Virus record (IMG/VR): IMGVR_UViG_3300025030_001854
Span: 64,001 to 128,000 of that record
Reading direction: 5' to 3' (one strand)
Origin: a virus
Length of the DNA: 64,000 bases
Shown: positions 1 through 64,000 of the stretch, in pieces
Layout: each line of letters starts with the position of its first letter
Numbering within the stretch: the stretch's first letter is position 1
Translations under genes and position numbers: made by a program
The notes under the pieces: model-generated
What the model was told of the DNA's origin: nothing
What the model saw: the letters and a program-made list of their open reading frames with translations, nothing else
The model's database searches: none

Positions 1-942
1 TGGAATCTTAGAGCCCTTGTCCTCTATAGAACGAAACATTGCCGCCTCAAGCTCTGGCTCAAGGTTTGGTGCGTATTTCGCAGCAGTAATAAAACGATAA
101 GGAAGAACCCTATCTGTCTTCATACTTGCCAACGCACTTCGAACTAAGTCTTCGGAAACACCTGTTTCCTTAAAGTTACGAAGATTTCTCAAAAGAGCCA
201 ATCCTCCCAACTTATTTTCGGCCAAAAGACGCTCCCAAGCTTCTTTCTTATTCTCTCCTTGAGAAGCAGAAAGTGAAACCTCCCACGTATCAGGTGTAGC
301 CAACTTAGCTTCCACAAACTCGTGTTTCTTTTTACTGTGTTCCTTATTTGAATACCAACAGGTAGAACAAAAACCACCAATTAACTTCTTCCAAAGCTTT
401 TCTTGGTCTTTATCCTTGGGTTTGGCATGACAAAGAAATAGAACGTCTCTCAAAGAGATAGCTGCCTCACGATTATATTTCGCGAGTTGATACTCATTAA
501 ATTTTGTAAAAGCTGCCGCTAGACCCTTTTTAACTTGAGCAGACAAGGGTTGCTTTCCACCCTTCCAATAAATTGACAAAAATTCAGACAATTCATCTGG
601 ACGTTGAATAATACTAGCCAATACATCACCGACATATTGGCGATGAGTCTTTAACGGAGCCATAGCTCGGGCAATTAAAAGGGGAACGTGACGAAGCTTT
701 CCCTTTGTTCTTACTTCTTTAGCTAATTCAGCAACCTTGTTAGGTTTAACCTTCTCAACTAAGGAGCAAATTCTCTTCGCAATCTCTTCTCCTGACTCAT
801 AGAATGAATCTTCCCACAACATTGTTGACAAGACAGACCGACGCAAAGACAACTCTGCCGAGGTTCTTGACGCAGGAGCGCCCTCATGGGTAACTAACGG
901 GGTAACGGAAACGGTTGATACTGGAGCCTTATTTAACTTCAT
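1..942 (-). CDS. TROVE-domain (Ro60/Rsr-like) RNA-binding protein, 3' end runs off the window
   Basis: Not in the ORF track. Manual translation from ATG at 942: MKLNKAPVSTVSVTPLVTHEGAPA...LRRSVLSTMLWEDSFYESG...LRHVPLL...IQRPDELSEF...FNEYQLAKYNR...LRDVLFLCHAKPK...LATPDTWEVSLS...ALLRNLRN...VLPYRF, which matches bacterial TROVE motifs. Open to position 1. Confidence 0.9.
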   Translation of the reverse strand, partial: MKLNKAPVSTVSVTPLVTHEGAPASRTSAELSLRRSVLSTMLWEDSFYESGEEIAKRICSLVEKVKPNKVAELAKEVRTKGKLRHVPLLIARAMAPLKTHRQYVGDVLASIIQRPDELSEFLSIYWKGGKQPLSAQVKKGLAAAFTKFNEYQLAKYNREAAISLRDVLFLCHAKPKDKDQEKLWKKLIGGFCSTCWYSNKEHSKKKHEFVEAKLATPDTWEVSLSASQGENKKEAWERLLAENKLGGLALLRNLRNFKETGVSEDLVRSALASMKTDRVLPYRFITAAKYAPNLEPELEAAMFRSIEDKGSKIP

Positions 943-1031
943 ATTTTTACTTTCTAATGAGAAATTTTATATTGACATTCCAATGTCAGATACAAATACT
1001 ACATTTAGGGGGATTATCCACCCATGAATCT

Positions 1032-1060
1032 ATTCTAGGGAACAGTTGTTGATTTGTCAA
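1032..1060 (-). promoter_or_regulatory. sigma70-type promoter for the TROVE gene
   Basis: Minus strand TTGACA-17 nt-TAGAAT, about 90 nt upstream of the ATG at 942. Confidence 0.75.
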
Positions 1061-1066
1061 ATCTTT

Positions 1067-1369
1067 TTAGAACTCTTCTTGATTTTTAACTACCTGCAAA
1101 TGTCCGCTTGTAGTAGAAGAAATCCACCTAGACAAAAGTTCCATTAAAAATTGATAATCTTGATTTATCATATTTTTGTCTTTAGGGGCCGTTTGCATTC
1201 CTATATATTGCCCCTTTTTCTCGTGACTATTTAAAACAACACGAACAAATGACGAAACATTATATCGTTCACAAATTTTAAATAAATTATTAACCGCCTC
1301 ATGTATTTCAGCATCCCTATCCGTTAATTGATTAACGTCAACTTCTATACCTGATTCTGTATTTTTCAT
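1067..1369 (-). CDS. hypothetical protein
   Basis: 100-aa ORF overlapping the upstream gene by 4 nt. Confidence 0.6.
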   Translation of the reverse strand: MKNTESGIEVDVNQLTDRDAEIHEAVNNLFKICERYNVSSFVRVVLNSHEKKGQYIGMQTAPKDKNMINQDYQFLMELLSRWISSTTSGHLQVVKNQEEF

Positions 1370-2160
1370 ATTTTTTTAATTATTAAATTTCCATCTGTAA
1401 TCACAGCATAGTGTTGTAAAAATGTATCTAATGCTATGTTAACACCCGTATTAGGACGATAAACATTAGATAGACAATCAGCAGAACTTATTCTATTTAT
1501 TAAAATATCTCCAGAAATTATTTTGGGGAAATCTTTACTTGGAGTATGACCAAATATTTGAGATAAGCCGGGAATAGGTTTAAACTCTTCATTAGCGCCA
1601 AGCCATAATAGTCCCCCAATTAAACCTCTTGGTGGATGACATCGTTCGTCGCCATATTGAAGAAACCAATGATTTCCTTCTTCGTGTTTTATTTCTTGAA
1701 GACACTTTTCTGATTCTTTTAATAAAAAATCTTTAATGTTAGAAGTAGTTACGCCTTTATCTTTCCACAAAGGAGGAAGAAATGTTTCATGAAGACCAGC
1801 ATGGGAAAGAAACCACCCATCAACAAACCAAAAAAATCTCCATTTATCCCAATGTTCTTGCTTTAGAACAGAAGCAACAGCTACCGACTTTTTTGGATTC
1901 CAACCATAAAAATGAGTGTGATATGACCGAGAGCAATAAGAAATATCGTGGTTTCCAAAGAGAAAAAGAAATTTATTAGAATTTTCTAATTTACTTTTAA
2001 TAAAGTAGGCTGTTAAAAGAGCCTCATTGCTTCCATCATTGAAAGAATCAAACAAATCTCCCAAAAAAATACACTTATCAAAAGGTTCCTCCCTGTCGAT
2101 AATGGCTTGGGCTTTATCTATTCTGTTATGGATATCGCTAATTACGATAATTTTCGGCAT
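1366..2160 (-). CDS. calcineurin-like metallophosphoesterase
   Basis: Motifs SDIH, LGDLFD, GNHD, SHAG, FGHT. Confidence 0.88.
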   Translation of the reverse strand: MPKIIVISDIHNRIDKAQAIIDREEPFDKCIFLGDLFDSFNDGSNEALLTAYFIKSKLENSNKFLFLFGNHDISYCSRSYHTHFYGWNPKKSVAVASVLKQEHWDKWRFFWFVDGWFLSHAGLHETFLPPLWKDKGVTTSNIKDFLLKESEKCLQEIKHEEGNHWFLQYGDERCHPPRGLIGGLLWLGANEEFKPIPGLSQIFGHTPSKDFPKIISGDILINRISSADCLSNVYRPNTGVNIALDTFLQHYAVITDGNLIIKKI

Positions 2161-2190
2161 CTCTCATTGTCTCATTTGATTGCTAGACGG

Positions 2191-2400
2191 TCAACTAATT
2201 TCTATTTGTTCTTTCGTATATGGATATTCGTCTAATTCGGGAAATTTAACTATATAATACCAACCAGTTGGTTTGAAGTCTATATTTGGAAAGTTTTCCT
2301 TCATTCGGTGAGAGTTCTCAATACGCAAGATAATTCCCTCTTGATTTTTGGGAATTACTATTTTGCCAATTCTAATAGAATTTTTAGCTATAGCTTTCAT
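2191..2400 (-). CDS. hypothetical protein
   Basis: ORF coupled to the upstream gene through an ATGA overlap; likely start MKAIAK at 2400. Confidence 0.5.
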   Translation of the reverse strand: MKAIAKNSIRIGKIVIPKNQEGIILRIENSHRMKENFPNIDFKPTGWYYIVKFPELDEYPYTKEQIEIS

Positions 2401-2891
2401 CGCCACCATTCTGGAATTTCCCGCTTAGTCCACTTCGCCAAATGACGTTTTGAAATACAATAATATCTTCTATAGTCATAAACAGCACTATCACTTAAAG
2501 GAATTTCTGATTTAAATGGACCAAAACATCTTGGCCAATCAGTTAATCCTCTATCTGGCAGTTCTGACAAAGGAATATTTGCTGAAATCCAATCTAAATA
2601 TCCTCTACATTTATGTTGATGGGTTTTAGAAAAACGATAAAAAAATTCATCGCACAAAGCATAAGCATGTTGTAACGTCCAATCAAAATTTTGTAAAGAA
2701 TCTCTGACCCAACAAGACATTGGATGATTAACGTGTCGGGATTTATGAACCCACGGCCAAGGATTAAACTTTCCTTCTGGGAAAGCAATGCCCATCATCT
2801 CAACAGATTCTAAGATAATCTTTCTTACGTGAGAATCGTTATTAAATCTAGCCGCTTGAACTGGATTTATGTCTAAAACAAAAAGATTCAT
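2397..2891 (-). CDS. pyrimidine-dimer DNA glycosylase (DenV/endonuclease V)-like family protein
   Basis: MNLFVLDINP..AA...DSHVRKIILE, HVNHPMSCWVRDS..NF.W...HA.ALC.EF..RF.K.H, YRRYY...K...AKWTKREIPEWW. Confidence 0.75.
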   Translation of the reverse strand: MNLFVLDINPVQAARFNNDSHVRKIILESVEMMGIAFPEGKFNPWPWVHKSRHVNHPMSCWVRDSLQNFDWTLQHAYALCDEFFYRFSKTHQHKCRGYLDWISANIPLSELPDRGLTDWPRCFGPFKSEIPLSDSAVYDYRRYYCISKRHLAKWTKREIPEWWR

Positions 2892-2892
2892 A

Positions 2893-3102
2893 TTATAATG
2901 AAGTCAATAACTCTATTTTACTACTAAAACAATCTTTTTGGGGAATGCTGTGCCAACGACCGCCCTCTTGAAATTTATAATGAATTTCTGATTCTCTAGG
3001 GGTAACTTCAATACTAATCATTATAGCTGGAAAATGTACAGGTTTATTATCAAACATAAACCATAATATTTCTCCGACTGCATATTTTGTTGTAATATTC
3101 AT
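2893..3102 (-). CDS. hypothetical phage protein
   Basis: MNITTKYAVGEILWFM...CFSSKIELL, a common small phage protein pattern. Confidence 0.55.
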   Translation of the reverse strand: MNITTKYAVGEILWFMFDNKPVHFPAIMISIEVTPRESEIHYKFQEGGRWHSIPQKDCFSSKIELLTSL

Positions 3103-3386
3103 ATAGCTACATACCAATTAGATGGACTTTTATTTGTGCCTTGAAGGGCTATTCCAGCAAAAGCGCATAAAACGCCCCATTCAGCGCAAGTATATTTTAA
3201 GTTTTTAAAACGAGATTGTATTTTCTTCATCGTCACTATTCCTCGTGTTCGAAATAAATACAAGCTTAAAGCATTGAGAACTGGAGAATATTTGTTGGGT
3301 GCCTCTATTTTTTTACGATAAGCGTCTTCTTTGTCGGTATCAATAAAAACTGCTCCTTTTTTAACATTATAATAACAATATTGCAT
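3099..3386 (-). CDS. hypothetical protein
   Basis: 95-aa ORF in a tightly packed operon. Confidence 0.5.
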   Translation of the reverse strand: MQYCYYNVKKGAVFIDTDKEDAYRKKIEAPNKYSPVLNALSLYLFRTRGIVTMKKIQSRFKNLKYTCAEWGVLCAFAGIALQGTNKSPSNWYVAI

Positions 3387-3390
3387 AATA

Positions 3391-3750
3391 TTAATTAATT
3401 AACTCATCGGGAGAATTATCTATAATCCCAGTATCTTTAATAACTCTTAAAGCTTTATCGTCTACGAAATGGGTAAATGATGGTTTTTTATCGGGAGTAA
3501 TATCTAATTCTGGAAGATTGTTTTCTTTTAACCATTGCCTAATTAAATAGTATTGATGTTCTACCCCTTCTTTTGTATGCCAATCGCCGAGACTTACTCT
3601 TGCAGTCCAAATAGTTACTTTATAACCACTTGCAAGCCAAAATCGTAACTTATTCATCATCTTCTCTATTGGACGACCAACTAAAGAAATATCACCAGAA
3701 TATTCGGCTAAAGTGTTATCTAAATCTAACGCAATATGTATTTTTTTCAT
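3391..3750 (-). CDS. capless HAD-superfamily phosphatase (PNKP-phosphatase-like)
   Basis: DLDNTL motif I, WTAR motif II, K and VDD motifs. Confidence 0.8.
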   Translation of the reverse strand: MKKIHIALDLDNTLAEYSGDISLVGRPIEKMMNKLRFWLASGYKVTIWTARVSLGDWHTKEGVEHQYYLIRQWLKENNLPELDITPDKKPSFTHFVDDKALRVIKDTGIIDNSPDELIN

Positions 3751-3753
3751 ATT

Positions 3754-3897
3754 TTATTGTAATTTTAATTCTTTTCCGCATCTAGAGCATCTATCGTTCC
3801 ATTTTTTACCCATCCATATCTGGTTATCTTTTCCAATAAAATGATATTCAGATAATAAAATGTGTCCAACCAAAAAACAAATTAATTTATTTAACAT
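3754..3897 (-). CDS. small Cys/His phage protein (DUF1660-like)
   Basis: Below the track cutoff. MLNKLICFLVGH...RCSRCGKELKLQ exactly fills the gap between neighbours. Confidence 0.6.
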   Translation of the reverse strand: MLNKLICFLVGHILLSEYHFIGKDNQIWMGKKWNDRCSRCGKELKLQ

Positions 3898-3899
3898 AA

Positions 3900-4460
3900 T
3901 TATCCTAATGGGGTTAATTTTTTAGCTACGAACATAACTATTTTATAAATGAATTCCATAACAAAGACTATTCCCAACGCGGTTCCTCTTATACAAAAGG
4001 AATAAGGTCTATATAGATATTTATACCAAAAAGTTTTCGTCTGTTTAATATTTTTTATGACAGCCGAGTGCATATATTTAATAGAAGTTTGATATTCTTT
4101 ATTTGAATGTCTTTCTTCCTTTTCTACGGAGGCTTCACTAAATACACCCTTAATAATTAAAACATTAAATACAATAAAAAAATTATCTCCATTCTCGTCT
4201 TTATTAACTAAATATCCGCCAACATAAACATTTCCAGATAGCAAATCTTGGACCTCTGTCTTAATTAAACCAGTTCCAGTTTCATCTAAATAAAGCTTAT
4301 TATCTAGAAAAGAATATTTCGCTCCGGTTTCTGGAAGTCCGATAACTTGCCACTGAAAAAGTTTCCAATCAACATCATTAGCGAGCTTTCTTACTTCATC
4401 TGAAAACGGTAAGTATTTTAGTGCTTCTGGCCAATTTAAAAAGCTAAACGAGTTGTCCAT
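3900..4460 (-). CDS. hypothetical protein with a C-terminal hydrophobic segment, downstream of the ECF sigma gene
   Basis: 186 aa, C-terminal GTALGIVFVMEFIYKIVMFV, overlaps the sigma gene. Confidence 0.6.
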   Translation of the reverse strand: MDNSFSFLNWPEALKYLPFSDEVRKLANDVDWKLFQWQVIGLPETGAKYSFLDNKLYLDETGTGLIKTEVQDLLSGNVYVGGYLVNKDENGDNFFIVFNVLIIKGVFSEASVEKEERHSNKEYQTSIKYMHSAVIKNIKQTKTFWYKYLYRPYSFCIRGTALGIVFVMEFIYKIVMFVAKKLTPLG

Positions 4461-5055
4461 AATTTTCTAATATTAATTTCTTTGCATTATTTCTAGCAAA
4501 ATGTAATCGACTCATAACTGTTCCAATGGGAATTTTAAGTTTTTCGCTTATTTCTCGATAAGATAATTCTTCTTCTAGGGCTAGTCTAATAATAGTAGAG
4601 TGTTCCGGTTTCAGTTTATTCAAAACAATATCTATAATTCCTCGGAGTTCTCTAAGGTCTTCTTTCTTAGAAAGAATCTTTTCTGCCGTTTCTTCTAAAA
4701 TAGCATCTGCCCCCAAAGAAATATATTCATAATCATTATTATGGTCTTCCTGTGAAAAATGAAGCGTTGAAACTTCATGATGTTGGATTTTATTTCGAGA
4801 TTTTATAAAGTTTAGGGCTTCATTTCTTATAATTACAAATAACCAAGTATTAAAAGAAGAGTCCTGACGAAAATTTTTAATTTTTCTCCAAACTTTCTCG
4901 GAGGCTATTTGGATAATATCATCAGCATCGGTAGATGGAATATTGTATTGGGAAAATAAACGTTGTTTAAAAAATGGAAGATGTATTGATAATAGTTTGG
5001 TAAACGATTCTTCACATCCATTTTGAGCTTTATTAATAAGTTCTTTTTCGTCCAT
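4444..5055 (-). CDS. ECF (sigma-70 group 4, RpoE-like) RNA polymerase sigma factor
   Basis: Region 2 DADDIIQ...F..DSSFNTWLFVIIRN; region 4 LSYREISEKLKIPIGTVMSRLHFAR. Confidence 0.9.
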   Translation of the reverse strand: MDEKELINKAQNGCEESFTKLLSIHLPFFKQRLFSQYNIPSTDADDIIQIASEKVWRKIKNFRQDSSFNTWLFVIIRNEALNFIKSRNKIQHHEVSTLHFSQEDHNNDYEYISLGADAILEETAEKILSKKEDLRELRGIIDIVLNKLKPEHSTIIRLALEEELSYREISEKLKIPIGTVMSRLHFARNNAKKLILENYGQLV

Positions 5056-5612
5056 TATCTATAGTCCTTTCTCAAGAGCCTCCATCTAGTGCTATCACAC
5101 ACGATTTCTCCATTATCAATTTTTTGTAACATAATAAGAATATCCTCTGGAGAATCATAAATATACTTGTGAGGAAAAGTTCCAAATAACCAAATGGGGC
5201 AGCACTTTTTTCCTCCTTCCACAGATAAGAAAATTGGTTTCTTCATGTAATTCGCCGTAAAAATTTCTTCGGCAGAGCCCCATGAAGCGACATCGGGGGT
5301 AATATGAGCAAAAATAAAATCAGACCTATCAACCAAATTAAGGTCAAATATTCGTGTTTCTTTCATTGCTATAGAAAGCGTATCGAAATCTCCAGTTTCT
5401 CTTAGGTGGGAATTTTTTTTAATGGTTTCCTCTCCCTCTTTAATATCTTTTAAGAAAGGTTTATCGTATGGATTAAAAACAATAATCCCCATTGCTTGTA
5501 ATGCTGGGGTAACTCGCTTTCTCCATTGGGCTCCCATTGCTGGATTAGCCTCCATATTTCCAACTAGATATGTTCTAGTTCTCCATAGGAGATTCGGATT
5601 TTGTTTTATCAT
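5055..5612 (-). CDS. nucleoside 2-deoxyribosyltransferase-like protein
   Basis: YLVG.M, WR, FNPY, DL..VDRSD, SWGSAEE, KPI motifs. Confidence 0.7.
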   Translation of the reverse strand: MIKQNPNLLWRTRTYLVGNMEANPAMGAQWRKRVTPALQAMGIIVFNPYDKPFLKDIKEGEETIKKNSHLRETGDFDTLSIAMKETRIFDLNLVDRSDFIFAHITPDVASWGSAEEIFTANYMKKPIFLSVEGGKKCCPIWLFGTFPHKYIYDSPEDILIMLQKIDNGEIVCDSTRWRLLRKDYR

Positions 5613-5624
5613 TCATTAATGATA

Positions 5625-5939
5625 CTAATGATTTGTAGAAACGTCAAGAGGTTTATCGTCCTGAATAAAAACATAATCTTTCCAAGCAGAATTATTTTGA
5701 TTTAAACAGGTAATAATTCGAGAAATAGTATCACAAGATTCTATTCCAAAAAAACTATCCTCAGTCAAATTTTCTCTCCAAATGAGCTTATTATAATAAT
5801 AAATAGATAATAAATCATTCTCTATTACAAGAAGAATCTTATCTATTTTAATTTCTGAACTGGAAATTTCTGCTTTTACAGCAATATTAAGAACTTTTGA
5901 AATATAATGAAGTTCTCTGACCAAACCTGTTGTTATCAT
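5625..5939 (-). CDS. hypothetical protein
   Basis: 104-aa ORF in operon. Confidence 0.55.
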   Translation of the reverse strand: MITTGLVRELHYISKVLNIAVKAEISSSEIKIDKILLVIENDLLSIYYYNKLIWRENLTEDSFFGIESCDTISRIITCLNQNNSAWKDYVFIQDDKPLDVSTNH

Positions 5940-6124
5940 ACTAATAATTCTTTAAGAGCATTAAGAGATGTTAATATTTGACTTTCTCCAACAGTTTTTG
6001 TATCCTTGTGCAATTTGTGATATAATTGACACATTTCCCTATCTCTAGCCCTTTCCATAATAATAATCTGGTCTATTAGCTCTAAAGCTATTTTTAATTT
6101 AAGTTCAGGGGATAAATTTTCCAT
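5936..6124 (-). CDS. hypothetical protein
   Basis: Likely start MENLSPE at 6124. Confidence 0.5.
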   Translation of the reverse strand: MENLSPELKLKIALELIDQIIIMERARDREMCQLYHKLHKDTKTVGESQILTSLNALKELLV

Positions 6125-6125
6125 A

Positions 6126-6275
6126 TTATTTAACAACAAATTTTGTGAGGGATTCTTTTTCGAGGCGTTTTTTATATTCTAAAGCATCTTTACGCCCTTG
6201 AGACGTTCGGGGGAATGCTCCGTATATGAAACGTTTTTTTTGAGATAATACTAGGTAACAAGTCTTTTTTTTCAT
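6126..6275 (-). CDS. small basic hypothetical protein
   Basis: Below the track cutoff. MKKKTCYLVLSQKKRFIYGAFPRTSQGRKDALEYKKRLEKESLTKFVVK; its stop lies 1 nt before the next ATG. Confidence 0.5.
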   Translation of the reverse strand: MKKKTCYLVLSQKKRFIYGAFPRTSQGRKDALEYKKRLEKESLTKFVVK

Positions 6276-6519
6276 GATGAATAAGTTCTCTATATTTTTT
6301 TAAATAAACGTCCATCTCTAAATCTTCCCTATGGAGTTTTTTTAATAAAACAGACAATTGACTACGCAAAAAATCCGCGTCATCGTCTCTATATTCTTCA
6401 TCGGCTTGTGTTATTTCTAATATTTTTTTATTAATTTCCTTTTCTAAGAAATTAACGCTTTTTATTATTATTAGTGCTTCTATTAGAAGTTTTTCTTTAA
6501 GAGAAACTATATCTTCCAT
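6190..6519 (-). CDS. hypothetical helical protein
   Basis: 109-aa ORF immediately downstream of the tmRNA. Confidence 0.55.
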   Translation of the reverse strand: MEDIVSLKEKLLIEALIIIKSVNFLEKEINKKILEITQADEEYRDDDADFLRSQLSVLLKKLHREDLEMDVYLKKYRELIHHEKKDLLPSIISKKTFHIRSIPPNVSRA

Positions 6520-6559
6520 AGATTATTAGACTAATAAACATAAAAAATATTTCAATTGA

Positions 6560-6942
6560 TGGACTCGGATGGAGTTGAACCATCGTCTTTAAAAAAATTC
6601 TCATTTGATGCTACAAGTTTATTTAATTATTAGTTCTTACTAAATACATAATTAACAAGAATCTTTAGTAATATTTAAATGATTTTTCCGTTCACATTTA
6701 AAACTGAACGTTTTTCCTCGCTGTTTCGACATATAAGATAGCGAGAATCTCTTAGATATCGGTATGACCATTAGTTAGGCCATAACAGTTTCGCGTTCAA
6801 GCGTGATAACACGCATAGAGGCGAGCTTTTTCACTAATTTGCTTTTGGCAGTTAATGTTTTGTCCGTTTATTTAAGTGGCCAACGAACGTCCACTACTTG
6901 CATCTAGTAACAATTTTATTAAATCGAAACCAGTACGAGCCC
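6560..6942 (-). ncRNA. ssrA: tmRNA (SsrA), phage-encoded
   Basis: 5' GGGCTCGTACTGGTTTCGA pairs with 3' CGAGTCC-A, giving an acceptor stem with the G3:U alanine determinant. T-arm GATGG-TTCAACT-CCATC. Resume codon GCC after TAACT; tag frame 6849-6775 reads AKSKLVKKLASMRVITLERETVMA*. Length 383 nt. Confidence 0.92.
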
Positions 6943-6960
6943 AAATCAAAGAACTATCCT

Positions 6961-6989
6961 ATAATACACCCGCTTTAACTATCTGTCAA
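6961..6989 (-). promoter_or_regulatory. sigma70-type promoter for the tmRNA
   Basis: TTGACA-17 nt-TATTAT on the minus strand, 18 nt before the mature 5' end. Confidence 0.7.
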
Positions 6990-7143
6990 TGATTTTAGAT
7001 GCGATGTATTTATCCCCCAATAATTCCCTGCTCTTTTTTGCGGCCTCATCAAAGCATTTATTAACAAGATAATGGGTAAAGGTCAGTTGACCATCCCAGG
7101 GGATTATCTTCATCATAAATGGGAATTCTAACTGTTTATACAT
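6979..7143 (-). CDS. hypothetical protein
   Basis: Likely start MYKQLEFPF, 4 nt after the RNR stop. Confidence 0.45.
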   Translation of the reverse strand: MYKQLEFPFMMKIIPWDGQLTFTHYLVNKCFDEAAKKSRELLGDKYIASKIIDR

Positions 7144-7147
7144 ATTA

Positions 7148-9751
7148 TTAATTACATTTACTATACCCACAATGAGAGCATGTTAGACATCCCTCTTTTC
7201 TTTCTAATTCATGTTCACAAGTAGGACAATTTTCCCCACTAACTTTAGTTCCATCTTTGATATATTTTTTAAGTGTTCTTGCTAAGACTTTACTAAAACA
7301 AACTATTGGACCTTTAGTTTTTTCTAATTGATGAACAACAAAAGAAATATCAGAACCATGTCTTAATCCAATACTAATCATTCTTGTAAGTCCATCGGCG
7401 ACATCATCACTATGGCCGTTAGTAAGTTCATACTCTTCTTCTTCGCTTATAAAAAGATATTTACCCCTTGTCTTTTTAACTATTTCTCCTGTTTTACATT
7501 CTTTAGGAATAAAGATGGATTTATCTTTTTCTTGATTAATTCCTGTAAATACTTCGTAAGGTTGTCGGTCTTCTCCAAAAAGACCAACTGCTACATAATA
7601 TTTTTTTCCATTTAAAACAAAATGATGTAATTCTCCAGGAAGTTTATTTGGACGTTTTGGAGCTGTTGTTATAGGGAGATTCACCTTTTTCTTTTCCGCC
7701 AATACATTCATCATTGTCCCAGCCCTATAAGTAGTAATACCCTTTAAGGTTTCACTAAGATAAGCGTTTAAATAAATATCCTTAAACTTTTCAAATGGAT
7801 AATCATTAGCTATATTAACTGTCTTTGAAATAGAACTATCTACCCATTTAGCAAAACCTTTCAAATCAGTTATATGTTCTTCTACAGTCAAAGAAGAAGC
7901 AGTTACGGCCCAATTAGCCTTCGGATTCCATAATTTTTTAGATATTAACCATCTGACTCCATAATCAATACATTCTACTTCTTTGGTTAATCCTCTATTT
8001 CTATCTATTTTATAAATAGTTCCCTTATGCTCCCCCTTTAAAATATTGTCTTCTCCCTCTTTAACCCATTTAAACATAGGGGTTTCTTTAAATTCTCCCT
8101 CCCAATATTTAGGACACAAAGGAAGAACATCGGTGGGACATTCGTCAACAATAACAGTTCGAATATATTCCGATAAAAACAAAGGCTCAATACCACCAGA
8201 TACAACATTAGCTAATACTCCTGTATTTCCTGTTGGTTGGCATGAAAATAGGGCTGAATTTCTAATTCCATGAACACCCATATCTTCTAAAACAGATAAA
8301 GGAATTCCAATATCTTTAAAAAACTTATGTCTAGAATGTTTAGATGGAGAACAACCATCAAACATACCTTTTTCATTAGCTAATTGAACAGAAGCCTTTA
8401 CAGCCATATTAGTAAAGGTTTTCATAATCTTATCTTTAAGAACTTCTGCTTCATTAGTCCCAAATCTAATATTCATCATATAAAGCATTGAACCCCAACC
8501 CATTACCCCTAAACCGATTCTCCTTCTTTTTTCAATAGACTCTTTATATTCTGGGAGGGGGGCTCCGGTTAATGAATTAACATTATCAAGAAAACGAACA
8601 GCCCACGGAACATACTTAGATAAAGCTTCAAAATCAAAAGATTGGTCGTCCTTTACAAACTGAGTTAAATTAATAGAAGCCAAATTACACACAGCACCAA
8701 AAGGAAGACATTGCTCCCCACACGGATTTGTGCTTGCTATATGAGCCTCTGGACCACCATAGTTCCAACAATGGGATTCATTAGCTCTATCTAAAAATAA
8801 AACTCCAGGGTCATTTCTTTCATAAGTGCTAGCCATTATTAAATTCCACAAATCCAAAATATTAATTGTTTTATAGACTTTAACGGGATATCCTTTGGAT
8901 TTCCATAGAGATATATTACCATCCCATTCTTCTTTATATTTAGGATGTTGAGTATCAGGGAAAACTAAGTCCCATTTATTTAATTCTTCTATTTTTGACT
9001 GTAACCCAACGGCAAGTGATGCTTCTTGAGATGTAAAATTTTGTTTGTCTATTTTTTTAAGTTCATTTTCAATAAATTTAATCTCAACAATTCTATCCAT
9101 AAACTCATTAGAACAATTAACAGATAAATTAAACTTATTTAAACGACCATCCTGCAATTTGGCAGTAATCCATTCCTCAATGTCAGGATGCCAACAATCC
9201 AAAATTCCCATCATGGCACCCTTTCTAATTTTAATTTTTCCTTCTTTATTTGCCTTTTTCTTGCCAGAACCAGCAGTTATTATATCAGAAGATGTATTAA
9301 ATAATTCTGCATATTTAACAGCGCCAGGAGTTTCAACTCCAATACCATAAATAAAAGAACCACGAGGACGAATAAAAGAAAAATTCATACCCCAACCACC
9401 TTCTGATTTAAGAGTCATCGCCTGAGATAATAATACTGAAAATATCCCTTCTAATGAATCTTGGTCATATTTCGGTTTTGGACCGACGAAACAATTCATC
9501 CAAGTAGTTCCCTTCCAATCAGTTCCAGCATTAGCTAAAATTCTTCCGCCAGGAACTATTTTAAAATTAGACAATAGTTCTAAAAACTTTTCTTCCCATT
9601 CCTCTTTTAAGTCATTTTTTTCAGCAGAAGCGACGGCTTTAGCAACTCTAGCTAAGGTATCGTTTATTGAATTATCAGAATGATGTTTGTAAGTGGTAAA
9701 CCAAACTTCGCGAGAAAAATCGTCAATGAATTGTGTCATAATTTTAGGCAT
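7148..9751 (-). CDS. nrdJ: class II (adenosylcobalamin-dependent) ribonucleotide reductase
   Basis: PGGRILANAG, NCFV, GGWGMNFS.IRP.G, FNLSV, TNPCGEQ, CNLASINL, RRIGLGVMG, QPTG, SISKTVN, KGITTYR; C-terminal extension with CPTC..CSHCGYSKC; no nrdB nearby. Confidence 0.9.
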   Translation of the reverse strand: MPKIMTQFIDDFSREVWFTTYKHHSDNSINDTLARVAKAVASAEKNDLKEEWEEKFLELLSNFKIVPGGRILANAGTDWKGTTWMNCFVGPKPKYDQDSLEGIFSVLLSQAMTLKSEGGWGMNFSFIRPRGSFIYGIGVETPGAVKYAELFNTSSDIITAGSGKKKANKEGKIKIRKGAMMGILDCWHPDIEEWITAKLQDGRLNKFNLSVNCSNEFMDRIVEIKFIENELKKIDKQNFTSQEASLAVGLQSKIEELNKWDLVFPDTQHPKYKEEWDGNISLWKSKGYPVKVYKTINILDLWNLIMASTYERNDPGVLFLDRANESHCWNYGGPEAHIASTNPCGEQCLPFGAVCNLASINLTQFVKDDQSFDFEALSKYVPWAVRFLDNVNSLTGAPLPEYKESIEKRRRIGLGVMGWGSMLYMMNIRFGTNEAEVLKDKIMKTFTNMAVKASVQLANEKGMFDGCSPSKHSRHKFFKDIGIPLSVLEDMGVHGIRNSALFSCQPTGNTGVLANVVSGGIEPLFLSEYIRTVIVDECPTDVLPLCPKYWEGEFKETPMFKWVKEGEDNILKGEHKGTIYKIDRNRGLTKEVECIDYGVRWLISKKLWNPKANWAVTASSLTVEEHITDLKGFAKWVDSSISKTVNIANDYPFEKFKDIYLNAYLSETLKGITTYRAGTMMNVLAEKKKVNLPITTAPKRPNKLPGELHHFVLNGKKYYVAVGLFGEDRQPYEVFTGINQEKDKSIFIPKECKTGEIVKKTRGKYLFISEEEEYELTNGHSDDVADGLTRMISIGLRHGSDISFVVHQLEKTKGPIVCFSKVLARTLKKYIKDGTKVSGENCPTCEHELERKEGCLTCSHCGYSKCN

Positions 9752-9789
9752 GATATATTACAGTAAAAAATTGCTATTTGAAAAAATAA

Positions 9790-10242
9790 TTAAGGAAAAA
9801 GATATAAGTCGGCAAAAGATATTTGGGCGACATTAGCTATTTTTAATATTGTCGGGAGGATATCGCTATCTTTATTGTTTTGCCAAAATCCTCTCCAATA
9901 TTGTAGGGCAACAGTTTCTCTATGAGCCCTTTTACATGGACATCCAACCCCAACCATATCTCTTGTTTGTACAAGAGTATCTAATGCTGTCTTTTGGGCC
10001 TCTGTAAAGAGTTCTCTTTGTGGTAAATACCAATCTGAGAAATCCCATAGATTATAAAATATAAGCATTCCTTCTGTCACCTTTTTGGGTTCTGGGAAAA
10101 TTGGTTGTAAAAGAGAATTAAGTTCGTTTATAGATAATGGAACTGGTTCGTCATTAACTTTAATCTCTTCAATTATTTGAGCTGGTTGAGTTTTAATTGG
10201 AGAAAGTTGATTTTTTATCCGTTGTCCGACAAACTCATTCAT
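9790..10242 (-). CDS. hypothetical protein
   Basis: 150 aa with a GCPC motif. Confidence 0.55.
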   Translation of the reverse strand: MNEFVGQRIKNQLSPIKTQPAQIIEEIKVNDEPVPLSINELNSLLQPIFPEPKKVTEGMLIFYNLWDFSDWYLPQRELFTEAQKTALDTLVQTRDMVGVGCPCKRAHRETVALQYWRGFWQNNKDSDILPTILKIANVAQISFADLYLFP

Positions 10243-10582
10243 ATAGTTTTTTGATTATCCATCTAAAAAGGAAATACCCTAGTATTGATAATAATATATT
10301 TAAACCTAAAGTATAAAATGGTAAAAAAACTAATGATAAAATATTAATCCATACCCCAAAACAAATTGGACAATTTAACATTCGTGTTGGGAAACTGGGA
10401 AACTTATATTCTAAGAAGTCTGGATAACTTAATGGAGTCATACCCTTTTTACAATCTTCCTCATAAGGAGCATATTTTAAAAACTTTAGTCTAAATAACT
10501 TCGCCCACTCTATAAAAGCATTAGTATCAAACCAAATATATAAAACAACTATAATAAAAGATATCCCATAAATTAATTCCAT
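10235..10582 (-). CDS. small membrane protein with CPIC..VW motif (DUF1360-like)
   Basis: Hydrophobic helices and LNCPICFGVW. Confidence 0.6.
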   Translation of the reverse strand: MELIYGISFIIVVLYIWFDTNAFIEWAKLFRLKFLKYAPYEEDCKKGMTPLSYPDFLEYKFPSFPTRMLNCPICFGVWINILSLVFLPFYTLGLNILLSILGYFLFRWIIKKLYE

Positions 10583-10585
10583 ATT

Positions 10586-10684
10586 TTAATTTTCCCTTTC
10601 GCCATTATATTTCGATTCTTTAAAAAAAGAATAGGTGTTCGCCACCAAAATATAACACAGTAACAATATACACAAAGAAGCCAT
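10586..10684 (-). CDS. possible 32-aa membrane peptide
   Basis: MASLCILLLCYILVANTYSFFKESKYNGEREN, ending 3 nt before the next ATG. Confidence 0.3.
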   Translation of the reverse strand: MASLCILLLCYILVANTYSFFKESKYNGEREN

Positions 10685-10844
10685 CCATAGTTAGACAACC
10701 AAAAGTTTTTCTTATTCTACCGAAATTTTCTTGAATATTTACAAATATTTGTGTATCTATTGTTGAAGAACAAAAACTAGCATAGTAAATACCTCACTAT
10801 ATATTTTAAAAAATATATTCTTTTAGCAGCTATGAACTATGTAT

Positions 10845-11280
10845 GAACAAAAGGCGAAAATCCTTTTCAGCCCGCCGAGAAGACAACGGAAGGGTTTTCC
10901 CAAGTTGCCCTACCAAACTGGAGGGGAAAAGTAATAACTAGGCCGCAGTTGGCACCCGGCGGCGACAAAGCTGAAGCCAATCAGACGCAATAAGGGACAG
11001 GCACCATTCATTGATGGTAAAAAAAGAGGCTATCTTAATAAGATAGAAGTTGACAGGAATCCGCTAGACCTGAAAAGGTGAAATCGGAAGTATAAATGAG
11101 TTCTAGGCTCTCTCTCATCACCAATATTTATATTGGTAGCTTCTGGAAGCCGAAAGGCTATAAATCTCAATGCACTCTTCGCAAACTCCCGGCGAATTCA
11201 AAAAATATAACGGGACTTCAAGAATAGAGTCATTATTTTCCCTCTAGAGTTTTTTAATAAACTCTCTAGGGGGAAATTTC
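10845..11280 (+). ncRNA. candidate large structured non-coding RNA, family not recognised
   Basis: No long ORF. Core 10861-10980 is 66/120 G+C by hand count in an AT-rich genome. About a dozen stems, including nested TTCAGC/GCTGAA and CCGCCG/CGGCGG, two GAAA-tetraloop hairpins and a long 3' hairpin at 11236-11277. Confidence 0.7.
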
Positions 11281-11392
11281 ACCCGGTATATTTGCTTAAG
11301 AATTCATCATTAAGAGTCTACAAAAGAATTACGTTTAAAACTTTAATAAGACCATTCGTGAATATTTTACCCACTTCTACCGTCAAACTTTT

Positions 11393-11815
11393 ATGGAAAT
11401 TATGGAAAACGAAGTCATGGCTGATATTGTAAAACGTCCTATAATTAAAGATTCAGGACAACGGGAAGATTTCTCAACTGGTTCAAAAAGAGACACCCGA
11501 AACGGTAAAGGGAGATTCGATTTACTTCCTTTGTTCGCTGAGGAAGAATTGGCTAAACATTTTGAGGCTGGGGCCGTAAAGTATGGAGACAATAATTGGC
11601 TAAAGGGCCAACCTTTATCCAGGTATTTAGATTCAGCTCGTAGACATTTAAATAAAGCCGCTAGAGGCCAACGAGACGAACCTCATTTTACTGCTGCCGC
11701 TTGGAATATTATGTGTCTTATTGACACTATGAAAAGAATAGAACTTGGTCTTTTACCTGAAAGTTTAAATGACCTTTTACCAGTTTTACCAGAAGAAGTA
11801 GAAAAACTATTATGA
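11393..11815 (+). CDS. dATP/dGTP diphosphohydrolase-domain protein (DUF5664 family)
   Basis: FSTGSKRD...GKGRFDLLP, GAVKYGDNNWLKG, YLDSARRHL, EPHFTAAAWN. Confidence 0.82.
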   Translation: MEIMENEVMADIVKRPIIKDSGQREDFSTGSKRDTRNGKGRFDLLPLFAEEELAKHFEAGAVKYGDNNWLKGQPLSRYLDSARRHLNKAARGQRDEPHFTAAAWNIMCLIDTMKRIELGLLPESLNDLLPVLPEEVEKLL

Positions 11816-12435
11816 TTTCTCCTAATTTACTAATGATGGGTAAGTCTGATACTGAACTTATCCGATTAGTTAAAAATGACGCTGATAATGAAGCTATTTT
11901 AGAAGTATGCAGAAGATACGAGAATATTTTTTACAAAATCTGCCAAAGATATTCTTCGTCTCTTACCAAGGTCGGAATTGACGTTAACGATATTTTCGAT
12001 GAGAAGTATTATATTATTTTTTATTGTATCTGTTCATTCAAACCATCTAAAAAAACTAAACTCTCTACTTGGATAGGAAACTATGCCAGGTATCTTTGTC
12101 TTAATGCTATAAATTCTAAGAAATTTATTTTACCATCTTCCGATGAAGAAATTAAACAGAAAATCGAAGAGACTCAATGTAAGAACGTCTTTCTTAAAAA
12201 TGAAGACAAACAAGGAGAGTATTCTTTTATTTTAAATATTCTATCTCAACTCAAAGACCCTAGAATTTATAATGTATTTAATTTAAGATATTCTCATTTG
12301 CCAAACAAAATGATTTGGTCTAGAATAGCTTCATCGTTAGGTCTTTCTACTCAAACCGCTATCAACTTACATAATAAAGGATTGAGAATATTAAAAACTA
12401 AAATTAAAAGTAAAGATTTCTGTGATTTTATTTAA
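11812..12435 (+). CDS. divergent sigma-70-family RNA polymerase sigma factor
   Basis: SDTELI, FKPSKKTKLSTWIGNYARY (region 2), WSRIASSLGLSTQTAINLHNKGL (region 4 HTH). Confidence 0.75.
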   Translation: MISPNLLMMGKSDTELIRLVKNDADNEAILEVCRRYENIFYKICQRYSSSLTKVGIDVNDIFDEKYYIIFYCICSFKPSKKTKLSTWIGNYARYLCLNAINSKKFILPSSDEEIKQKIEETQCKNVFLKNEDKQGEYSFILNILSQLKDPRIYNVFNLRYSHLPNKMIWSRIASSLGLSTQTAINLHNKGLRILKTKIKSKDFCDFI

Positions 12436-12508
12436 AAACATTTGAATAATCTATCAATACTTTACATCATATAATTAGCCCAACAACGGGCAAACTACAA
12501 ATAAAACT

Positions 12509-12841
12509 ATGAAACAAACTACAAATGATACAAATGGTAATAGCGGCGGAAATAGCGGCGGTAACGCTTGGAATAGGAAAGAGCTTGGTGTATTCTGGAG
12601 TAAAGAAACCAAGAACACTGGGGAAAAATATCTAACAGGAATAATTAATTTAAAAGCTCTCGGGTTTGATAAAGATGTTCCTGTTGTCGTCTTTACCAAT
12701 AAGAACAAGCAAAAGGATAGTCATCCAGATTTAAGAGTCTATTTATCAGAAAAGCCTACTCCCACAGCCGCAGCGCAGCCAGTAGCTACCCCCTCAGTAA
12801 TTCCACAGACGCCTAAACCCTCAAACAAAGAGTTAATTTAA
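12509..12841 (+). CDS. DUF736-like putative nucleic-acid-binding protein
   Basis: LGVFWSK...G.KYLTG.I...VVFTNKNK..DSHPDLRVY, with low-complexity termini. Confidence 0.55.
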   Translation: MKQTTNDTNGNSGGNSGGNAWNRKELGVFWSKETKNTGEKYLTGIINLKALGFDKDVPVVVFTNKNKQKDSHPDLRVYLSEKPTPTAAAQPVATPSVIPQTPKPSNKELI

Positions 12842-12894
12842 TCCTTTGTTTTGCCAATATAATAGTTTAAATATTATTATGTTGGTTATATTTT

Positions 12895-14007
12895 ATGCGA
12901 AAATTAGCTTTACACCTACCTATTAATTCGGTTTCTTTTGGACAAGTATCTACATTGCTTTTAAGAACTATTTGGGAGAAGGAACAAAAAGGAGAATCTG
13001 ATATTAATTGGAATTTATTTCCGATTGATGTTATAGACCTTGGCTCTCAAACAGCATTACCACAAGAATTCGTTCAATGGTTACAACAGAAAATCGCTAA
13101 TTCAATGGAAACGTTTTCTAGAGATACTCCTATGTTTAAATTATGGCACTTAAACGGGAGCTTAGAATCTTTTTCTAGAAATCAAACGTTATTATCTTTT
13201 TACGAGTTGGATAATCCAACGAAAATAGAACTTAATATTGCAAGAAATAATAATAAATTATGTTTGTCTAGTCAGTATGCAGTTAACGTATTTAAGATAT
13301 ACGGCGTGGAGGCTAACTTTCTACCATTGGCATTTGATTCTTTTAATTTTAGGACTATCAATAAACAATTCCATACTGATGGAAGGATAGTATTTAATTT
13401 GTGTGGTAAACTCGAAAAACGAAAACATCATGCAAAAGTAATTCAAGCTTGGATTAAAAAATATGGTAACAATTCTAAATATGTTCTCCAATGCGCCGTA
13501 TATAATCCTTTCTTGGGGGAAAAGGGTAATAATGAGCTTCTTGGGCAAATATTAGGTGGAAATAAACCATTTAATGTAACATTTTATCCTCACATGAAAG
13601 AAAATCAAATCTATAATGAATTTCTTAATAGTGCTAATATCATTATTGGTATGTCTGGTGGTGAGGGTTGGGGGTTGCCTGAATTTCATTCTGTAGCTAT
13701 TGGTAAACATGCTATTTTATTAAATGCTCATGCTTATAAAACGTGGGCGACAAAAGATATGGTAACTATGGTTCAACCATCAGGAAAAATTTCCGCTGTA
13801 GATGGAATGTTTTTTAGACCAGGAGATGTTTGGAACCAGGGAAATATTTTTGATTGGAACGAAGAAGAATTTTTACAAGCTTGTGAAGAAGCGGTTATCA
13901 AATATCAAAAAAATCCAATAAACAAAGAAGGACTAACTTTACAAGAAAAATTCTCGAAAGATAAGTTTTTAGATTCTGTTATTTCTCTAACAGAGGCTCA
14001 ATCATGA
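12895..14007 (+). CDS. GT-B glycosyltransferase (GT4-like)
   Basis: GKLEKRK and SGGEGWGLPEFHSVAIGK motifs. Confidence 0.8.
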   Translation: MRKLALHLPINSVSFGQVSTLLLRTIWEKEQKGESDINWNLFPIDVIDLGSQTALPQEFVQWLQQKIANSMETFSRDTPMFKLWHLNGSLESFSRNQTLLSFYELDNPTKIELNIARNNNKLCLSSQYAVNVFKIYGVEANFLPLAFDSFNFRTINKQFHTDGRIVFNLCGKLEKRKHHAKVIQAWIKKYGNNSKYVLQCAVYNPFLGEKGNNELLGQILGGNKPFNVTFYPHMKENQIYNEFLNSANIIIGMSGGEGWGLPEFHSVAIGKHAILLNAHAYKTWATKDMVTMVQPSGKISAVDGMFFRPGDVWNQGNIFDWNEEEFLQACEEAVIKYQKNPINKEGLTLQEKFSKDKFLDSVISLTEAQS

Positions 14008-14711
14008 ACCCCCCATTAATATCTTTAAGAAACTTTTCTAGTGACCAATATATTCTTGATAAAGTATTTTATCATAATTGTTATAGACTTCCACATTTTA
14101 ATAAAGAGTCTTCTACTCAAGATAAAGTTGTTGTAGATATCGGCGCTCATGCAGGATATTTTTCTGTTACGGCTTTATTTCTGGGATATAAAGTTTATGC
14201 TTTTGAGCCGGTCGTAGATAATTTATCAGTTTTATTAGAAAATACATCTAAGCATATAAACTCTTCTGTTTTTGTATTTCCAGTTGGGGTTTCTACTAAT
14301 AATTCTAATATTCAGTTATTAAATAAACCAGTTCTTAATAATTCGATGTTTGATTTTGCTTATTTGTCAGAAAATCTAACACAAACACATGTTCCTGAAG
14401 ATTCATATCCAATTTCAGTATTCTCATTAGCTTCATTGTTGAGAGTTTTTGTATCTAATCATATGATTGATTATTTAAAAATCAATCTAGGATATGGAGA
14501 AGCATTTGCATTAACTAATCATAAAGATTTTTCTATTGTTAGTAATATTTGTGGAGAATTTAGTTTAAGTGAGATTTCTTCTGAAGGACTTTCATCTTTT
14601 CTGAAAAGCGTCGGCTTCACAAATGTTTTAGTGGAGCCAATTAATGATGATTCTAGAGCTTTATTTTTTGCTTCTAAGGGAAAATTAGAAGACGCTTTTA
14701 TTACTTCATAA
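14004..14711 (+). CDS. FkbM-family methyltransferase
   Basis: VVDIGAHAGYFS, VYAFEP, IDYLKI. Confidence 0.8.
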   Translation: MNPPLISLRNFSSDQYILDKVFYHNCYRLPHFNKESSTQDKVVVDIGAHAGYFSVTALFLGYKVYAFEPVVDNLSVLLENTSKHINSSVFVFPVGVSTNNSNIQLLNKPVLNNSMFDFAYLSENLTQTHVPEDSYPISVFSLASLLRVFVSNHMIDYLKINLGYGEAFALTNHKDFSIVSNICGEFSLSEISSEGLSSFLKSVGFTNVLVEPINDDSRALFFASKGKLEDAFITS

Positions 14712-14716
14712 TTTAT

Positions 14717-15046
14717 ATGGGACTATATTTATATCAAAATCCAAACACAAAAGAGATTATTGAAGTCGTTCAAAAAATGAATGACGAGCATACGTTTTTT
14801 AAAGATGGAATAAATTGGATAAGATTATTTACTTCTCCATGTCCAAAAATCGGAATTAATCCATTTTCTCAAGAAGACTGGAATAATCAAACTCGTAATA
14901 CCAGGGGAACTATCGGAGATTTATGGGATAAATCGGCTGAATTATCAGAAAAAAGAGCTAAAAAAAGCGGTGGTATAGACCCAATTAAACAAAAAACTGC
15001 CGAAGCTTACAGAAAGAAAACTGGTAAACCTCATCCACACGAATAA
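14717..15046 (+). CDS. FmdB-like phage protein without the Zn cysteines
   Basis: MGLYLYQNP...EV.QKMND.H....WIRLFTSP pattern. Confidence 0.5.
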   Translation: MGLYLYQNPNTKEIIEVVQKMNDEHTFFKDGINWIRLFTSPCPKIGINPFSQEDWNNQTRNTRGTIGDLWDKSAELSEKRAKKSGGIDPIKQKTAEAYRKKTGKPHPHE

Positions 15047-15885
15047 TGAAAACTCTACAGAATTGCGGAAAATTGATAGTTAAAGAATCCCCAATAGAAG
15101 GATTTGGGGTCTTTGCCACAGAAGACATTCAAAAAGGGACTATTCTTGAAGAAGTTCCTTTTGTTACCATTCCAAATTGGGCATCCTTTGGTAAAGCGTT
15201 ATATGATTTTTTATCAACATCTGAATGGATGGGTGATAAAGTAAAATATACAGAAAATTTAAGAAAAAACTTGGGTTTTAAAGACCCAGAAAAATACTAT
15301 TTTAAATGGTTTCCCCAGCATCAATTAGATAAGAGTCAAATTTCTTATACAGTTCTTCCTTTAGGATTTGGATGTATTTATAATAGTTCTAATACCCAGA
15401 ACAACGCGGGTTGGGTTATTAAAGATAGTCTTTTTATATTTAAAGCAGAAAAGGATATTCAAAAAGATGAAGAGGTAAAAACGTTTTATGGATATTTTTT
15501 AAGTGAAAATGGAACAATATTTAATTGCGATAATGTATTTAATATTGGATTAGATATCATTAACGGAACTCTTAAATTAAAAATGTTTAGATTTAGTTCT
15601 ATTGAAGTTTTTGAGGCAAGTCGGGTCCATCCAACATATATTCGTGGTCAAAAAATGTTAGCAGATTCTAAAGACGGACTTTCAATTAAAAAAATATCTT
15701 CGTCTAACTCTCCTACTGAAGACCAACAAGCAGTAGATGTTCCAGAAGTTGCTACACTACAGGATGTATATACAAGATTATCTGAATGTAAGAACCTTCC
15801 TAGAACTTTCTCTAGAATTCATATTGAATATACTAATAGAGAAGGAGAAATAGTTAAAGACGTTTTAGTATTTAAAAATTCTTGA
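15046..15885 (+). CDS. SET-domain protein (putative lysine methyltransferase)
   Basis: SPIEGFGVFATEDIQKG, GFGCIYNSS..NNA, AEKDIQKDEEVKTFYG. Confidence 0.75.
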   Translation: MKTLQNCGKLIVKESPIEGFGVFATEDIQKGTILEEVPFVTIPNWASFGKALYDFLSTSEWMGDKVKYTENLRKNLGFKDPEKYYFKWFPQHQLDKSQISYTVLPLGFGCIYNSSNTQNNAGWVIKDSLFIFKAEKDIQKDEEVKTFYGYFLSENGTIFNCDNVFNIGLDIINGTLKLKMFRFSSIEVFEASRVHPTYIRGQKMLADSKDGLSIKKISSSNSPTEDQQAVDVPEVATLQDVYTRLSECKNLPRTFSRIHIEYTNREGEIVKDVLVFKNS

Positions 15886-16558
15886 TATCTTCGTGGTTTT
15901 TGTATTTGTATATTATTTCTATCCATTTAAAAAATTCTTTTTCATTCATATTCATTTTCATGGATTGTAAATCTTTGTGAATCCATTGTATATTATCTAA
16001 TTCATAACCCTTAGAGGAATCTATTCTATCTAAAGATGCAGTTTGGTTTTTGTAATTTTTATAATTAATTTCTAAATTTATCGGTTCTCCAGATAAAGCA
16101 CATTTTCCAAATTGTTTCTCAAACTGCTTCCAAGCATCTTTTATTGTTATATTGAAAGATAAATTTCGATGTTTCGCCCCACTTTTTACTCTCCAAAAAT
16201 AGCTTCCATTTATTTTCCCATATCTCGTTAATTTTAAACATCCACAACTTTTACATTCTCCATTTTTTAAATTTCTTAGTCTAACGATTTTAATGTTTCC
16301 ACAATCACAAAGACATTCCCATTTAGACATATTATCTACTGAATTTTTAACTCTTGATTTAATAATAAGTTTTCCGTATCGTAAACCTATATATTTTTTT
16401 AATGCTTCTTGAATATGCTCGTCACTGTTTCTAATTGGTATATTAAACTTTTTTAAATAATTTAATACCGTTGAATAACTTACTTTTAATTGAAAGGCAA
16501 TATTCTTGCTACTGAGTTTTTGATTAATATATAATTCGTATAATAAATTTTTATCCAT
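15872..16558 (-). mobile_element. free-standing HNH-type homing endonuclease gene, antisense to the operon
   Basis: N-terminal HTH, WECLCDCGN...KSCGC module, GKCALSG, SLDRIDSSKGYELDNIQW. Confidence 0.8.
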
Positions 16559-16615
16559 ATATGTAAATAATTACACTAATTAATTCCATCAAGTGAATAA
16601 ATATCATCAGATTTC

Positions 16616-16647
16616 CCTCAAACTACTATAATAGTTTGAGGTTTTTT
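16616..16647 (+). terminator. intrinsic terminator-like hairpin
   Basis: Perfect 10-bp stem CCTCAAACTA/TAGTTTGAGG, 6-nt loop, followed by TTTTTT. Confidence 0.65.
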
Positions 16648-16650
16648 GTT

Positions 16651-17382
16651 ATGAATTTTACTTTATTTTTAAATTCCAGAGGAAGAGTTGAGCAGCTTAA
16701 AAGATTTATTGAAGTGGTCGAAAATGTTACAATTAATTTAGCAGAAACAGAATTAATAATTACAGGCGATAATGATGACCAAGAAACCGTAGAATTTTTA
16801 AATTCTCTAAATTCTAGAAAAACTCTTATTTTTAATCCCATAATCGGAGATAGACCAAAAAGTTTATGCGGCTCATATAATAATATGGCAAATAGAGCTA
16901 GCGGGAAATATCTATTTGTAATGAACGATGATGCTGAAATATTGACTATGGGTTGGGATGAAATTGCATTAAAGAAAATTTCCGACTTTAAAAAAGAAAA
17001 AAATATTAAAGATGATATAATTTTTGGCGTTACTTCTGATACAAGTGTCGATAAGGCCCACACAAAAGAATACCCATCTTTTCCAATTATTAGTAAACAA
17101 GCAGTAAACGTTCTTGGATTTTTTATGCACGATAATTTTGTTGGTTTAGGTGGAGATAGTTCTATTTATCGCGTATATCAAGAGTCTCAACGATTAGTAG
17201 ATATGACCGCAATAGTAGTAGACCATATTTACCATAATACTATTTATAAAGTAATGGCTCCAGATAAAACTGCTGCTGAGATGAGAATGAATTCTGCCGT
17301 TAATCCAGTTGACCCATTTTCTTTTGATGTATCAGATGATGTTAAAAAACTACAAGATTTTATTAAAGCTACCAACAAATAA
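16651..17382 (+). CDS. GT-A (GT2-like) glycosyltransferase
   Basis: NSRGR, DNDD, YN.MA..ASGKYLFVMNDD; ATG at 16651. Confidence 0.75.
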   Translation: MNFTLFLNSRGRVEQLKRFIEVVENVTINLAETELIITGDNDDQETVEFLNSLNSRKTLIFNPIIGDRPKSLCGSYNNMANRASGKYLFVMNDDAEILTMGWDEIALKKISDFKKEKNIKDDIIFGVTSDTSVDKAHTKEYPSFPIISKQAVNVLGFFMHDNFVGLGGDSSIYRVYQESQRLVDMTAIVVDHIYHNTIYKVMAPDKTAAEMRMNSAVNPVDPFSFDVSDDVKKLQDFIKATNK

Positions 17383-17384
17383 AT

Positions 17385-17843
17385 ATGACTGAACAATCAT
17401 TAAATTGCGACAGAAGATATACCCATACATTTGCTGATTTGGTCGATAGACTAAGTATATGTATTCTAAAAAGTATTTTTATTCCATCAAATAAGAAAGC
17501 TTATGATGCGGAAATTCAAGACATAATGCACGATATCGACTTGATTATCTCACAAAAAAATGTTACTCTTAATGCAGAATCGGTAAGAGCCATACAAATC
17601 CTAATGCTTTCCAACCGATTTATTTGGGAAAATGAGAGTAAATGTAGAGCTGGGGAAAATCAAGACTTTTCTTTATTAAAAATTACACACTCAATCAATG
17701 GAGTTCGAAATACTGCGAGAAATGTATTGTCTAAAGAGATGGGTGAAAGATTAGACTTAAAAGTTGATTGTCTCGCCGCAGAATTACAAACTGATTTCCA
17801 AAATTGGAACTTATTTAATAATGAATCAACCACGAATAGTTAA
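17385..17843 (+). CDS. helical hypothetical protein (DUF6165-like)
   Basis: TFADLVDRLSI..LK, N..IWENE...R, N..R motifs. Confidence 0.55.
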   Translation: MTEQSLNCDRRYTHTFADLVDRLSICILKSIFIPSNKKAYDAEIQDIMHDIDLIISQKNVTLNAESVRAIQILMLSNRFIWENESKCRAGENQDFSLLKITHSINGVRNTARNVLSKEMGERLDLKVDCLAAELQTDFQNWNLFNNESTTNS

Positions 17844-18348
17844 TTATGACTTTTATATTAAAGGGGTTTTTGGATTAGAATTTGATTCTTTCAAAGATGA
17901 GCGTGGTTATAATTTTGAAGGATTTAATCATAATTACTTAAAAAGGATACCTGCTTTAGATTTAGTATTTAAAGTTGATTCTTTTTCAAAATCCCGAAAA
18001 TGGACATTAAGAGGTTTCCATGGAGACAAACAAAATCATAAATTAGTTCAATGCCTTTCTGGAAGAATTCAATTAATACTATTAGATGCAAGACCTAATA
18101 GTTCGTCTTATGGAAAGACATTAGATATTGGGGTGATTTCTGGAGCTTTACCGAAAGCTTTTATTCTACCTCCTGGAGTATTAAATGCTCACTTATGTTT
18201 AAGCGAAGAATGTATATTTTTTTATAAACTAACTTATGGTTATGTTCCAATAGCAGAACAAATTCATGTTAAATGGAACTCTCCAAACTATAATATTTCA
18301 TGGATTGGTAACTCAAAAGATTTTATATTATCAGAAAGAGACAAATAA
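17821..18348 (+). CDS. rmlC: dTDP-4-dehydrorhamnose 3,5-epimerase family (cupin)
   Basis: FKDERGYN, TLRGFH, KLVQCLSG, DARPNS.SYG, PPGVLNAH. Confidence 0.82.
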   Translation: MNQPRIVNYDFYIKGVFGLEFDSFKDERGYNFEGFNHNYLKRIPALDLVFKVDSFSKSRKWTLRGFHGDKQNHKLVQCLSGRIQLILLDARPNSSSYGKTLDIGVISGALPKAFILPPGVLNAHLCLSEECIFFYKLTYGYVPIAEQIHVKWNSPNYNISWIGNSKDFILSERDK

Positions 18349-19311
18349 ATGATTATTTTAATAACTGGCGGAGCTGGATATTTAGGAACTATCTTAATAG
18401 AAACACTATTAAATTATAGAAATATAGGATTAATAAGTTTTAAAAAAATAGTAGTTTACGACAATTTACTGTATAAACAAGATGGTATATTTCCATTATT
18501 GTCTGATTCTTCCGTAGAATTCGTATTGGGTGATGTTAGAGATTATACTAAACTTCAAGGATATATACAGGAAGCAGATTATATTATTCCTTTGGCGGCT
18601 ATAGTTGGAGCCCCTGCTTGTGATAATGACCCAAAACTTGCAGAAGAAATTAATTACAGACAACTCTATTATATTTCTCAAAATTGTCCTTATCACTCAA
18701 GAATCATTGTTCCAAATACTAATTCTGGATATGGGGCGACTAAAGATGGACAGCCCTGTTCCGAAAAAAGTCCTTTACGTCCATTATCGGTATATGGTGT
18801 TACTAAATGTAATGGAGAAAAAGCGGTTATGGAATCTGGACATGGATGTGCTTTTAGATTAGCTACTGTTTTTGGAACATCATATAGGTTTCGTAAAGAT
18901 TTATTAGTTAACGATTTTGTCTTAAAAGCGATGACTGATAAATATATTGTTTTATTTGAAAGTCATTTTAAAAGAAATTTTATTCACATAAGAGATGTGG
19001 CTCATGCTTTTATTCGGGCAATGATGAATTGGGATTTATTTAAAAATGAAGTTTTTAATCTTGGATTATCTTCTGCTAATTTGTCAAAATTAGAATTATG
19101 TGAAGCTATAAAAAAACACATTCCAGATTTTGTTATTAAACAAGATGATTTCGCTAAAGATAAAGATAAAAGAAACTATATCGTCTCCAATAAGAAGCTT
19201 GAAAATGCCGGATGGACTGCTCTTAATAGCTTAGATGATGGTATTCAAGAACTTATAAAAGCTTATCCAGTATTAATAAATTCTGGTCTTACAACATATA
19301 CGAATTTATAA
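18349..19311 (+). CDS. NAD-dependent epimerase/dehydratase (extended SDR)
   Basis: TGGAGYLG, LAAIVG.PAC, YGVTK, RLATVFG. Confidence 0.88.
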   Translation: MIILITGGAGYLGTILIETLLNYRNIGLISFKKIVVYDNLLYKQDGIFPLLSDSSVEFVLGDVRDYTKLQGYIQEADYIIPLAAIVGAPACDNDPKLAEEINYRQLYYISQNCPYHSRIIVPNTNSGYGATKDGQPCSEKSPLRPLSVYGVTKCNGEKAVMESGHGCAFRLATVFGTSYRFRKDLLVNDFVLKAMTDKYIVLFESHFKRNFIHIRDVAHAFIRAMMNWDLFKNEVFNLGLSSANLSKLELCEAIKKHIPDFVIKQDDFAKDKDKRNYIVSNKKLENAGWTALNSLDDGIQELIKAYPVLINSGLTTYTNL

Positions 19312-19314
19312 AAT

Positions 19315-19938
19315 ATGATAACAAATTTAACAAAACAAAACCTCATAGATTTTGAGGAAGACATTGCTCAATGTTTTAATCAGAAGATGATTAAAGCTCC
19401 CATTCATCTTTATTCAAATAACGAAGAAGAAATGATTAACGTTTTTCAAGAAATTCGTCCTCAAGATTGGGTTTTTTCTGCTTGGCGAAGTCATTATCAA
19501 TGTTTATTAAAAGGAGTTCCCCCAGAACAATTAAAACAAGCTATTCTTGATGGAAAATCTATTTCTTTATCCTTTCCATCTTATAAGATATTCTGTTCTG
19601 CTATAGTTGGGGGCTCGGTTCCCATTGCTGTCGGAACAGCCCTAGCTATTAAAAGACAAGGATTAGATGAAAAAGTTTATTGTTTTGTGGGAGATATGAC
19701 TTCTGAGACAGGTATTATGTGGGAGAGCTTAAAATATAGTATTTCTTACGATTTACCTATTGTGTTTATTGTGGAAGATAATGGACTTTCTGTATGCACT
19801 GATACAAGAAAAACTTGGAATATGGAAATCCTTACTTTTGAATATCAGCTTCCAAAGTCTTCTAAAAAATACATAAGATATTATAAATACAAAAACAAAT
19901 GGCCACATGCCGGTTCTGGGTCACGAATTCAATTTTAA
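19315..19938 (+). CDS. TPP-dependent E1 alpha-like subunit (short)
   Basis: PIHL, WRSHY, SAIVGG..PIAVG.A, GDM...EDN TPP-binding motif. Confidence 0.82.
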   Translation: MITNLTKQNLIDFEEDIAQCFNQKMIKAPIHLYSNNEEEMINVFQEIRPQDWVFSAWRSHYQCLLKGVPPEQLKQAILDGKSISLSFPSYKIFCSAIVGGSVPIAVGTALAIKRQGLDEKVYCFVGDMTSETGIMWESLKYSISYDLPIVFIVEDNGLSVCTDTRKTWNMEILTFEYQLPKSSKKYIRYYKYKNKWPHAGSGSRIQF

Positions 19939-20708
19939 TGAAAACTTCATATATTTTAGCAACTAACAAAGACTTGGGATTTAGTCAAGATACAATTATT
20001 TCTATTTTATCGTTACCAAAACACGATATGGAACTAATAGTCTGTTGTCCACAATCGTCTATACATCCACAACACGAAGATTTTTTAAAACGATATAATA
20101 TAAAAATAATTATAGACAAAGAATGTTCTGGAAGCATTTTCGCATTTAATTACGCATATTCGTTTACTGATGGAGATTATATAGCTATGATGATAGAAGA
20201 TATAATCCTTCCTCCTAATTATTTAGATATGCAAGCTTGGATGGAATCGGATTTTATGAAACAAAAACGTTTCAAAATATCTAATACATTATGGGATGCT
20301 GGCCCTGGATTATTAATGTATGGACATCATGACCCAAACGCCATTGATGGAGACGAAAGATTTAGATGGCCAATTACTGCTCCACATTTATGTATTAATC
20401 CTGCTTATACTCCATATGCTGTAATTCCTCTTCCATTTTTTTTAAGAGAAACTGTTGAGAAAGAACTCCAAGGATATCTTTTTCATCCCAAAATTAAACA
20501 TCATTTTCCAGACCATTGGTTAGGATTTTTTATATCTAAACAAGAACCATTCGAACCATTTAAATGGAGATGCCCAACGGTTCAATATCAAGTAAATACT
20601 AAATACTCTTTTCCTTATGATTGGTCAACTAATAACTATGACATGAAAATTGTCGCCCAGCTAGCAGAAGACTTTATGGCAGGACAACAACTTTACGTCA
20701 ATCCTTAA
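19938..20708 (+). CDS. divergent GT-A glycosyltransferase-like protein
   Basis: GS..AFN.A....GDYI....ED and H.F.D.W patterns; ATG overlaps the upstream stop. Confidence 0.5.
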   Translation: MKTSYILATNKDLGFSQDTIISILSLPKHDMELIVCCPQSSIHPQHEDFLKRYNIKIIIDKECSGSIFAFNYAYSFTDGDYIAMMIEDIILPPNYLDMQAWMESDFMKQKRFKISNTLWDAGPGLLMYGHHDPNAIDGDERFRWPITAPHLCINPAYTPYAVIPLPFFLRETVEKELQGYLFHPKIKHHFPDHWLGFFISKQEPFEPFKWRCPTVQYQVNTKYSFPYDWSTNNYDMKIVAQLAEDFMAGQQLYVNP

Positions 20709-20709
20709 T

Positions 20710-21240
20710 ATGAGATATTTCAACGAATTAAAAAAATCAATGGAGTTTTTAGCCGATAACCCAAAAACCATATTTTTGGGGCAGGCTGTTATTTATGCTG
20801 GAACTGCGATAAGTAACACATTAAAAGATATTCCTGAATATAAACGAATAGAATTTCCGGTAAATGAAGAATTGCAAGCTGGTGTTTCTAATGGTTTAGC
20901 TTTAGCCGGACTTATTCCTGTTAGTATATTTCCAAGATGGAATTTCCTACTTCTTGCCACAAATCAAATAGTCAATCATCTTGATAAATTTCCTATTTTT
21001 TCTGGATATAAAACCAAGGTTATTATAAGAACAAGTATTGGCTCTGAAAGACCATTACATCCTCAGTATCAACATGTTGGAGATTTTTCAGATGCCTTTA
21101 GATTAATGTGTCCTAACATTGAGGTTATTCGATTAGATGAACCAGAACAGATATTTCTATCATATAAAAAGGCTCTAGAAAGAGAAGACGGAAAATCTAC
21201 TATTTTAGTAGAATATGGAGATTTTTATAATGAAAAATAA
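20710..21240 (+). CDS. TPP-dependent E1 beta/transketolase pyrimidine-binding domain (no C-terminal domain)
   Basis: IFLGQ, EFPVNE..Q.G...GLAL.G..P, FLLLA.NQIVN, QH, ILVE. Confidence 0.82.
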   Translation: MRYFNELKKSMEFLADNPKTIFLGQAVIYAGTAISNTLKDIPEYKRIEFPVNEELQAGVSNGLALAGLIPVSIFPRWNFLLLATNQIVNHLDKFPIFSGYKTKVIIRTSIGSERPLHPQYQHVGDFSDAFRLMCPNIEVIRLDEPEQIFLSYKKALEREDGKSTILVEYGDFYNEK

Positions 21241-22180
21241 TGTCTTATTTGTAACCGAAAAATGGGCCGATGGTAATCCTAATTTTGGATTTACTCATAC
21301 AATGACTGATATTTTTAATACATTCAGTCAAACCCAAAGAAACTATAATTTTAACACCCTTCATATTGACGAAGCTGGAGTTGTTTTTGGAAAGCATGTA
21401 GATGATATCCTTCCTCGCTATTGCCTTAGTTGGGATATAAAAATAGTTATTGTTTCTCTTTTGGGGAACTCCCCAATGAATCCTTCTCTGGAATGCTTTC
21501 AAAAACTTAAACAATTAGGAATTTTTATTTGCTTCTTATGGTGCGATAGTAACCCAAATGATTTGGCTCTCATTAATTATTTAAGACCAATTACAGACAT
21601 TAATGTTTTCATGGATGCTTCTTATATTCCCGAAAGAAAATATGAAGAAAACGATTTAGTATTATGGACCCCGCTTGATTCAAATCTTTTTTATCCAGAT
21701 GATAAAACTAGAGAAGTCTCATTCGTAGGACGCCTTTATCCATACAGAGAGGCATCAATGTCTATGCTTTCAGAAGTTTATCCTAAAGCTATAGTGAAAA
21801 GTGGGCAAAGAGAACATCGTTTGTCTTTCGAGGAATACGCCCAAATCACTAGAGAATCGCAAATAATAGTAAATTTTTCATATCACCCACTTGGTTATCA
21901 CCAAGTAAAAGGAAGAGTATTTGAGGCCACAGCTAGTAATTGTTTACTATTAGAGTCAGATAATCCAGCAACCGAAAAATTATTCATTCCCAATAAAGAA
22001 TATGTTCCATTTATTTCCCCTAAAGATTTATTAGATAAAGTCAATTACTATTTAGAGAACGAGGAGGAAAGATTAAAGATAGCTCAATCGGGACATGAAG
22101 CTTATCAACAGCGTTTTAACATTACAATTTTTTGGAATAAAATAATGTCTCGCGCAGAATCATATTTAAACAATGACTAA
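21230..22180 (+). CDS. CgeB-like GT-B glycosyltransferase
   Basis: VSFVG..Y..R, KGRVFEATASNCLLL, DL.DK..YYL.N.EER.KIA..G. Confidence 0.8.
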   Translation: MKNNVLFVTEKWADGNPNFGFTHTMTDIFNTFSQTQRNYNFNTLHIDEAGVVFGKHVDDILPRYCLSWDIKIVIVSLLGNSPMNPSLECFQKLKQLGIFICFLWCDSNPNDLALINYLRPITDINVFMDASYIPERKYEENDLVLWTPLDSNLFYPDDKTREVSFVGRLYPYREASMSMLSEVYPKAIVKSGQREHRLSFEEYAQITRESQIIVNFSYHPLGYHQVKGRVFEATASNCLLLESDNPATEKLFIPNKEYVPFISPKDLLDKVNYYLENEEERLKIAQSGHEAYQQRFNITIFWNKIMSRAESYLNND

Positions 22181-23135
22181 AGTTTTAATGTTAAGTGCTA
22201 AATGGTGCGACGGAAATCCTAGCTTAGGACTTTCAAATGATTTTCATAATGTATTTAATAGTTTTAGACAGAGTTTTTCAGAAATTCAATATGATATTTT
22301 ATTTTATGATGAATGCTTAATTACATATTCTTCTCATATAAATGATATACTATTGAACTATTGTGAAAAAAATAACGTCACCACCATAATTGTTTCGTTG
22401 ATGGGTAACAGTCATTTAAATCCGTCTATTGAGTTATTAGCTCAACTTAAAAATCTTGGATATAAAGTATGCATTATTTGGCCCGACACGGGTCCAACTT
22501 GGGGTATGCAAACGATGGCAGCTATTGGGGAAAAAGTTAGTCTTCATGTTTCTTGGGATAATCCTCGCTCTCAGTTTCATGATAATACACCTAGAGTTAG
22601 TAATTATTTAAATTTGTGGACTCCAGAAGACAATACTCTATTTAGATTTTTAGATTTTGACAAGAAAGATATTGATGTAAGTTTTCTTGGAAGCACAGAT
22701 AAATATCACGATAGATTATTTTTCTTGAATCATCTGAAAAAGTTTGCTAACATTTATATTAGCGGTGGACAGAGAGATAAACGTCTTTCTCCAGAACAAT
22801 ACGCTGATATTACACGAAGAAGCAAAATAGGAATTAATTTTGCTCTTAGCCAAACAGGGGTATTTTGGCAAGCAAAAGGCCGAATATTCGAATATACTAT
22901 GAGCGGAGCTTTATTATTAGATTTAGCCAATCCATCAACAAAAGATTTTTTTACTCCAGGTGAAGATTTTATAGAATTTGTGAATATTGAAGATTTAATT
23001 AACAAAATCTCCTATTATCTTAATAATAAAGATGATAGAGAAAAGATAGCTCTGCAAGGACATAAAACTTGTTTATCTAAATACTCTTCTTATAAATATT
23101 GGGAGGCGATATTAAAGACAATGAATTCTATATGA
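22173..23135 (+). CDS. CgeB-like GT-B glycosyltransferase (tandem paralog)
   Basis: VSFLG, SKIGINF, KGRIFE...SGALLL, YYLNN...REKIA..G. Confidence 0.8.
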   Translation: MTKVLMLSAKWCDGNPSLGLSNDFHNVFNSFRQSFSEIQYDILFYDECLITYSSHINDILLNYCEKNNVTTIIVSLMGNSHLNPSIELLAQLKNLGYKVCIIWPDTGPTWGMQTMAAIGEKVSLHVSWDNPRSQFHDNTPRVSNYLNLWTPEDNTLFRFLDFDKKDIDVSFLGSTDKYHDRLFFLNHLKKFANIYISGGQRDKRLSPEQYADITRRSKIGINFALSQTGVFWQAKGRIFEYTMSGALLLDLANPSTKDFFTPGEDFIEFVNIEDLINKISYYLNNKDDREKIALQGHKTCLSKYSSYKYWEAILKTMNSI

Positions 23136-24094
23136 AAATTTTAATTACGGGTATTAATGGAAGTGCAGGTAGTTATCTTGGAGAATTTTTGGTAAATACT
23201 ACTAATCATCAAATATTTGGAACTGTTAGGAATCATAATGGACTATCTAATATTCAAAATATCAAAGATAAAGTTTCAATTATTTATGTTGATTTAATGG
23301 ATTTTCCCTCTTTGTTAAAAACTCTAGACAAGTATCGTCCAGATGTTATTTTTCATATTGCTTCTATGGCCAACGTAAGGAATTCTTTTGATTCTCCTTG
23401 TGTTGTTGTTAATAATAATGTTAATATCACTCTTCATATATTAGAAGCCGTTAGACTTTTAAAAGATAAGGATAATTATAATCCAATTATTCAACTATGT
23501 AGCACTTCTGAAGTATACGGAAATCCTAGTAAAGAATTTATTCCTATTGACGAAAATTGTCCACTTCTTCCAATTAATCCATATGCATCATCTAAATTGA
23601 TGCAAGATAGTCTTGGTTACGTTTATTTTCTTAATTTTAAATTAAATGTAATCAGAACAAGAATGTTCTCTTATTTCAATCCTCGACGACCAGATTTATT
23701 TGCTACTCATTTTGCCAGACAAATTATAGATGTTTCCAATGGTAAAAAAGAAACGGTTGAGCACGGAAATCTTTCTTCGATACGAACAATTATCGACCCA
23801 ATGGAAGCTGCTGAATGTTATTGGTTAATAACCTGTAACGGGAAAATTGGAGAGGTTTATAACATTGGTGGAATAGAACCAATTTCTGTTGGTGGAGTTT
23901 TAGAAGCATTAATTAAAAAATCTGGTAAAAATATACCAACAAAGCAAATCTCTGGTTTAATGCGTCCATCTGATATAGATAGACAAATTCCAAATATCCA
24001 CAAATTTCAAGCAGCGACCGGATGGACCCCCAAAAAAACATTAAGTCAAAGTATTAATGATTTTTGGATAGATGTAAATAATCTATATCGTTAA
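23132..24094 (+). CDS. GDP-mannose 4,6-dehydratase / Rmd-like extended SDR
   Basis: ITGINGSAG, PDVIFHIAS.A.V..SF..P, STSEVYG, PYASSK, HGNL.S.R. Confidence 0.8.
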   Translation: MKILITGINGSAGSYLGEFLVNTTNHQIFGTVRNHNGLSNIQNIKDKVSIIYVDLMDFPSLLKTLDKYRPDVIFHIASMANVRNSFDSPCVVVNNNVNITLHILEAVRLLKDKDNYNPIIQLCSTSEVYGNPSKEFIPIDENCPLLPINPYASSKLMQDSLGYVYFLNFKLNVIRTRMFSYFNPRRPDLFATHFARQIIDVSNGKKETVEHGNLSSIRTIIDPMEAAECYWLITCNGKIGEVYNIGGIEPISVGGVLEALIKKSGKNIPTKQISGLMRPSDIDRQIPNIHKFQAATGWTPKKTLSQSINDFWIDVNNLYR

Positions 24095-24099
24095 TTCCA

Positions 24100-25884
24100 A
24101 TGAAAAAAATTAAAGTTTATTTTAATGAGTTTAACATTCCAACAGATAACACTGTTTATTTTCCCTATTCGTCAGGATTGTTATTAGCATATTGTCTTCA
24201 GGACGAAGATGTTAGACTTAATTTTGATTTTCAAGAATTTTTGTTTCGAAGGGAACCATTATTAAATATTTTATCTAGATATGAAAATCCAGATATAGCT
24301 TGTTTTTCATCATCAATTTGGAATCATCAGTTAAACTTGGCGGTTGCGAAAGAAATTAAAAATAGATTTCCTAATTGTCTAATTATCTTTGGTGGACCAC
24401 AAGTTCCATTAAACAGTAATTTTTATATTGAAAATCCCTTTATAGATATAGGAATATTTGGGGAGGGAGAAATTATATTCCGAGATTTATTAATTAAATA
24501 TTTAAAAAGGGAGAATAATTTTCCCCATCATATTACATTAAAGAATGATGTTACAACTAAAGAAATAGATGTTTTTCCGTCACCATATTCATTAGGACTA
24601 TTTGACCAATTAATTAAAGATAATCAAGATATTAAATTTAAAGCAATAGTAGAAACAAATCGTTCGTGTCCATTCTCTTGTGATTTTTGTTTTTGGGGAC
24701 AATCAGACTTAAATAAGAAGATTGTCTTCCATTCTCTTGAATATACAAAGCAAGAAGCCTTATGGCTTGCAAAAAATCAAGTAGAATATATCTTCTGTGC
24801 AGACGCAAATTTTGGAATGTATAAAAGAGATATTGATGTAGCCCAACTATTTTCAGATATTAAATTAGAATATGGATATCCAGATAAGTTTCGCGTTTGT
24901 TATGGGAAAAATACAACAGAAAATATATTTAATACAGCTTTAATATTATCTAAAGCTAATTTAGCTAAAACAGTAACGCTAGCGAAACAATCTAACGATA
25001 AATCTGTATTAGCCAATATTCATCGTTCGAATATTAATACTAAAACATTTAAACAATTACAAATAAAATATACAGAAGCGGGAATCCCTACTTATACCGA
25101 ATTAATATTAGGTCTTCCAGGAGAAACATATTCTTCATTTTTGTCTGGACTAGAAGAAACCCTAGAATCTGTTATTAATAATCAGGTATTTATTTATCAT
25201 TGTCAAGTTCTTCCAAATACAGCGATGGCAGAAAAAGATTATATTTCAAAATATGGTTTAAAAACTGTTAAAATCCCACTAGCGGAAGTTCATGGTAGTG
25301 TTCGAGATAATTCTATCGTTCAAGAATTTGAGGAAATAGTTATTGGAACTAATTCAATGTCCCAAGAAGAATGGAAAAAGTGTGCCGTTATTTCTTGGTT
25401 AGCTCAATCTTTATATGGGCTTAAAGCTGCCGAAGAAATTATTAATTTTCTTATTAAAGAATATAAAATCAAATTTACAGATTATTTTGAATTTATCTCT
25501 AAATGCGATATGGATGAAGTAAAATTATTATGGAGAGTAGCAAACGACATTACAGATGGGGAAAGGAGATGTCAACATGATGCTAGATTTGGGTCAATAT
25601 ATTATGACCCAGAAGAATTTGTTTTTTTATTGTTATGCTTAAATCCTAATAAATTCTTTCAAAAATTATTTCAAATAACTGTGGGATTTTTGATGTCTAA
25701 AGGTATAGACATAAAAAGTAAGTTTGCGGAGTTATTGACAGTTTTTTCTGTTCAACAAGATAATCTCCCTTCTCCTTACGATTATAGTTCTACTAAAGAG
25801 TTTGCTACCAAAGTAGTCTTACATGGAAGAAAAAGTAACTCAACTAAAAAACAAAGAAATCCAATAGGATTTCAATTAATATGA
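24100..25884 (+). CDS. cobalamin-binding radical SAM protein
   Basis: N-terminal B12-binding domain (IFGGP, GEGE), ETNRSCPFSCDFC, DANFG, ELILGLPGET. Confidence 0.88.
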   Translation: MKKIKVYFNEFNIPTDNTVYFPYSSGLLLAYCLQDEDVRLNFDFQEFLFRREPLLNILSRYENPDIACFSSSIWNHQLNLAVAKEIKNRFPNCLIIFGGPQVPLNSNFYIENPFIDIGIFGEGEIIFRDLLIKYLKRENNFPHHITLKNDVTTKEIDVFPSPYSLGLFDQLIKDNQDIKFKAIVETNRSCPFSCDFCFWGQSDLNKKIVFHSLEYTKQEALWLAKNQVEYIFCADANFGMYKRDIDVAQLFSDIKLEYGYPDKFRVCYGKNTTENIFNTALILSKANLAKTVTLAKQSNDKSVLANIHRSNINTKTFKQLQIKYTEAGIPTYTELILGLPGETYSSFLSGLEETLESVINNQVFIYHCQVLPNTAMAEKDYISKYGLKTVKIPLAEVHGSVRDNSIVQEFEEIVIGTNSMSQEEWKKCAVISWLAQSLYGLKAAEEIINFLIKEYKIKFTDYFEFISKCDMDEVKLLWRVANDITDGERRCQHDARFGSIYYDPEEFVFLLLCLNPNKFFQKLFQITVGFLMSKGIDIKSKFAELLTVFSVQQDNLPSPYDYSSTKEFATKVVLHGRKSNSTKKQRNPIGFQLI

Positions 25885-26717
25885 AAAGTCCAGACGTATC
25901 TATTATTTTACCGTCTATTCGCCCAGAAAATCTGATTAAATTTTATGAATCAGCTCAAAATGCTTGTCAGAGATATTCTTTTGAAATTATAATTCCTGGT
26001 CCATATCTAATTCCAGAAGAATTAATGAAAAAAGGAAATGTTGTATTTATTCATACTTACGCTAATCCAACTATTTGTTTTCAAATGGCGGCTCTTTTAG
26101 CTAGGGGGGAATTTATTTATAATACAACAGATGATGGATTATTACAACCCAATGTTATTGATATTGCTGTTGACCTTCATAGAGAAGCATTGACATTCAA
26201 AGATATGATAAATATGAGGTATGATGAAGGAGTATTAGACCCGATAACTCTTTTACCTTTAAAAGAAAATCATGAACATTTCTCTCCATATTATTGGATT
26301 GCCCATTCTCATGCTGATTTAAGATTACCGGGAATTCCCGTTAATTATAAATTATGTATGCATTTCTTTATTAAGAAGAACTATTTTCTTTGGCTTGGTG
26401 GATTTGATTGTAATTATGAATATAGCAATCATGCTTTACACGATTTAGCTTTTAGAGTTCAATCAGATGGAGGACAAATTGTAAGTCTTCCTGTGGTTGC
26501 TTTTTATTGTTCTCATCTTCCTGGCCAGCAGGGCGACCATGGACCAGTAAATGATGCTCAATTAGGACCAGACATTACAAGATTTAATTCTATCTACGGA
26601 AACTCAACCCTAGATATAAAACAAAGAATTAATTTAAATTATGACGATTGGAAGAATTTTCCTAATATATGGGAAAGAAGATTTGATAAAAATAATTTGT
26701 TAGTTAATAAAATATGA
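25881..26717 (+). CDS. GT-A (GT2-like) glycosyltransferase
   Basis: VSIILP, TTDD, LGGFD..Y, DLAFR.Q. Confidence 0.78.
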   Translation: MKSPDVSIILPSIRPENLIKFYESAQNACQRYSFEIIIPGPYLIPEELMKKGNVVFIHTYANPTICFQMAALLARGEFIYNTTDDGLLQPNVIDIAVDLHREALTFKDMINMRYDEGVLDPITLLPLKENHEHFSPYYWIAHSHADLRLPGIPVNYKLCMHFFIKKNYFLWLGGFDCNYEYSNHALHDLAFRVQSDGGQIVSLPVVAFYCSHLPGQQGDHGPVNDAQLGPDITRFNSIYGNSTLDIKQRINLNYDDWKNFPNIWERRFDKNNLLVNKI

Positions 26718-28222
26718 AAAACGATTTAGATATCCTACTTATTCATCCGAATTCTGCTAAAAGAGTCTATCAAGACCTTAGTAATAATTTTTCAGCTATA
26801 GAACCCCCAATTTGGGCGTTAATGATTGCTTCTTATCTTATAAATAAAGGGTGGAATGTAGAAATACTCGACTGCGAAGCTTTAAGGTTAAATCCAAAAG
26901 AAGTATATACAATCGTTAAAAATAAATCTCCAAAAGTAATTGGTATGGTTGTTTATGGGCAACAGCCATCAGCCTCGACACAAAATATGACAGGGGCAAT
27001 CGACATTATGCATAAATTGGCTGATTTAGATATTACTCGTATCTATATTGGTCCGCACCCCTCTTCGTTACCGATAAGAACTATAGAAGACGACCCAGGA
27101 GCATTGGTTTGTCAGGGGGAAGGTCCAATTACATTGGATATATTATTAAAACAAAAAAATCACAAAGATATTAGCGATAGGAAAAAAGTTCCTGGATTGT
27201 GGTATTTTAATTATATTTCTGGAAAGATAGAGGGAAATTGCTCTGCTCCTTTATTACGAGACTTAGATAATGATATTCCGAATTTGCCTCTTGACCTTCT
27301 TCCTTTAGAACAGTATAGAACTTCTAATTGGCATAGTTGGACTAATGAAAATAAAACTCAACCATTTTTATCTTTATATACCAGTTTGGGATGTCCTTTT
27401 CAGTGTTCTTTTTGTATGATTAATTCTCCATTTAATAATGGGGATAATAAAAATAATACTTTCCGCACTTGGTCGCCCGCTCATACATTAAGGATTTTAA
27501 GGGGTTTTACTGATAAGGGGGTTACTAATGTTAAAATAGCTGATGAAATGTTTGTCTTAAAACCACCCCATTTTCTTGAAATTTGTAAGGGTGTTATTGA
27601 TAGCGGGATGAAATTTAATTTTTGGGCTTACGCAAGAATAGACACCGTAAGAGAACAATATTTAGATATTCTTAAAAAAGCTGGAGTAAATTGGCTAGCA
27701 CTAGGTATTGAATCTGGTAATATTAAAGTAAGGCAAGAAGTCATTAAGGGTAAATTTCAAGAATTAAATATTCATGATATTGTTTCTAAAATTCAAAATC
27801 ATGGAATTTGTTCTATGAATAATTTTATATTTGGGTTACCAACAGACACCATTGAAACAATGCAATCAACGTTAGATTTAGCTATGAACTTAAATGGCGA
27901 ATATGCTAATATGTATTGTGCTATGGGTTATCCTGGAAGTCAATTACACAGAGATTTTTCTCAACATAATCCATCTGTTTTACCAGAAAACAATGGCGTC
28001 GGATGGATAGGATATTCTCAACACGCTTACGAAACGTTTAATCTTCCGACAGAAGTATTAAAAAATCATGAAATTCTTAAATTTCGTGACGAAGCGGTAA
28101 TTAAATATTTTAGTAACCCATCTTATTTGGAAAAAATGACATTAAAATTTGGACCTAATTTTAAAACAGAAATACAAAACATGTTAAATATTAGATTAAA
28201 AAGAAAAATATTAGGAGACTAA
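26714..28222 (+). CDS. cobalamin-binding radical SAM protein (class B methyltransferase-like)
   Basis: GPHPS..P, GEG, TSLGCPFQCSFC, ADEMF, ARID, GIESG, FIFGLP.DT. Confidence 0.9.
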   Translation: MKNDLDILLIHPNSAKRVYQDLSNNFSAIEPPIWALMIASYLINKGWNVEILDCEALRLNPKEVYTIVKNKSPKVIGMVVYGQQPSASTQNMTGAIDIMHKLADLDITRIYIGPHPSSLPIRTIEDDPGALVCQGEGPITLDILLKQKNHKDISDRKKVPGLWYFNYISGKIEGNCSAPLLRDLDNDIPNLPLDLLPLEQYRTSNWHSWTNENKTQPFLSLYTSLGCPFQCSFCMINSPFNNGDNKNNTFRTWSPAHTLRILRGFTDKGVTNVKIADEMFVLKPPHFLEICKGVIDSGMKFNFWAYARIDTVREQYLDILKKAGVNWLALGIESGNIKVRQEVIKGKFQELNIHDIVSKIQNHGICSMNNFIFGLPTDTIETMQSTLDLAMNLNGEYANMYCAMGYPGSQLHRDFSQHNPSVLPENNGVGWIGYSQHAYETFNLPTEVLKNHEILKFRDEAVIKYFSNPSYLEKMTLKFGPNFKTEIQNMLNIRLKRKILGD

Positions 28223-28224
28223 TT

Positions 28225-28803
28225 ATGTCAGAACTTATCAAATTACATTTGGGGTGTTACCATCGGAAAATACATGGATATATTAACATAGATATCCGTC
28301 CAGAATGCTCTCCAGACCTAGTAGAAGACTGCTTCCTATTATCTTCGTTTAAAAATAATAGTGTTGATGTTATTTATACTTGTCATATGCTTGAACATTG
28401 CAAAAGAGACGAAGTTCTTCCAATATTAATCCGCTGGAATGAGATATTAAAACCAGGTGGTATTTTAAGGATTTCTGTCCCAGATTTTGAGGCTTTGTGT
28501 GAATATTATATTCAAACAAGAGATTTAGAAGCCATTACAAATTTAATGTTTGGTTCCCAAAAACATGCTTATGATTTTCATTATATTGGTTTTAATGAAA
28601 AGTATTTAACTAGTTTATTAAAAGGATTAGATTTCGTAAATATCCATCGTTATGATTGGAGGGAAACAGAACATTTTTATATTGATGATTACTCTCAATG
28701 TTATTTGCCAAGTATTGAATATAAATCTAGAAGACTAACTGATGAAATAAAAGGAAAACTAGTTAGTCTAAATATTGAAGCGGTAAAAGCTCTATCTATA
28801 TGA
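28225..28803 (+). CDS. class I SAM-dependent methyltransferase
   Basis: KLHLGC, G.INID, VDVIY..HMLEH, LKPGG.LRISVPD. Confidence 0.85.
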   Translation: MSELIKLHLGCYHRKIHGYINIDIRPECSPDLVEDCFLLSSFKNNSVDVIYTCHMLEHCKRDEVLPILIRWNEILKPGGILRISVPDFEALCEYYIQTRDLEAITNLMFGSQKHAYDFHYIGFNEKYLTSLLKGLDFVNIHRYDWRETEHFYIDDYSQCYLPSIEYKSRRLTDEIKGKLVSLNIEAVKALSI

Positions 28804-29579
28804 CAAAACCAGAAATTTCAATCTTAATGCCAGCTATTCGTCCGCAGAACTGGACAAAAGTATATGAATCTATTTTGTCTTCAACAAGGCGTTCTTTTGA
28901 ATTAGTTATTGTGGGACCACACCAATTACCAGAAAATCTTTTACAATATAAAAATATTAAATATGTTAGAGATTTCGGTTCTCCAGTAAGAGCATCTGCT
29001 ATAGGAAGTCTTTTGTGTGAAGGAACATTTATATATCCCACTCATGCAGATGATTGTTTTTTAATTCAAGATTCTTTGGATAATAATATTGATATCCTTT
29101 CTAAATATAACGATGAACATGTAGTTGTTTGTAAGTATTCAGAAAGCGAAAATTTATCCAGAGAAAATGATTATCAAAACGATGATTATTATAAAATTGT
29201 TAATGCTTATCCAGTAAATCCAATGGTAATTCCTAGTCATTGGTTAATTTTTAATTCTGTTATTTGGTATAGAACAACTTTTGATAGAATTGGGGGATTT
29301 GATTGTCATTTTGAAACCTGCCCAATGGCTCATGCAGATTTAGCTATAAGAAGTCAACACGTTGGTATTAAAGCTATTTTATCGTCTTTTCCATTATTAA
29401 AATGTGGCCATATGCCTGGAACCAGTGGCGACCATGCACCCATACATTTTACCCAAATATTGAAAGATGACCCAAAATTTAGATTAAAATATAGCGAACC
29501 ACTTGACGATTTAGTTAGTTGTATTGATAGATTAAATTGGAAAAAATATCCCAATGTTTGGAAAGAAAGATTTAATTAA
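28800..29579 (+). CDS. GT-A (GT2-like) glycosyltransferase, paralog of 25881-26717
   Basis: ISILMPAIRP, HADD, IGGFD..FE, DLAIR.Q, H.PG..GDH.P. Confidence 0.78.
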   Translation: MTKPEISILMPAIRPQNWTKVYESILSSTRRSFELVIVGPHQLPENLLQYKNIKYVRDFGSPVRASAIGSLLCEGTFIYPTHADDCFLIQDSLDNNIDILSKYNDEHVVVCKYSESENLSRENDYQNDDYYKIVNAYPVNPMVIPSHWLIFNSVIWYRTTFDRIGGFDCHFETCPMAHADLAIRSQHVGIKAILSSFPLLKCGHMPGTSGDHAPIHFTQILKDDPKFRLKYSEPLDDLVSCIDRLNWKKYPNVWKERFN

Positions 29580-29583
29580 AATT

Positions 29584-31941
29584 ATGGAAATCCTTATTTT
29601 AGCAGACTCTAGAGCTATGTGGCCGAGAGAATATAGTTGGCCTAATGTATTACAACAGATGCTTGGTAAAGGATATAATATCACGTCTTATATTAGCGGA
29701 ATAGATAAATGGCTTGCATCTATTAATATGATGGAAGAATTTCTTTTGGACAAATTCCCAGATAAAGTATTCGATATTATCATTATTCAAGCGGGATGGC
29801 ATGAGGGAGGACCATGCTTCTGGCCCGAAGAAACGTGGAAAGAGATTATAAATACCAAAACCAGAGAATTTAACCAATCTTCTCTTATTGATAAAATAGA
29901 AAATAATGGTAAATCTAAATTTTTATATAAAGACGAAAAAGAAGAAAAATCTGTTTTTAAAACATTTAGGTCAAGAGGAAGAAATGTTATTTTTATTAAT
30001 ATGCATTCTGTTCGGCCACCAAACGATTTAAATAAAGAGTATGGTCTTGGAATGACTCATCAATATAAACAACTAGAAGCTAATTTTAGATTTTCTCCTG
30101 TTGATTGCGATTCTTTTTCTTTACCACAAGACAATGAATGGATATCTAATTGTTGTTTACCTGATAGGTTGCATTATATGTTTCATGGAATTAATTATAT
30201 TGCTACTTATTTAGCCAGATATATTCAACGAGCACACAAAATATTACCCAACCTATTAGCAGATTCATCTAAACACAAATCTCTTTTTGAAGAATCCAAA
30301 AGAATAGGTTCATTTATTGCAAATAATACACAGGAACGAGATAAAGTAATTTTGTGCGATGATTTGACTTCCAATTTAATTGCTGCTTTTTGGGGATGTA
30401 TTCTTTATAATCGTATTCCATTGATTATACAACATCCTTCAGTTAAAGTTCATTCTTCAGAATTTCATAAAAAGTTACAAAGAATAAAAGAAATAGTAAA
30501 TCCATCATTTTGTTTTTGTTCGGAAAAATATTTTTCGTCGCTTAAGACATTTTTTAACGCGGCATTTACTATAAATAATCCTCACAATGATAGATATGAA
30601 TTAGATTTGATTGATTATTCTTCTGATGATGTCGCCTTTTTGCAATTATCATCAGGAACCACTGGTGACGTTAAAATATTAGAAGTAACACATAAGCAAG
30701 CAATAGAGAATGTCGAAGAATATGCTCTTATTTCTAACATCAATCAGTATAGTTCTATTGTTTCTTGGCTACCATTATATCACGATATGGGATTAATTAC
30801 TTCGGTTATTATTCCTGTTGTTATGGATTGTTCAGTTGCATATATAGATACATTTTTATGGCTTTCTCGCCCAGTGTTAATATTAGAAATGATTGAGAAA
30901 TATAAAGCTACTCATGTTTGGTGGCCGAATTTTGTTTTTTCGTTTTTGGCTAATCAAAAAGACGATATATCTAAAATAGATTTATCTTCTTTACAATTTT
31001 TAATTAGTTGTTCTGAGCTTTCATTCAATAAAGATATTAATAAATTTATTGAAAAATATAAAAATAATAAACTTAATTGTCAGATAGCTAATTGTTATGC
31101 CCTAGCGGAAAATGTATTTGCCGTCAGTCAATCTAATTCTCTATCTTCAATAACACTAGCTAATGGTTTTTCATTAACAAGTTGCGGTAGAGCTATGCAG
31201 GGGATTTCTGTTTTAATTTTAAATGATAACGAAGAAGATATTACTGGGGAACCAGTTGTTGGTAAAATTTATATTAAAAGTAATACTATTACAACTAAGA
31301 CTCTAAATAAATATGGATATTATGATACTGGAGATTTAGGATTAATATATAATGGAGAAATTTTTGTAGCTGGAAGAAATAAAGACAATTTTGTTTCTTT
31401 TGGAATTAATATTTATCCAGAATTAGTTGAAAAAAGTCTTGATGGTATCAAAGGAATTACCCCAGGAAGAATAGCTTGTATTGGAATCCAAGATAATGAA
31501 CTAGGAACATGTAGAACATTTATTATTGCTGAAACAAACGACTTATCTCTTGCTGACGTTATCTCTAAAGAAATATCTTTAACTGTTAAAAATTTATACG
31601 AAGTCTCCCCTACTGTATTTATAGAAAATCCATCGTTTTTAATCAAAACTTCCAGTGGTAAAATAAGCCGTTTTCGTTCTGGGGAAAAACTAATTAAAAA
31701 AATAGGAATATTAAATATCATTAATAAATTCTTGGCTGAAAAAAATAAACCGAGTATTAGAATAAGCGACAGATTATATACCTCTGGTTTATTGGATAGT
31801 TTGGAACTGTTTGAATTAATTCTATTCTTAGAAAAATCAGGGGTATCTTTAAATAAAGAATTATTAACCAAAGATAGTTTTCGTATTGATTTAGACAAAA
31901 TTGATAATATTGATGGAATTATAGCAGTATTACCAATATAA
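29584..31941 (+). CDS. fusion protein: SGNH-like domain + acyl-AMP ligase (FAAL-like) + acyl carrier protein
   Basis: N-terminal ILADSR/IQAGWHE/DRLH; adenylation motifs QLSSGTTG..K, SWLPLYHDMGL, YALAEN, YDTGDLG, GRNKD, KTSSGKISR; C-terminal GLLDSL phosphopantetheine site. Confidence 0.85.
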   Translation: MEILILADSRAMWPREYSWPNVLQQMLGKGYNITSYISGIDKWLASINMMEEFLLDKFPDKVFDIIIIQAGWHEGGPCFWPEETWKEIINTKTREFNQSSLIDKIENNGKSKFLYKDEKEEKSVFKTFRSRGRNVIFINMHSVRPPNDLNKEYGLGMTHQYKQLEANFRFSPVDCDSFSLPQDNEWISNCCLPDRLHYMFHGINYIATYLARYIQRAHKILPNLLADSSKHKSLFEESKRIGSFIANNTQERDKVILCDDLTSNLIAAFWGCILYNRIPLIIQHPSVKVHSSEFHKKLQRIKEIVNPSFCFCSEKYFSSLKTFFNAAFTINNPHNDRYELDLIDYSSDDVAFLQLSSGTTGDVKILEVTHKQAIENVEEYALISNINQYSSIVSWLPLYHDMGLITSVIIPVVMDCSVAYIDTFLWLSRPVLILEMIEKYKATHVWWPNFVFSFLANQKDDISKIDLSSLQFLISCSELSFNKDINKFIEKYKNNKLNCQIANCYALAENVFAVSQSNSLSSITLANGFSLTSCGRAMQGISVLILNDNEEDITGEPVVGKIYIKSNTITTKTLNKYGYYDTGDLGLIYNGEIFVAGRNKDNFVSFGINIYPELVEKSLDGIKGITPGRIACIGIQDNELGTCRTFIIAETNDLSLADVISKEISLTVKNLYEVSPTVFIENPSFLIKTSSGKISRFRSGEKLIKKIGILNIINKFLAEKNKPSIRISDRLYTSGLLDSLELFELILFLEKSGVSLNKELLTKDSFRIDLDKIDNIDGIIAVLPI

Positions 31942-31953
31942 AAGATATGAAGT

Positions 31954-32595
31954 ATGAATGTTTTGATTTTATCTGATTCTCGTGGAACTGTCCCACAAGG
32001 AAACTCATACATAAATAAATTAATACGTCTATTACCGAATTTTTCTTTTACTTATTTTAATATTGGTTCTCAATTTCATATTAATACCCTAAATAAACTA
32101 GAAGAGTTTGTTATTGATTTAAATAAGAAATTTGATATATTAATAATTCAAGTTGGAATACATGATAATGGAGTTTTGCCTTGGCCTAAAACGATATGGG
32201 AATATTATTTAAATACCAAATATAGAAGATTTGAAAAAGCTTTTTTGTATCAACGTCCACCGTTCATGAATACAAATTTGTTTTTTTATCAAAACGAACA
32301 AGAAGAAAAAGATTGTTTTAAAACGTTTAGGAAATATTGCAAAAAAATAGTTTTTTTAAGTCCTCATGGTATATATTTATCAGTTTTCGAAAATAAAGTG
32401 ATTCATTTTGGAGAGGACTATAGACAACTAAACCTAAATAATATTAATAGAATATCTAAACTGGCCGACGAAACAATTTTTCTGCCACAAGACGAAAAAT
32501 TTAAATTAAAATATACTATGGATGCAGGAATTCACTATAATGACGCTGGTCATAATTTTATCGTGAGAAAAATTAAAAAAGCATTAAAATCATGA
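31954..32595 (+). CDS. SGNH/GDSL-like hydrolase or acyltransferase
   Basis: ILSDSR, IQVGIHD, DAGIHYNDAGH; resembles the N-terminal domain of the upstream fusion. Confidence 0.7.
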   Translation: MNVLILSDSRGTVPQGNSYINKLIRLLPNFSFTYFNIGSQFHINTLNKLEEFVIDLNKKFDILIIQVGIHDNGVLPWPKTIWEYYLNTKYRRFEKAFLYQRPPFMNTNLFFYQNEQEEKDCFKTFRKYCKKIVFLSPHGIYLSVFENKVIHFGEDYRQLNLNNINRISKLADETIFLPQDEKFKLKYTMDAGIHYNDAGHNFIVRKIKKALKS

Positions 32596-33494
32596 AAAAA
32601 ATACTAATAACTGGAAAAACTGGAACAGTTGGTCAGAACTTAAACTTTGGAATAGGTTTTTCTTCTCACGAATATGATTTAAGAGATAAAGACCAATGCA
32701 ACCTCTTGTTTATGTCTCATCGCCCAGATGCGGTTGTTCATTGTGCTGCAAAGGTTGGGGGATTAAAATTTCATATCGAACAAAAATATAAGTTATTCTA
32801 CGATAATATTTTAATTAATACTAATGTTTTGGAAGCATGTAAAAACATGCATGTCCCAAGAGTATTATCGTTTTTATCTTCATGTATTTTTTCAGAAGAA
32901 ATAAATAGACCTTATAAAGAAGAAGATTTACATATTGGATTTCCGGCGCAAGTCCATTATCCTTATGGATTCGCGAAAAGAATGCTAGAAATACAAAGTC
33001 GTATTTGCTATGAAGAACATGGATTAATTTATAATTGTATTATTCCAACTAATATTTATGGCCCAAATGATGATTTTAATCTAGAAACCGGACATGTAAT
33101 AGGAGTATTAATATATAAAGCTCATCAAGCGAAATTAAATGATACCTCTTTTTCTGTTTGGGGTGATGGAGAACAAGAACGAGAATTTTTATATGTAGAT
33201 GACGTGGCAAAATTAACTGAATGGGCTTTAGAATATTATAACGATAAAGAACCATTAATCTTTTGTAATAATCAGACTATTAAAATAAAATATATTGCAA
33301 CTTTAATAGCTCGTGCGTTCGGAATAGAAAATAAATTAGAGTTTGATACCACTAAACCATCTGGACAGAAAATTAGACGTTTAAGCGGAAATAAGCTATT
33401 ATCATTAAATGACTTCCCATTTACGTCAATTGAAAATGGAATAGAAAAAACCATTGAATGGTATTTAAATAATTATCCTAATATCAGAAAATAA
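32592..33494 (+). CDS. fcl: GDP-L-fucose synthase / ColC-like epimerase-reductase
   Basis: HCAAKVGG, LSSCIF, YGFAKR, PTNIYGPND.F, VWGDG...REFLYVDD. Confidence 0.85.
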   Translation: MKKILITGKTGTVGQNLNFGIGFSSHEYDLRDKDQCNLLFMSHRPDAVVHCAAKVGGLKFHIEQKYKLFYDNILINTNVLEACKNMHVPRVLSFLSSCIFSEEINRPYKEEDLHIGFPAQVHYPYGFAKRMLEIQSRICYEEHGLIYNCIIPTNIYGPNDDFNLETGHVIGVLIYKAHQAKLNDTSFSVWGDGEQEREFLYVDDVAKLTEWALEYYNDKEPLIFCNNQTIKIKYIATLIARAFGIENKLEFDTTKPSGQKIRRLSGNKLLSLNDFPFTSIENGIEKTIEWYLNNYPNIRK

Positions 33495-33495
33495 T

Positions 33496-34674
33496 ATGAA
33501 TCAAATTAATCATCCATTAATGGCGGAAAATATTGACGAACAAGATATTCAATGTATTCAAGAATTTCTCTCTCAAAGACCTATACCGAAACTTACTAAT
33601 GGCCCAAAAGTATTAGAATTTGAAAAAGAATGGTCTAAGTGGCTTGGGGTGAAATACAGCTTATTTGTTAATTCTGGAAGTTCAGCAAATGAGTTAACAA
33701 TGTTAGCTATTAAATATCTTTATGGGGTTGGAGAGGTTATTGTTCCTCCGTTAACGTGGGTCAGCGATATTTCTGCGGTTATTCATGCGAATATGAAGCC
33801 CGTTTTTTGTGATATTAATTTTGGAAATCTTTCTTTTGACGAGCAAAAACTTTTTAAATTAATTACCCCTTCTACCAAAGCTATTTTCCTAACTCATGTT
33901 TTGGGTATAAACGGACTATCTCAACGGATTTTAGATATATGTAAAGAAAACGATATTTTATTAATAGAAGATGTATGTGAAAGTCATGGAACAACATTTA
34001 AGAATAAAAAATGTGGTTCTTTTGGATTTGCTAGTAATTTTAGTTTTTATTTTGCTCATCATATGTCCACCATTGAGGGAGGAATGGTTTGTACTAATAA
34101 TCGTAAATTCTATGAAGTATTAAGGTGTTTGCGTTCCCATGGGATGTTAAGGGAATCAACACATGAAGTATTTAAAAAACAAATACTAAAAGAAAATCCT
34201 ACTCTTAATCAAGACTTTGTATTCATTGCTCCATCTCATAATTTTAGAAGTACAGAAATTAATGCAGTATTAGGATTATCTCAACTTAAAAAATTAGACT
34301 CAAATAATAAACTAAGACAAGAAAACTTTAAATACTTTTATGATGGTTTAAGACCAGATTTATATCATAAAGAGTTAAATTTACAAGGACAATGTAATTA
34401 TGCTTTTATTGTTATCCTAAGAAATGGAAGTTTTAAATTAAGAGATAAGATAGAAAAAACATTAAATAAAAATGGTATAGAATTTAGAAGGGGACTTTCT
34501 GGCGGCGGGAGTCAATTAAAACAACCATATTTAAAATCTATCGTTAAAATAAACGAGGAAGATTTTCCCCGAATGGAATTTATCCATCATTTTTCATGGT
34601 ATATCGGAAATTATCCTTCTTTAACTAAAGAAAAAATAGACAATCTACTTAATATTCTCAATAATATTAAGTGA
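33496..34674 (+). CDS. DegT/DnrJ-fold PLP enzyme, ColD-like GDP-4-keto-6-deoxymannose 3-dehydratase
   Basis: VNSGSSAN, EDVCESHG, SFYFAHHMSTIEGG (His at the usual Schiff-base Lys position), LRSHG. Confidence 0.8.
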   Translation: MNQINHPLMAENIDEQDIQCIQEFLSQRPIPKLTNGPKVLEFEKEWSKWLGVKYSLFVNSGSSANELTMLAIKYLYGVGEVIVPPLTWVSDISAVIHANMKPVFCDINFGNLSFDEQKLFKLITPSTKAIFLTHVLGINGLSQRILDICKENDILLIEDVCESHGTTFKNKKCGSFGFASNFSFYFAHHMSTIEGGMVCTNNRKFYEVLRCLRSHGMLRESTHEVFKKQILKENPTLNQDFVFIAPSHNFRSTEINAVLGLSQLKKLDSNNKLRQENFKYFYDGLRPDLYHKELNLQGQCNYAFIVILRNGSFKLRDKIEKTLNKNGIEFRRGLSGGGSQLKQPYLKSIVKINEEDFPRMEFIHHFSWYIGNYPSLTKEKIDNLLNILNNIK

Positions 34675-34675
34675 T

Positions 34676-35422
34676 ATGAAACCGATTCTTGTTATTGGAG
34701 ATACTTGCTCAGATGTATTTTTTTATGGGACTTGCGAAAGGCTAGCTCCCGATTCACCAGTCCCAGTTTTAGATATAGTTAAGCAAGAAAAAACTTTAGG
34801 GATGGCTGGAAATGTCTATCGAAATATTATAGATTTAGATTTTCCTTGTGAGATAGTTACTAATAATAATTATCATGAGATTACTAAAACTAGATATGTG
34901 GATATTAAAACAAACCACATGTTTATAAGAATAGATTCCCAAGCAGAATACTCTCCTATAGACCGTCAAACTTTAGAAGCCCTTCCGTGGGACCATTGTT
35001 CGGCTGTAGTTATTTCTGATTATGATAAGGGATTCTTGAGTGAAAAAGACATTCAATATATTGCTGAACATCATCCTCTGACATTTTTAGATACTAAGAA
35101 GGTTCTTGGAGAGTGGGCTAATGATATTACTTTTATTAAGATTAATCGAAAAGAATATAGAGCTTCATTAAAATGTTTAACCCCAAGACTTCAATTAAAA
35201 ATTATTGAAACATTAGGAGCTGATGGATGTAAGTATTTAGAACAAATTTTTCCAGTTAAACTTGTTGAAATTAAAAATTTATCAGGAGCAGGAGATTCAT
35301 TCTTAGCTGGATTAGCTGTTAGTTTCGTAAAAACAGAGAATATGAATATTGCTATTCCATTCGCGAATAGTGTTGCTACGAAAGTAGTCCAAAAACTGGG
35401 AATTGGAACTATAAAAGGATAA
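34676..35422 (+). CDS. PfkB-family sugar kinase resembling the HldE/RfaE heptose-7-phosphate kinase domain
   Basis: ILVIGD...D.F.YG..ERL.P..PVPV, GMAGNV, KTR, ISDYDKG, GAGDSF. Confidence 0.82.
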   Translation: MKPILVIGDTCSDVFFYGTCERLAPDSPVPVLDIVKQEKTLGMAGNVYRNIIDLDFPCEIVTNNNYHEITKTRYVDIKTNHMFIRIDSQAEYSPIDRQTLEALPWDHCSAVVISDYDKGFLSEKDIQYIAEHHPLTFLDTKKVLGEWANDITFIKINRKEYRASLKCLTPRLQLKIIETLGADGCKYLEQIFPVKLVEIKNLSGAGDSFLAGLAVSFVKTENMNIAIPFANSVATKVVQKLGIGTIKG

Positions 35423-35425
35423 TAT

Positions 35426-35569
35426 ATGGATGGCTCAATATTTCGCGGATTCGAGGTTATTTATAAATTATTTGTAGTGCTATTGGTTGTTTTTGTTCCA
35501 TTAGGATTATGGAAAATGGTAGATATTATTATTTGGTTATTTAAACATTTATCAGTTAGTTTTCAATAA
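35426..35569 (+). CDS. small membrane protein
   Basis: Below the track cutoff. MDGSIFRGFEVIYKLFVVLLVVFVPLGLWKMVDIIIWLFKHLSVSFQ fills the gap. Confidence 0.55.
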   Translation: MDGSIFRGFEVIYKLFVVLLVVFVPLGLWKMVDIIIWLFKHLSVSFQ

Positions 35570-35574
35570 AATTT

Positions 35575-36807
35575 ATGGAAAAAACAGTTATTATTACGGG
35601 TGTAAGTGGTCAGGATGGGTCATATATGGCAGAATATTGTCTTAATTTGGGACATAGAGTAATTGGTATGGTTAGACGAACCTCTCAGATGAATGATAAA
35701 AATTACGGTCATTTATTAAATAATCCCTTATTTAAGGTGGAAAGGGGAGATTTAACAGACAGTTCTTCTCTTGATAACATAGTGTCAAAATATAGGCCAG
35801 ATTATTTTATTAATTTAGCGGCTCAATCTTTTGTAGCAGACAGTTGGACTATCCCAGAAGAGACATTTATGGTCGGGGCAGTTGGAGTCTTAAAATGTTT
35901 AGAAGCTATTAGAAAATATGCTCCTTTATGTCGTTTTTATAATGCTGGTTCCTCAGAAGAGTTTGGAGACGTTCTATTCTCCCCACAAGACGAAACTCAT
36001 CCCATGCGGCCAAGGTCGCCCTACGGGGCAGCTAAGTGTGCCGCTAGGCATCTGGTCAAAGTCTATAGAGAATCTTATGGTTTGTATGCTGTCCAAGGCT
36101 ATCTTTTTAATCACGAAAGCGAAAGAAGGGGTTCTCAATTCGTCACTCGAAAAATAACGCAAGGGGTTGCTCGTATTAAAAAAGCATTACTAAATAATGA
36201 ACCTTTTAAACCAATCGAACTTGGAAATGTTTATACTAAAAGGGATTGGTCACACGCTGAAGATTTCATGGATGGTGTCTGGAGAATGCTAAATCAAGAC
36301 AGATATAATATTGAACTTAATGACGAATTAAAATATGTAATTGGTGATAAAAAAACCGTATGGATATATTTAATTAAAAACCTTAAAGAATATGTTTTAG
36401 CTTCTGGAGAAACTCATACTATTGAAGAATTTGTTACTTTGGCTTTTAAACATGCGGGAATAGATGCTTTATGGGTAAATGGAACAACTGTCGAAGATTG
36501 TTTCAAAGGAATATCTTTTGACCCATTAAAAAGTAACTGCGGCATTCGTCAACCAAATGGGGTATATCCGTTTTTAGTTAATATTAGTAAAGAATTTTAT
36601 CGACCCAACGAAGTAGAACTTTTACTCGGAAATCCAAATAAAGCAAAATCCGAATTAGGATGGAAGCCAAAAATTTCATTTGACTCATTAGTAAAACGCA
36701 TGGTATCATGGGACTTATATGAAGCAGGACTCCAACCACAAAGAAATAATACAAAGCAAGAAAAAAGCTCCCAGGAAACTCAGCAATCAACAAAAATTAA
36801 GCAGTAA
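35575..36807 (+). CDS. gmd: GDP-mannose 4,6-dehydratase
   Basis: ITGVSGQDGSY, NLAAQSFV..S, SSEEFG, PRSPYGAAK, LFNHESERRG..FVTRKI, RDWSHA.D, YRP.EV.LL.G. Confidence 0.93.
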   Translation: MEKTVIITGVSGQDGSYMAEYCLNLGHRVIGMVRRTSQMNDKNYGHLLNNPLFKVERGDLTDSSSLDNIVSKYRPDYFINLAAQSFVADSWTIPEETFMVGAVGVLKCLEAIRKYAPLCRFYNAGSSEEFGDVLFSPQDETHPMRPRSPYGAAKCAARHLVKVYRESYGLYAVQGYLFNHESERRGSQFVTRKITQGVARIKKALLNNEPFKPIELGNVYTKRDWSHAEDFMDGVWRMLNQDRYNIELNDELKYVIGDKKTVWIYLIKNLKEYVLASGETHTIEEFVTLAFKHAGIDALWVNGTTVEDCFKGISFDPLKSNCGIRQPNGVYPFLVNISKEFYRPNEVELLLGNPNKAKSELGWKPKISFDSLVKRMVSWDLYEAGLQPQRNNTKQEKSSQETQQSTKIKQ

Positions 36808-37141
36808 ATTTTTAACGTGTGAATTCTTGCCCAAAACTCCCTCCTTTTGGGCGGGACAGATGAAGATTGTTAATGGTTTAATTAAAAAATATGGATTAGA
36901 ATTTCTATTTTGGTGTCCTAAACCTAACAATTATAAAATTACTTCTATGGTTTGGTTTCTCACAGAAGAAGGGAAACATTTTTTGTCAGACCAATTACTT
37001 GAATATAGTAAACAAAATACTAATCTATCTATTGACCCCATAAAGGTTGACCTAAAAGAAACTAAACTCGGCGAAGATATTATATTAGATAAAAAACCCA
37101 AAACTCTTAAAGAATTTTTAAATTATGGCAAAGAAAGATAA
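36719..37141 (+). CDS. hypothetical protein
   Basis: 140 aa, bridging gmd and the recA-like gene with overlaps on both sides. Confidence 0.6.
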   Translation: MKQDSNHKEIIQSKKKAPRKLSNQQKLSSKFLTCEFLPKTPSFWAGQMKIVNGLIKKYGLEFLFWCPKPNNYKITSMVWFLTEEGKHFLSDQLLEYSKQNTNLSIDPIKVDLKETKLGEDIILDKKPKTLKEFLNYGKER

Positions 37142-38342
37142 AATTGAACAACCAGTAGATACATCTCAATTATCCAAGAATTTCCTATCAGCTATGCTGA
37201 ATGGGTATAAAGATTCTCATTTTAATTTTGATTGTCAAAATCCAGTTATTATTAGTTCTGGTTCATTAAAATTAGATAACTATATTAAAGTAAAATCGGG
37301 TATGATATTAAGGATGGGTGGCCCAGCCGAAACAGGAAAGACCTCTCAATCTTTACTTTTTGCAGATAATTATATGAAGTCTTTGCCTAAAGCTAAGACT
37401 ATTTATATTAATGCCGAAGCTAAACTAAGCGAAGAACTAAGAAAAAGGACATCTTTAAAATTTGTTACTGACCCTAACGAATGGGAATATGGAACAGTTT
37501 TCGTTCTTAATTCTAACTGTTTAGATACAATTTGTGATGTTTTACATGGTCTTTATAAACAAACTCATGAAGCTGGAGAACATTTGGCTTGTGTTATCGA
37601 CAGTGTAGACATGTTAATGTTAGCATCATCTTTAGATAAAAAGATGTCTGAATCTAAAAAACCGGCAGGCATTAATTTCCTAACGAAAGAACTTCTTCGT
37701 CGTTTATCTCACATGATAACTAATTATAATGGTTTCATGATAATGATTACTCAATATAGTGCTACTTTTACCATGAGTATGTATGAGAAAGAAGCCCCAA
37801 ATATCATGGATGGTAATCAAACCCACGCTCTAAATCATCAAGCCTCATATGCTTTATACTATCGACCAAGAGCCGCTAGTCATTATATTTTAGAAACAGA
37901 AGGGGAAAGACCAGACCCAATTAAAAATCCTATTCTTGGTATTAATGTTAAAATTGAAATTAAAAAATCAGCTTCAGATAATACTGGATACACCATTGAA
38001 ATTCCTATTAAAAAGGGAAAAGTGGGTAATGCTATTTGGGTAGAAAAAGAACTTTTTGATTCATTATTTTTATTAGGACTAGTATCAAAGAAAGGGGCTT
38101 GGATTGAACTTTCTGATATTGTGACGAAGTGGATTGAAGAAGTTAATCTTCCCATTATTGCTGAAAATGAAGAAATTCAAAAACATAATGAAAAAGCTAA
38201 AGAAGCAGAAAAATTACCACTTAAACCATTAATTGAATATAAGTCTAAGCATCAAGGACTTGTTCAATTTTCTGAATATTTTGAGGCTAATCCTCCTACA
38301 TTAAATATTTTAATTAACAAAATTAAAACTCTTTACTCATGA
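37125..38342 (+). CDS. RecA/UvsX-like recombinase
   Basis: ISSGSLKLD, Walker A GPAETGKT, YINAE, Walker B VIDSV, KKGAW, QG. Confidence 0.85.
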   Translation: MAKKDKIEQPVDTSQLSKNFLSAMLNGYKDSHFNFDCQNPVIISSGSLKLDNYIKVKSGMILRMGGPAETGKTSQSLLFADNYMKSLPKAKTIYINAEAKLSEELRKRTSLKFVTDPNEWEYGTVFVLNSNCLDTICDVLHGLYKQTHEAGEHLACVIDSVDMLMLASSLDKKMSESKKPAGINFLTKELLRRLSHMITNYNGFMIMITQYSATFTMSMYEKEAPNIMDGNQTHALNHQASYALYYRPRAASHYILETEGERPDPIKNPILGINVKIEIKKSASDNTGYTIEIPIKKGKVGNAIWVEKELFDSLFLLGLVSKKGAWIELSDIVTKWIEEVNLPIIAENEEIQKHNEKAKEAEKLPLKPLIEYKSKHQGLVQFSEYFEANPPTLNILINKIKTLYS

Positions 38343-38752
38343 GGCTATTTAATATTAATGGAAAATTAGTTACCAAAAACGTTACCAGATATTTAATTAA
38401 ATGGGATAAAGCATGTAAATCTAAACTCCAATTTAAAGTTAAAAAATTTCTTAGACCTTTTTGGCGTCCATTTATTGTTTATGAAGAATTTCCGGTTTAT
38501 GGAACACTTTTAAAAGTCGATATATTAAACGCTTCATTAAAAGTGGCTATAGAAGTTCAAGGGCCACAACATAATGAGTTTCATTATTTCCATGATGGAA
38601 AACCAGAATTATTCTTAGATTCCGTTAAAAGAGACTGCAAAAAAATGGAATGGTTAGAAAGAAATGGTTTTCAATTAATAGAAATTATGTATAATGAAGT
38701 AGATACACTATCAAAAGAATGGTTTAGACAAAAATTTAATCTTATTCTCTAA
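38339..38752 (+). CDS. DUF559/Vsr-like endonuclease
   Basis: EEFPV...LKVD......AIEVQGPQH....RD..K..WL..NG..LIEI. Confidence 0.72.
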   Translation: MRLFNINGKLVTKNVTRYLIKWDKACKSKLQFKVKKFLRPFWRPFIVYEEFPVYGTLLKVDILNASLKVAIEVQGPQHNEFHYFHDGKPELFLDSVKRDCKKMEWLERNGFQLIEIMYNEVDTLSKEWFRQKFNLIL

Positions 38753-38777
38753 ATAAAATATCTGTGTAAATACAATT

Positions 38778-39041
38778 ATGACAAATCGACAAGGCTCCAT
38801 GCCGAAACATGTATTAAATTTAATAAATGAACATGCTCTTGGTGGATTTGTTTTATATTATTTTAATAGCGAAAATGGACATCCAGAACATATTATGTTT
38901 TTTGAAAGTCCAGCCCACTGTTTAGCATTACAAAAATATATTGGAGATTGGAGTGAGGGTTTAAAACAAGCGTCTATTGAAGCTTCTAAACACTCAATCC
39001 AAGCATTAAGTGAGGGAGAAGAAGACGAAGAAGACGAATAA
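38778..39041 (+). CDS. hypothetical protein with an acidic tail
   Basis: 87 aa ending EGEEDEEDE. Confidence 0.6.
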   Translation: MTNRQGSMPKHVLNLINEHALGGFVLYYFNSENGHPEHIMFFESPAHCLALQKYIGDWSEGLKQASIEASKHSIQALSEGEEDEEDE

Positions 39042-39043
39042 CC

Positions 39044-39075
39044 TTGACAATGAGGCAGTCTTATTCTAGTATAAT
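39044..39075 (+). promoter_or_regulatory. sigma70-type promoter upstream of the helicase
   Basis: TTGACA-17 nt-TAGTAT, with an overlapping TATAAT. Confidence 0.6.
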
Positions 39076-39080
39076 CTACT

Positions 39081-40565
39081 ATGGCCCTTCATTCTCTTCA
39101 AATAGAAAAACACGTTTTAGGAGGTTTAATTCAGAATCCAAACATCATGATAGATGTTATCGGATTTATTTCAGAAAAAGATTTCGTAGCTGAACCTCAT
39201 GGAGTTATTTTTTCCTGCTTAAAACAGATTATCCTTGCTAGTGAAAATGTCGATAAAGTTCTTCTTGCCCAAAAAATAACAGGATTGGGAATCTCTTTCA
39301 AAGACAAAATTAATATCTTTGATTATATTGATGCTATATCATTCTCTAGTATTACTCCAAAAGCAACATTCAAAGCTTGTCAAGAATTATCCAAATTAAA
39401 AGCTCTTAGAGAATTAAGTCATACCTGTAATAAGATTCAACAACACTTAGAAAAATCATCTAATAATCCTCTAGAACAAACTATTGCCGAAGTTGATGCT
39501 TTATACGGAGATAAAGTATCTTCTTTTTCTATTGAAGACGAGCCAGATGATTTATTTTCTGATGTTTATGAAATGATTGAATCATTAGGGAATAATCCTA
39601 ACGAAGAAATAGGACTATTAACTCCATTTAATGATTTTAACCGAATGTATGGTGGCCTTAGAGGCGGAAATGTATATGCCGTGGCATCTAGAGCTGGGCA
39701 AGGAAAAACTACTTGGCTCAACCATTTAGCCTGTGAAACGGGCAGAATTAATAATGTTCCAGCCCTAATATTAGATACAGAAATGGTTTCTAAAGAAATT
39801 AAATTAAGAACAGCCGCAGCATTCTCTGGTGTCCCATTATGGTATCTAGAAACCGGAAATTGGAGAAAAAATGCAGATATGGTAGAAAAAGTAAGAAAAA
39901 TTCTTCCATCTCTAAAAAGTAAATATAAGACTTATCATTATCATGTTGGCAATAAGCATATAGATGAAGTAATGGCCATTATGAGAAGATGGTATTATAA
40001 AATCGTTGGTAGAGGTAACAAGGCTATTATTATTTACGATTATTTAAAACTCACAACGGAAAAGGTAGGACAAAATTGGGCTGAATATCAAGTGTTAGGA
40101 GAAAAGGTAGATAAATTAAAAAGAATAGCCCTAGAATTAGATTTACCCATTTTTTCCGCTATTCAAATTAATAGAACTGGAGAGAATTCTGGAAGAACAT
40201 CGGCAAATGTAGTTGATGATGCTTCTGCTATTGCCATTTCTGATAGATTAGCGTGGTTTGCTACATACTTAGCTATTTTGAGAAGAAAAACAGAAGATGA
40301 AATAGTATTAGATACTCTGGATAGCGGAACCCATAAACTCGTAGAAATTAAAGCTCGATATCAAGGAAGAGAGGCTGCTGGACATAGGGACTTAGTATTA
40401 CGAGAATTCCCAGATGGAAGCAGAAAATATGTAAGAAATTACCTTAATTTTGAGATAAGTAATTTTAATATTGAAGAACGAGGAACTGTCCACGATGCTA
40501 TTCAAAGACAAAATTCTCAATTTCTGGTAACGGATAGTGTTGGTATTAGAGAAGAAACATTATGA
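39081..40565 (+). CDS. dnaB: replicative DNA helicase
   Basis: E..VLGGL N-terminal domain, GGL..G, ASRAGQGKT, DTEM, IYDYL, LK.IA.EL..PI....QINR. Confidence 0.9.
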   Translation: MALHSLQIEKHVLGGLIQNPNIMIDVIGFISEKDFVAEPHGVIFSCLKQIILASENVDKVLLAQKITGLGISFKDKINIFDYIDAISFSSITPKATFKACQELSKLKALRELSHTCNKIQQHLEKSSNNPLEQTIAEVDALYGDKVSSFSIEDEPDDLFSDVYEMIESLGNNPNEEIGLLTPFNDFNRMYGGLRGGNVYAVASRAGQGKTTWLNHLACETGRINNVPALILDTEMVSKEIKLRTAAAFSGVPLWYLETGNWRKNADMVEKVRKILPSLKSKYKTYHYHVGNKHIDEVMAIMRRWYYKIVGRGNKAIIIYDYLKLTTEKVGQNWAEYQVLGEKVDKLKRIALELDLPIFSAIQINRTGENSGRTSANVVDDASAIAISDRLAWFATYLAILRRKTEDEIVLDTLDSGTHKLVEIKARYQGREAAGHRDLVLREFPDGSRKYVRNYLNFEISNFNIEERGTVHDAIQRQNSQFLVTDSVGIREETL

Positions 40566-41461
40566 TTGAAAGTATTAAGGATGTTCTTCATAAAATTGGT
40601 TATTCTCAATTAATAGATAATGGTCAATATTTTCGCACAAAACCATTATATAGAGATTCAGATAACCCGACATCTCTATCTATAGATAAAACTACTGGTG
40701 ATTGGTATGATTTTGGGACAAATACTGGGGGAAAGCTTCTTCAGTTTATTCACCTTCATTCTACCGGCACTTCTATTTTGTCCGTAGATGATTTAAATAA
40801 AGTCCAATCTTTTCAACCAGTAGTTAGTCATCAAGTCGAAATTCAAGAACAAGAAATATTCTCTAAGGATTGTCTGGTTAGATTATTAAAAGATAATTCT
40901 TATTGGAATAATCGAGGAATAAGTAATGAGACTTTGGAAATTTTCAGTGGGGGAGTAGCAATAAAGGGCAAACTTATGAATAGGTATGTTTTTCCTATTT
41001 TTAATGAAAGACATGACCTAGTAGGATTTAGCGGCAGAGCCCTACAAAATTTTAATCCTAAATGGAAACTTCTAGGGAGTAAATCAAAATGGAGTTACCC
41101 TTTAATATTTAATAAACCAGAAATCATCAAAAATAAATATGTAATTTTAGTAGAGAGTATCGGGGATATGTTAGCTTTGTGGGAGGCTGAAATAAAAAAT
41201 GTTTTAGTGTTATTTGGTATAGATATTAGTTCTAGTATTGTTACCTCTCTTATTAAATTAGATGTTAATAAAATCGTTTTAGCGTTAAATAACGACAAAG
41301 ATAATAACTTTATAGGAAATATAGCTAGTGAAAACGGTAAAAAATTTCTTTCTAAGTTTTTTGATGAATCTCAAATTCTAATTTCATTACCTACTTTAAA
41401 AGATTTTGGAGATATGACTGTCGAAGAAATAAATTTATGGAAGACAAACCTACCCCTTTAA
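40562..41461 (+). CDS. dnaG: DnaG-type primase (compact)
   Basis: WYDFG, RGIS, NRYVFPI......VGFSGR, TOPRIM LVESIGD, KDFGD. Confidence 0.82.
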   Translation: MIESIKDVLHKIGYSQLIDNGQYFRTKPLYRDSDNPTSLSIDKTTGDWYDFGTNTGGKLLQFIHLHSTGTSILSVDDLNKVQSFQPVVSHQVEIQEQEIFSKDCLVRLLKDNSYWNNRGISNETLEIFSGGVAIKGKLMNRYVFPIFNERHDLVGFSGRALQNFNPKWKLLGSKSKWSYPLIFNKPEIIKNKYVILVESIGDMLALWEAEIKNVLVLFGIDISSSIVTSLIKLDVNKIVLALNNDKDNNFIGNIASENGKKFLSKFFDESQILISLPTLKDFGDMTVEEINLWKTNLPL

Positions 41462-42489
41462 TAGGATTATCCGCTTCTCGAACAAAACTTTTAGACCAAT
41501 GTTCTTGGCAATATTGGGCAAATTACCATATTCAACTACCTCAAATTCAAAATGAAGGAGCAAAAAAGGGTTCTATTTGTCATTCTGTTTTTGAGGTCTT
41601 GTTAAAAAAGAAACATAAAAAACATTATAAACAGATAATTAAAGAAAATTCTATTATTGGAAGTAAAGCTGTTTATCGAATGGTTCTTCACCATATAAGA
41701 AAATTAAAACTTTCTCTAACTAAAGAATTATTAGTTATGATAGACCAAATGATTATGGTCGGACTAAAAAATGATTTTTTTATTAAAAATGGGAAATTAG
41801 TAGCTCCAGAATTTGAATTTGATTTATCCAACGAATCACCTTGTTATAGAATTAAAGGATTTATGGATAAGCCAGTTATTGTCGGTAATGAAATAATTAT
41901 AGATGATTTTAAATCTTCTAAGAAAAAATTTGAAGGAGAAGACCAAGAATCTAATCTTCAAGCACTAATTTATAGTCTTGCAGCGAAAAAACTTTGGCCA
42001 CATCTATCGCCAAGAGTCAGATTTATTTTTCTACAGTATCCAGATAGTCCGATTATGGAATTAAAATTTACTGACAATGCTTTAAAAGGACTAGAGTTTT
42101 ATTTAGAAGAAATAGAAAAAAAGGTATTATTTTTTAATAAATATGATGCCATGAAAAATTTTGCCGCTCACATTGAACCCTCTCCAAATGAATTTAAAGG
42201 AAAGGTGGTTTGTGGCTATGCTAAAAAACCAGGACAATTAAAAAAAGATGGAACAAAAATGTGGCATTGTCCATATAAATTTCCATTTCAATATTATCGT
42301 GTAAAAATGAAAGACGGGAAAGAAAAGACGTTTTTTACCATAGAAGAAATTCCAAAAGATATAGCATTAGAAATTAAACTAGAACAATATGCTGGTTGTC
42401 CAGCCTTTTTCTCTCCAGCGTTAGACATAAATATTAAACCTCAACCCCCTGTTATAAAAAGAAATGTTTTGGACGATTTCAACTTTTAA
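41437..42489 (+). CDS. PD-(D/E)XK nuclease (RecB/Cas4-like exonuclease)
   Basis: LSASR....C, G...H...E, GFMD, IDDFKS, Q..IY, C-terminal cysteines. Confidence 0.8.
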   Translation: MEDKPTPLIGLSASRTKLLDQCSWQYWANYHIQLPQIQNEGAKKGSICHSVFEVLLKKKHKKHYKQIIKENSIIGSKAVYRMVLHHIRKLKLSLTKELLVMIDQMIMVGLKNDFFIKNGKLVAPEFEFDLSNESPCYRIKGFMDKPVIVGNEIIIDDFKSSKKKFEGEDQESNLQALIYSLAAKKLWPHLSPRVRFIFLQYPDSPIMELKFTDNALKGLEFYLEEIEKKVLFFNKYDAMKNFAAHIEPSPNEFKGKVVCGYAKKPGQLKKDGTKMWHCPYKFPFQYYRVKMKDGKEKTFFTIEEIPKDIALEIKLEQYAGCPAFFSPALDINIKPQPPVIKRNVLDDFNF

Positions 42490-42492
42490 CTC

Positions 42493-42521
42493 TTGACTTT
42501 TGGATAAGAAAAACTTAACAT
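42493..42521 (+). promoter_or_regulatory. sigma70-type promoter for the polymerase genes
   Basis: TTGACT-17 nt-TAACAT, 6 nt before the ATG. Confidence 0.55.
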
Positions 42522-42527
42522 ATACAT

Positions 42528-43307
42528 ATGTATTCTACATTGCCGTTGTTTAAAAGTCACTTTAGTTTGGGTAAAAGTATCCTAACTTTAGAAGCTCCGA
42601 CTTGTAAAGAATCTTATCCTGTTTCTATTTTTGACCTTCTCGTAGCTAATAAATTAAAAATTCTTCCATTGGTTGATGATAATATTAGTGGCTTACTACA
42701 AGCGAGTAAAAACGCCAAAGAAAATAAAATTAAACTAATGTTTGGTTTAAGACTCTTCTTTACCGAAGATTGTTTAAATCAAAATGAGGATTCGCTTAAA
42801 AAGCGGGCAAGATATATAATATTTGCTAAAAATCCAAATGGCTATAAAGACCTACTTCGTCTTTGGTCTTTTGCAGCGAAAGATGGATTTTATTATACTC
42901 CATGTTTAGATTTTAAACAATTGAAAAAATTATGGACAGATAATCTTTCTTTGGTGGTTCCATTTTATGATTCTTTTCTTTATTTAAATACTTTTTATTC
43001 GCACCAACACGTTCCAGATTTTTCTTTTACTTCTCCCGTTTTTCTCCAAGAAGATAATAATTTGCCTTTTGATTCGCTATTATTAAATAGAGTGATAGAC
43101 TTTACTACATCGAAGAAATTCCCAATCATGCCAGCTCAAAGTATCTATTATAAAAATGAAGATGATTTTTTGGCTTATATCACTTTTAGATGTATCCATA
43201 ATCGAGGCCATTCTTCCAAATCGACCGTAGAAAGACCTGAACTAGACCACATGGGAAGTAATACATTTAATTTTAAAAGATGGTTAAAAAATAATCAAAC
43301 CGCATGA
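42528..43307 (+). CDS. stand-alone PHP domain of DNA polymerase III alpha (N-terminal part of a split DnaE)
   Basis: KSHFSLGKS, DDNISG, IKLMFGL, IFAKNPNGYKDL.RL.S, YY...DD. Confidence 0.8.
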   Translation: MYSTLPLFKSHFSLGKSILTLEAPTCKESYPVSIFDLLVANKLKILPLVDDNISGLLQASKNAKENKIKLMFGLRLFFTEDCLNQNEDSLKKRARYIIFAKNPNGYKDLLRLWSFAAKDGFYYTPCLDFKQLKKLWTDNLSLVVPFYDSFLYLNTFYSHQHVPDFSFTSPVFLQEDNNLPFDSLLLNRVIDFTTSKKFPIMPAQSIYYKNEDDFLAYITFRCIHNRGHSSKSTVERPELDHMGSNTFNFKRWLKNNQTA

Positions 43308-43810
43308 AAATATTCGACTTTAATGAACAATTACCTATTGGGAAAACAGGAGAATTAATCTTTTCTCAAATTTATAAGAATTTAAATATCAAATTATCAG
43401 AAGATAAACGGTGGGATTTTGAACTTGGTGATAAAATCAAAATTGAGTTAAAAACCGACACATATAATATGGAAGCTACTGAAAACTTTTTTATGGAATT
43501 ATATAGTGATTCAGATAAGGGAACTTTAGGCGGTCCATGGAGAGCCCTTTCTGATGGGGTTGAATATTTTGTTTATTTTTATATTTCCAATGGAACATTT
43601 TTTTGGTTTAAAACGCAAGAATTATGTAATGCCTTAGAAAATATTATTGCTCAATTTAATTTAAAATTAAAGGCTATCAGTAATAAGGGATGGACTACCC
43701 AAGGATATCTCATAAATAGAGATTTATTAAAAAATGTAATATGTCAATTAGATGTAGTTCCTTCGAATGAACCAAAAACAGACCCAGACGACTCCAACCC
43801 ACCCTTTTAA
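43304..43810 (+). CDS. putative PD-(D/E)XK endonuclease-like protein
   Basis: G..GE, WDF......IELKTD, T.N.F.E. Confidence 0.55.
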   Translation: MKIFDFNEQLPIGKTGELIFSQIYKNLNIKLSEDKRWDFELGDKIKIELKTDTYNMEATENFFMELYSDSDKGTLGGPWRALSDGVEYFVYFYISNGTFFWFKTQELCNALENIIAQFNLKLKAISNKGWTTQGYLINRDLLKNVICQLDVVPSNEPKTDPDDSNPPF

Positions 43811-43811
43811 T

Positions 43812-44459
43812 ATGGAAGATAACCTATTACGATATGATAAAAAATCAGTATTTACTTTTATTGATTTAGAGACATTTAATTTATGTCTTAACTTTATATT
43901 TAATCGCCCTTGGCAAGTTGGGATTATTCAGGTTAAGGGAGATAAAATTATTGACTCCCAAGATATTAGAGTTAAATGGCCAGATTCCCCCCATTTATCT
44001 ATAGGCAGAGAGGCGGCAGTAATTACTAGATTCAATCCAGAAGAACATGAAAAATTAGCTATCTTGCCAGAAGAGGCTTTTAAAATATTTTGGCCAATGC
44101 TTGTAAATTCTGATTATATTATTATGCATAATGGTCTTAGGTTTGATTTATATTTATTAAAGGGATTCGCGGAAATGATGGGTGTCGATTGGAAATTCAT
44201 AATGAACAAGGTGATTGATACTAAATCTGTTGCTCAGGGAATTAAAATGAATATTCCTTATAGAAAAGCAGATGGAACTTTTTTGGAGTATCAATATAGA
44301 ATGGCAAATGCAGTTGTTAAGGGAATTAAAACTAATCTTACCGCTCTTGGAAAAGAATATGGAATAGAACATGATTACGAACAACTCCATCATGCGATTA
44401 ATGATTTGCTATTAAATTTAAAAGTCTGGGATAAGTTAAAATATCAATTGGATTTATGA
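43812..44459 (+). CDS. DEDDh 3'-5' exonuclease (DnaQ/epsilon-like)
   Basis: IDLET, HNG..FD, IDT, LHHAIND; ATG at 43812. Confidence 0.85.
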   Translation: MEDNLLRYDKKSVFTFIDLETFNLCLNFIFNRPWQVGIIQVKGDKIIDSQDIRVKWPDSPHLSIGREAAVITRFNPEEHEKLAILPEEAFKIFWPMLVNSDYIIMHNGLRFDLYLLKGFAEMMGVDWKFIMNKVIDTKSVAQGIKMNIPYRKADGTFLEYQYRMANAVVKGIKTNLTALGKEYGIEHDYEQLHHAINDLLLNLKVWDKLKYQLDL

Positions 44460-44851
44460 ATATTAAATTTAGAATATGGTCTTTTAATCTAAAAGGATGG
44501 ATAAACGATTTATTTCTTGAGAATTTAGGATTCATTTATTCTCAAACTTTAAATAGTTATCTTAAAAACTTACAGTTTAATAAATCTATTTGTATCCAGC
44601 AATTTACTGGCCTAGTAGATAAAAATGGAAAAGAAATTTACGAAGGAGATATTGTAACCACTCATCATTATGATGATTGGGATGATAATGAAGGATTCGA
44701 TGTTATCAACATGGTAAAATGGTGCCCAATTCACGTAGGATGGAGAGGATTTACAAAAGAAATAGAGAAAAAATCTTATGCTGGAAATAAATTATCCAAA
44801 CCGATAACTATCATTGGTAATATTTTCGAAAATCCACAATTATGCAAGTAA
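44456..44851 (+). CDS. YopX-family phage protein
   Basis: IKFRIW, QFTGL.DKNGKEIYEGDI, IIGNIFENPQL. Confidence 0.88.
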   Translation: MNIKFRIWSFNLKGWINDLFLENLGFIYSQTLNSYLKNLQFNKSICIQQFTGLVDKNGKEIYEGDIVTTHHYDDWDDNEGFDVINMVKWCPIHVGWRGFTKEIEKKSYAGNKLSKPITIIGNIFENPQLCK

Positions 44852-47415
44852 ATGAATTTATAAACGATTTTGAATCAATGGAGGTTCCCATTCTTGGGGT
44901 TCGACTTCCAGAATTCGCTATTGAAGAGAAATATTTAAAAGCAGTTGGTTTAAAATTAGGAACATCTAATTATGATTTTCTTCGAGCTTTATGTATTGAG
45001 GGGTTTAAGAAACTAAAAATATCTAAATCTAACCCAAATTATCAAATTTATGGAGATAGAGTTAAACACGAACTTGGAATTCTTTCCGAATTAGGATTTG
45101 TTGATTACCTATTATTAGTATGGGATGTCATTAATTATTGTAAAGAAAATGATATTCCGACTGGTTTGGGTCGAGGAAGCGCGGCAGGAAGTCTTGTCCT
45201 TTATCTTATTGGTGTCACTAAAATAGACCCTATTAAATACGGACTCTATTTTGAAAGATTCGTGTCTAAAATTAGAGCTAAAAAACAAATCTTTGACGGA
45301 ATTACCTATTTAGACGGTTCGTTAATGTGCGATGTGGATTTGGATATCTGCTACTATAATCGTCCAAAAGTATTAGCTTATTTGGATAAGAAATTTGCCG
45401 GAAAAACATCTAAGATTCTTACATTTAATACTTTATCAGCTAAATTGGTTATTAAAGAGGTCGGTAAGATTCTAGGTGGAGTTCCAGAAGAAGAAATGAC
45501 TCATGTTACAAGTATGATTCCTAAACAGCATGGAATCTTGGAGGATTTAGATGTTGCCTATGAAAAAGTGGGAGAATTTAAAGAATGGTGTGATACTCAT
45601 AGTCTTGTTTATTCTGTAGCTTTAAAATTAAAAGACCTTATTAAAAATAAGGGGGTTCATCCATCAGGAATTATGATTACTCATGGAAACCTACTAGATT
45701 CTTGCCCCACAGAACTTTCTTCAGAAAAGGAAATTGTTTCTTCCTATGACATGAACTGGGTGTCATTATTTTCTGTTAAGTTAGATGCTTTGGGTTTACG
45801 TGGAGTGTCGGTCGTAGATGATATATGTAAACAATTAGGAATTAAGGTCGAAGACATAGATTTAAATGACCCAATTATATATCAGAGCCTACAAAGTTTG
45901 AAATACCCACAAGGTCTATTCCAATTAGAGGCTGACCTATGCTTTAAAACAACCCAAAAAGTTAAACCAAAGAATATGCAAGAATTAAGTGCTATTCTTG
46001 CTGTCGCCCGTCCTGGTGCGATGCAATTTATTGACAAGCTCGCTCTGTATACAACAACTGGAACTATTGACAGTATTCATCCATTTTTTGAAGATATTTT
46101 AATAGAAACTGGTGGGGTTGCCCTATATCAGGAGCAGTTAATGAAAATGGCTAATAAAATTGGTTTCACCTTGGATGAAGCCGAAATTTTAAGGAGAATT
46201 GTAGGAAAAAAGAAAGTTGACGAAGTTAAAAAATGGAAAAGTAAAATTGAAGAAAAAGTAAAAGAGCAAGGACTTGATAAAGAAATAGGAGAAATCTTAT
46301 GGAAGATTTTGGAAGATTCGGCAAGTTATTCATTCAACAAGAGCCATAGTGTAAGTTATGCTGCATTGGCTGCTTTAACAGTCTACTTAAAATTCAAATA
46401 TCCAACAAATTTCTTCTTGTCTCTTCTTTCTATGAGTCAACATGAACCTGACCCCATAGGAGAAATAGCTAAAATCCATAAAGAAATGCAATATTTTAAT
46501 ATTAAATTGCTTTCTCCAAGCTTATCTTATTCCCAAATTAAATTTACTATTGAAGGAAAAGATATTCGTTTCGGTCTTTCTTCTATTAAGGGCATTGCCG
46601 AAAAAACAATTGAAAAACTTAATAATTTTAAACGAGAACATGCCAATAAATTTGAATTATTTGAATCTGCGAAAGAAGCCGGTCTAACAATCGGAGTCCT
46701 CTCCGCTCTTATTCAGGCTGGAACACTGTCTAAATTTGGCGATAAAAGAGCATATTTAGTCTATGAGGCTCAATTATGGAACCTTCTTAAACCGAAAGAA
46801 AAACAAAACGCTATTTCTTTAGCTTTAAAGTATGATTATAAATTAATTCCCATTGTTAAAGCGTTAAATCAGGTTCATAAAGATGAAAAAGGACGACCTT
46901 TAATCAAGGATTCAAGAATGGCAACTATAAAAAAGGGTTCAGAAAGATATAAAAATATTTTTGAACTAAATGATGTATGTGCTGATTTCGCTAACTGGTG
47001 GTATGAAAAACGATTATTGGGTTATGTTTCCGACAAGCACTTAATTGATATATTCTTATCCAAAAAAAGTTCATTATCCCCCATTAATGAAATATTAGAA
47101 TTGCCAGAGGATTCTTACGTTGATTTTATTGGTCATATTGATGAAAATCCTACGCTTGGAACTTCTAGGACAGCTAGAAAAAGCAAATATGCCAAATATC
47201 AAATCAGTGACGAAACAGGGACCGTTAAAGTCATGATTTTTAATGATTCTCTTGAAGAATGTAAAACTTTAAATGGAGTTCTTCCTAAACAAGAAGATAT
47301 CGTAATTGTAAGCGGAAGGAAAAAGGGGGATGATACTATTTTCGCCCGCTTAATTGCTGTTCAACAAAATGTAATTTATACAAAACTTTCAGAATTAAAA
47401 GACCCAACAGTTTAA
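44842..47415 (+). CDS. dnaE: DNA polymerase III alpha catalytic part (lacks the PHP domain)
   Basis: GF.DY.L.V.D, GRGSAAGSLV.Y, FERF, DVDLD, HPSG, KLD.LGL, G.FQ.E, YQEQ.M, FNKSHS..Y, IRFGL..IKG, C-terminal OB fold. Confidence 0.92.
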   Translation: MQVNEFINDFESMEVPILGVRLPEFAIEEKYLKAVGLKLGTSNYDFLRALCIEGFKKLKISKSNPNYQIYGDRVKHELGILSELGFVDYLLLVWDVINYCKENDIPTGLGRGSAAGSLVLYLIGVTKIDPIKYGLYFERFVSKIRAKKQIFDGITYLDGSLMCDVDLDICYYNRPKVLAYLDKKFAGKTSKILTFNTLSAKLVIKEVGKILGGVPEEEMTHVTSMIPKQHGILEDLDVAYEKVGEFKEWCDTHSLVYSVALKLKDLIKNKGVHPSGIMITHGNLLDSCPTELSSEKEIVSSYDMNWVSLFSVKLDALGLRGVSVVDDICKQLGIKVEDIDLNDPIIYQSLQSLKYPQGLFQLEADLCFKTTQKVKPKNMQELSAILAVARPGAMQFIDKLALYTTTGTIDSIHPFFEDILIETGGVALYQEQLMKMANKIGFTLDEAEILRRIVGKKKVDEVKKWKSKIEEKVKEQGLDKEIGEILWKILEDSASYSFNKSHSVSYAALAALTVYLKFKYPTNFFLSLLSMSQHEPDPIGEIAKIHKEMQYFNIKLLSPSLSYSQIKFTIEGKDIRFGLSSIKGIAEKTIEKLNNFKREHANKFELFESAKEAGLTIGVLSALIQAGTLSKFGDKRAYLVYEAQLWNLLKPKEKQNAISLALKYDYKLIPIVKALNQVHKDEKGRPLIKDSRMATIKKGSERYKNIFELNDVCADFANWWYEKRLLGYVSDKHLIDIFLSKKSSLSPINEILELPEDSYVDFIGHIDENPTLGTSRTARKSKYAKYQISDETGTVKVMIFNDSLEECKTLNGVLPKQEDIVIVSGRKKGDDTIFARLIAVQQNVIYTKLSELKDPTV

Positions 47416-50400
47416 ATCAAATTTTTTGATACTAAACATATAGGTAATCCTTCTGTCGCGAAAGCACTATTTAATAAATCTTCTTGAAGGGTTACCCTTG
47501 TTCCTCTTCCTGAAGTTATACATTTTCCACTATTTATAATAGCATCAGTTGAAACAGAATCATACATCTGAAACTGATTAGATATTCCATATTGTTTAGA
47601 TATATCTGGATTTTTTAAACCATTAGGTAACGGTTGTCCCCTAGATGCGGAAAAAATCATAGCACTATTAGTAAAGGTTAATCCGTCGTCAGGGGGCATT
47701 ATTTCTATGGTTTCTCCAGGATTTAAAATCTCAATTGAACTAAATGCTGGCCATAAAAGTTTGTTGTAATTTTCTGGATATGTCATAAACATTCCACTAT
47801 ATTCTTGGTAATCTGTAATTCTAAGTCCTGGTTTTCTTTGTTTCATGATTGATGGCGCTTCTAATACTGGACGATTAGTAGTAGAAGTTGGTTCAATAAA
47901 AAATTTGGGGTTTAATCTTGATAAAACTGGGGACATATATACTGGGTCATATAGTGGTTTGAGTTCGTCTCCCGAAGAAATATTTTCTAATATAATTCCC
48001 TCGGTGAATATAGCTGTATCGGCTTGACCTAAATACCCCATTTCTCCAGAGACGACACAATAACCAGAAGGATTAATAATATGTAAATCTTCATATGGAA
48101 TAGCTTTATATTCTATAGAAACATTTTTAAAAGTAAATGAAATTCTTACTCCCTCTCTATATCCGCTAATATCCATTCCCTGTCGTCTTTGTCTACATCT
48201 TTTAGACCAATATTCTTCTACGGTATCTGAAGAATCATATATAAAATTATCAAAAGAGTCTATTCTTCCATAGCCTGTAAACCGACTTTCGTCGTCTGGT
48301 TGAGGATAAAGTTTACCTGTTCTAGAAAAAGTAACAAAAGTATGAGAACCCTTGAGTCCCTCAAAACCATTAGAATGTGGAATAACAAATTTTAATTCTA
48401 GTCCATTATTAGGAAAATTATGGATATTTAACCAATCACGTTCTCCTTTATGGAAATTAAGATGATAGTTTTCTCCATTTAGGGTTTTTCTTGCTTTAAG
48501 TGTTAATTTGCCCGAAGGAACTCCCTTTTTTGTTTCTGCCAAATGTCCATCTTCAATATATCCATCTCCACCCACCGTTGGATTGGAATAAACATTTATA
48601 TGTAATGGATAACCAGCCTTAATAACTGAAACAATAGAGTAATTAGCATATCTTCCACCTTCTTCTAATTTTAGTCCACTAATAATATACTGACTTTCTT
48701 TCGTAGGGTCGTCAGTGCAATTAGGATTATCAGCATACATCTGTGAAACTTTTCTATTATTTACATATAGGTCAGTAAATCCTTGCACACTATTAGGATA
48801 CATTAAACCGATTTCTACATCTCTATCAAACGGACCAATAGTTATACCTGAAGAATCATACCATTCGCCGATAGATGAGGTTTTATTAATAATTGGGAAT
48901 AAAGTTGATAAATCAAATTCTAAATACATTCCACTTCTAAAAGTAGTAATGAGATTCCCAGTATATCCTATTTTTGCATACTGAATAACAGAGCTGCTAG
49001 TAAACGGTAGAGGTAACGAACCAGTATATCCCAGTGGATTATATCTTAATGAAGAAGCCCAAATAACTGTCCCTGTTGGAGAACTATTAAATAATAAAAT
49101 TCCATCATCATCTTCTGGAGTTCTAAAACACTGATAATCATAACATGGATAATCATCACTTCTATCTCGACAATAAATACTATAAGTTTGAGCTGAAAAG
49201 CCCAACCAAGCATCACCAATTATTTCGCGAGAATGATATCCACCCTGCCCAGAGGCAGAATATAAACCATAATTTAATAACTCTTCTTGTCGTCCCCCAA
49301 TATATTCAAAAAATAATGGGTCTTTTCCTGTCTCTATATCAAATCGTTGGTCATTATTATCTGTAATTTGACAGGTCTGAGAGTAATAATCAGCAAATGT
49401 AGAATTAATCCCAGGAGTCATTCCCAACCTACCAGAATTAATATTAAAAATAGGAGGAGTATAAATTAATTCTACTTCATCAGTAAACGCATCGTAAGCA
49501 TGAAATAGTCCCAAAGATAATGGCCGCAAATCATATGTATAAATATAATGTTCTGAATCTAAACCTGTAAACCATTTATGAGTCCAAACATCATATCCTG
49601 TAAGATAATATCCGTTTTCAAAATAGGTATTTATATCTGCATCTAAATTAAAGGTAGTATTATTTTTTCCAGAAGGAACAAATCCTTTATAAAGTGGAGC
49701 CCATTGATTATTAACCAAATTAATTCCTAGTCGTTTTTGAAATGGTTGGTCAACTTTTTTATTATTAATATCTAGAGATGACCATCCGACATCATTTGTT
49801 TCGAATATTTTGGTCATGATAGGGGCATTATTTGGATATGCTAATCCCCCTAATCCATCTGGACGTTTTACTGGAATATATTTAATATTAGATGAGACTG
49901 TTCCATCAGAATTGATATGATATACCCCAAAAATTTCTTTTACCACTTCTTCTCTTACCTCTAAATTAAATTTTACTTTATAAGGAAATCCTCTAAGTTT
50001 TCCTACATATAAAGCATTAGCTCCTAATGCTTGTGGATATAAAAACTTACGATTTTCCGTATTAAATGGACCACTAGTAAATCTTGGAAGATAGTTGTCT
50101 GATGACTGAGTGGCCATGATTCTAGGAAATTCGTTTTCCATATCTTCTGGCAATGGAGAAAATGAAGACCATCCAGTATATTTAATATTACTTGTTTCTG
50201 GGAAGCTATTGTCCAAATAATAATATTCTCTTTGAATACCTGATTCGTCAAATGCTATTTTTTTCACCAATCCAACTGTTTGCCCATTAACTAAATATCC
50301 ACTAATAAATGTAATTGTCTTAACGTCGTCACCAATAATATCTTCTTGATAGCTATCAATAATATTATTTAATTCAATAATTTGTCCACCACCACTTAAT

Positions 50401-52163
50401 AAATAACCAGTATATTCAAAATGGGAATTTTTTAAAACTTTAGAAACCAAACTATATTTTCCCTCAAAGAAATCACCCATAGAAAAAAATTGTTTAGTTA
50501 TTTCGTCTCTATTGTTAAGTTCAGCAGAACCTATTTTGGTATAAAATTTAGCCCTTGCCCCATTTTCAGAATAACCATAAGTATTATTATCTTCTCCCGT
50601 CGCAATAGGAAAAGAAGAAACCGAATTACTTCTAGACGATTCTGAGGAATAGCTCGCCCCTTTGGATGAAGTTTGAGATGGAAATAAAACGATTTTTGCC
50701 CTACTTCCAAATGTTTGATTATCAAATGTTTGAAAAAAAGCTAAAGCAGGTAAAGAACTAAATTCACTGGGTTGCGGTGGACCAAAATACCAATATTGTT
50801 TACCAAAACTTTCATTCCAGGTTTGTAAATCGTCCCCAACCAAAGTTCCGTTATGAATAGGATTATGAGAATCAATAGTTAGCATTCTTTTGGATATATT
50901 TCCTGTATTACAAACCGGATTTGCCAAGAAATATTGATAGTCTTCTTTATTTAAACCCTCTTCAGAAACAAATAATGGAGAAAATTTCCATCCAGTAAAA
51001 TTAGAAGAAGCACAAGTAACACATTTAACTTCATCTGAGCACTTGATAACAGACCCAGTAAATCCTATGTGCATTGACTGGGCAACATTGGTGCAGTCCA
51101 TAGATGCTGGACTTTTAGCGTATTCTTGGTATAACCCTATTCTTCCAGGACTATCTGTTCTAACTGAAGACGAAGTAACCTTCACATTATTACCATTATT
51201 ATCTACTTCATAGGAATAAAGTGTTCTTCTATTATGATGCCAATCAGAAACCGGCATTCCAGATTTGTCGAAATGAATATAAGCATTTTTTACGTCAGAA
51301 TTAAAATCTCCAGAAGATGGCGGTCCATCGTTGAAAATCCTGTGAAATTTTATATTAGGCACTGGTCCGATATAAGATTTTGGGTCGCGACAAGGCACTG
51401 TTCTTAAATATGTAAAGGAAATTGGCTGACCATTAGCTCCTATAATATTAACATTATCTTCTACACAATCACTAACATCATCCCCAATAGCATCATAAAG
51501 TAATTCTCCAGATACATAATAATACTGATTTTCTATGTCTTTCAATATTTGGAGATTAGGTTGATGAAAAATTTTACTAGTATCATACCAATTATAATTT
51601 GATACTTCTGATTCTTTATTTCTATCTGACGTAGCAATATATGCAATAGTAGAAGAATAATCATTTGACAATAAAGATTCCACGGCACTAATAGAAAATG
51701 GATGAATTACTTCTCCTGTTCTTGTCGTTTCGAATGGACTATTCTCGAAAACAATACTTCCAATATTATTTAATACTTGTCCTATAACTTTAGATAATGT
51801 TGAAATTTTGACCCCACCAGCCCCAATCATACAGTAACCAAAAATAATAGCATGAGCAGCAATATTTAATAATTCTCTTTCATTTTCTGTATTATCTGGC
51901 AGATAGTTATTAATAATATATGCCATCGAACTTTCATAATTTTTATAAGTAGAGGTCTGAGAAAAACCCACCGTATTTTCAATATCAGAATCTTCTTGCA
52001 GATAATTATAAAAATCATCCCCGGCATCCTGTCCAAGATTAAAACCAGCCGCCATAGCCATGCACATCTTATTCCTAAACCCTTTTTTATTTAAAACGGC
52101 TAAACGAATATATACGGCAGATATACTTAAACCAAAAATTGTTCTTAGACCATTATCTTCCAT
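47412..52163 (-). CDS. very large hypothetical protein, probable virion/tail component
   Basis: 1583 aa, rich in Gly/Ser/Thr/Tyr with recurrent TG/SG dipeptides; no catalytic motif seen. Confidence 0.6.
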   Translation of the reverse strand: MEDNGLRTIFGLSISAVYIRLAVLNKKGFRNKMCMAMAAGFNLGQDAGDDFYNYLQEDSDIENTVGFSQTSTYKNYESSMAYIINNYLPDNTENERELLNIAAHAIIFGYCMIGAGGVKISTLSKVIGQVLNNIGSIVFENSPFETTRTGEVIHPFSISAVESLLSNDYSSTIAYIATSDRNKESEVSNYNWYDTSKIFHQPNLQILKDIENQYYYVSGELLYDAIGDDVSDCVEDNVNIIGANGQPISFTYLRTVPCRDPKSYIGPVPNIKFHRIFNDGPPSSGDFNSDVKNAYIHFDKSGMPVSDWHHNRRTLYSYEVDNNGNNVKVTSSSVRTDSPGRIGLYQEYAKSPASMDCTNVAQSMHIGFTGSVIKCSDEVKCVTCASSNFTGWKFSPLFVSEEGLNKEDYQYFLANPVCNTGNISKRMLTIDSHNPIHNGTLVGDDLQTWNESFGKQYWYFGPPQPSEFSSLPALAFFQTFDNQTFGSRAKIVLFPSQTSSKGASYSSESSRSNSVSSFPIATGEDNNTYGYSENGARAKFYTKIGSAELNNRDEITKQFFSMGDFFEGKYSLVSKVLKNSHFEYTGYLLSGGGQIIELNNIIDSYQEDIIGDDVKTITFISGYLVNGQTVGLVKKIAFDESGIQREYYYLDNSFPETSNIKYTGWSSFSPLPEDMENEFPRIMATQSSDNYLPRFTSGPFNTENRKFLYPQALGANALYVGKLRGFPYKVKFNLEVREEVVKEIFGVYHINSDGTVSSNIKYIPVKRPDGLGGLAYPNNAPIMTKIFETNDVGWSSLDINNKKVDQPFQKRLGINLVNNQWAPLYKGFVPSGKNNTTFNLDADINTYFENGYYLTGYDVWTHKWFTGLDSEHYIYTYDLRPLSLGLFHAYDAFTDEVELIYTPPIFNINSGRLGMTPGINSTFADYYSQTCQITDNNDQRFDIETGKDPLFFEYIGGRQEELLNYGLYSASGQGGYHSREIIGDAWLGFSAQTYSIYCRDRSDDYPCYDYQCFRTPEDDDGILLFNSSPTGTVIWASSLRYNPLGYTGSLPLPFTSSSVIQYAKIGYTGNLITTFRSGMYLEFDLSTLFPIINKTSSIGEWYDSSGITIGPFDRDVEIGLMYPNSVQGFTDLYVNNRKVSQMYADNPNCTDDPTKESQYIISGLKLEEGGRYANYSIVSVIKAGYPLHINVYSNPTVGGDGYIEDGHLAETKKGVPSGKLTLKARKTLNGENYHLNFHKGERDWLNIHNFPNNGLELKFVIPHSNGFEGLKGSHTFVTFSRTGKLYPQPDDESRFTGYGRIDSFDNFIYDSSDTVEEYWSKRCRQRRQGMDISGYREGVRISFTFKNVSIEYKAIPYEDLHIINPSGYCVVSGEMGYLGQADTAIFTEGIILENISSGDELKPLYDPVYMSPVLSRLNPKFFIEPTSTTNRPVLEAPSIMKQRKPGLRITDYQEYSGMFMTYPENYNKLLWPAFSSIEILNPGETIEIMPPDDGLTFTNSAMIFSASRGQPLPNGLKNPDISKQYGISNQFQMYDSVSTDAIINSGKCITSGRGTRVTLQEDLLNSAFATEGLPICLVSKNLI

Positions 52164-52165
52164 TT

Positions 52166-55100
52166 TTATCCTTCTTCTCCTCTTATATTAAACTGACTAT
52201 ACAAATTTGAAGCATAATTCTGAGCATCATTAAAAGCCGTAATATTACCCACTAATACGCTACTCATATGTCCAGCCCCTAAGTGTAAAGTCGGAGTAAT
52301 AAAATTACAATGTTCAGAACCTCCATCTTGGCAGGGAGATATTCCAACTATATCGGTATTTGTCTCAGGGAAATAAGATGTCCCAACATTAAGCATTCCA
52401 CGAGTAATCCTAGCGTGAGGAGTATTAATTGGACTTCTAAATATAACATCACTATCTTTGCTAGATAGTTCATCTGTTATAATTAAACTTCCGTTACTTT
52501 TTTCATTAGCAATGGGAACAAGCCTTAATTTCTTTTTTTGTCGATTTGCGTTTTCTTCGACATAATTAAATAATTTTTGTGCTTTTCCTCCAGGGAAAAA
52601 TCCTTGCCCATATCTCATACTTAAACATGGGTCAAAACAATCTCCAGCCATCAATCTTGATGGAGGACAACTATACGCTGAAAAATCTGGGCTTCCGGCC
52701 AATTGAGAAGCGGTCATAACATAATCACACACTGTAGAATTAAATCCTGGATAATTTTCCTCACAGGAAAAAGAGATATCCCCATATGGTTTAGAAGTTC
52801 CCTCGGTTCCCCGTTTACCCCACCAAATATTTCTAATAGACGGTAAATCCATAAAACCAAGATTGCTTCGTTTAGCATTTATTTGATTGACTAATGAAAC
52901 ATGGTTAGCGGAAGACTCTTTTTTTACATATAATCCATATATTGATGGGGCATCAAACATCATATTAAATCTTCTTCCCCATGCCATTGAATAGAATCCT
53001 AAAGAAATTCCATTTCCATTTCTATCTCTATTATGACGTTTTACTTTCCACTGATAGGCATATGGGCCATACATCGGCCTTCTTTCCAAATATGTATTGT
53101 TTGGTTGTCCCAACCAAAAATATTGAATAGCAGAATTCATTGCTCTTAATCCAGGACAAATAAAAGTCTCATTTCTTACATTTTTCTTTTTTACTGGGTC
53201 ACATAATATATAAAATCTATCAAAAGCTTCAATATAATAAAGCATATTTCTACCAAATCCATTATTTGTATATCCACAATTCAATCCAGCTAAATCAGTG
53301 GGACGAATTAAAGCTTTCGCTTCTTCTAATAATCGTTCTGAGGCTTCCTCATTTTTTGGTGCTCCAGCCCCAATAAATTGAATATCTCTATCTTTTACAG
53401 TAGATATTTTTCCAAAACGTTTAATAGAGCCCAAATTATTGCCCCATTGCCAATGACCGATACCCTTATTTGGATAATTTAATTCTCCATAATTCGTAAC
53501 CGGAGGATATAATTCAGCAATAGTTGACAAACTAGATAATTTCATTCCTTTTCTAGTATCTTTTGTAGCAACAGCTTTTTGTTTTAATGTCCAATGTGTA
53601 ACTCGATAATTATTAAAATATACCATTGTTCTTATACCACGTTTTCCAATAGGCATACTATAGTTTTCGCATTCTGGCAAATGTTTATATCCATACAAGA
53701 GATTACCTTCTTGTTGGTTAAGAAGCTTGCTAAATGGAATAAGACTACCATAATCAAGAAGATGTCCCCACGATTCTCTTAATCCCCGTGTGTCTGTTAA
53801 AGTGGATGGTTTATAGCTTCTCGTTGCCCCAACATAACCAATACTTCCAACAAAACGATAAGCCGATACATCTCCCCATCCTGCATTTGGTGGTGGAATT
53901 TTTTGCTCAATCACACTCTCAGGAATTGCATGTGGGTCTTCTTGATATCCACAATAAGGACCAATAAAAGAATATACTTCTGGACTAATAGATATAATTT
54001 GCAATTCATCATTTTTATCAAATACTTCAAAGTCTACTCTAATGTCTCCATTAGCATTCGAGGCATTTTTAACAGAAACATCAAATCTCAACCAGTCTTC
54101 TATTATTAATTCAGAAGGATTGCTCATTCTTATGCCAAATCTTCCTGACGCTAAACAAAAATAATAATAATCACTATCTTCATCTTTTATAGTCCCTTGA
54201 ATAAAAGAATAATCATCTTCACTATTATTTTCTGGGGAATAAACTGGAGAGCAATCTAACGGATGAATAATGGTGCAAGTATTAGAATCTCCTTCTAAAG
54301 CACACCAATTTCCTCCCGTATTAGATGGTTCAGTCAATTCAAAATTACTACTTGATAGAAATTCGGGATATTTATCTTTTTTAACTCTATGCCATTTATA
54401 TTGTAATGGATATAGGTTGCGTTTATTTTTATTAAATATCTTTAATTTTTCGCACCAAAAGGCAATTTCTGGATATCTAGTGGTCATCTTATCTTCTGGA
54501 ATAGAATGATAATCTACCGCTGAACATCTTAAAGTTGGATGTTGTCCTATTTTACAATGAACTTTAGGTAATGGTTGCTGAGTGAAAATAGGAGTAAAAC
54601 AAGAAAAATTTTTATCTAATTGTCCTATTTCATTATAACCAATTGCTAACCAACCGCTTGGAGAATATTTTCTTCCTAAAGTATCTAAAATTAGTCCGCT
54701 AAGAACAGGTTCATACGAAGGAGTCGGAATCATTTTATTAAATCTAATATCATTAAAAAATCCAGGATAATAAAAAGTATTTTGGGAAAAGGATAAAGTC
54801 GCCAACGTGTCCATCAAACCTGAAATCGCGCCTCTACTTCCATAAGCCCCCTCAAAAAATCTTCTTTTTACATCTGGTAATTCTGAATTTGTCCCCCAAG
54901 AAAAAGGCATTCTCGACCACCCTGTATGCTCTAAATAATCTTTAGATTTATCAAATGAAAAATAAATATGATTTAGCGGGAATAAATCAATCGGATTTCC
55001 ATGAATGAAATTTTCCATGTATCTTGTCATCATCCGTTTTTCTCGTCCAGAAATAATTGATTGATAAAAAGATTCGTTTATACCATTATCGTCCCTGATA

Positions 55101-56908
55101 TAATATCCATATCTATCTTCTAAAACTTGCCACCAATCCAATCCTGCTCCCGATAAAATTTGAATATAATTTTGTCTAAATTGATTATAACTATTATTTG
55201 TAAATAATAAATCAGAAACTTTGCCACTAGTTACGACAAATTTAGTACTAGCTAACCCCTCTTGAACGATAATCTGAGGTTCATTTCCACTAAAAGAAGC
55301 TAATCCACTAGTAAAAATGTCCTGAAATTTTCGATAAAGTTGATTAATAGAAAATTCAAATCTAGGATATTGACTAATAATCCAAGAATATTCTGCCGAA
55401 CCAGTAATTCCAGAATAGTTTGCCCATAAGAAAAACCCTTTATTAAAAGCATACATATTGGAATACTTTTCTTCCATTTGCGCTGTTCTTAATAAGTTGT
55501 CATAAGCAGAAAAACTCCATTTTCCATTGGTATCTAAAGAATCAGGTTCAGTTGATTCTTTGTCGAACTCTAGGGGCTCTGTTTGTTGAGGTAATTCTGA
55601 AGCATTTTCTACTCCGCTCCATGGATAATCAAGAGCTAAAGTTTTACAACTATTAAGAAATCTTGTTCCATAAAAACCAAATTTTCTAATAGCTGCATAA
55701 TAAGGAATATCAAAATGCGTTGATGGGCAGGCATATATAGAAGCTCCGACAGTCCAAGGAAGAAAATCTACCGTATCTGGACATTGACGATTTTGCCAAT
55801 AAGATTTTTCATGAGATAATGTTGGTTGAAAAAGTAATGTTCCTTCACTTGGACTTCTATAAGTTATACCTTCTCTTATTTGGTTGAAGTTATTATAAAA
55901 TGGAATAGTAGAAGCATTATCTTCAAATGTAAAATGCCAATAATGCCAAGGGTCAGCCCCAGCAAAACTTACTTGGTCACCAATACTTCCATATAAAATA
56001 TCAGGAGCTTCAATTAACTGAACCCCATTGGTCCCTTTCCCGACGCTAGTATCTGTTTCCATTAAATTCGCTAAACAAAGAGCGTTATTTAATTTGTTTG
56101 TTTGAGAAGAATAAGAATATTGAGGAATAGGTTTTCCGCTACTATCAAAAGACACGTAATTATAATCTTCGTCACTAGTAGTAGAATATCTTCCGTTAAC
56201 TTTAATATCGAAATTATCTAATGAAGTTGGAATTGGATTCTGGTTATATGGAGTAGTTGCCCCAAGAGCATTAGTTGTTCCTTGAATTAATGAAAATTGA
56301 AATTCATCATAATAAACTTGAACCGCAACAGTACTTTGTGGACATACTTCTTTTGGACTGTATATCGGGGAAAAAGAATTTGCGCTTAATGTATTAGTAG
56401 ATAAAGTTACATCTGAAGCACTTTTAGAAACAATACCAAACATCTCATTATATTCTGTTACAGTTAACGGAGAACAAGAACCCATGTCTAATGCTTGAGT
56501 TGCATCTTGGTTAGCATTAAAAATATTAATGTTTTCTCCATACGGAGGAAGAAAGTATCCTCCTGGATAAAAAGCATTATAGAAATTAAATCCATCATAA
56601 AACGAATCTTTGTCATGCCCAAACCCATGGCATGAACCATAAAGAATAGCTTTATCATAATAATATAAAACGCCAGTCCTATCACTTACTGCTACTTCTG
56701 AAGAAGTAAATTTTCTAGCCACGCCAGATTTTCTATGAACTTTATTATCTAAATATGCTCCAAATGGTGGTTCAAAATTTTCGGTTGGATAAGAAGGACT
56801 TGAAAATTCAAACATCTTTCCCCTGATACCCCTATTATGAATTTTAAAATAAAATCCAGTTAAGATATCATTTTCAACTGTAACCCCAGGAAATTCTCCA
56901 ATTTTCAT
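52166..56908 (-). CDS. very large Cys-rich hypothetical protein with an Ig-like domain, probable virion component
   Basis: 1580 aa; PIFTQQP...G...TLRCSA...LQYKW...YFCLASG..G...S...EL immunoglobulin-like pattern. Confidence 0.62.
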   Translation of the reverse strand: MKIGEFPGVTVENDILTGFYFKIHNRGIRGKMFEFSSPSYPTENFEPPFGAYLDNKVHRKSGVARKFTSSEVAVSDRTGVLYYYDKAILYGSCHGFGHDKDSFYDGFNFYNAFYPGGYFLPPYGENINIFNANQDATQALDMGSCSPLTVTEYNEMFGIVSKSASDVTLSTNTLSANSFSPIYSPKEVCPQSTVAVQVYYDEFQFSLIQGTTNALGATTPYNQNPIPTSLDNFDIKVNGRYSTTSDEDYNYVSFDSSGKPIPQYSYSSQTNKLNNALCLANLMETDTSVGKGTNGVQLIEAPDILYGSIGDQVSFAGADPWHYWHFTFEDNASTIPFYNNFNQIREGITYRSPSEGTLLFQPTLSHEKSYWQNRQCPDTVDFLPWTVGASIYACPSTHFDIPYYAAIRKFGFYGTRFLNSCKTLALDYPWSGVENASELPQQTEPLEFDKESTEPDSLDTNGKWSFSAYDNLLRTAQMEEKYSNMYAFNKGFFLWANYSGITGSAEYSWIISQYPRFEFSINQLYRKFQDIFTSGLASFSGNEPQIIVQEGLASTKFVVTSGKVSDLLFTNNSYNQFRQNYIQILSGAGLDWWQVLEDRYGYYIRDDNGINESFYQSIISGREKRMMTRYMENFIHGNPIDLFPLNHIYFSFDKSKDYLEHTGWSRMPFSWGTNSELPDVKRRFFEGAYGSRGAISGLMDTLATLSFSQNTFYYPGFFNDIRFNKMIPTPSYEPVLSGLILDTLGRKYSPSGWLAIGYNEIGQLDKNFSCFTPIFTQQPLPKVHCKIGQHPTLRCSAVDYHSIPEDKMTTRYPEIAFWCEKLKIFNKNKRNLYPLQYKWHRVKKDKYPEFLSSSNFELTEPSNTGGNWCALEGDSNTCTIIHPLDCSPVYSPENNSEDDYSFIQGTIKDEDSDYYYFCLASGRFGIRMSNPSELIIEDWLRFDVSVKNASNANGDIRVDFEVFDKNDELQIISISPEVYSFIGPYCGYQEDPHAIPESVIEQKIPPPNAGWGDVSAYRFVGSIGYVGATRSYKPSTLTDTRGLRESWGHLLDYGSLIPFSKLLNQQEGNLLYGYKHLPECENYSMPIGKRGIRTMVYFNNYRVTHWTLKQKAVATKDTRKGMKLSSLSTIAELYPPVTNYGELNYPNKGIGHWQWGNNLGSIKRFGKISTVKDRDIQFIGAGAPKNEEASERLLEEAKALIRPTDLAGLNCGYTNNGFGRNMLYYIEAFDRFYILCDPVKKKNVRNETFICPGLRAMNSAIQYFWLGQPNNTYLERRPMYGPYAYQWKVKRHNRDRNGNGISLGFYSMAWGRRFNMMFDAPSIYGLYVKKESSANHVSLVNQINAKRSNLGFMDLPSIRNIWWGKRGTEGTSKPYGDISFSCEENYPGFNSTVCDYVMTASQLAGSPDFSAYSCPPSRLMAGDCFDPCLSMRYGQGFFPGGKAQKLFNYVEENANRQKKKLRLVPIANEKSNGSLIITDELSSKDSDVIFRSPINTPHARITRGMLNVGTSYFPETNTDIVGISPCQDGGSEHCNFITPTLHLGAGHMSSVLVGNITAFNDAQNYASNLYSQFNIRGEEG

Positions 56909-56918
56909 GTAATTTTGT

Positions 56919-56947
56919 TTGACTTTTGCCTTATCTTATGATATTAT
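56919..56947 (+). promoter_or_regulatory. sigma70-type promoter
   Basis: TTGACT-17 nt-TATTAT; implies the downstream gene starts at ATG 56970. Confidence 0.6.
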
Positions 56948-56969
56948 TAATTACACAAGGTTATACATT

Positions 56970-57515
56970 ATGTTTCATATATACCATCCGACTAAAACTA
57001 ATAAGGGGTTTGCCTGTTCATTCTGGTTTTCAATAAGAGAAAAGTGTGTTTTTGCTACTATTGTTAAACAAGCTGGATGGGACGAAAAAGCAGACAACGG
57101 TCTTTTTAAAGCAAGTTTAGAAGACCCAACAAAGCACGTTAATATTAAATTATCAGATATAGAAGTCGGACATATTTTAGAATGTCTAGATAAAAATCGC
57201 GATTTCAAAACATATCATGATAATGAACTGAAACCAAAACATATATCTTTTACTACATGGATGGGAGCCGCTCAAAAAGATGTCTCTGGAGCAGTTATTA
57301 AAGAAGCCTGCCAGCAAGGATTTTCTTTCTCTATCTCTGTAATTGACAAGGAAGACTCTACTAATAAAAATAGTTTCTATATAGGTTTAAATTTTGGAGA
57401 AGCAAGACTGTTAAGAGAGTTTCTATTGTTTGCCCTTCACCATTTCTTTGAAGAAAGAACATCTTTAGCTGCGAATAAAAACAATAATTCAAAGTCTAAA
57501 ACAATAGATATTTAA
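56970..57515 (+). CDS. hypothetical protein
   Basis: MFHIYHPTKTNKGFACSFWF...GL.FGEARLL.EFL; likely start at 56970. Confidence 0.65.
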   Translation: MFHIYHPTKTNKGFACSFWFSIREKCVFATIVKQAGWDEKADNGLFKASLEDPTKHVNIKLSDIEVGHILECLDKNRDFKTYHDNELKPKHISFTTWMGAAQKDVSGAVIKEACQQGFSFSISVIDKEDSTNKNSFYIGLNFGEARLLREFLLFALHHFFEERTSLAANKNNNSKSKTIDI

Positions 57516-57517
57516 TT

Positions 57518-59440
57518 ATGAGTCGCAAAAAAAAGGTTCTAATCCTAACGGACCACCCGTTAGCTAAAACAGGTTTTGGAAGAAATGCAAGAGCTTTATT
57601 GGAGTATTTATATTTAACCAATAAATATGAATTAGTTAATTTGGCTGTTGGCGCAGTTAATTCTCCAGATTTATCGCGCACCCCATGGAAAACTCTCCCA
57701 ACTGTTTTCCCGCCACAATTAGAAGAAATAAAAAAGCAAAATGACCCAAGGGCTTGGGAAAATATAGATAGAATGGCTGGATACGGAGCTTTCTCGGTAG
57801 ACGCTGCGGTTAAAAGCGAAAAACCAGATGTATTTATTGCTATTCAAGATATTTGGGGAATTGATTTCTGCGCCGAAAAAGCATGGTTTCCTAAAATTAC
57901 TGCCGCTTTATGGACGACGTTAGATTCTCGCCCTATTCTTCCAAAAGCTGTTGAAGTAGCTTCTAAAATTAAACATTTTTGGTCTTGGGCTGACTTCGCT
58001 ACGCAAGACCTTCACAAAATGGGACATAAACATGTCAAAACAATTCGTGGAGCGTTAGCTACGAAATTATTTTATAGATTATCTGAGGAAAATAGGAAAA
58101 GTCTTCGAAAACAACATAATATTAATGAAAATACTTGGGTTATTGGTTTTGTGTTTAGAAACCAATTAAGGAAATCGGTTCCTAACCTTTTACAGGGTTA
58201 TAAATTATTTATTGACAGAAACCCTCAAATTAAAACTAAACTCTTATTACATACGAACTGGACAGAGGGTTGGGATATTCCAAAACTTTTAGACGAAAAC
58301 GAAATTAAAAAAGAAAACGTTCTTACGACTTTTGTTTGTCGTTCTTGTAAAAAATACGAAATAAAATCTCCATTAGCAACAGAACAAGATTGTCCTCATT
58401 GTCGAACTGCTAAGTCACAAATAACTACTCATCCTTCATTTGGTATTTCTGAGCAAGAATTAAATGAAGTATATAATCTTATGGATGTTTACTGCCATCC
58501 ATTTACTAGTGGGGGACAAGAAATCCCTGTCCAAGAAGCAAAATTGGCTGAATTGATAACTTTGGTTACTAATTATAGTTGCGGAGAAGATTTGTGCGTA
58601 GAAGAATCTGGGTCTTTTCCATTAGAATGGTCGGAATATAGAGAACCAGGAACTCAATTTATTAAGGCTTCTACATATCCAGCTTCAATAGCCAAACAAT
58701 TAGAAAAAGTATTTAAATTAAAACCCCAAAATAAAAGAGAACTAGAAAAGAAATCTAGGCAATGGGCGATAGATAATTTCGCAACAGAGATAATTGGAAA
58801 ACAAATAGAAGAATTTATTGAATCAGCTCCATTTGCCGAAGATTCTTGTTTTATCGAAGATGTTCCTGCAAAAAATCCAGAGGCAGCCATCCCTGAGATT
58901 AAAGATGATGGGGATTGGCTAATTCATATGTATCACAACATATTAAAGATGCCTATTGGTAAAGACGACCCAGGTTTTTTACATTGGATAGCTCGCATAA
59001 AAGAAGGCGTCCCAAGGATAGAAATAGAAAAATTCTTTAGACATACAGCTACCGTTGAAAATCAAAAAAATCAAATTGCTCCCCTTACTTTTGATTGTCT
59101 TTTAAATAAAGAAGATAAAGGAAGAGTATTAGTTGTTATGCCCGAGAGTGCTGGAGATGTGTTTTTAACGACTTCTATTTTTAAATCTATTAAGGACCGT
59201 TACCCAGATTGGGCCTTATATGTTGCGACAAAGCCCCAATTTAAAGATATTTTAATTGCTAATCCGTTTGTGGATAAATGCCTTGATTATCATCCTATGA
59301 TGGAAAACTTAACTTGGCTTGAGGGAAACTCTTCTCATAATGGATATTTTAATGTCGCATATTTACCCCATGCTCTTACTCAAAGATATATCGCCTACTA
59401 TCATGGTGGAGAAGATAAACTTGATTTAAATTTAAAATAA
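57518..59440 (+). CDS. multidomain GT-B glycosyltransferase (GT4-like with Zn-ribbon insert, GT9-like C-terminal domain)
   Basis: TGFGR, RNQLRK, CRSC..CPHC, LNEVYNLMDVY.HP...GG.EIP..EA; C-terminal VMP.SAGDVFL. Confidence 0.8.
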   Translation: MSRKKKVLILTDHPLAKTGFGRNARALLEYLYLTNKYELVNLAVGAVNSPDLSRTPWKTLPTVFPPQLEEIKKQNDPRAWENIDRMAGYGAFSVDAAVKSEKPDVFIAIQDIWGIDFCAEKAWFPKITAALWTTLDSRPILPKAVEVASKIKHFWSWADFATQDLHKMGHKHVKTIRGALATKLFYRLSEENRKSLRKQHNINENTWVIGFVFRNQLRKSVPNLLQGYKLFIDRNPQIKTKLLLHTNWTEGWDIPKLLDENEIKKENVLTTFVCRSCKKYEIKSPLATEQDCPHCRTAKSQITTHPSFGISEQELNEVYNLMDVYCHPFTSGGQEIPVQEAKLAELITLVTNYSCGEDLCVEESGSFPLEWSEYREPGTQFIKASTYPASIAKQLEKVFKLKPQNKRELEKKSRQWAIDNFATEIIGKQIEEFIESAPFAEDSCFIEDVPAKNPEAAIPEIKDDGDWLIHMYHNILKMPIGKDDPGFLHWIARIKEGVPRIEIEKFFRHTATVENQKNQIAPLTFDCLLNKEDKGRVLVVMPESAGDVFLTTSIFKSIKDRYPDWALYVATKPQFKDILIANPFVDKCLDYHPMMENLTWLEGNSSHNGYFNVAYLPHALTQRYIAYYHGGEDKLDLNLK

Positions 59441-59449
59441 AGAAACCTT

Positions 59450-60655
59450 ATGCATCTTGTAGAAACATACGCTTTACAGTGTGGAGCTAAAATTCATAAA
59501 CCATTCATTTATGAAACGTTTTTTCCTATTCCGATAGAGAAATATATTACTTTTCAGGCTCAATCCCAGCAAAATATAGACGCTAAAAATTATTCTTATT
59601 GGCAAGATGTCATTGACATGATTTATCCTATCCTATTAAAGAATAATATTTCTATATTACAAGTTGGACTTCCTTATGAAGCTCCCTATGGAAGAGTAGT
59701 TGACCTTAGAGGGGCGACATCTATTAATCAATTAGCATATTTAATGAAGGGTTCTTTATTACATTTTGGTCCTGATAGTTTTGGTATTCATTTGGGCTCT
59801 CATTATGATATTCCGATTGTCGCATTATATAGTTCAACTCGTCCAGAAATAGCTGGCCCATATTTTAGTTCTAAAGATAAAACGATTTTATTTAAATGTT
59901 ATGAAAGAGTTGGAAATAAAAAGCCCTCTTATGCATTACAAGAGAATCCTAAATCAATTAATAAAATCTTACCTGAAGAAATAGCTAACGCAATATTAAA
60001 ATTATTAAATATTAATTTCGTTTTACCAATACAGACCGTTCATTTAGGGGATAGGTATTCTAATGTTCTTATCCGAGAGCTAATTCCTAATCATCCATCA
60101 AATATAGGAAATCCTGATTCTCCAGTAGAGGTTCGAATAGATAAATTTTTAGATGAGCAGCTTCTTGCTCATCATTTAAATTATCTTAAAAAGGCAATTT
60201 TAGTTACAGATAAGCCAATAAATTTAAACCTATTACGTTATTTTAAAGGAAATATTCCGACAATAGTATATAAGATTCCAGAATATGATGATATAGAATT
60301 CGTAAGAAACGTTATATCTATCGGAATTCCAATAGTTTTATCTTCTGAATTGCCAGATGACAAACTATTACCTAAAAAAATTAATTACTATGAATTTGGT
60401 CCAATTACCAGAACAGGGGTAATTAATGAAAAAATCAGACAAGAATTACTTCCTAAAATAGACAAATTATATTTTAAATCAAGTAAAATTGTTATTTCTC
60501 AAGGGCAAATTTTCTATTCCTTTTCAGCTTTAGATAATAATACACCTTCTCAAAATAATCAAGAATATCAAAAAGCTGTAGATTCCCCATTATTTTGGAG
60601 AGATTTAGATTTCTATACAATAGTAGAAAAACTTGACACTCCAATAACTACTTGA
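59450..60655 (+). CDS. GT9 (heptosyltransferase)-like protein
   Basis: K.Y.YW, LQVG, DLRG.TSINQLAYL, GPDSFG.HL.....PIVALY. Confidence 0.72.
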   Translation: MHLVETYALQCGAKIHKPFIYETFFPIPIEKYITFQAQSQQNIDAKNYSYWQDVIDMIYPILLKNNISILQVGLPYEAPYGRVVDLRGATSINQLAYLMKGSLLHFGPDSFGIHLGSHYDIPIVALYSSTRPEIAGPYFSSKDKTILFKCYERVGNKKPSYALQENPKSINKILPEEIANAILKLLNINFVLPIQTVHLGDRYSNVLIRELIPNHPSNIGNPDSPVEVRIDKFLDEQLLAHHLNYLKKAILVTDKPINLNLLRYFKGNIPTIVYKIPEYDDIEFVRNVISIGIPIVLSSELPDDKLLPKKINYYEFGPITRTGVINEKIRQELLPKIDKLYFKSSKIVISQGQIFYSFSALDNNTPSQNNQEYQKAVDSPLFWRDLDFYTIVEKLDTPITT

Positions 60656-60661
60656 TATCAT
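60633..60661 (+). promoter_or_regulatory. sigma70-type promoter
   Basis: TTGACA-17 nt-TATCAT, 6 nt before ATG 60668. Confidence 0.6.
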
Positions 60662-60667
60662 AAGTCT

Positions 60668-61459
60668 ATGAATAATTCTCCAGATAATCAATTAACAAAC
60701 GCCCCCGTTTTAGACCCTCTTAAACCAGATAGAGTCATAGGCTGGATTCCTCCAGCCGTCATTTCAAGAAATGATGCTGGACTAATTATTGGGAATAACT
60801 ATATATTTAATCCTGATAATACTATTAATTGGAGGAAAATGATAAAACCAGAGTTTCTGGTTCCGAACAAACAAATTTTTGAAAAACGAAATAAACCAGT
60901 TCCACCGTCAATCGAAGGATTAGATGATAAAGAACTTCTAATCCTATTAGGCGGAATTAAAGAATTAGCTCAATGTCGAGGATTTACTTCTGTTAAATAT
61001 GTCGTTAGCAGCCCAACACCAGAATATGTTATTGCTGTTTGTTCCATTGATTGGATAGCAAATTATGAAACAGAAAATCGACCTATTACTTTTTCTGCTA
61101 TTGGAGATGCTCATCCAAGAAATACGACCAATTTTGGGCAGAATTTTCTTGGTCCTATAGCAGAAAATAGAGCTTTTGTCCGTTGTGTTAGAAATTTTCT
61201 TAAAATTAATATCGTATCTCAAGAAGAAATCGGTGGAACAGTCGCTTTTGAAGAAGACCCAGCATCGACTCTTTTAAAAGATACTATGGAAAAATATGGA
61301 ATTTCCTTCGCAAAAGTCAAAGAAAAACTTGTTGCTGAAAATGTAGAGGGAGCATCATTATTTCAATCTATTTATGATATTCCAAAATTTAAGCAATTAG
61401 AATTAATAGCTCGTATTAAAACTAAAGTTGCCGAAGCTCAAGCAGAAGAAAAAAAATAA
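60668..61459 (+). CDS. putative Rad52-like single-strand annealing protein
   Basis: GG.KELA..RG and GDA.P.N......AENRAFVRCVRNFL.I.IVSQEE resemble the AETRA..RALR signature. Confidence 0.5.
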   Translation: MNNSPDNQLTNAPVLDPLKPDRVIGWIPPAVISRNDAGLIIGNNYIFNPDNTINWRKMIKPEFLVPNKQIFEKRNKPVPPSIEGLDDKELLILLGGIKELAQCRGFTSVKYVVSSPTPEYVIAVCSIDWIANYETENRPITFSAIGDAHPRNTTNFGQNFLGPIAENRAFVRCVRNFLKINIVSQEEIGGTVAFEEDPASTLLKDTMEKYGISFAKVKEKLVAENVEGASLFQSIYDIPKFKQLELIARIKTKVAEAQAEEKK

Positions 61460-61460
61460 T

Positions 61461-62375
61461 CTATCCGCGAACAATATTAGAATATGTAGGGTTGTAGGAA
61501 ATAGTTCCTACAGCCCTTGTTTTTGCTGTCGGAAACTGATTTGGAGTAGTAATAACTAAAGGAATACATTCATTAGTAGCACTTCGTTGTTTATTATCTA
61601 TATTAATATCTTCGTAATCTATTGCCGCCAATGTAATATATGGATAATTATAAAATAGATATCCCCCATTTGAAGAATAAACCGGAGTCACCCCTCCCCA
61701 TGTTCTCGAAAACACTTTCGTTAATATTTCGCTTTTGCTACTATTCGAAGAATTGATAGATAATGCAAATGCTTCATATTGATACTTCTGCAAAAAACAA
61801 CGATAATATCCATTAGAGCCCTCGTATGGTTCTATGGTTTTTTGTCTTAAAGCTAATATTCTATCGCTGTTTCCGGCAAAATATGGAAGAGTCGAACCCT
61901 CTGAGTGCCATGTTCCATATGTAATATTTGGGGAAAAAACTGCTTCGCGAGATAAAAAAATATCACTATTCGCTGGGGTTAATGCTTTTGGAAGTTTTTT
62001 AATTTTAATAGTTTCCCCTAAATAATATGGATTATTTATTCTGGCTATAGATGAAGTGCTATAGTTTCCAGCTAATCCAATACTTACATTACCAAGTGCA
62101 TCAGACCTTCTTTGCTCTGTTGGGGTAGTAAGGGCTCCCTCTACATTAATCCATAAATGTTCTGGACGCTTAACGACAGCTAATGTCCATGGCCAGGAAT
62201 CGGCTGTTAAAATTCTATCTACAGACTCAATCATTACAATAACATATCTGCTAAGAATGTCAAAATGATAATCTTCATCAAGGCCAGGGTCACCATAATT
62301 AGCAATAACGCGAGCTTCTTTTATTTCAGCTTTTTCGTTATTTCTAGTTTTAATTTTTTCTGTATTGTCTGACAT
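61461..62375 (-). CDS. hypothetical protein, probably structural
   Basis: 304 aa, directly downstream of the tail-like gene. Confidence 0.6.
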   Translation of the reverse strand: MSDNTEKIKTRNNEKAEIKEARVIANYGDPGLDEDYHFDILSRYVIVMIESVDRILTADSWPWTLAVVKRPEHLWINVEGALTTPTEQRRSDALGNVSIGLAGNYSTSSIARINNPYYLGETIKIKKLPKALTPANSDIFLSREAVFSPNITYGTWHSEGSTLPYFAGNSDRILALRQKTIEPYEGSNGYYRCFLQKYQYEAFALSINSSNSSKSEILTKVFSRTWGGVTPVYSSNGGYLFYNYPYITLAAIDYEDINIDNKQRSATNECIPLVITTPNQFPTAKTRAVGTISYNPTYSNIVRG

Positions 62376-62376
62376 A

Positions 62377-63999
62377 TTAAAAATCTAAATCTCCCAAAGA
62401 GACAGTCCAAGGATTATTTGTATAAGCCTCAGAACTATAAACCGAATCGAGTTCTCCTTGTGTTAATAAAAATCCGAGGTCATTTCCTTCTGAATAAATT
62501 CCTGTTAAATCATTACGCTTTTTTTTTAAGCTATACGGGTCTGTTGAATAAGAACGTAAACCGGATATAACGTTTGTAATAGAATTTGAATTAAATCCTA
62601 ATGATAAATTAATACCCATTTCTTCTGTAATATCTAATCCATTAAATACTAATTTGATATTAAAATAATTTTCCTCTGGGGGGAGTTCAAAAGCAAATAA
62701 TATGGGAGAGGCAACAGAATAATATAATTGTGGGGTTTCTCCCATTAATCCTGTAAAAATAGACCACTTATTCCAAAAATTATAAGCACCCCCTGACCCT
62801 GTAAACCTCATCTGAAGAGTCCCAGAGGCATTTTGTCCAGTATAAGTATCTGTCAATGAATTTCGTTCGAAATTCATGATTGGTCGTAAACCAGAAGAAT
62901 ATCCCGAACCTAAATTTGTAATATCAATACCTGTTACTTTATAACCCGTTATTCCTGTTCCAAAAGTGCCAGTAGTATATAATACTTCTCCAGTTAAATA
63001 GCCCGCAGCAATATCAATAGCTCCATAAGTATTAAATGGGGAAAACCAACCCTCATTATATCCAGATTTTAATGGAATATCAAAACATCCAGTTCCCCAT
63101 TCCCCCGTATTAATAATTGCTCTTGGAGCCTGAGTATATCCAGAACCAACACCTATTCCTGAATAACCATTAACTACATAAAAGTATTGATTACCCGAAC
63201 CATACACATCTTGAAATAAAACTCTTGTTGTTAGTAATTTTCCCGTGGCCCCCGTCCCAAAATTGCCAATACCAGAAAAATTTATACCCAAATTTCCAGT
63301 ACAACCACTACTAAATAAAAGAGTATTAAAATTTTGTTGGATGCCGGTAACATAATAATATCCGCTAAATTTAACGAAAGGAATATCTAAATATTCTCCA
63401 CTACTCGTTAAAGTAAAACCAGTAATATACACCCCACTATAAGTATTACCATCAATAGGACGGATACCAGATATTCTTCCGGTAATATGAATACCCGAAG
63501 AATCAATATTTCCTAATCCATCTATTTTAGATGCATAATAAGATAATGTAATCGAACTGTTAGTCCCACTATGAAGAAAATTATTTCCTGACCAAGTTCC
63601 CTCAAAAGGAACAAAAGCAATATTTGAATTATTAAATCCAGTTAAATTTTCTATAGAAACATCGAATAATCCGCTTCTCTCAGTTGAAGATTCTAAATTT
63701 TGCTCTCCCTCATTAGCAAATAAAGATAATTTCCATGAAATTTCATTATTTAATTGAGAACTATCATTGTCATTAAATATTAATCTTTCTTGACCTGTCC
63801 CCAAACATCCAATAATCTGATTTCCAGTTAACGACTCTTCCAAAGAATTATAAAATTCTGCTCTATGTCCATAAACCCAAGATACTATATCACTAGAATA
63901 TATTCCTGTTAAAGTCCCATTAATGCGAAATGTTTCTGGCATCGACAAAGAATATGAAAATGGGCTTGATGAGACTTCAACATCACATTGTAAATTCTC
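62377..63999 (-). CDS. Gly/Thr-rich tail or tail-fibre-like protein, 5' end outside the window
   Basis: The frame stays open to the window edge (ENLQCDVEVSSSPFSYSLSM...); repeated TG/SG and GSGY motifs (GVGSGYTQAP, ITNLGSGYSSG). Confidence 0.65.
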   Translation of the reverse strand, partial: ENLQCDVEVSSSPFSYSLSMPETFRINGTLTGIYSSDIVSWVYGHRAEFYNSLEESLTGNQIIGCLGTGQERLIFNDNDSSQLNNEISWKLSLFANEGEQNLESSTERSGLFDVSIENLTGFNNSNIAFVPFEGTWSGNNFLHSGTNSSITLSYYASKIDGLGNIDSSGIHITGRISGIRPIDGNTYSGVYITGFTLTSSGEYLDIPFVKFSGYYYVTGIQQNFNTLLFSSGCTGNLGINFSGIGNFGTGATGKLLTTRVLFQDVYGSGNQYFYVVNGYSGIGVGSGYTQAPRAIINTGEWGTGCFDIPLKSGYNEGWFSPFNTYGAIDIAAGYLTGEVLYTTGTFGTGITGYKVTGIDITNLGSGYSSGLRPIMNFERNSLTDTYTGQNASGTLQMRFTGSGGAYNFWNKWSIFTGLMGETPQLYYSVASPILFAFELPPEENYFNIKLVFNGLDITEEMGINLSLGFNSNSITNVISGLRSYSTDPYSLKKKRNDLTGIYSEGNDLGFLLTQGELDSVYSSEAYTNNPWTVSLGDLDF

Positions 64000-64000
64000 G

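Follow-up and report, generated by a model that had tools for sequence, protein, structure and literature searches.

What occupies the gap between the two divergent gene blocks of this phage sequence? A preliminary description of the window (the whole 64,000-nt stretch of IMG/VR record IMGVR_UViG_3300025030_001854 analyzed here) had proposed, from the letters alone, a large phage non-coding RNA transcribed from the plus strand. The gap (10583-11392, 811 nt) is indeed the window's largest between ORFs of at least 100 aa, and the putative RNA element within it (10845-11280, plus strand, 436 nt) has a G+C content of 42.9% compared with 31.9% for the window. A recount bore out the described 66 G+C bases among the 120 at 10861-10980, and all of the stems that had been named are present where they had been placed. 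The element contains only short ORFs (31-46 aa). Relative to 100 dinucleotide shuffles, its plus-strand fold is unusually stable (-120.9 vs -105.25 +/- 5.1 kcal/mol; z -3.07; 0/100 as good), passing the folding-energy check that had been suggested, and the minus strand gives a z-score of -1.79 with 5/100 shuffles as good. We regard it as virtually certain that the plus strand of this locus carries a genuine RNA gene, conserved and structured. The RNA belongs to a hitherto uncatalogued family of highly structured RNAs of ~380-470 nt, the function of which can only be inferred: either a leader gating read-through into a sigma-factor operon or a stable ribonucleoprotein (RNP) RNA.

Homologues and covariation

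No DNA relative of the element was found by blastn against 50,697 phage records, nor any relative when loci anchored on the DUF5664 gene were searched with BLAST and nhmmer. The first foothold was a 33-nt match in one homologue (G007), which was also the sole return of two exact-motif scans of IMG/VR. With the downstream sigma-like gene then serving as anchor, 31 distinct homologues were recovered from IMG/VR and metagenome contigs, representing related large phages from many metagenomes. Since the loci were retrieved via this gene, synteny with it is also the search route. The family is carried by a clade of large DNA phages encoding DNA polymerase III alpha, DnaB, ribonucleotide reductase, tmRNA, and several sigma factors. 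In GTDB species genomes, a scan anchored on the sigma-like gene turned up no relative, and a scan of the same genomes with an RNA motif gave 45 loci, none matching covariance model R1; this motif matches only 15/31 family members and in IMG/VR returned 10 loci, six already known and four false.

Covariance models R1 and R2 match 30 and 23 of 85 sources, respectively, and every match is on the plus strand, that of the downstream genes, which together with the better plus-strand z-score upholds the strand assignment of the preliminary description. In the model of the central domain, 33 pairs are formed in 89.9% of cells compared with 68.0% in shuffles, and 27 pairs have changed on both sides; for the 5' domain the corresponding values are 34 pairs, 85.7%, 68.7%, and 25 pairs. 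Covariation among the homologues is thus strong in 67 modelled pairs, far above shuffled and slid controls, and already apparent on a plain MAFFT alignment. Many G-U pairs occur among the compensatory changes (GU in 9 of 30 sequences at pair 110/191 and in 15 of 22 at pair 31/59); read from the opposite strand they would become A-C mismatches, arguing against a DNA-level feature. The window and G007 share 73% column identity in the RNA, and their flanking proteins are 34% and 42% identical. A related strain, known from low-depth contigs, has 4 substitutions in the 436 nt of the RNA compared with 8 in ~245 nt upstream and ~18 plus indels in ~100 nt downstream, and all four fall in unpaired bases or retain a G-U pair.

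Against Rfam 15, the whole window yields only a tmRNA (6557-6942, minus strand). At E<=10 the region 10500-11500 gives five unrelated families scoring 13.9-20.7 bits against cut-offs of 44-195, and 20 homologue loci give no match. Rfam families unmet at gathering score include GOLLD, ROOL, OLE, raiA, HEARO, RNase P, and tmRNA, as well as SRP, 6S, group I/II introns, riboswitches, and Y RNA. The proposal of a large phage RNA outside known families therefore survives, the structure being covarying and no strong Rfam match having appeared in the element or in the homologue loci. The accompanying suggestion of a GOLLD or ROOL relative finds no support, there being no detectable relationship and no match to the Rfam models.

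Architecture of the RNA

The complete fold comprises ~14 helices, two pseudoknots, and conserved single-stranded junctions, and meets the descriptive class of "large ornate ncRNA" (>350 nt, many covarying helices, pseudoknots, non-coding), which is not a homology family. Most of the hairpins first picked out by eye have homologue support, namely those at 10849-67 (P1), 11003-18 (P6), 11030-46 (P7), 11068-79 (inner P8), 11120-37 (P11), and 11148-59 (P12), ACTCT/AGAGT (P13), and the terminal hairpin (11236-77); P9, P10, P14 (11178-11196), and pseudoknot PK1 are absent from that first reading.

The 5' domain consists of P1-P6, with the long-range helix P3 enclosing P4 and P5:

10790..10844, plus strand: AT-rich upstream region, the promoter site in homologues; the window's own sequence has no clear -35/-10 pair
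10849..10867, plus strand: P1 hairpin AAAAGG/CCTTTT, 6 pairs, 81% of cells paired, 3 changed on both sides (helix 1 of the 5'-domain model)
10869..10896, plus strand: P2, outer AGCCC/GGGTT and inner CCG/CGG hairpin, 76-77% paired (helices 2 and 3)
10899-10908 with 10987-10996, plus strand: P3 long-range helix CCC..GTTGC / GCAAT..GGG, 8 pairs, 90.8% paired, 7 changed on both sides (helix 4)
10899..10996, plus strand: P3 and its interior, with P4, an insert (10909-10969), and P5
10971-10984, plus strand: P5, CTG-AAGCCAAT-CAG, 96% paired
11003..11018, plus strand: P6 hairpin ACCAT/ATGGT, 5/5 pairs changed on both sides, 84% paired (helix 7)

The inner five pairs of P3 are formed in 75/75 seed cells, and P2 pairs vary between Watson-Crick types (pair 34/56, UA in 9 and CG in 5; pair 36/52, CG in 8 and AU in 6). 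The insert is specific to the window and missing from G007, its closest compact homologue. In this region the preliminary description had drawn a multibranch domain closed by TTCAGC/GCTGAA and CCGCCG/CGGCGG; both helices are window-specific and unconserved, and the homologues favor P2, P3, and P5 instead.

The central domain consists of P7-P12, including a three-way junction (11084..11146) that is closed by P9 and contains P10 and P11, and PK1 joins an A-rich linker to the loop of P10:

11019..11029, plus strand: A-rich linker, the 3' end of which (AGAGG, 11025-11029) is the 5' strand of PK1 and pairs with 11109-11113 in the P10 loop
11030..11046, plus strand: P7 hairpin CTATCTT/AAGATAG, 6/6 pairs changed on both sides, 83.6% paired (helix 2 of the central-domain model)
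11060..11088, plus strand: P8 region, with the inner GNRA-capped hairpin ACCT-GAAA-AGGT (11068-11079)
11084-11090 with 11140-11146, plus strand: P9, 7 pairs, 97.1% paired, 6 changed on both sides
11096-11118, plus strand: P10, the loop of which holds the 3' strand of PK1 (11109-11113), 5/5 changed on both sides, 100% paired
11120-11137, plus strand: P11, 95% paired
11148..11159, plus strand: P12 hairpin AGCC-GAAA-GGCT, 4/4 pairs changed on both sides, 79.8% paired (helix 7)

P9, P10, and P11 were also recovered by RNAalifold on a plain MAFFT alignment. Within PK1 (helix 1 of the central-domain model), pair 13/139 is AU in 13 and GC in 10 of the 23 sequences with letters at these positions, and unpaired in none. 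An outer P8 helix of CCC/GGG type (helix 3) is 79.5% paired in the homologues; the window version differs, and its outer pairing competes with P9. The related strain carries C>T at 11151 in P12, which retains a G-U pair.

The 3' domain consists of P13 and P14 with an H-type pseudoknot (PK2), followed by a long GC-based hairpin:

11169-11178 with 11226-11234, plus strand: P13, AATG.ACTCT / AGAGT.CATT, enclosing P14; tested by pairing the 5' strand with its own and other 3' segments
11178-11196, plus strand: P14 hairpin, found in 28/28 sequences
11187-91 with 11211-15, plus strand: PK2, the P14 loop TCCCG with CGGGA; tested by swapping loops and partners
11197-11210, plus strand: A-rich strand within the 3' domain
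11216..11236, plus strand: box A, CTTCAAGAAT...CATTA, directly 5' of the terminal hairpin and overlapping the P13 3' strand
11236..11277, plus strand: terminal GC-based hairpin, its CCCC/GGGG base paired in nearly all of 28 sequences
11290..11316, plus strand: box B, ..TTTGCTTAAGAAT..CATCATTA.., a copy of box A 3' of the terminal hairpin
11354..11363, plus strand: small palindrome ATTCGTGAAT, before the first ORF (start 11393)

The evidence for this domain comes from script-based tests rather than a covariance model; the MAFFT seeds were inconsistent, only ~50-65% of P13 and P14 cells being paired. P13 5' strands pair better with their own 3' segments than with those of other homologues (-13.9 vs -10.8 kcal/mol; 0/5000 permutations). 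PK2 is supported by the swap test (own 3.43 vs cross 2.94; 6/5000 permutations as high) and by that test only, per-sequence shuffles alone leaving it unsupported (p 0.03-1.0). TCCCG/CGGGA, first read as a nested stem, is thus a pseudoknot between the P14 loop and downstream sequence. The GC-rich terminal hairpin is present at the end of all homologues, although the upper part of its stem is unconserved in sequence. A T-run (at least 5 T in the 9 nt past the stem) follows it in 21/28 homologues; the window has only 3/9, and a simple terminator scan found no terminator at its terminal hairpin.

An unexpected feature of the family is that the ~20-25 nt preceding the terminal hairpin recur just past it, and that the two copies, boxes A and B, co-evolve (local alignment score of 11.5 for own A-B pairs vs 7.1 for cross pairs; 0/5000 permutations). 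The combined box motif has only two matches in the 136,838-base record, boxes A and B themselves, compared with 0.33 in shuffles. Being unique to this locus in the record, the box does not represent a general promoter class, and box B was rejected as a general phage promoter, loose versions of the motif occurring at chance. It was also rejected as an alternative or trans partner for the strand with which box A pairs (own -8.74 vs cross -8.65 kcal/mol; 2022/5000 permutations as low), and no lineage-specific complementarity of box B to the P13 5' strand or P14 loop was found. A small conserved ORF starting in box B was discarded by eye, as another homologue (L151) does not keep the frame that, in the window and G007, runs on to the downstream palindrome. 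Palindromes or hairpins resembling TTCGTGAA were seen by eye at the corresponding place in several homologues.

Genomic setting and possible functions

In most members the RNA has the layout of a discrete RNA gene, starting just past a sigma70-like, host-type promoter and ending in a hairpin with T-run; the transcript ends are inferred, without expression data, as no RNA run was listed as containing the stretch. A sigma70-type pair (TTGAC(A/T/G), 16-18 nt, TAnnnT; at least 9 of 12 positions) is found in 21/29 homologues, ending a few bases 5' of P1, and the window's own upstream region has no recognizable sigma70 promoter at this threshold. Between the hairpin and the next ORF, a comparable promoter occurs in only 4/29, and a marine subgroup has a conserved promoter-like pair matching 8-9 of 12 positions.

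The next ORF begins 24-439 nt past the terminal hairpin, and a sigma-like gene lies 47-1603 nt downstream of the RNA on the same strand in all 24 loci examined (47-112 nt from the hairpin in six of them). The order of the downstream block is an optional nucleotide-metabolism gene, the sigma-like gene, a 110-aa protein without known family that accompanies the RNA in 21/24 loci, and a 370-aa protein. Its first gene varies, being a diphosphohydrolase in 2/25 cases (including the window) whereas in the others either a P-loop gene comes first or the sigma-like gene follows at once; neighboring genes encode a dATP/dGTP diphosphohydrolase domain and ribonucleotide reductase. ORFs of at least 100 aa from 11393 to 47415 are nearly all on the plus strand, with three minus-strand calls (15872-16558, 16626-17063, and 31413-32012). 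Two partners had been suggested for the RNA on first inspection. A link to sigma factors has conserved synteny in its favor (24/24 loci) but nothing beyond it, and this synteny may only reflect shared descent of one phage clade. A link to Ro60 is not supported: the TROVE (Ro60-like) gene at window positions 31-777 (minus strand), ~10 kb from the element, is absent from 4/4 other RNA-bearing viral records, one of which is 91% complete.

Quite possibly, though we would not yet call it probable, the RNA is the early leader transcript of the sigma block, with the terminal hairpin as its gate. We infer that host RNA polymerase, starting from the early promoter, would mostly halt at this hairpin and release the folded RNA, that read-through into the sigma-factor operon would be set by the folded RNA and/or a factor recognizing boxes A and B, and that the released RNA may also work in trans. 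By analogy, such a gate would resemble the RNA-based or nut-site-based antitermination that heads phage and plasmid operons. The constant co-orientation with the sigma-like gene, the few promoters past the hairpin, and the boxes flanking it speak for this reading, and the layout of an attenuator is met, with a structured leader, a hairpin plus T-run (weak in the window), and an ORF shortly beyond. No conserved alternative (antiterminator) pairing was seen, however, and terminator-like sites inside the downstream block occur at chance (11 vs 8.5 and 12 vs 8.9), giving no sign of a need for processive antitermination. The window's own copy, with no recognizable sigma70 promoter and a weak T-run, and the promoter-like pair of the marine subgroup count against it too. 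The number of helices and pseudoknots also far exceeds what known cis-antiterminator RNAs need and would better fit a stable RNP or ribozyme.

That the RNA acts in trans as an independent, stable molecule of that kind, either an RNP scaffold or a ribozyme, is a possibility that we consider somewhat doubtful. Its partner protein would come from the downstream block, with box B a mimic of box A that provides autogenous feedback. The elaborate fold with its conserved junctions, a G+C enrichment typical of stable RNAs, and a strong early-type promoter paired with a hairpin end all suit such a molecule, as does the constant or frequent company of the sigma-like and 110-aa proteins, although neither has been identified as the partner and no RNA-binding domain is recognized beside the RNA. 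Co-evolution of the boxes without box B complementing box A's partner is what a shared protein-binding site predicts, but box A is partly paired as the P13 3' strand and box B has no evident equivalent partner. In a second RNA-like class occupying this slot, an internal box likewise recurs past the terminal hairpin (7/7 loci). There is no catalytic motif or match to a known ribozyme, and the case rests on analogy only.

Relatives that lack this RNA family have other unmatched non-coding stretches of ~400-600 nt in the same slot. A broader and rather unlikely reading is that an "RNA slot" heads the sigma-factor operon and is filled by at least two, possibly four or more, unrelated-looking structured RNAs of ~400-500 nt outside Rfam, each with a host-type early promoter and two of the classes with the box repeat. 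These would form the core of an RNA device timing phage transcription; an RNA binding either RNA polymerase or the sigma of the phage is one form it could take, the repeated box then serving for feedback or loading. If true, the mechanism would be new and not simply a variation on put, nut, or 6S.

It is improbable that the RNA is a very large leader of the riboswitch or attenuator kind, switching its terminator in response to a metabolite, tRNA, or temperature. Several members have promoter, RNA, and hairpin with T-run in that order, then an ORF within ~50-110 nt, and the neighboring genes include some of nucleotide metabolism, but the first downstream gene is not constant, no riboswitch family or conserved antiterminator alternative was found, and the upper terminator stem is unconserved in sequence. 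A DNA-level feature such as a replication origin, packaging site, or dense promoter/operator region is scarcely credible: the position between divergent gene blocks, the palindrome at 11354-11363, and the lack of transcript data would permit it, but the compensatory G-U pairs, the better plus-strand z-score, the promoter- and terminator-like ends that bracket the element, and the absence of origin-type tandem or iterated repeats (only boxes A and B repeat) contradict it. A highly divergent RNase P RNA, GOLLD, ROOL, group I intron, or Y-RNA-type Ro60 partner missed by Rfam is likewise very improbable, despite the similar size of RNase P RNA, a linker pseudoknot that we take to be vaguely like its P4, and the phage's tmRNA and Ro60-like genes, given that nothing matched even at E<=10 in the 1-kb search or in the 20 homologue loci, no helix closing the 5' and 3' ends was found, the other records lack Ro60, and the element lies outside any gene and so is not an intron.

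Large non-coding RNAs with intricate folds are rare, and new biology has come from each of them, as with RNase P, tmRNA, OLE, and the RNA-only cages of GOLLD and ROOL. The present family offers a well-determined fold from 31 sequences and a clear genomic context, as it follows a host-type promoter and heads a phage sigma-factor operon, and the box duplicated across its terminal hairpin is a testable handle on function. Should the RNA gate or time sigma-factor expression, phage development would be shown to include a new RNA-based switch; should it form an RNP or RNA-only assembly, it would be a compact target for cryo-EM. The other uncatalogued stretches in the slot suggest a wider unexplored phage RNA biology.

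Comparison with known RNA systems

No description of this RNA was found in the literature, although the supplementary tables of one survey, which were not checked, may list fragments of it (PMC10690425). Phage and virus structured-RNA candidates from IMG/VR are 29-151 nt long in the part of that survey available to us, which used covariation-based discovery on intergenic data overlapping ours; at this length none can be the whole RNA, and individual hairpins could be among them.

In its position the RNA is like the cis-acting antiterminators of the put, EAR, and conAn2 type. HK022 putRNA acts alone on RNA polymerase (PMC9378689), and conAn2, an RNA region lying within 283 bp, keeps terminators from working in cis (PMC8191782). 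The RNA described here similarly lies directly 3' of an early or operon promoter, precedes a first terminator that it could override, and heads a long block of genes on the same strand, which meets the positional criterion for such an element (promoter, RNA, first terminator, at the head of a co-directional operon). It differs in being several-fold larger and more elaborate, in having no sequence or model similarity to either, and in that downstream terminators are not enriched.

In lambdoid phages, the boxB copies of nutL and nutR, which act with N proteins, are alike within one phage and differ between related phages. Boxes A and B show the same pattern, but lie ~60-80 nt apart flanking one hairpin, with box A inside a large fold, and no N-like protein has been identified. 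Leaders of ribosomal-protein operons mimic the rRNA binding site, and here too an adjacent operon leader contains a copy of part of a structured RNA, and the copies co-evolve; the difference is that no binding protein is known and that the mimic lies directly past the RNA's own terminator, in the same transcription unit.

GOLLD and ROOL are often borne by phages or prophages, are associated with tRNAs, and have no known function. They are reported to form RNA-only multimers (PMC12286853). The present RNA is likewise large, multi-domain, covarying, phage-borne, richer in G+C than its surroundings, and without known function. It is nevertheless shorter (~380-470 nt), matches no Rfam model, duplicates a box across its terminal hairpin, and has a constant syntenic position, upstream of a sigma-like gene and not beside tRNAs.

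The RNA among conserved phage genes

The RNA lies in the gap 10583-11392, which separates a leftward from a rightward gene block and is the largest in the window between ORFs of at least 100 aa; the preliminary description likewise called it the largest non-coding gap. The leftward block comprises genes for a 115-aa membrane-like protein, a 150-aa protein and a class II-like ribonucleotide reductase. The parent IMG/VR virus record (136,838 bases, of which the window covers bases 64001-128000) also codes for DNA polymerase III alpha, DnaB and another sigma factor.

Features of the window
31-777 (-), TROVE (Ro60-like) gene, running off the window start
4444-5055 (-), sigma-like gene with clear Sigma70 r2 and r4 domains, one of at least two in the window
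6557-6942 (-), tmRNA (109.8 bits; 24-residue tag peptide by ARAGORN)
10845-11280 (+), the structured RNA
11393-11815, dATP/dGTP-diphosphohydrolase-domain gene, first of the rightward block
11812-12435 (+), divergent sigma-like gene (Sigma70 r2 at E 5e-4; PHROG sigma factor at E 7.5e-7)
12895-14007 (+), 370-aa protein with only a weak glycosyltransferase-1 match (E 0.0023)
47412-52163 (-) and 52166-56908 (-), adjoining proteins of ~1580 aa without Pfam or PHROG match

Genes accompanying the RNA in 24 loci, in constant order and orientation
Sigma-like gene, 24/24
370-aa protein, 23/24
115-aa membrane-like protein, 22/24
110-aa protein, 21/24
150-aa protein, 19/24
235-aa protein, 17/24

Because the same genes recur in the same order and orientation across these loci, the RNA and its neighbours represent a module conserved in one phage clade. 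Of these neighbours, the 370-aa protein is the best conserved (48-62% identity). Searches of the GTDB species genomes found no relative of either the RNA or the sigma-like gene. A proposed partnership with sigma factors holds only as synteny, and the loci were gathered via the sigma-like gene itself and the adjacency may be inherited rather than functional. A partnership with Ro60 is not supported: none of the four other RNA-bearing viral records was found to have the Ro60-like gene.

Homologues and covariation

The element is richer in G+C than the window (42.9% vs 31.9%), the GC-rich stretch 10861-10980 of the preliminary description containing 66 G+C in 120, and every stem named in the preliminary description is present in its place. 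The plus strand folds better than all 100 shuffles (z -3.07), compared with a weaker z of -1.79 for the minus strand (5/100 as good). Across the whole window Rfam 15 matches only the tmRNA, away from the element, and within 10500-11500 it gives nothing meaningful even at E<=10. The RNA is outside every Rfam 15 family, in agreement with the earlier failure to recognise it.

Plain similarity searches recovered no relatives of the RNA. BLAST against five related viral records produced a single match, of 33 nt at 88% identity, in G007 (202,882 bases), where inspection revealed a full homologue in the same genomic setting. The window and G007 share 73% column identity in the RNA region, compared with 34% identity for the divergent 117-aa membrane-like gene and 42% for the downstream sigma-like gene. 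Anchoring the search on the sigma-like protein yielded 8 IMG/VR and 80 metagenome loci, from which iterated nhmmer retrieved the RNA, plus-stranded and ahead of the sigma-like gene (35 rows, 31 distinct sequences); of the 44 metagenome loci that reach 1500 nt or more upstream of the anchor, 25 have it. The homologues were gathered via this one gene. Contigs of a related strain differ by four substitutions and one insertion in the 436 nt of the RNA, compared with eight substitutions in ~245 nt upstream and ~18 plus indels in ~100 nt downstream; of the four substitutions in the RNA, two affect bases in junctions and one a base in a loop, and the fourth, a C>U, preserves a G-U pair. These contigs have a depth below 5, and single differences may be errors.

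A covariance model of the central domain (R1; helices P7-P12), built from 15 seed sequences, finds the RNA in 30 of 85 sources, with every hit plus-stranded. Its alignment contains 33 pairs in seven helices, including pseudoknot PK1, and is 89.9% paired vs 68.0 +/- 0.9% in 500 shuffles, with both-side changes at 27 pairs (208 cells vs 64 in shuffles); when the 3' partners are displaced by 1-3 columns, pairing drops to 37-49%. Compensatory changes affect six of seven pairs in P9 (97% paired) and all five in P10 (100% paired), and PK1 pair 13/139 is AU in 13 sequences, GC in 10 and never unpaired. The corresponding 5'-domain model (R2; P1-P6) matches 23/85 sources and has 34 pairs, 25 of them compensatory, with 85.7% paired vs 68.7% and slid controls at 31-48%. 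Long-range helix P3 is its best-supported element, the inner five pairs forming in 75/75 seed cells; window 10909-10969 is an insert missing from G007. Both alignments were fitted to their models and lean towards the modelled structure; the same compensatory pattern in P9-P11 had already been seen by RNAalifold on an unfitted MAFFT alignment. G-U pairs are frequent in both models and consistent with the plus strand only. Covariation among homologues is thus far above both shuffled and slid controls. Two records, L149 and L151, have nearly identical central and 3' halves and different 5' domains, the P3 interior of L151 being ~60 nt larger, which on sequence comparison alone suggests modular exchange within the RNA.

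Inconsistent seeds precluded a covariance model of the 3' domain (P13, P14 and the terminal hairpin), which was analysed by scripts. The P14 hairpin was detected in 28/28 sequences with highly varied stems, and its loop pairs with a downstream segment (pseudoknot PK2) as GGC/GCC, GGU/ACC, GCC/GGC, CCC/GGG or CUC/GAG. Own PK2 partners score 3.43 vs 2.94 for swapped ones (6/5000 permutations as high). Likewise, the P13 strand 5' of P14 prefers the downstream segment of its own lineage (-13.9 vs -10.8 kcal/mol; 0/5000). These permutation tests take no account of relatedness and carry less weight than the counts from the two models.

Gene ends, duplicated box and alternative occupants

Most members have promoter-like and terminator-like ends. 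A TTGAC(A/T/G), 16-18 nt, TAnnnT pair (at least 9/12 matches) directly precedes P1 in 21/29 sequences, compared with 4/29 in which a comparable promoter follows the hairpin ahead of the next ORF. A long terminal hairpin with a CCCC/GGGG base closes all family members, followed within 9 nt by at least five T in 21/28. The window's own signals are weak, with no such promoter-like pair upstream of P1 and three T. A small palindrome, ATTCGTGAAT (11354-11363), lies between box B (see below) and the first ORF and may be an operator or second hairpin; several homologues have similar TTCGTGAA-like palindromes or hairpins.

Duplicated box
11216-11236, box A, CUUCAAGAAU...CAUUA (~20-25 nt), just before the terminal hairpin and overlapping the P13 3' strand
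11290-11316, box B, recurrence of box A just after the hairpin and T-run

Alignments of box A with its own box B have z-scores of 0.4 to 8.8 against shuffled box B. In 28 sequences the A-B alignment score averages 11.5 within and 7.1 across sequences (0/5000 permutations as high), indicating that the boxes change together lineage by lineage. A sequence-specific binder common to both boxes, or gene conversion, would account for this. Strand exchange does not account for it, since box B has no specific complementarity to the strand that pairs with box A. Nor is the box a general promoter: elsewhere in the 136,838-base record the combined motif is absent.

The 19 metagenome loci with room for the RNA but lacking it all leave the corresponding slot before the sigma-like gene free of ORFs, over 400 nt or more in 18/19, as does L150, the closest relative by diphosphohydrolase gene. 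By eye, several of these stretches of ~400-600 nt have a TTGAC-type -35 element close to the gap start, and they fall into several sequence classes; none is matched by R1, R2 or Rfam.

RNA-lacking loci by class of gap sequence
Class 2: L209, L213, L214, L231, L232, L234, L220, L223, L217
Class 3: L204-L207
Class 4: L165, L185, L186
Other: L171, L179, L150

In all seven class-2 loci examined for it, an internal box of ~35 nt is repeated after the terminal hairpin (7/7; z 3.0-7.7), its sequence varying between lineages as in boxes A and B. The stretches look like further uncatalogued RNA classes, on appearance only and without covariation evidence. A tmRNA gene (697-1124, +) lies directly upstream of the class-2 stretch in L217, and in L150 a promoter-like segment of ~40 nt (TTGAAT...) occurs at the gap start (2094-2134) and before the downstream ORF (2572-2611).

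Possible roles and known systems

The analysis establishes a conserved plus-strand structured RNA with fixed synteny, promoter-like and terminator-like ends in most members, and a duplicated box whose copies co-evolve. Its role is inferred without RNA data. Our tentative preference is for an early leader of the sigma operon, in which the terminal hairpin would gate read-through under the control of the RNA fold and/or a box-binding factor. Second, as a serious possibility, the RNA would form a stable particle acting in trans, either an RNP or of RNA only, and box B in the operon leader would be a mimic serving autoregulation; the two readings are compatible and not mutually exclusive. A ligand-sensing attenuator seems unlikely, and some weight remains for something else. 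A DNA element, set against the plus-strand folding and G-U pairs, and a divergent member of a known family, set against the Rfam result, are both very improbable.

We found no description of this RNA in full-text searches, whose scope excludes the supplementary lists of a viral structured-RNA catalogue with >10,000 candidates of 29-151 nt (PMC10690425); pieces of it could be among those candidates. GOLLD and ROOL are alike in kind only, being large, ornate, phage-borne and of unknown function. The cis-acting antiterminator RNAs conAn2 and HK022 putRNA occupy a similar position, but this RNA exceeds them in size several-fold. Having two boxes that co-evolve is, by analogy only, reminiscent of lambdoid nut sites and of the mRNA mimics in ribosomal-protein operons.

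Follow-up and report, generated by a model that had tools for sequence, protein, structure and literature searches.

A single gene of a large, uncultured phage joins an SGNH-fold domain, an ANL adenylation domain and a carrier-protein-like domain, and the next gene encodes a free paralog of the SGNH domain. Both genes are embedded in a cluster for sugar and glycan biosynthesis. The protein resembles the bacterial Dlt pathway of cell-wall acylation in compact, membrane-free form, and on balance we lean towards reading it as a cytoplasmic, self-contained module of the phage's glycan-tailoring cluster, which would activate an acyl group, carry it and transfer it.

The window, meaning the whole 64,000-nucleotide stretch of DNA that was analysed, covers bases 64001-128000 of a 136,838-b IMG/VR virus record from an uncultured phage, with a CheckV completeness of 71. 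The phage hallmarks of the record are rIIA/rIIB, a clamp loader, a virion structural protein, RNR, DnaB, a UvsX-like protein and a DnaE-like polymerase. The features discussed here are, in window coordinates:

16636..36807, + strand: co-directional sugar/glycan biosynthesis cluster that encloses the module (Pfam and NCBIfam matches)
29584..31941, + strand: three-domain gene, SGNH, ANL ligase and carrier, 785 aa plus stop (ORF list)
29584..30240, + strand: SGNH-fold domain, residues 1-219 (predicted model, Foldseek and VIA)
29608..29610, + strand: codon of Ser9, the putative nucleophile, in the DSR motif of block I (family conservation)
30163..30174, + strand: Asp194-x-x-His197, block V (family conservation)
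30274..31698, + strand: ANL adenylation domain, residues ~231-705, FAAL/McyG-like (Pfam PF00501, PDB sequence search)
31696..31938, + strand: carrier-protein-like domain, residues 705-785 (predicted model, Foldseek, profile searches)
31798..31800, + strand: codon of Ser739 in GLLDSL, the putative phosphopantetheine attachment site (conservation and model)
31954..32595, + strand: free-standing SGNH paralog, 213 aa (BLASTP, A3 profile)

The cluster holds genes for a GT2, an RmlC-like epimerase, SDR epimerases/dehydratases, a split TPP E1-like pair, two GT1-like proteins, two B12-radical-SAM proteins, a methyltransferase, a DegT aminotransferase, a PfkB kinase and a GDP-mannose 4,6-dehydratase, together with two mutual paralogs without a family assignment, one of them directly upstream of the module. 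The three-domain gene is separated from its neighbours by 4-13 nt within this 20-kb co-directional cluster, across which GC is 0.29-0.33 with no compositional break. No PKS or NRPS genes lie near it, Pfam and NCBIfam revealed no further acyltransferase family in the cluster, and MBOAT (PF03062) has no match at E<=1 in the 136.8 kb record, which is 71% complete.

The uninterrupted ORF, 29554..31941 (+), would encode 795 aa if the upstream ATG at 29554 were used. The Met at 29584, taken as the start in the preliminary description, is the aligned start of most homologues (alignment A2), lies 4 nt past the upstream stop at 29579 and gives 785 aa. An identical 785-aa protein is present on 12 contigs, the longest of them 175,250 b.

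Domains of the fused protein and the adjacent SGNH gene

The preliminary description had read the gene as one ORF with SGNH, adenylation and carrier domains. This is borne out by Pfam for the ligase and by predicted models for both ends, the N-terminal part modelling as an SGNH fold and the C-terminal part as a carrier protein. The motifs quoted at that stage are all present, namely DSR at 8-10, D194-x-x-H197, SWLPLYHDMGL at about 394-404, KTSSGK at 688-693 and GLLDSL at 735-740.

The N-terminal model (pLDDT 93.6, pTM 0.88) has the three-layer alpha/beta/alpha architecture of SGNH proteins. Foldseek returned 72 PDB matches at E<=0.001, the best of them TesA (1.8e-5), and ranks 1-19 are occupied by TesA and other GDSL esterases. 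When 1000 chains were re-aligned to the model with VIA, 256 reached Z>=8; EstL5 scored Z 16.9 (rmsd 3.1, 180 aligned), TesA 15.7, OatA-C 15.7 (rmsd 2.5, 147 aligned) and PatB 15.5 (rmsd 3.3, 178 aligned). The fold does not separate transfer of acyl groups to a glycan, the earlier suggestion for the SGNH domain, from hydrolysis, since esterases, TesA, OatA and PatB all fall at Z 14-17.

The putative catalytic residues are strongly conserved. Ser9 stands just after strand 2-7 of the model, as expected for block I, and its column is Ser in 49 of 52 aligned family representatives, with Asp8 and Arg10 in all 52. In block V, which is located in the loop ahead of the model's C-terminal helix, Asp194 is kept in 49/52 and His197 in 52/52. 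The canonical block III residue is Asn (GxND, oxyanion hole); the window protein has G71-W-H73-E, in a column with His in 38/53 and Asn in 8/53, an equivalence that is by motif pattern only. Because the nucleophile Ser is already residue 9, in this domain as in the free paralog, there is no space for a signal peptide. Pfam has no SGNH/GDSL family at E<=10 for either copy. Neither end of the fused protein matches a Pfam family of any kind, the N-terminal one not even at E<=10. The family of the fused domain, which is without a Pfam model and is defined by the present finding, is rare (56 representatives among 1.84 billion).

That the gene following the fusion is a free SGNH paralog is confirmed by BLASTP against the fused domain (73/221 identities, 33%, E 2e-33) and by the A3 profile (E 1.1e-57), and NCBIfam likewise has no SGNH/GDSL family for it. 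The paralog carries DSR at 8-10 and GIHD at 68-71. In block V it keeps the His and has Ala in the Asp194 column (A3), the sole Ala in the family tally.

The central ligase matches Pfam AMP-binding (PF00501) with E 1.9e-29 and 103.1 bits, against a cut-off of 29.9. Among the best 60 of its 63 PDB sequence matches, fatty-acyl and aryl ligases predominate, including McyG (4r0m, 3.5e-38), E. coli FAAL (3pbk, 2.1e-28) and Legionella FAAL (3kxw, 5.1e-27), and the D-alanine ligase DltA does not occur. In the alignment of 32 homologues (A2), SSGTTG, YHDMGL, YALAEN, YYDTGD, GRNKD and KTSSGK vary little or not at all, and the core motifs of the ANL superfamily, which include the P-loop-like SSGTTG, YxxAE, TGD, the hinge GRxKD and the C-terminal catalytic Lys, are invariant in 32/32 rows. 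The label FAAL-like, used previously, holds by similarity only, and every FAAL model of NCBIfam falls short of its curated cut-off (PRK09192 181.8 vs 600 bits, FadD32 98.3 vs 975, PRK05850 123.6 vs 775). The Aas model PRK08633 also matches the ligase part (1.6e-16), with 59.2 bits against a cut-off of 1221. The alignment with E. coli FAAL 3pbk has a break, across which the chain runs from residue 355 to 385 but the query only from 295 to 304; the ligase is about 21 residues shorter at this break, which is presumably the site of the FAAL insertion, and the McyG alignment is continuous there. Excerpts of PMC8460268 and PMC12820801 place the FAAL-specific insertion in the N-terminal domain. The ligase seemingly does not have the extra stretch of E. 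coli FAAL, and it could therefore use CoA instead of a carrier.

The C-terminal model (pLDDT 89.1) has the four-helix fold of carrier proteins, with helices at 2-15, 35-47, 54-57 and 66-77 in domain numbering. The Foldseek matches listed are ACP, PCP or DltC chains throughout (E 0.038-0.27, TM 0.47-0.63), the best among them being DltC 4bph at E 0.038, and none reaches E<=0.001. Ser739, Ser35 of the domain, is located at the first turn of helix 2 and is invariant in 8/8 sequences of the carrier family alignment (A4), whose profile finds ACPs in the PDB at 0.002-0.03, including a mitochondrial ACP at 0.002, and CcbZ at 0.011. PF00550 has no match at E<=10 on the C-terminal domain alone and none in a six-frame search of the record, a search that was positive in 12/14 control genomes. 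A jackhmmer search of a small database of locus ORFs nevertheless reaches the window's carrier domain at 8.9e-13 when seeded with a PF00550-positive ACP (3.8e-6) from the cellular locus L030. A phosphopantetheinyl transferase had been said to be absent from the window; with PF01648 at E<=1 its absence extends to the entire 136.8 kb record (71% complete), the same search being positive in 10/14 control genomes.

Fused, split and cellular relatives

The carrier domain is present in 7 of the 34 SGNH-ligase fusions that we collected and absent from the other 27. One fusion of the latter kind, in the related viral locus L003, is a 711-aa protein followed by an overlapping 83-aa ORF for a stand-alone carrier. 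This carrier shares 38% identity with the carrier domain of the window protein (E 7e-11) and has the sequence SSGLLESIE, the same motif as around Ser739. The L003 fusion is 40% identical to the window protein and is surrounded by a similar set of sugar genes. The free SGNH paralog is not conserved in L003, where the ORF after the carrier is unrelated.

In L004, another related viral locus, the module is split differently. A ligase gene directly follows a free 203-aa SGNH gene (A3 profile 9.4e-46). The genes around them are for an exonuclease, an M23 peptidase, an amidase and a glucosaminidase, and the 17.4 kb seen contain no sugar genes. The linkage to glycan genes therefore does not hold everywhere.

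The nearest cellular ligases (27-31% identity) belong to cassettes of MBOAT, GDSL, ACP and ligase genes; in L030, for example, the gene row is MBOAT, GDSL, PP-binding carrier, ligase. Among 45 cellular ligase loci with full flanks, MBOAT occurs within 8 kb in 28, a small carrier in 29 and a GDSL protein in 11, and in 42 of 80 cellular relatives the small carrier adjoins the ligase. Such bacterial cassettes are many, in Chloroflexota, Acidobacteriota and others. The Dlt-like logic proposed for the phage protein in the preliminary description is therefore independently supported, both by the split neighbouring genes of L003 and L004 and by the cellular cassettes. The other part of that proposal, the phage's own glycan as the acceptor, is suggested by gene neighbourhood only.

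A possible acyl-transfer route and its alternatives

We infer the chemical steps, the acyl group and the acceptor as follows. The central ANL domain would adenylate a carboxylic acid, which to judge by its relatives would be fatty, hydroxy or aryl rather than D-alanine. The acid would then be thioesterified onto a 4'-phosphopantetheine at Ser739, an arm to be installed by a host enzyme. The N-terminal SGNH domain, with Ser9, Asp194 and His197, may accept the acyl group from the carrier, forming an acyl-serine, and hand it on to a hydroxyl or possibly an amino group; the acceptor would be a sugar intermediate or the completed glycan. The free SGNH paralog may draw on that carrier-bound acyl group too. 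It could be a further transferase, serving a different position or acceptor, or it could act in a relay; the alginate SGNH pair AlgJ and AlgX is a precedent for two SGNH-type proteins working together, and a model for the latter role. The membrane MBOAT of Dlt-type systems would be dispensable, because all steps would be cytoplasmic.

The SGNH domains might conceivably be TesA-type thioesterases instead, which would release or proofread carrier-bound acyl groups, so that free or processed acid is delivered or mis-loaded carriers are edited, and any transfer to a glycan would be the work of another enzyme. TesA acts on acyl-ACP, and TesA and GDSL esterases fill the first 19 Foldseek ranks and are tied with the transferases in VIA. 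Activation followed by hydrolysis would, however, be a futile cycle unless the tethered acyl group were modified first, and no gene of the cluster is assigned to modifying a carrier-bound substrate. The absence of a second detectable acyltransferase family from the cluster also speaks against hydrolysis, as do the cellular relatives, which pair ligase and carrier with the transferase-type partners MBOAT and GDSL, and we consider a thioesterase role unlikely. A further scenario, in which the carrier takes no part, has the ligase making acyl-CoA or handing an acyl-adenylate to the SGNH domain, with the C-terminal domain non-functional as a carrier and its helical tail a docking element or structural remnant. 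This would fit the absence of a Pfam PP-binding match and, from the record, of a PPTase, the 27/34 fusions that have no such C-terminal domain, and a ligase seemingly without the extra stretch of E. coli FAAL. Against it, Ser739 is invariant (8/8) and opens helix 2, its place in carrier proteins, L003 encodes a carrier as the very next ORF where the fused domain is missing, the jackhmmer search from a PF00550 ACP reaches the domain, and 42/80 cellular relatives keep a small carrier beside the ligase. A protein with an idle carrier domain thus appears very improbable to us.

Other alternatives retain an acyl transfer and change the target, which might be a lipid, as for Aas, a protein or a polymer of the host envelope; the position in a sugar cluster would then be circumstantial. 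The split module of L004 lies near cell-wall hydrolase genes and has no sugar gene around it within the 17.4 kb seen, the Aas model matches the ligase part, and fusions of a FAAL-like domain with a lysophospholipid acyltransferase are mentioned in an excerpt of PMC8460268. The Aas score is far below its cut-off (59.2 vs 1221 bits), however, and the acyltransferase here is an SGNH protein, not one of the PlsC type. Moreover, the window and L003 are independent loci with proteins 40% identical, and both modules lie in packed sugar clusters directly after a GT2-like gene. A target other than a glycan made by the phage therefore has little probability in our estimation, and acylation of the phage glycan by the carrier-bound route remains the reading that we prefer.

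Comparison with known systems and implications

In the D-alanylation pathway, Dlt, DltA is the ligase, DltC the carrier, DltB an MBOAT protein and DltD SGNH-like. In both Dlt and the phage module as we propose it, an ANL ligase loads a small carrier and an SGNH-fold protein helps to pass the acyl group to a glycopolymer, and in both the ligase, a dedicated carrier and an SGNH-fold partner are encoded together, here in one chain and in L003 and L004 as neighbouring genes. Unlike Dlt, the phage record has no MBOAT, and all parts are in a single cytoplasmic chain without a signal peptide. The ligase is FAAL/McyG-like, with no DltA among the best 60 of its 63 PDB matches. The SGNH domain belongs to another family, for which Pfam has no model, and the whole system is phage-encoded.

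The order of an adenylation domain followed by a carrier domain is that of FAAL-ACP and A-PCP loading didomains of PKS and NRPS systems, such as McyG and the FAALs. There the phage protein differs in its offloading partner, which would be an N-terminal SGNH domain rather than a KS or C domain, and in having no PKS or NRPS genes nearby. Typical bacterial FAALs, as stated in an excerpt of PMC8460268, are always in a PKS or PKS/NRPS genomic context.

SGNH folds with a Ser/His(/Asp) centre are shared with PatB and the C-terminal domain of OatA, which act on peptidoglycan. However, PatB, OatA, AlgJ, AlgX, OafA and OafB are extracytoplasmic, and a membrane partner (MBOAT or AT3) supplies their acetyl, whereas the donor of the phage enzyme would be an acyl-carrier within its own chain, in the cytoplasm. 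OafA and OafB are AT3-SGNH fusions of prophages, and the phage-encoded glycan acylation known to us is by AT3-type acetyltransferases with acetyl-CoA. Another parallel may be OctT, the mycobacterial diglucosylglycerate octanoyltransferase, a cytoplasmic SGNH-type enzyme that places a medium-chain acyl group on a sugar; a cluster named OctT is among the nearest in the Atlas by language-model features (score 0.94), which is a lead and not an alignment. OctT uses acyl-CoA as donor and, unlike the phage fusion, has no fused ligase or carrier. Aas likewise combines an acyltransferase and an ANL ligase working with ACP in one chain, but its transferase is PlsC-type and membrane-bound, with a lipid acceptor.

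We know of no earlier virus with its own activate-carry-transfer line for glycan decoration, and our literature searches found nothing comparable on a phage acyl carrier protein with SGNH and a glycan, nor anything linking MBOAT with an acyl-AMP ligase. As a tentative but realistic possibility, phages may have adopted phosphopantetheine-carrier chemistry, so that a new SGNH family with its own ligase and carrier would put a non-acetyl acyl group (fatty, hydroxy or aryl) on an exotic phage glycan in the cytoplasm. The module would then derive from a widespread bacterial cassette, apparently undescribed so far, that combines MBOAT, GDSL, ACP and FAAL-like ligase genes, and it would be soluble and free of MBOAT. 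Dlt is the classic case of carrier-dependent acylation of cell-surface polymers, and its late steps are still debated because they occur across a membrane. A natural, soluble, single-chain version would offer a simple system for studying the step in which an acyl group passes from a carrier to an SGNH enzyme. The finding also points to the many bacterial MBOAT/GDSL/ACP/ligase cassettes, in Chloroflexota, Acidobacteriota and others. If our proposal is true, this whole class would be open to study through one tractable protein, the fused phage enzyme.

The gene pair and its phage setting

The fusion protein is read from a single open frame, with a gene for a second copy of its N-terminal domain close behind:

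29554..31941, + strand: three-domain ORF, a single open frame of 795 aa from the upstream start (ORF list)
31954..32595, + strand: free SGNH paralog ORF, 213 aa, 13 nt after the three-domain ORF

We take the start of the first gene as 29584, for a protein of 785 aa, because the Met at this position is the first residue of most homologues in a 32-row alignment of the module and lies 4 nt past the stop of the upstream gene (29579); the start given in the preliminary description is thus backed. The window's own protein is found on 12 contigs, the longest of 175,250 b, and there are six other three-domain clusters, which rules out an assembly chimera or a frameshift artefact. From 16636 to 36807 every gene is on the + strand, abutting or with overlaps of a few bases. 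GC content runs at 0.29-0.33 across this region without a break, and a recently acquired island is thereby ruled out. A sigma-70 promoter scan of 16-36 kb is uninformative, giving 80 sites vs 114.9 in shuffled sequence, i.e. fewer.

The source record, an IMG/VR virus, is 136,838 b long (completeness estimate 71), and by its gene content it is clearly a large tailed-phage genome. Outside the window it carries rIIA/rIIB, a clamp loader, RNA ligase, thymidylate synthase, a virion structural protein and many HNH endonucleases; inside are RNR, a DnaB-like helicase, a primase, a UvsX-like recombinase, sigma factors and a DnaE-like polymerase. There is no close GenBank phage, polymerase identity being at most 28%.

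Several other features of the record deserve mention. HNH and endonuclease VII-type genes are numerous, with at least eight ORFs having PHROG HNH or endonuclease matches (locus L177, which is 40-60 kb of the record, and loci L176 and L178). A Ro60-like TROVE-domain protein occupies window positions 1-942 (-) and continues in L178 at 5539-6942 (4.4e-20; phrog_850 RNA-binding protein, 5e-45). The N-terminal domain of a dATP/dGTP diphosphohydrolase is encoded at 11393-11815 (PF18909, 8.9e-23), and an adenylosuccinate-synthetase-like (PurZ-type) gene was not found in the whole 136.8 kb record. Two adjacent giant ORFs, 47412-52163 (-) and 52166-56908 (-), encode 1583 and 1580 aa; they are not mutual paralogs, and neither matches a Pfam or PHROG family.

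Domains of the fusion protein

The N-terminal domain matches no Pfam family even at E≤10, where only two chance-level rows appear. A profile of both window copies, searched against 1.84 billion representative proteins, recovers 56 at E≤0.001, of which 30 pass E≤1e-10 and 9 pass E≤1e-30; by length, 17 of the 56 are long fusions (≥590 aa), 33 are free (180-260 aa) and 6 are other. An AlphaFold2 model built with a 36-row alignment (pLDDT 93.6, pTM 0.88) has 72 PDB matches at E≤0.001 in Foldseek; TesA, GDSL esterases and an MsAcT-like acyltransferase stand at the top of the list and PatB at rank 46. When the model was re-aligned over Foldseek's 1000 best chains in a second look (VIA), EstL5 scored Z 16.9 (rmsd 3.1, 180 aligned), TesA 4jgg Z 15.7, the OatA C-domain Z 15.7 (rmsd 2.5, 147 aligned) and PatB Z 15.5 (rmsd 3.3, 178 aligned). 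Counting only those of the 56 representatives aligned at a given column, block I is conserved as Asp8 (52/52), Ser9 (49/52) and Arg10 (52/52), Gly71 is kept in 48/53, and block V has Asp194 in 49/52 and His197 in 52/52. The domain is thus an SGNH enzyme whose Ser-Asp-His centre is conserved. It is unusual in the invariant Arg after the Ser and in the His (38/53; Asn in 8/53) at position 73, which by its motif pattern would correspond to the block III Asn of most SGNH proteins.

The first 239 residues of the three-domain protein align with the 213-aa ORF at 73/221 identities (E 2e-33). In this free paralog the DSR motif, GIHD and the His of block V are retained, and Ala stands at the Asp194 column. 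With the Ser as early as residue 9 in each copy, there is no signal peptide in either, and both are predicted to be cytoplasmic.

The middle domain is a Pfam AMP-binding domain (E 1.9e-29; 103.1 bits vs a cut-off of 29.9). Its top NCBIfam matches are the long-chain-fatty-acid-CoA ligase PRK07768 (1e-58) and the fatty acyl-AMP ligase PRK09192 (1.7e-53), and none of the best 25 of 76 rows reaches its curated cut-off. By sequence, the best PDB matches are the McyG A-PCP didomain 4r0m (3.5e-38) and E. coli FAAL 3pbk (2.1e-28), with Legionella FAAL 3kxw (5.1e-27), FadD23 and FadD32 following; DltA is absent from the best 60 of 63 matches. The ANL core motifs are kept in all 32 rows of the module alignment. 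The alignment with E. coli FAAL stops at chain residue 355 and restarts at 385, the query moving on by only 9 residues, and we take this break to be the FAAL insertion site; the McyG alignment is continuous there, without a gap. Since the one alignment breaks at this site and the other does not, the phage ligase probably lacks the FAAL-specific insertion, which passages of two surveys give as the defining feature of FAALs (PMC8460268, PMC12820801).

The C-terminal domain has no Pfam match, and a six-frame search of the record with PF00550 gave nothing at E≤10. A single-sequence PDB search returned seven chance-level rows, including PCP 2my5 (0.52) and CcbZ (0.87). Among eight homologous tails, Ser35 of the domain, Ser739 of the protein, is invariant. 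The carrier model (pLDDT 89.1) has helices at 2-15, 35-47, 54-57 and 66-77, which puts Ser739 in the first turn of helix 2. With this model no Foldseek row reaches E≤0.001; the rows listed are all carrier proteins or domains (TM 0.47-0.63), among them DltC 4bph (0.038), ACPs, PltL, PigG, AntF and NRPS PCPs. A profile of the eight tails matched mitochondrial ACPs (0.002-0.007), CcbZ (0.011) and DltC (0.09). Its top rows, polyubiquitin chains, were rejected as an artefact, with 8.2 bits per repeat and whole-chain E-values that are summed repeats. In a small database of locus ORFs, a jackhmmer search from the ACP of the cellular locus L030, itself a Pfam PP-binding protein at 3.8e-6, reached the window carrier at 8.9e-13 and that of the viral locus L003 at 2.8e-12. 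The SGNH domain, its free paralog next door and the carrier domain, all named in the preliminary description, are thus borne out by the models, the pairwise identity and the invariant Ser.

Relatives in viruses and bacteria

Against 50,697 phage records, blastn of both genes gave no match, tblastn of either SGNH copy gave none at E≤1e-3, and tblastn of the whole protein reached 13 records in the ligase part only (≤58% of the query, 20-26% identity). A metagenome scan found the N-domain in 2 of 80 loci kept (L095 and L096), both short contigs. Of 8000 proteins scored in a word-indexed search, 2959 fell at E≤0.001. SGNH-ligase fusions account for 34 of the 166 proteins gathered, and 7 of the 34 also carry the carrier domain.

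On the 45.8-kb viral contig L003 (40% identity), a 711-aa SGNH-ligase is followed by an overlapping 83-aa ORF, 38% identical to the window carrier domain (E 7e-11), and then by a 238-aa ORF that is not an SGNH paralog. On the 39.9-kb viral contig L004, a free 203-aa SGNH gene (SGNH profile, 9.4e-46) abuts a 477-aa ligase, after which come a 72-aa ORF and a methyltransferase; the 72-aa ORF has a TSMG motif that lines up with the Ser of the carrier, in a weak match (hhalign E 0.0069, probability 5.6%). The recurrence of the same parts, fused or adjacent, is a classical sign of a functional unit, which SGNH, ligase and carrier would then form.

The neighbourhood in L003 contains the same kinds of genes as the window: SDRs, B12-radical-SAM, a split TPP E1-like pair and a GT1-like gene. 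It also has a GT2-like gene directly upstream, and RmlC-like, methyltransferase, DegT and PfkB genes. In the window, the E1-like alpha/beta pair lies at 19315-19938 (PF00676, 8.7e-17) and 20710-21240 (PF02779, 6.4e-8), and the B12-binding radical-SAM genes at 24100-25884 and 26714-28222, one of the KedN5 family (6.9e-62); this set recurs in L003 (914-3640). It suggests branched-chain or C-methylated deoxysugars, which are known from antibiotic pathways. Two paralogous genes (31% identity, E 1e-40), 25881-26717 and 28800-29579, match no Pfam family; the latter is directly upstream of the module, and the L003 gene in its position has a weak GT2 match (0.0051). A SET-domain protein (15046-15885, 6.1e-9) lies just upstream of the sugar cluster, and two more glycosyltransferase-like genes (57518-60655; weak GT1, 2.2e-5, and GT9 heptosyltransferase-like, 1.1e-5) lie 20 kb downstream of it.

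Cellular relatives were sought in one genome for each of 185,579 prokaryotic species, and the pattern matched at least 600 times. The 80 best loci align with the ligase part only, beginning no earlier than query residue 173 and with 25-33% identity, and the family profile picks out no SGNH member in any of them. Their flanks hold an MBOAT in 36/80, a small carrier gene in 42/80 and a different GDSL protein in 16/80; for the 45 with full 8-kb flanks the counts are 28, 29 and 11, and 12 of the 45 have neither MBOAT nor carrier. L030 has the full row of MBOAT, GDSL, PP-binding carrier and ligase (4993-9584), and cassettes of this kind, the ligase being FAAL-like, are present in Chloroflexota, Acidobacteriota, Alphaproteobacteria and other groups. 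Given these flanks, we assign the closest cellular relatives of the phage ligase to Dlt-like four-gene cassettes. A literature search found no published description of MBOAT plus acyl-AMP ligase cassettes, the Dlt matches being classical work.

A possible route to acylation

The working logic of the module is like that of Dlt, the bacterial cell-wall D-alanylation pathway. However, no MBOAT was found in the phage record, the ligase is not of the DltA type, the SGNH family is a different one and the system is predicted to be cytoplasmic; the module therefore falls outside Dlt. It also resembles FAAL-ACP loading didomains, but has no PKS/NRPS partner and probably no FAAL insertion. Domain databases miss the architecture, since only one of its three parts is covered by a model. 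Searches of the literature for a phage acyl carrier protein with an SGNH and glycan system, including a looser one, found nothing relevant, and the two FAAL surveys mention other N-terminal fusions but, supplementary lists aside, no SGNH fusion (PMC8460268, PMC12820801). The earlier suggestion of a Dlt-like logic not known from phages thus gains support, as to the logic from the cassettes of the cellular kin and from the adjacent parts of L003 and L004, and as to phages from the literature; it does not extend to membership in Dlt.

What the analysis shows is the folds, the conserved residues, the joining of the parts in some loci and their separation in others, and the gene neighbourhood. We lean towards an overall activate-carry-transfer mechanism, whose chemical steps we infer as follows. 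The ligase would adenylate an acid and load it onto the phosphopantetheine arm of Ser739. The absence of a phosphopantetheinyl transferase from the window, pointed out earlier, extends to the whole record, which is 71% complete, and the arm would be put on by a host enzyme or by a phage enzyme whose gene lies in the 29% of the genome that the record lacks. Ser9 of the SGNH domain would then accept the acyl group and pass it to a sugar hydroxyl, or to an amino group from the DegT enzyme two genes downstream. The free paralog may be served by the same acyl donor, acylating a second position or working as a relay; a predicted complex of this paralog with the carrier domain scored 0.01 vs a mark of 0.32 in a run without controls, and speaks neither for nor against binding.

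Other readings of the same parts are possible. The SGNH domains could be thioesterases, TesA being among the leading structural matches, and we consider this unlikely. A non-glycan acceptor would fit the L004 module, which has no sugar genes in the 17.4 kb seen around it, but seems similarly improbable; of the three informative viral loci, two have the module in a glycan cluster. That the carrier is non-functional, its lack of a Pfam match being set beside an invariant Ser, is very unlikely.

Under the activate-carry-transfer mechanism, no MBOAT would be needed, because the system would be cytoplasmic. An Atlas search gave a cluster named diglucosylglycerate octanoyltransferase a score of 0.94; this lead, to a sugar acyltransferase of SGNH type in the cytoplasm, serves as precedent only. 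Judged by the relatives of the ligase, D-alanine would be a less likely acyl group than a fatty, hydroxy or aryl acid.
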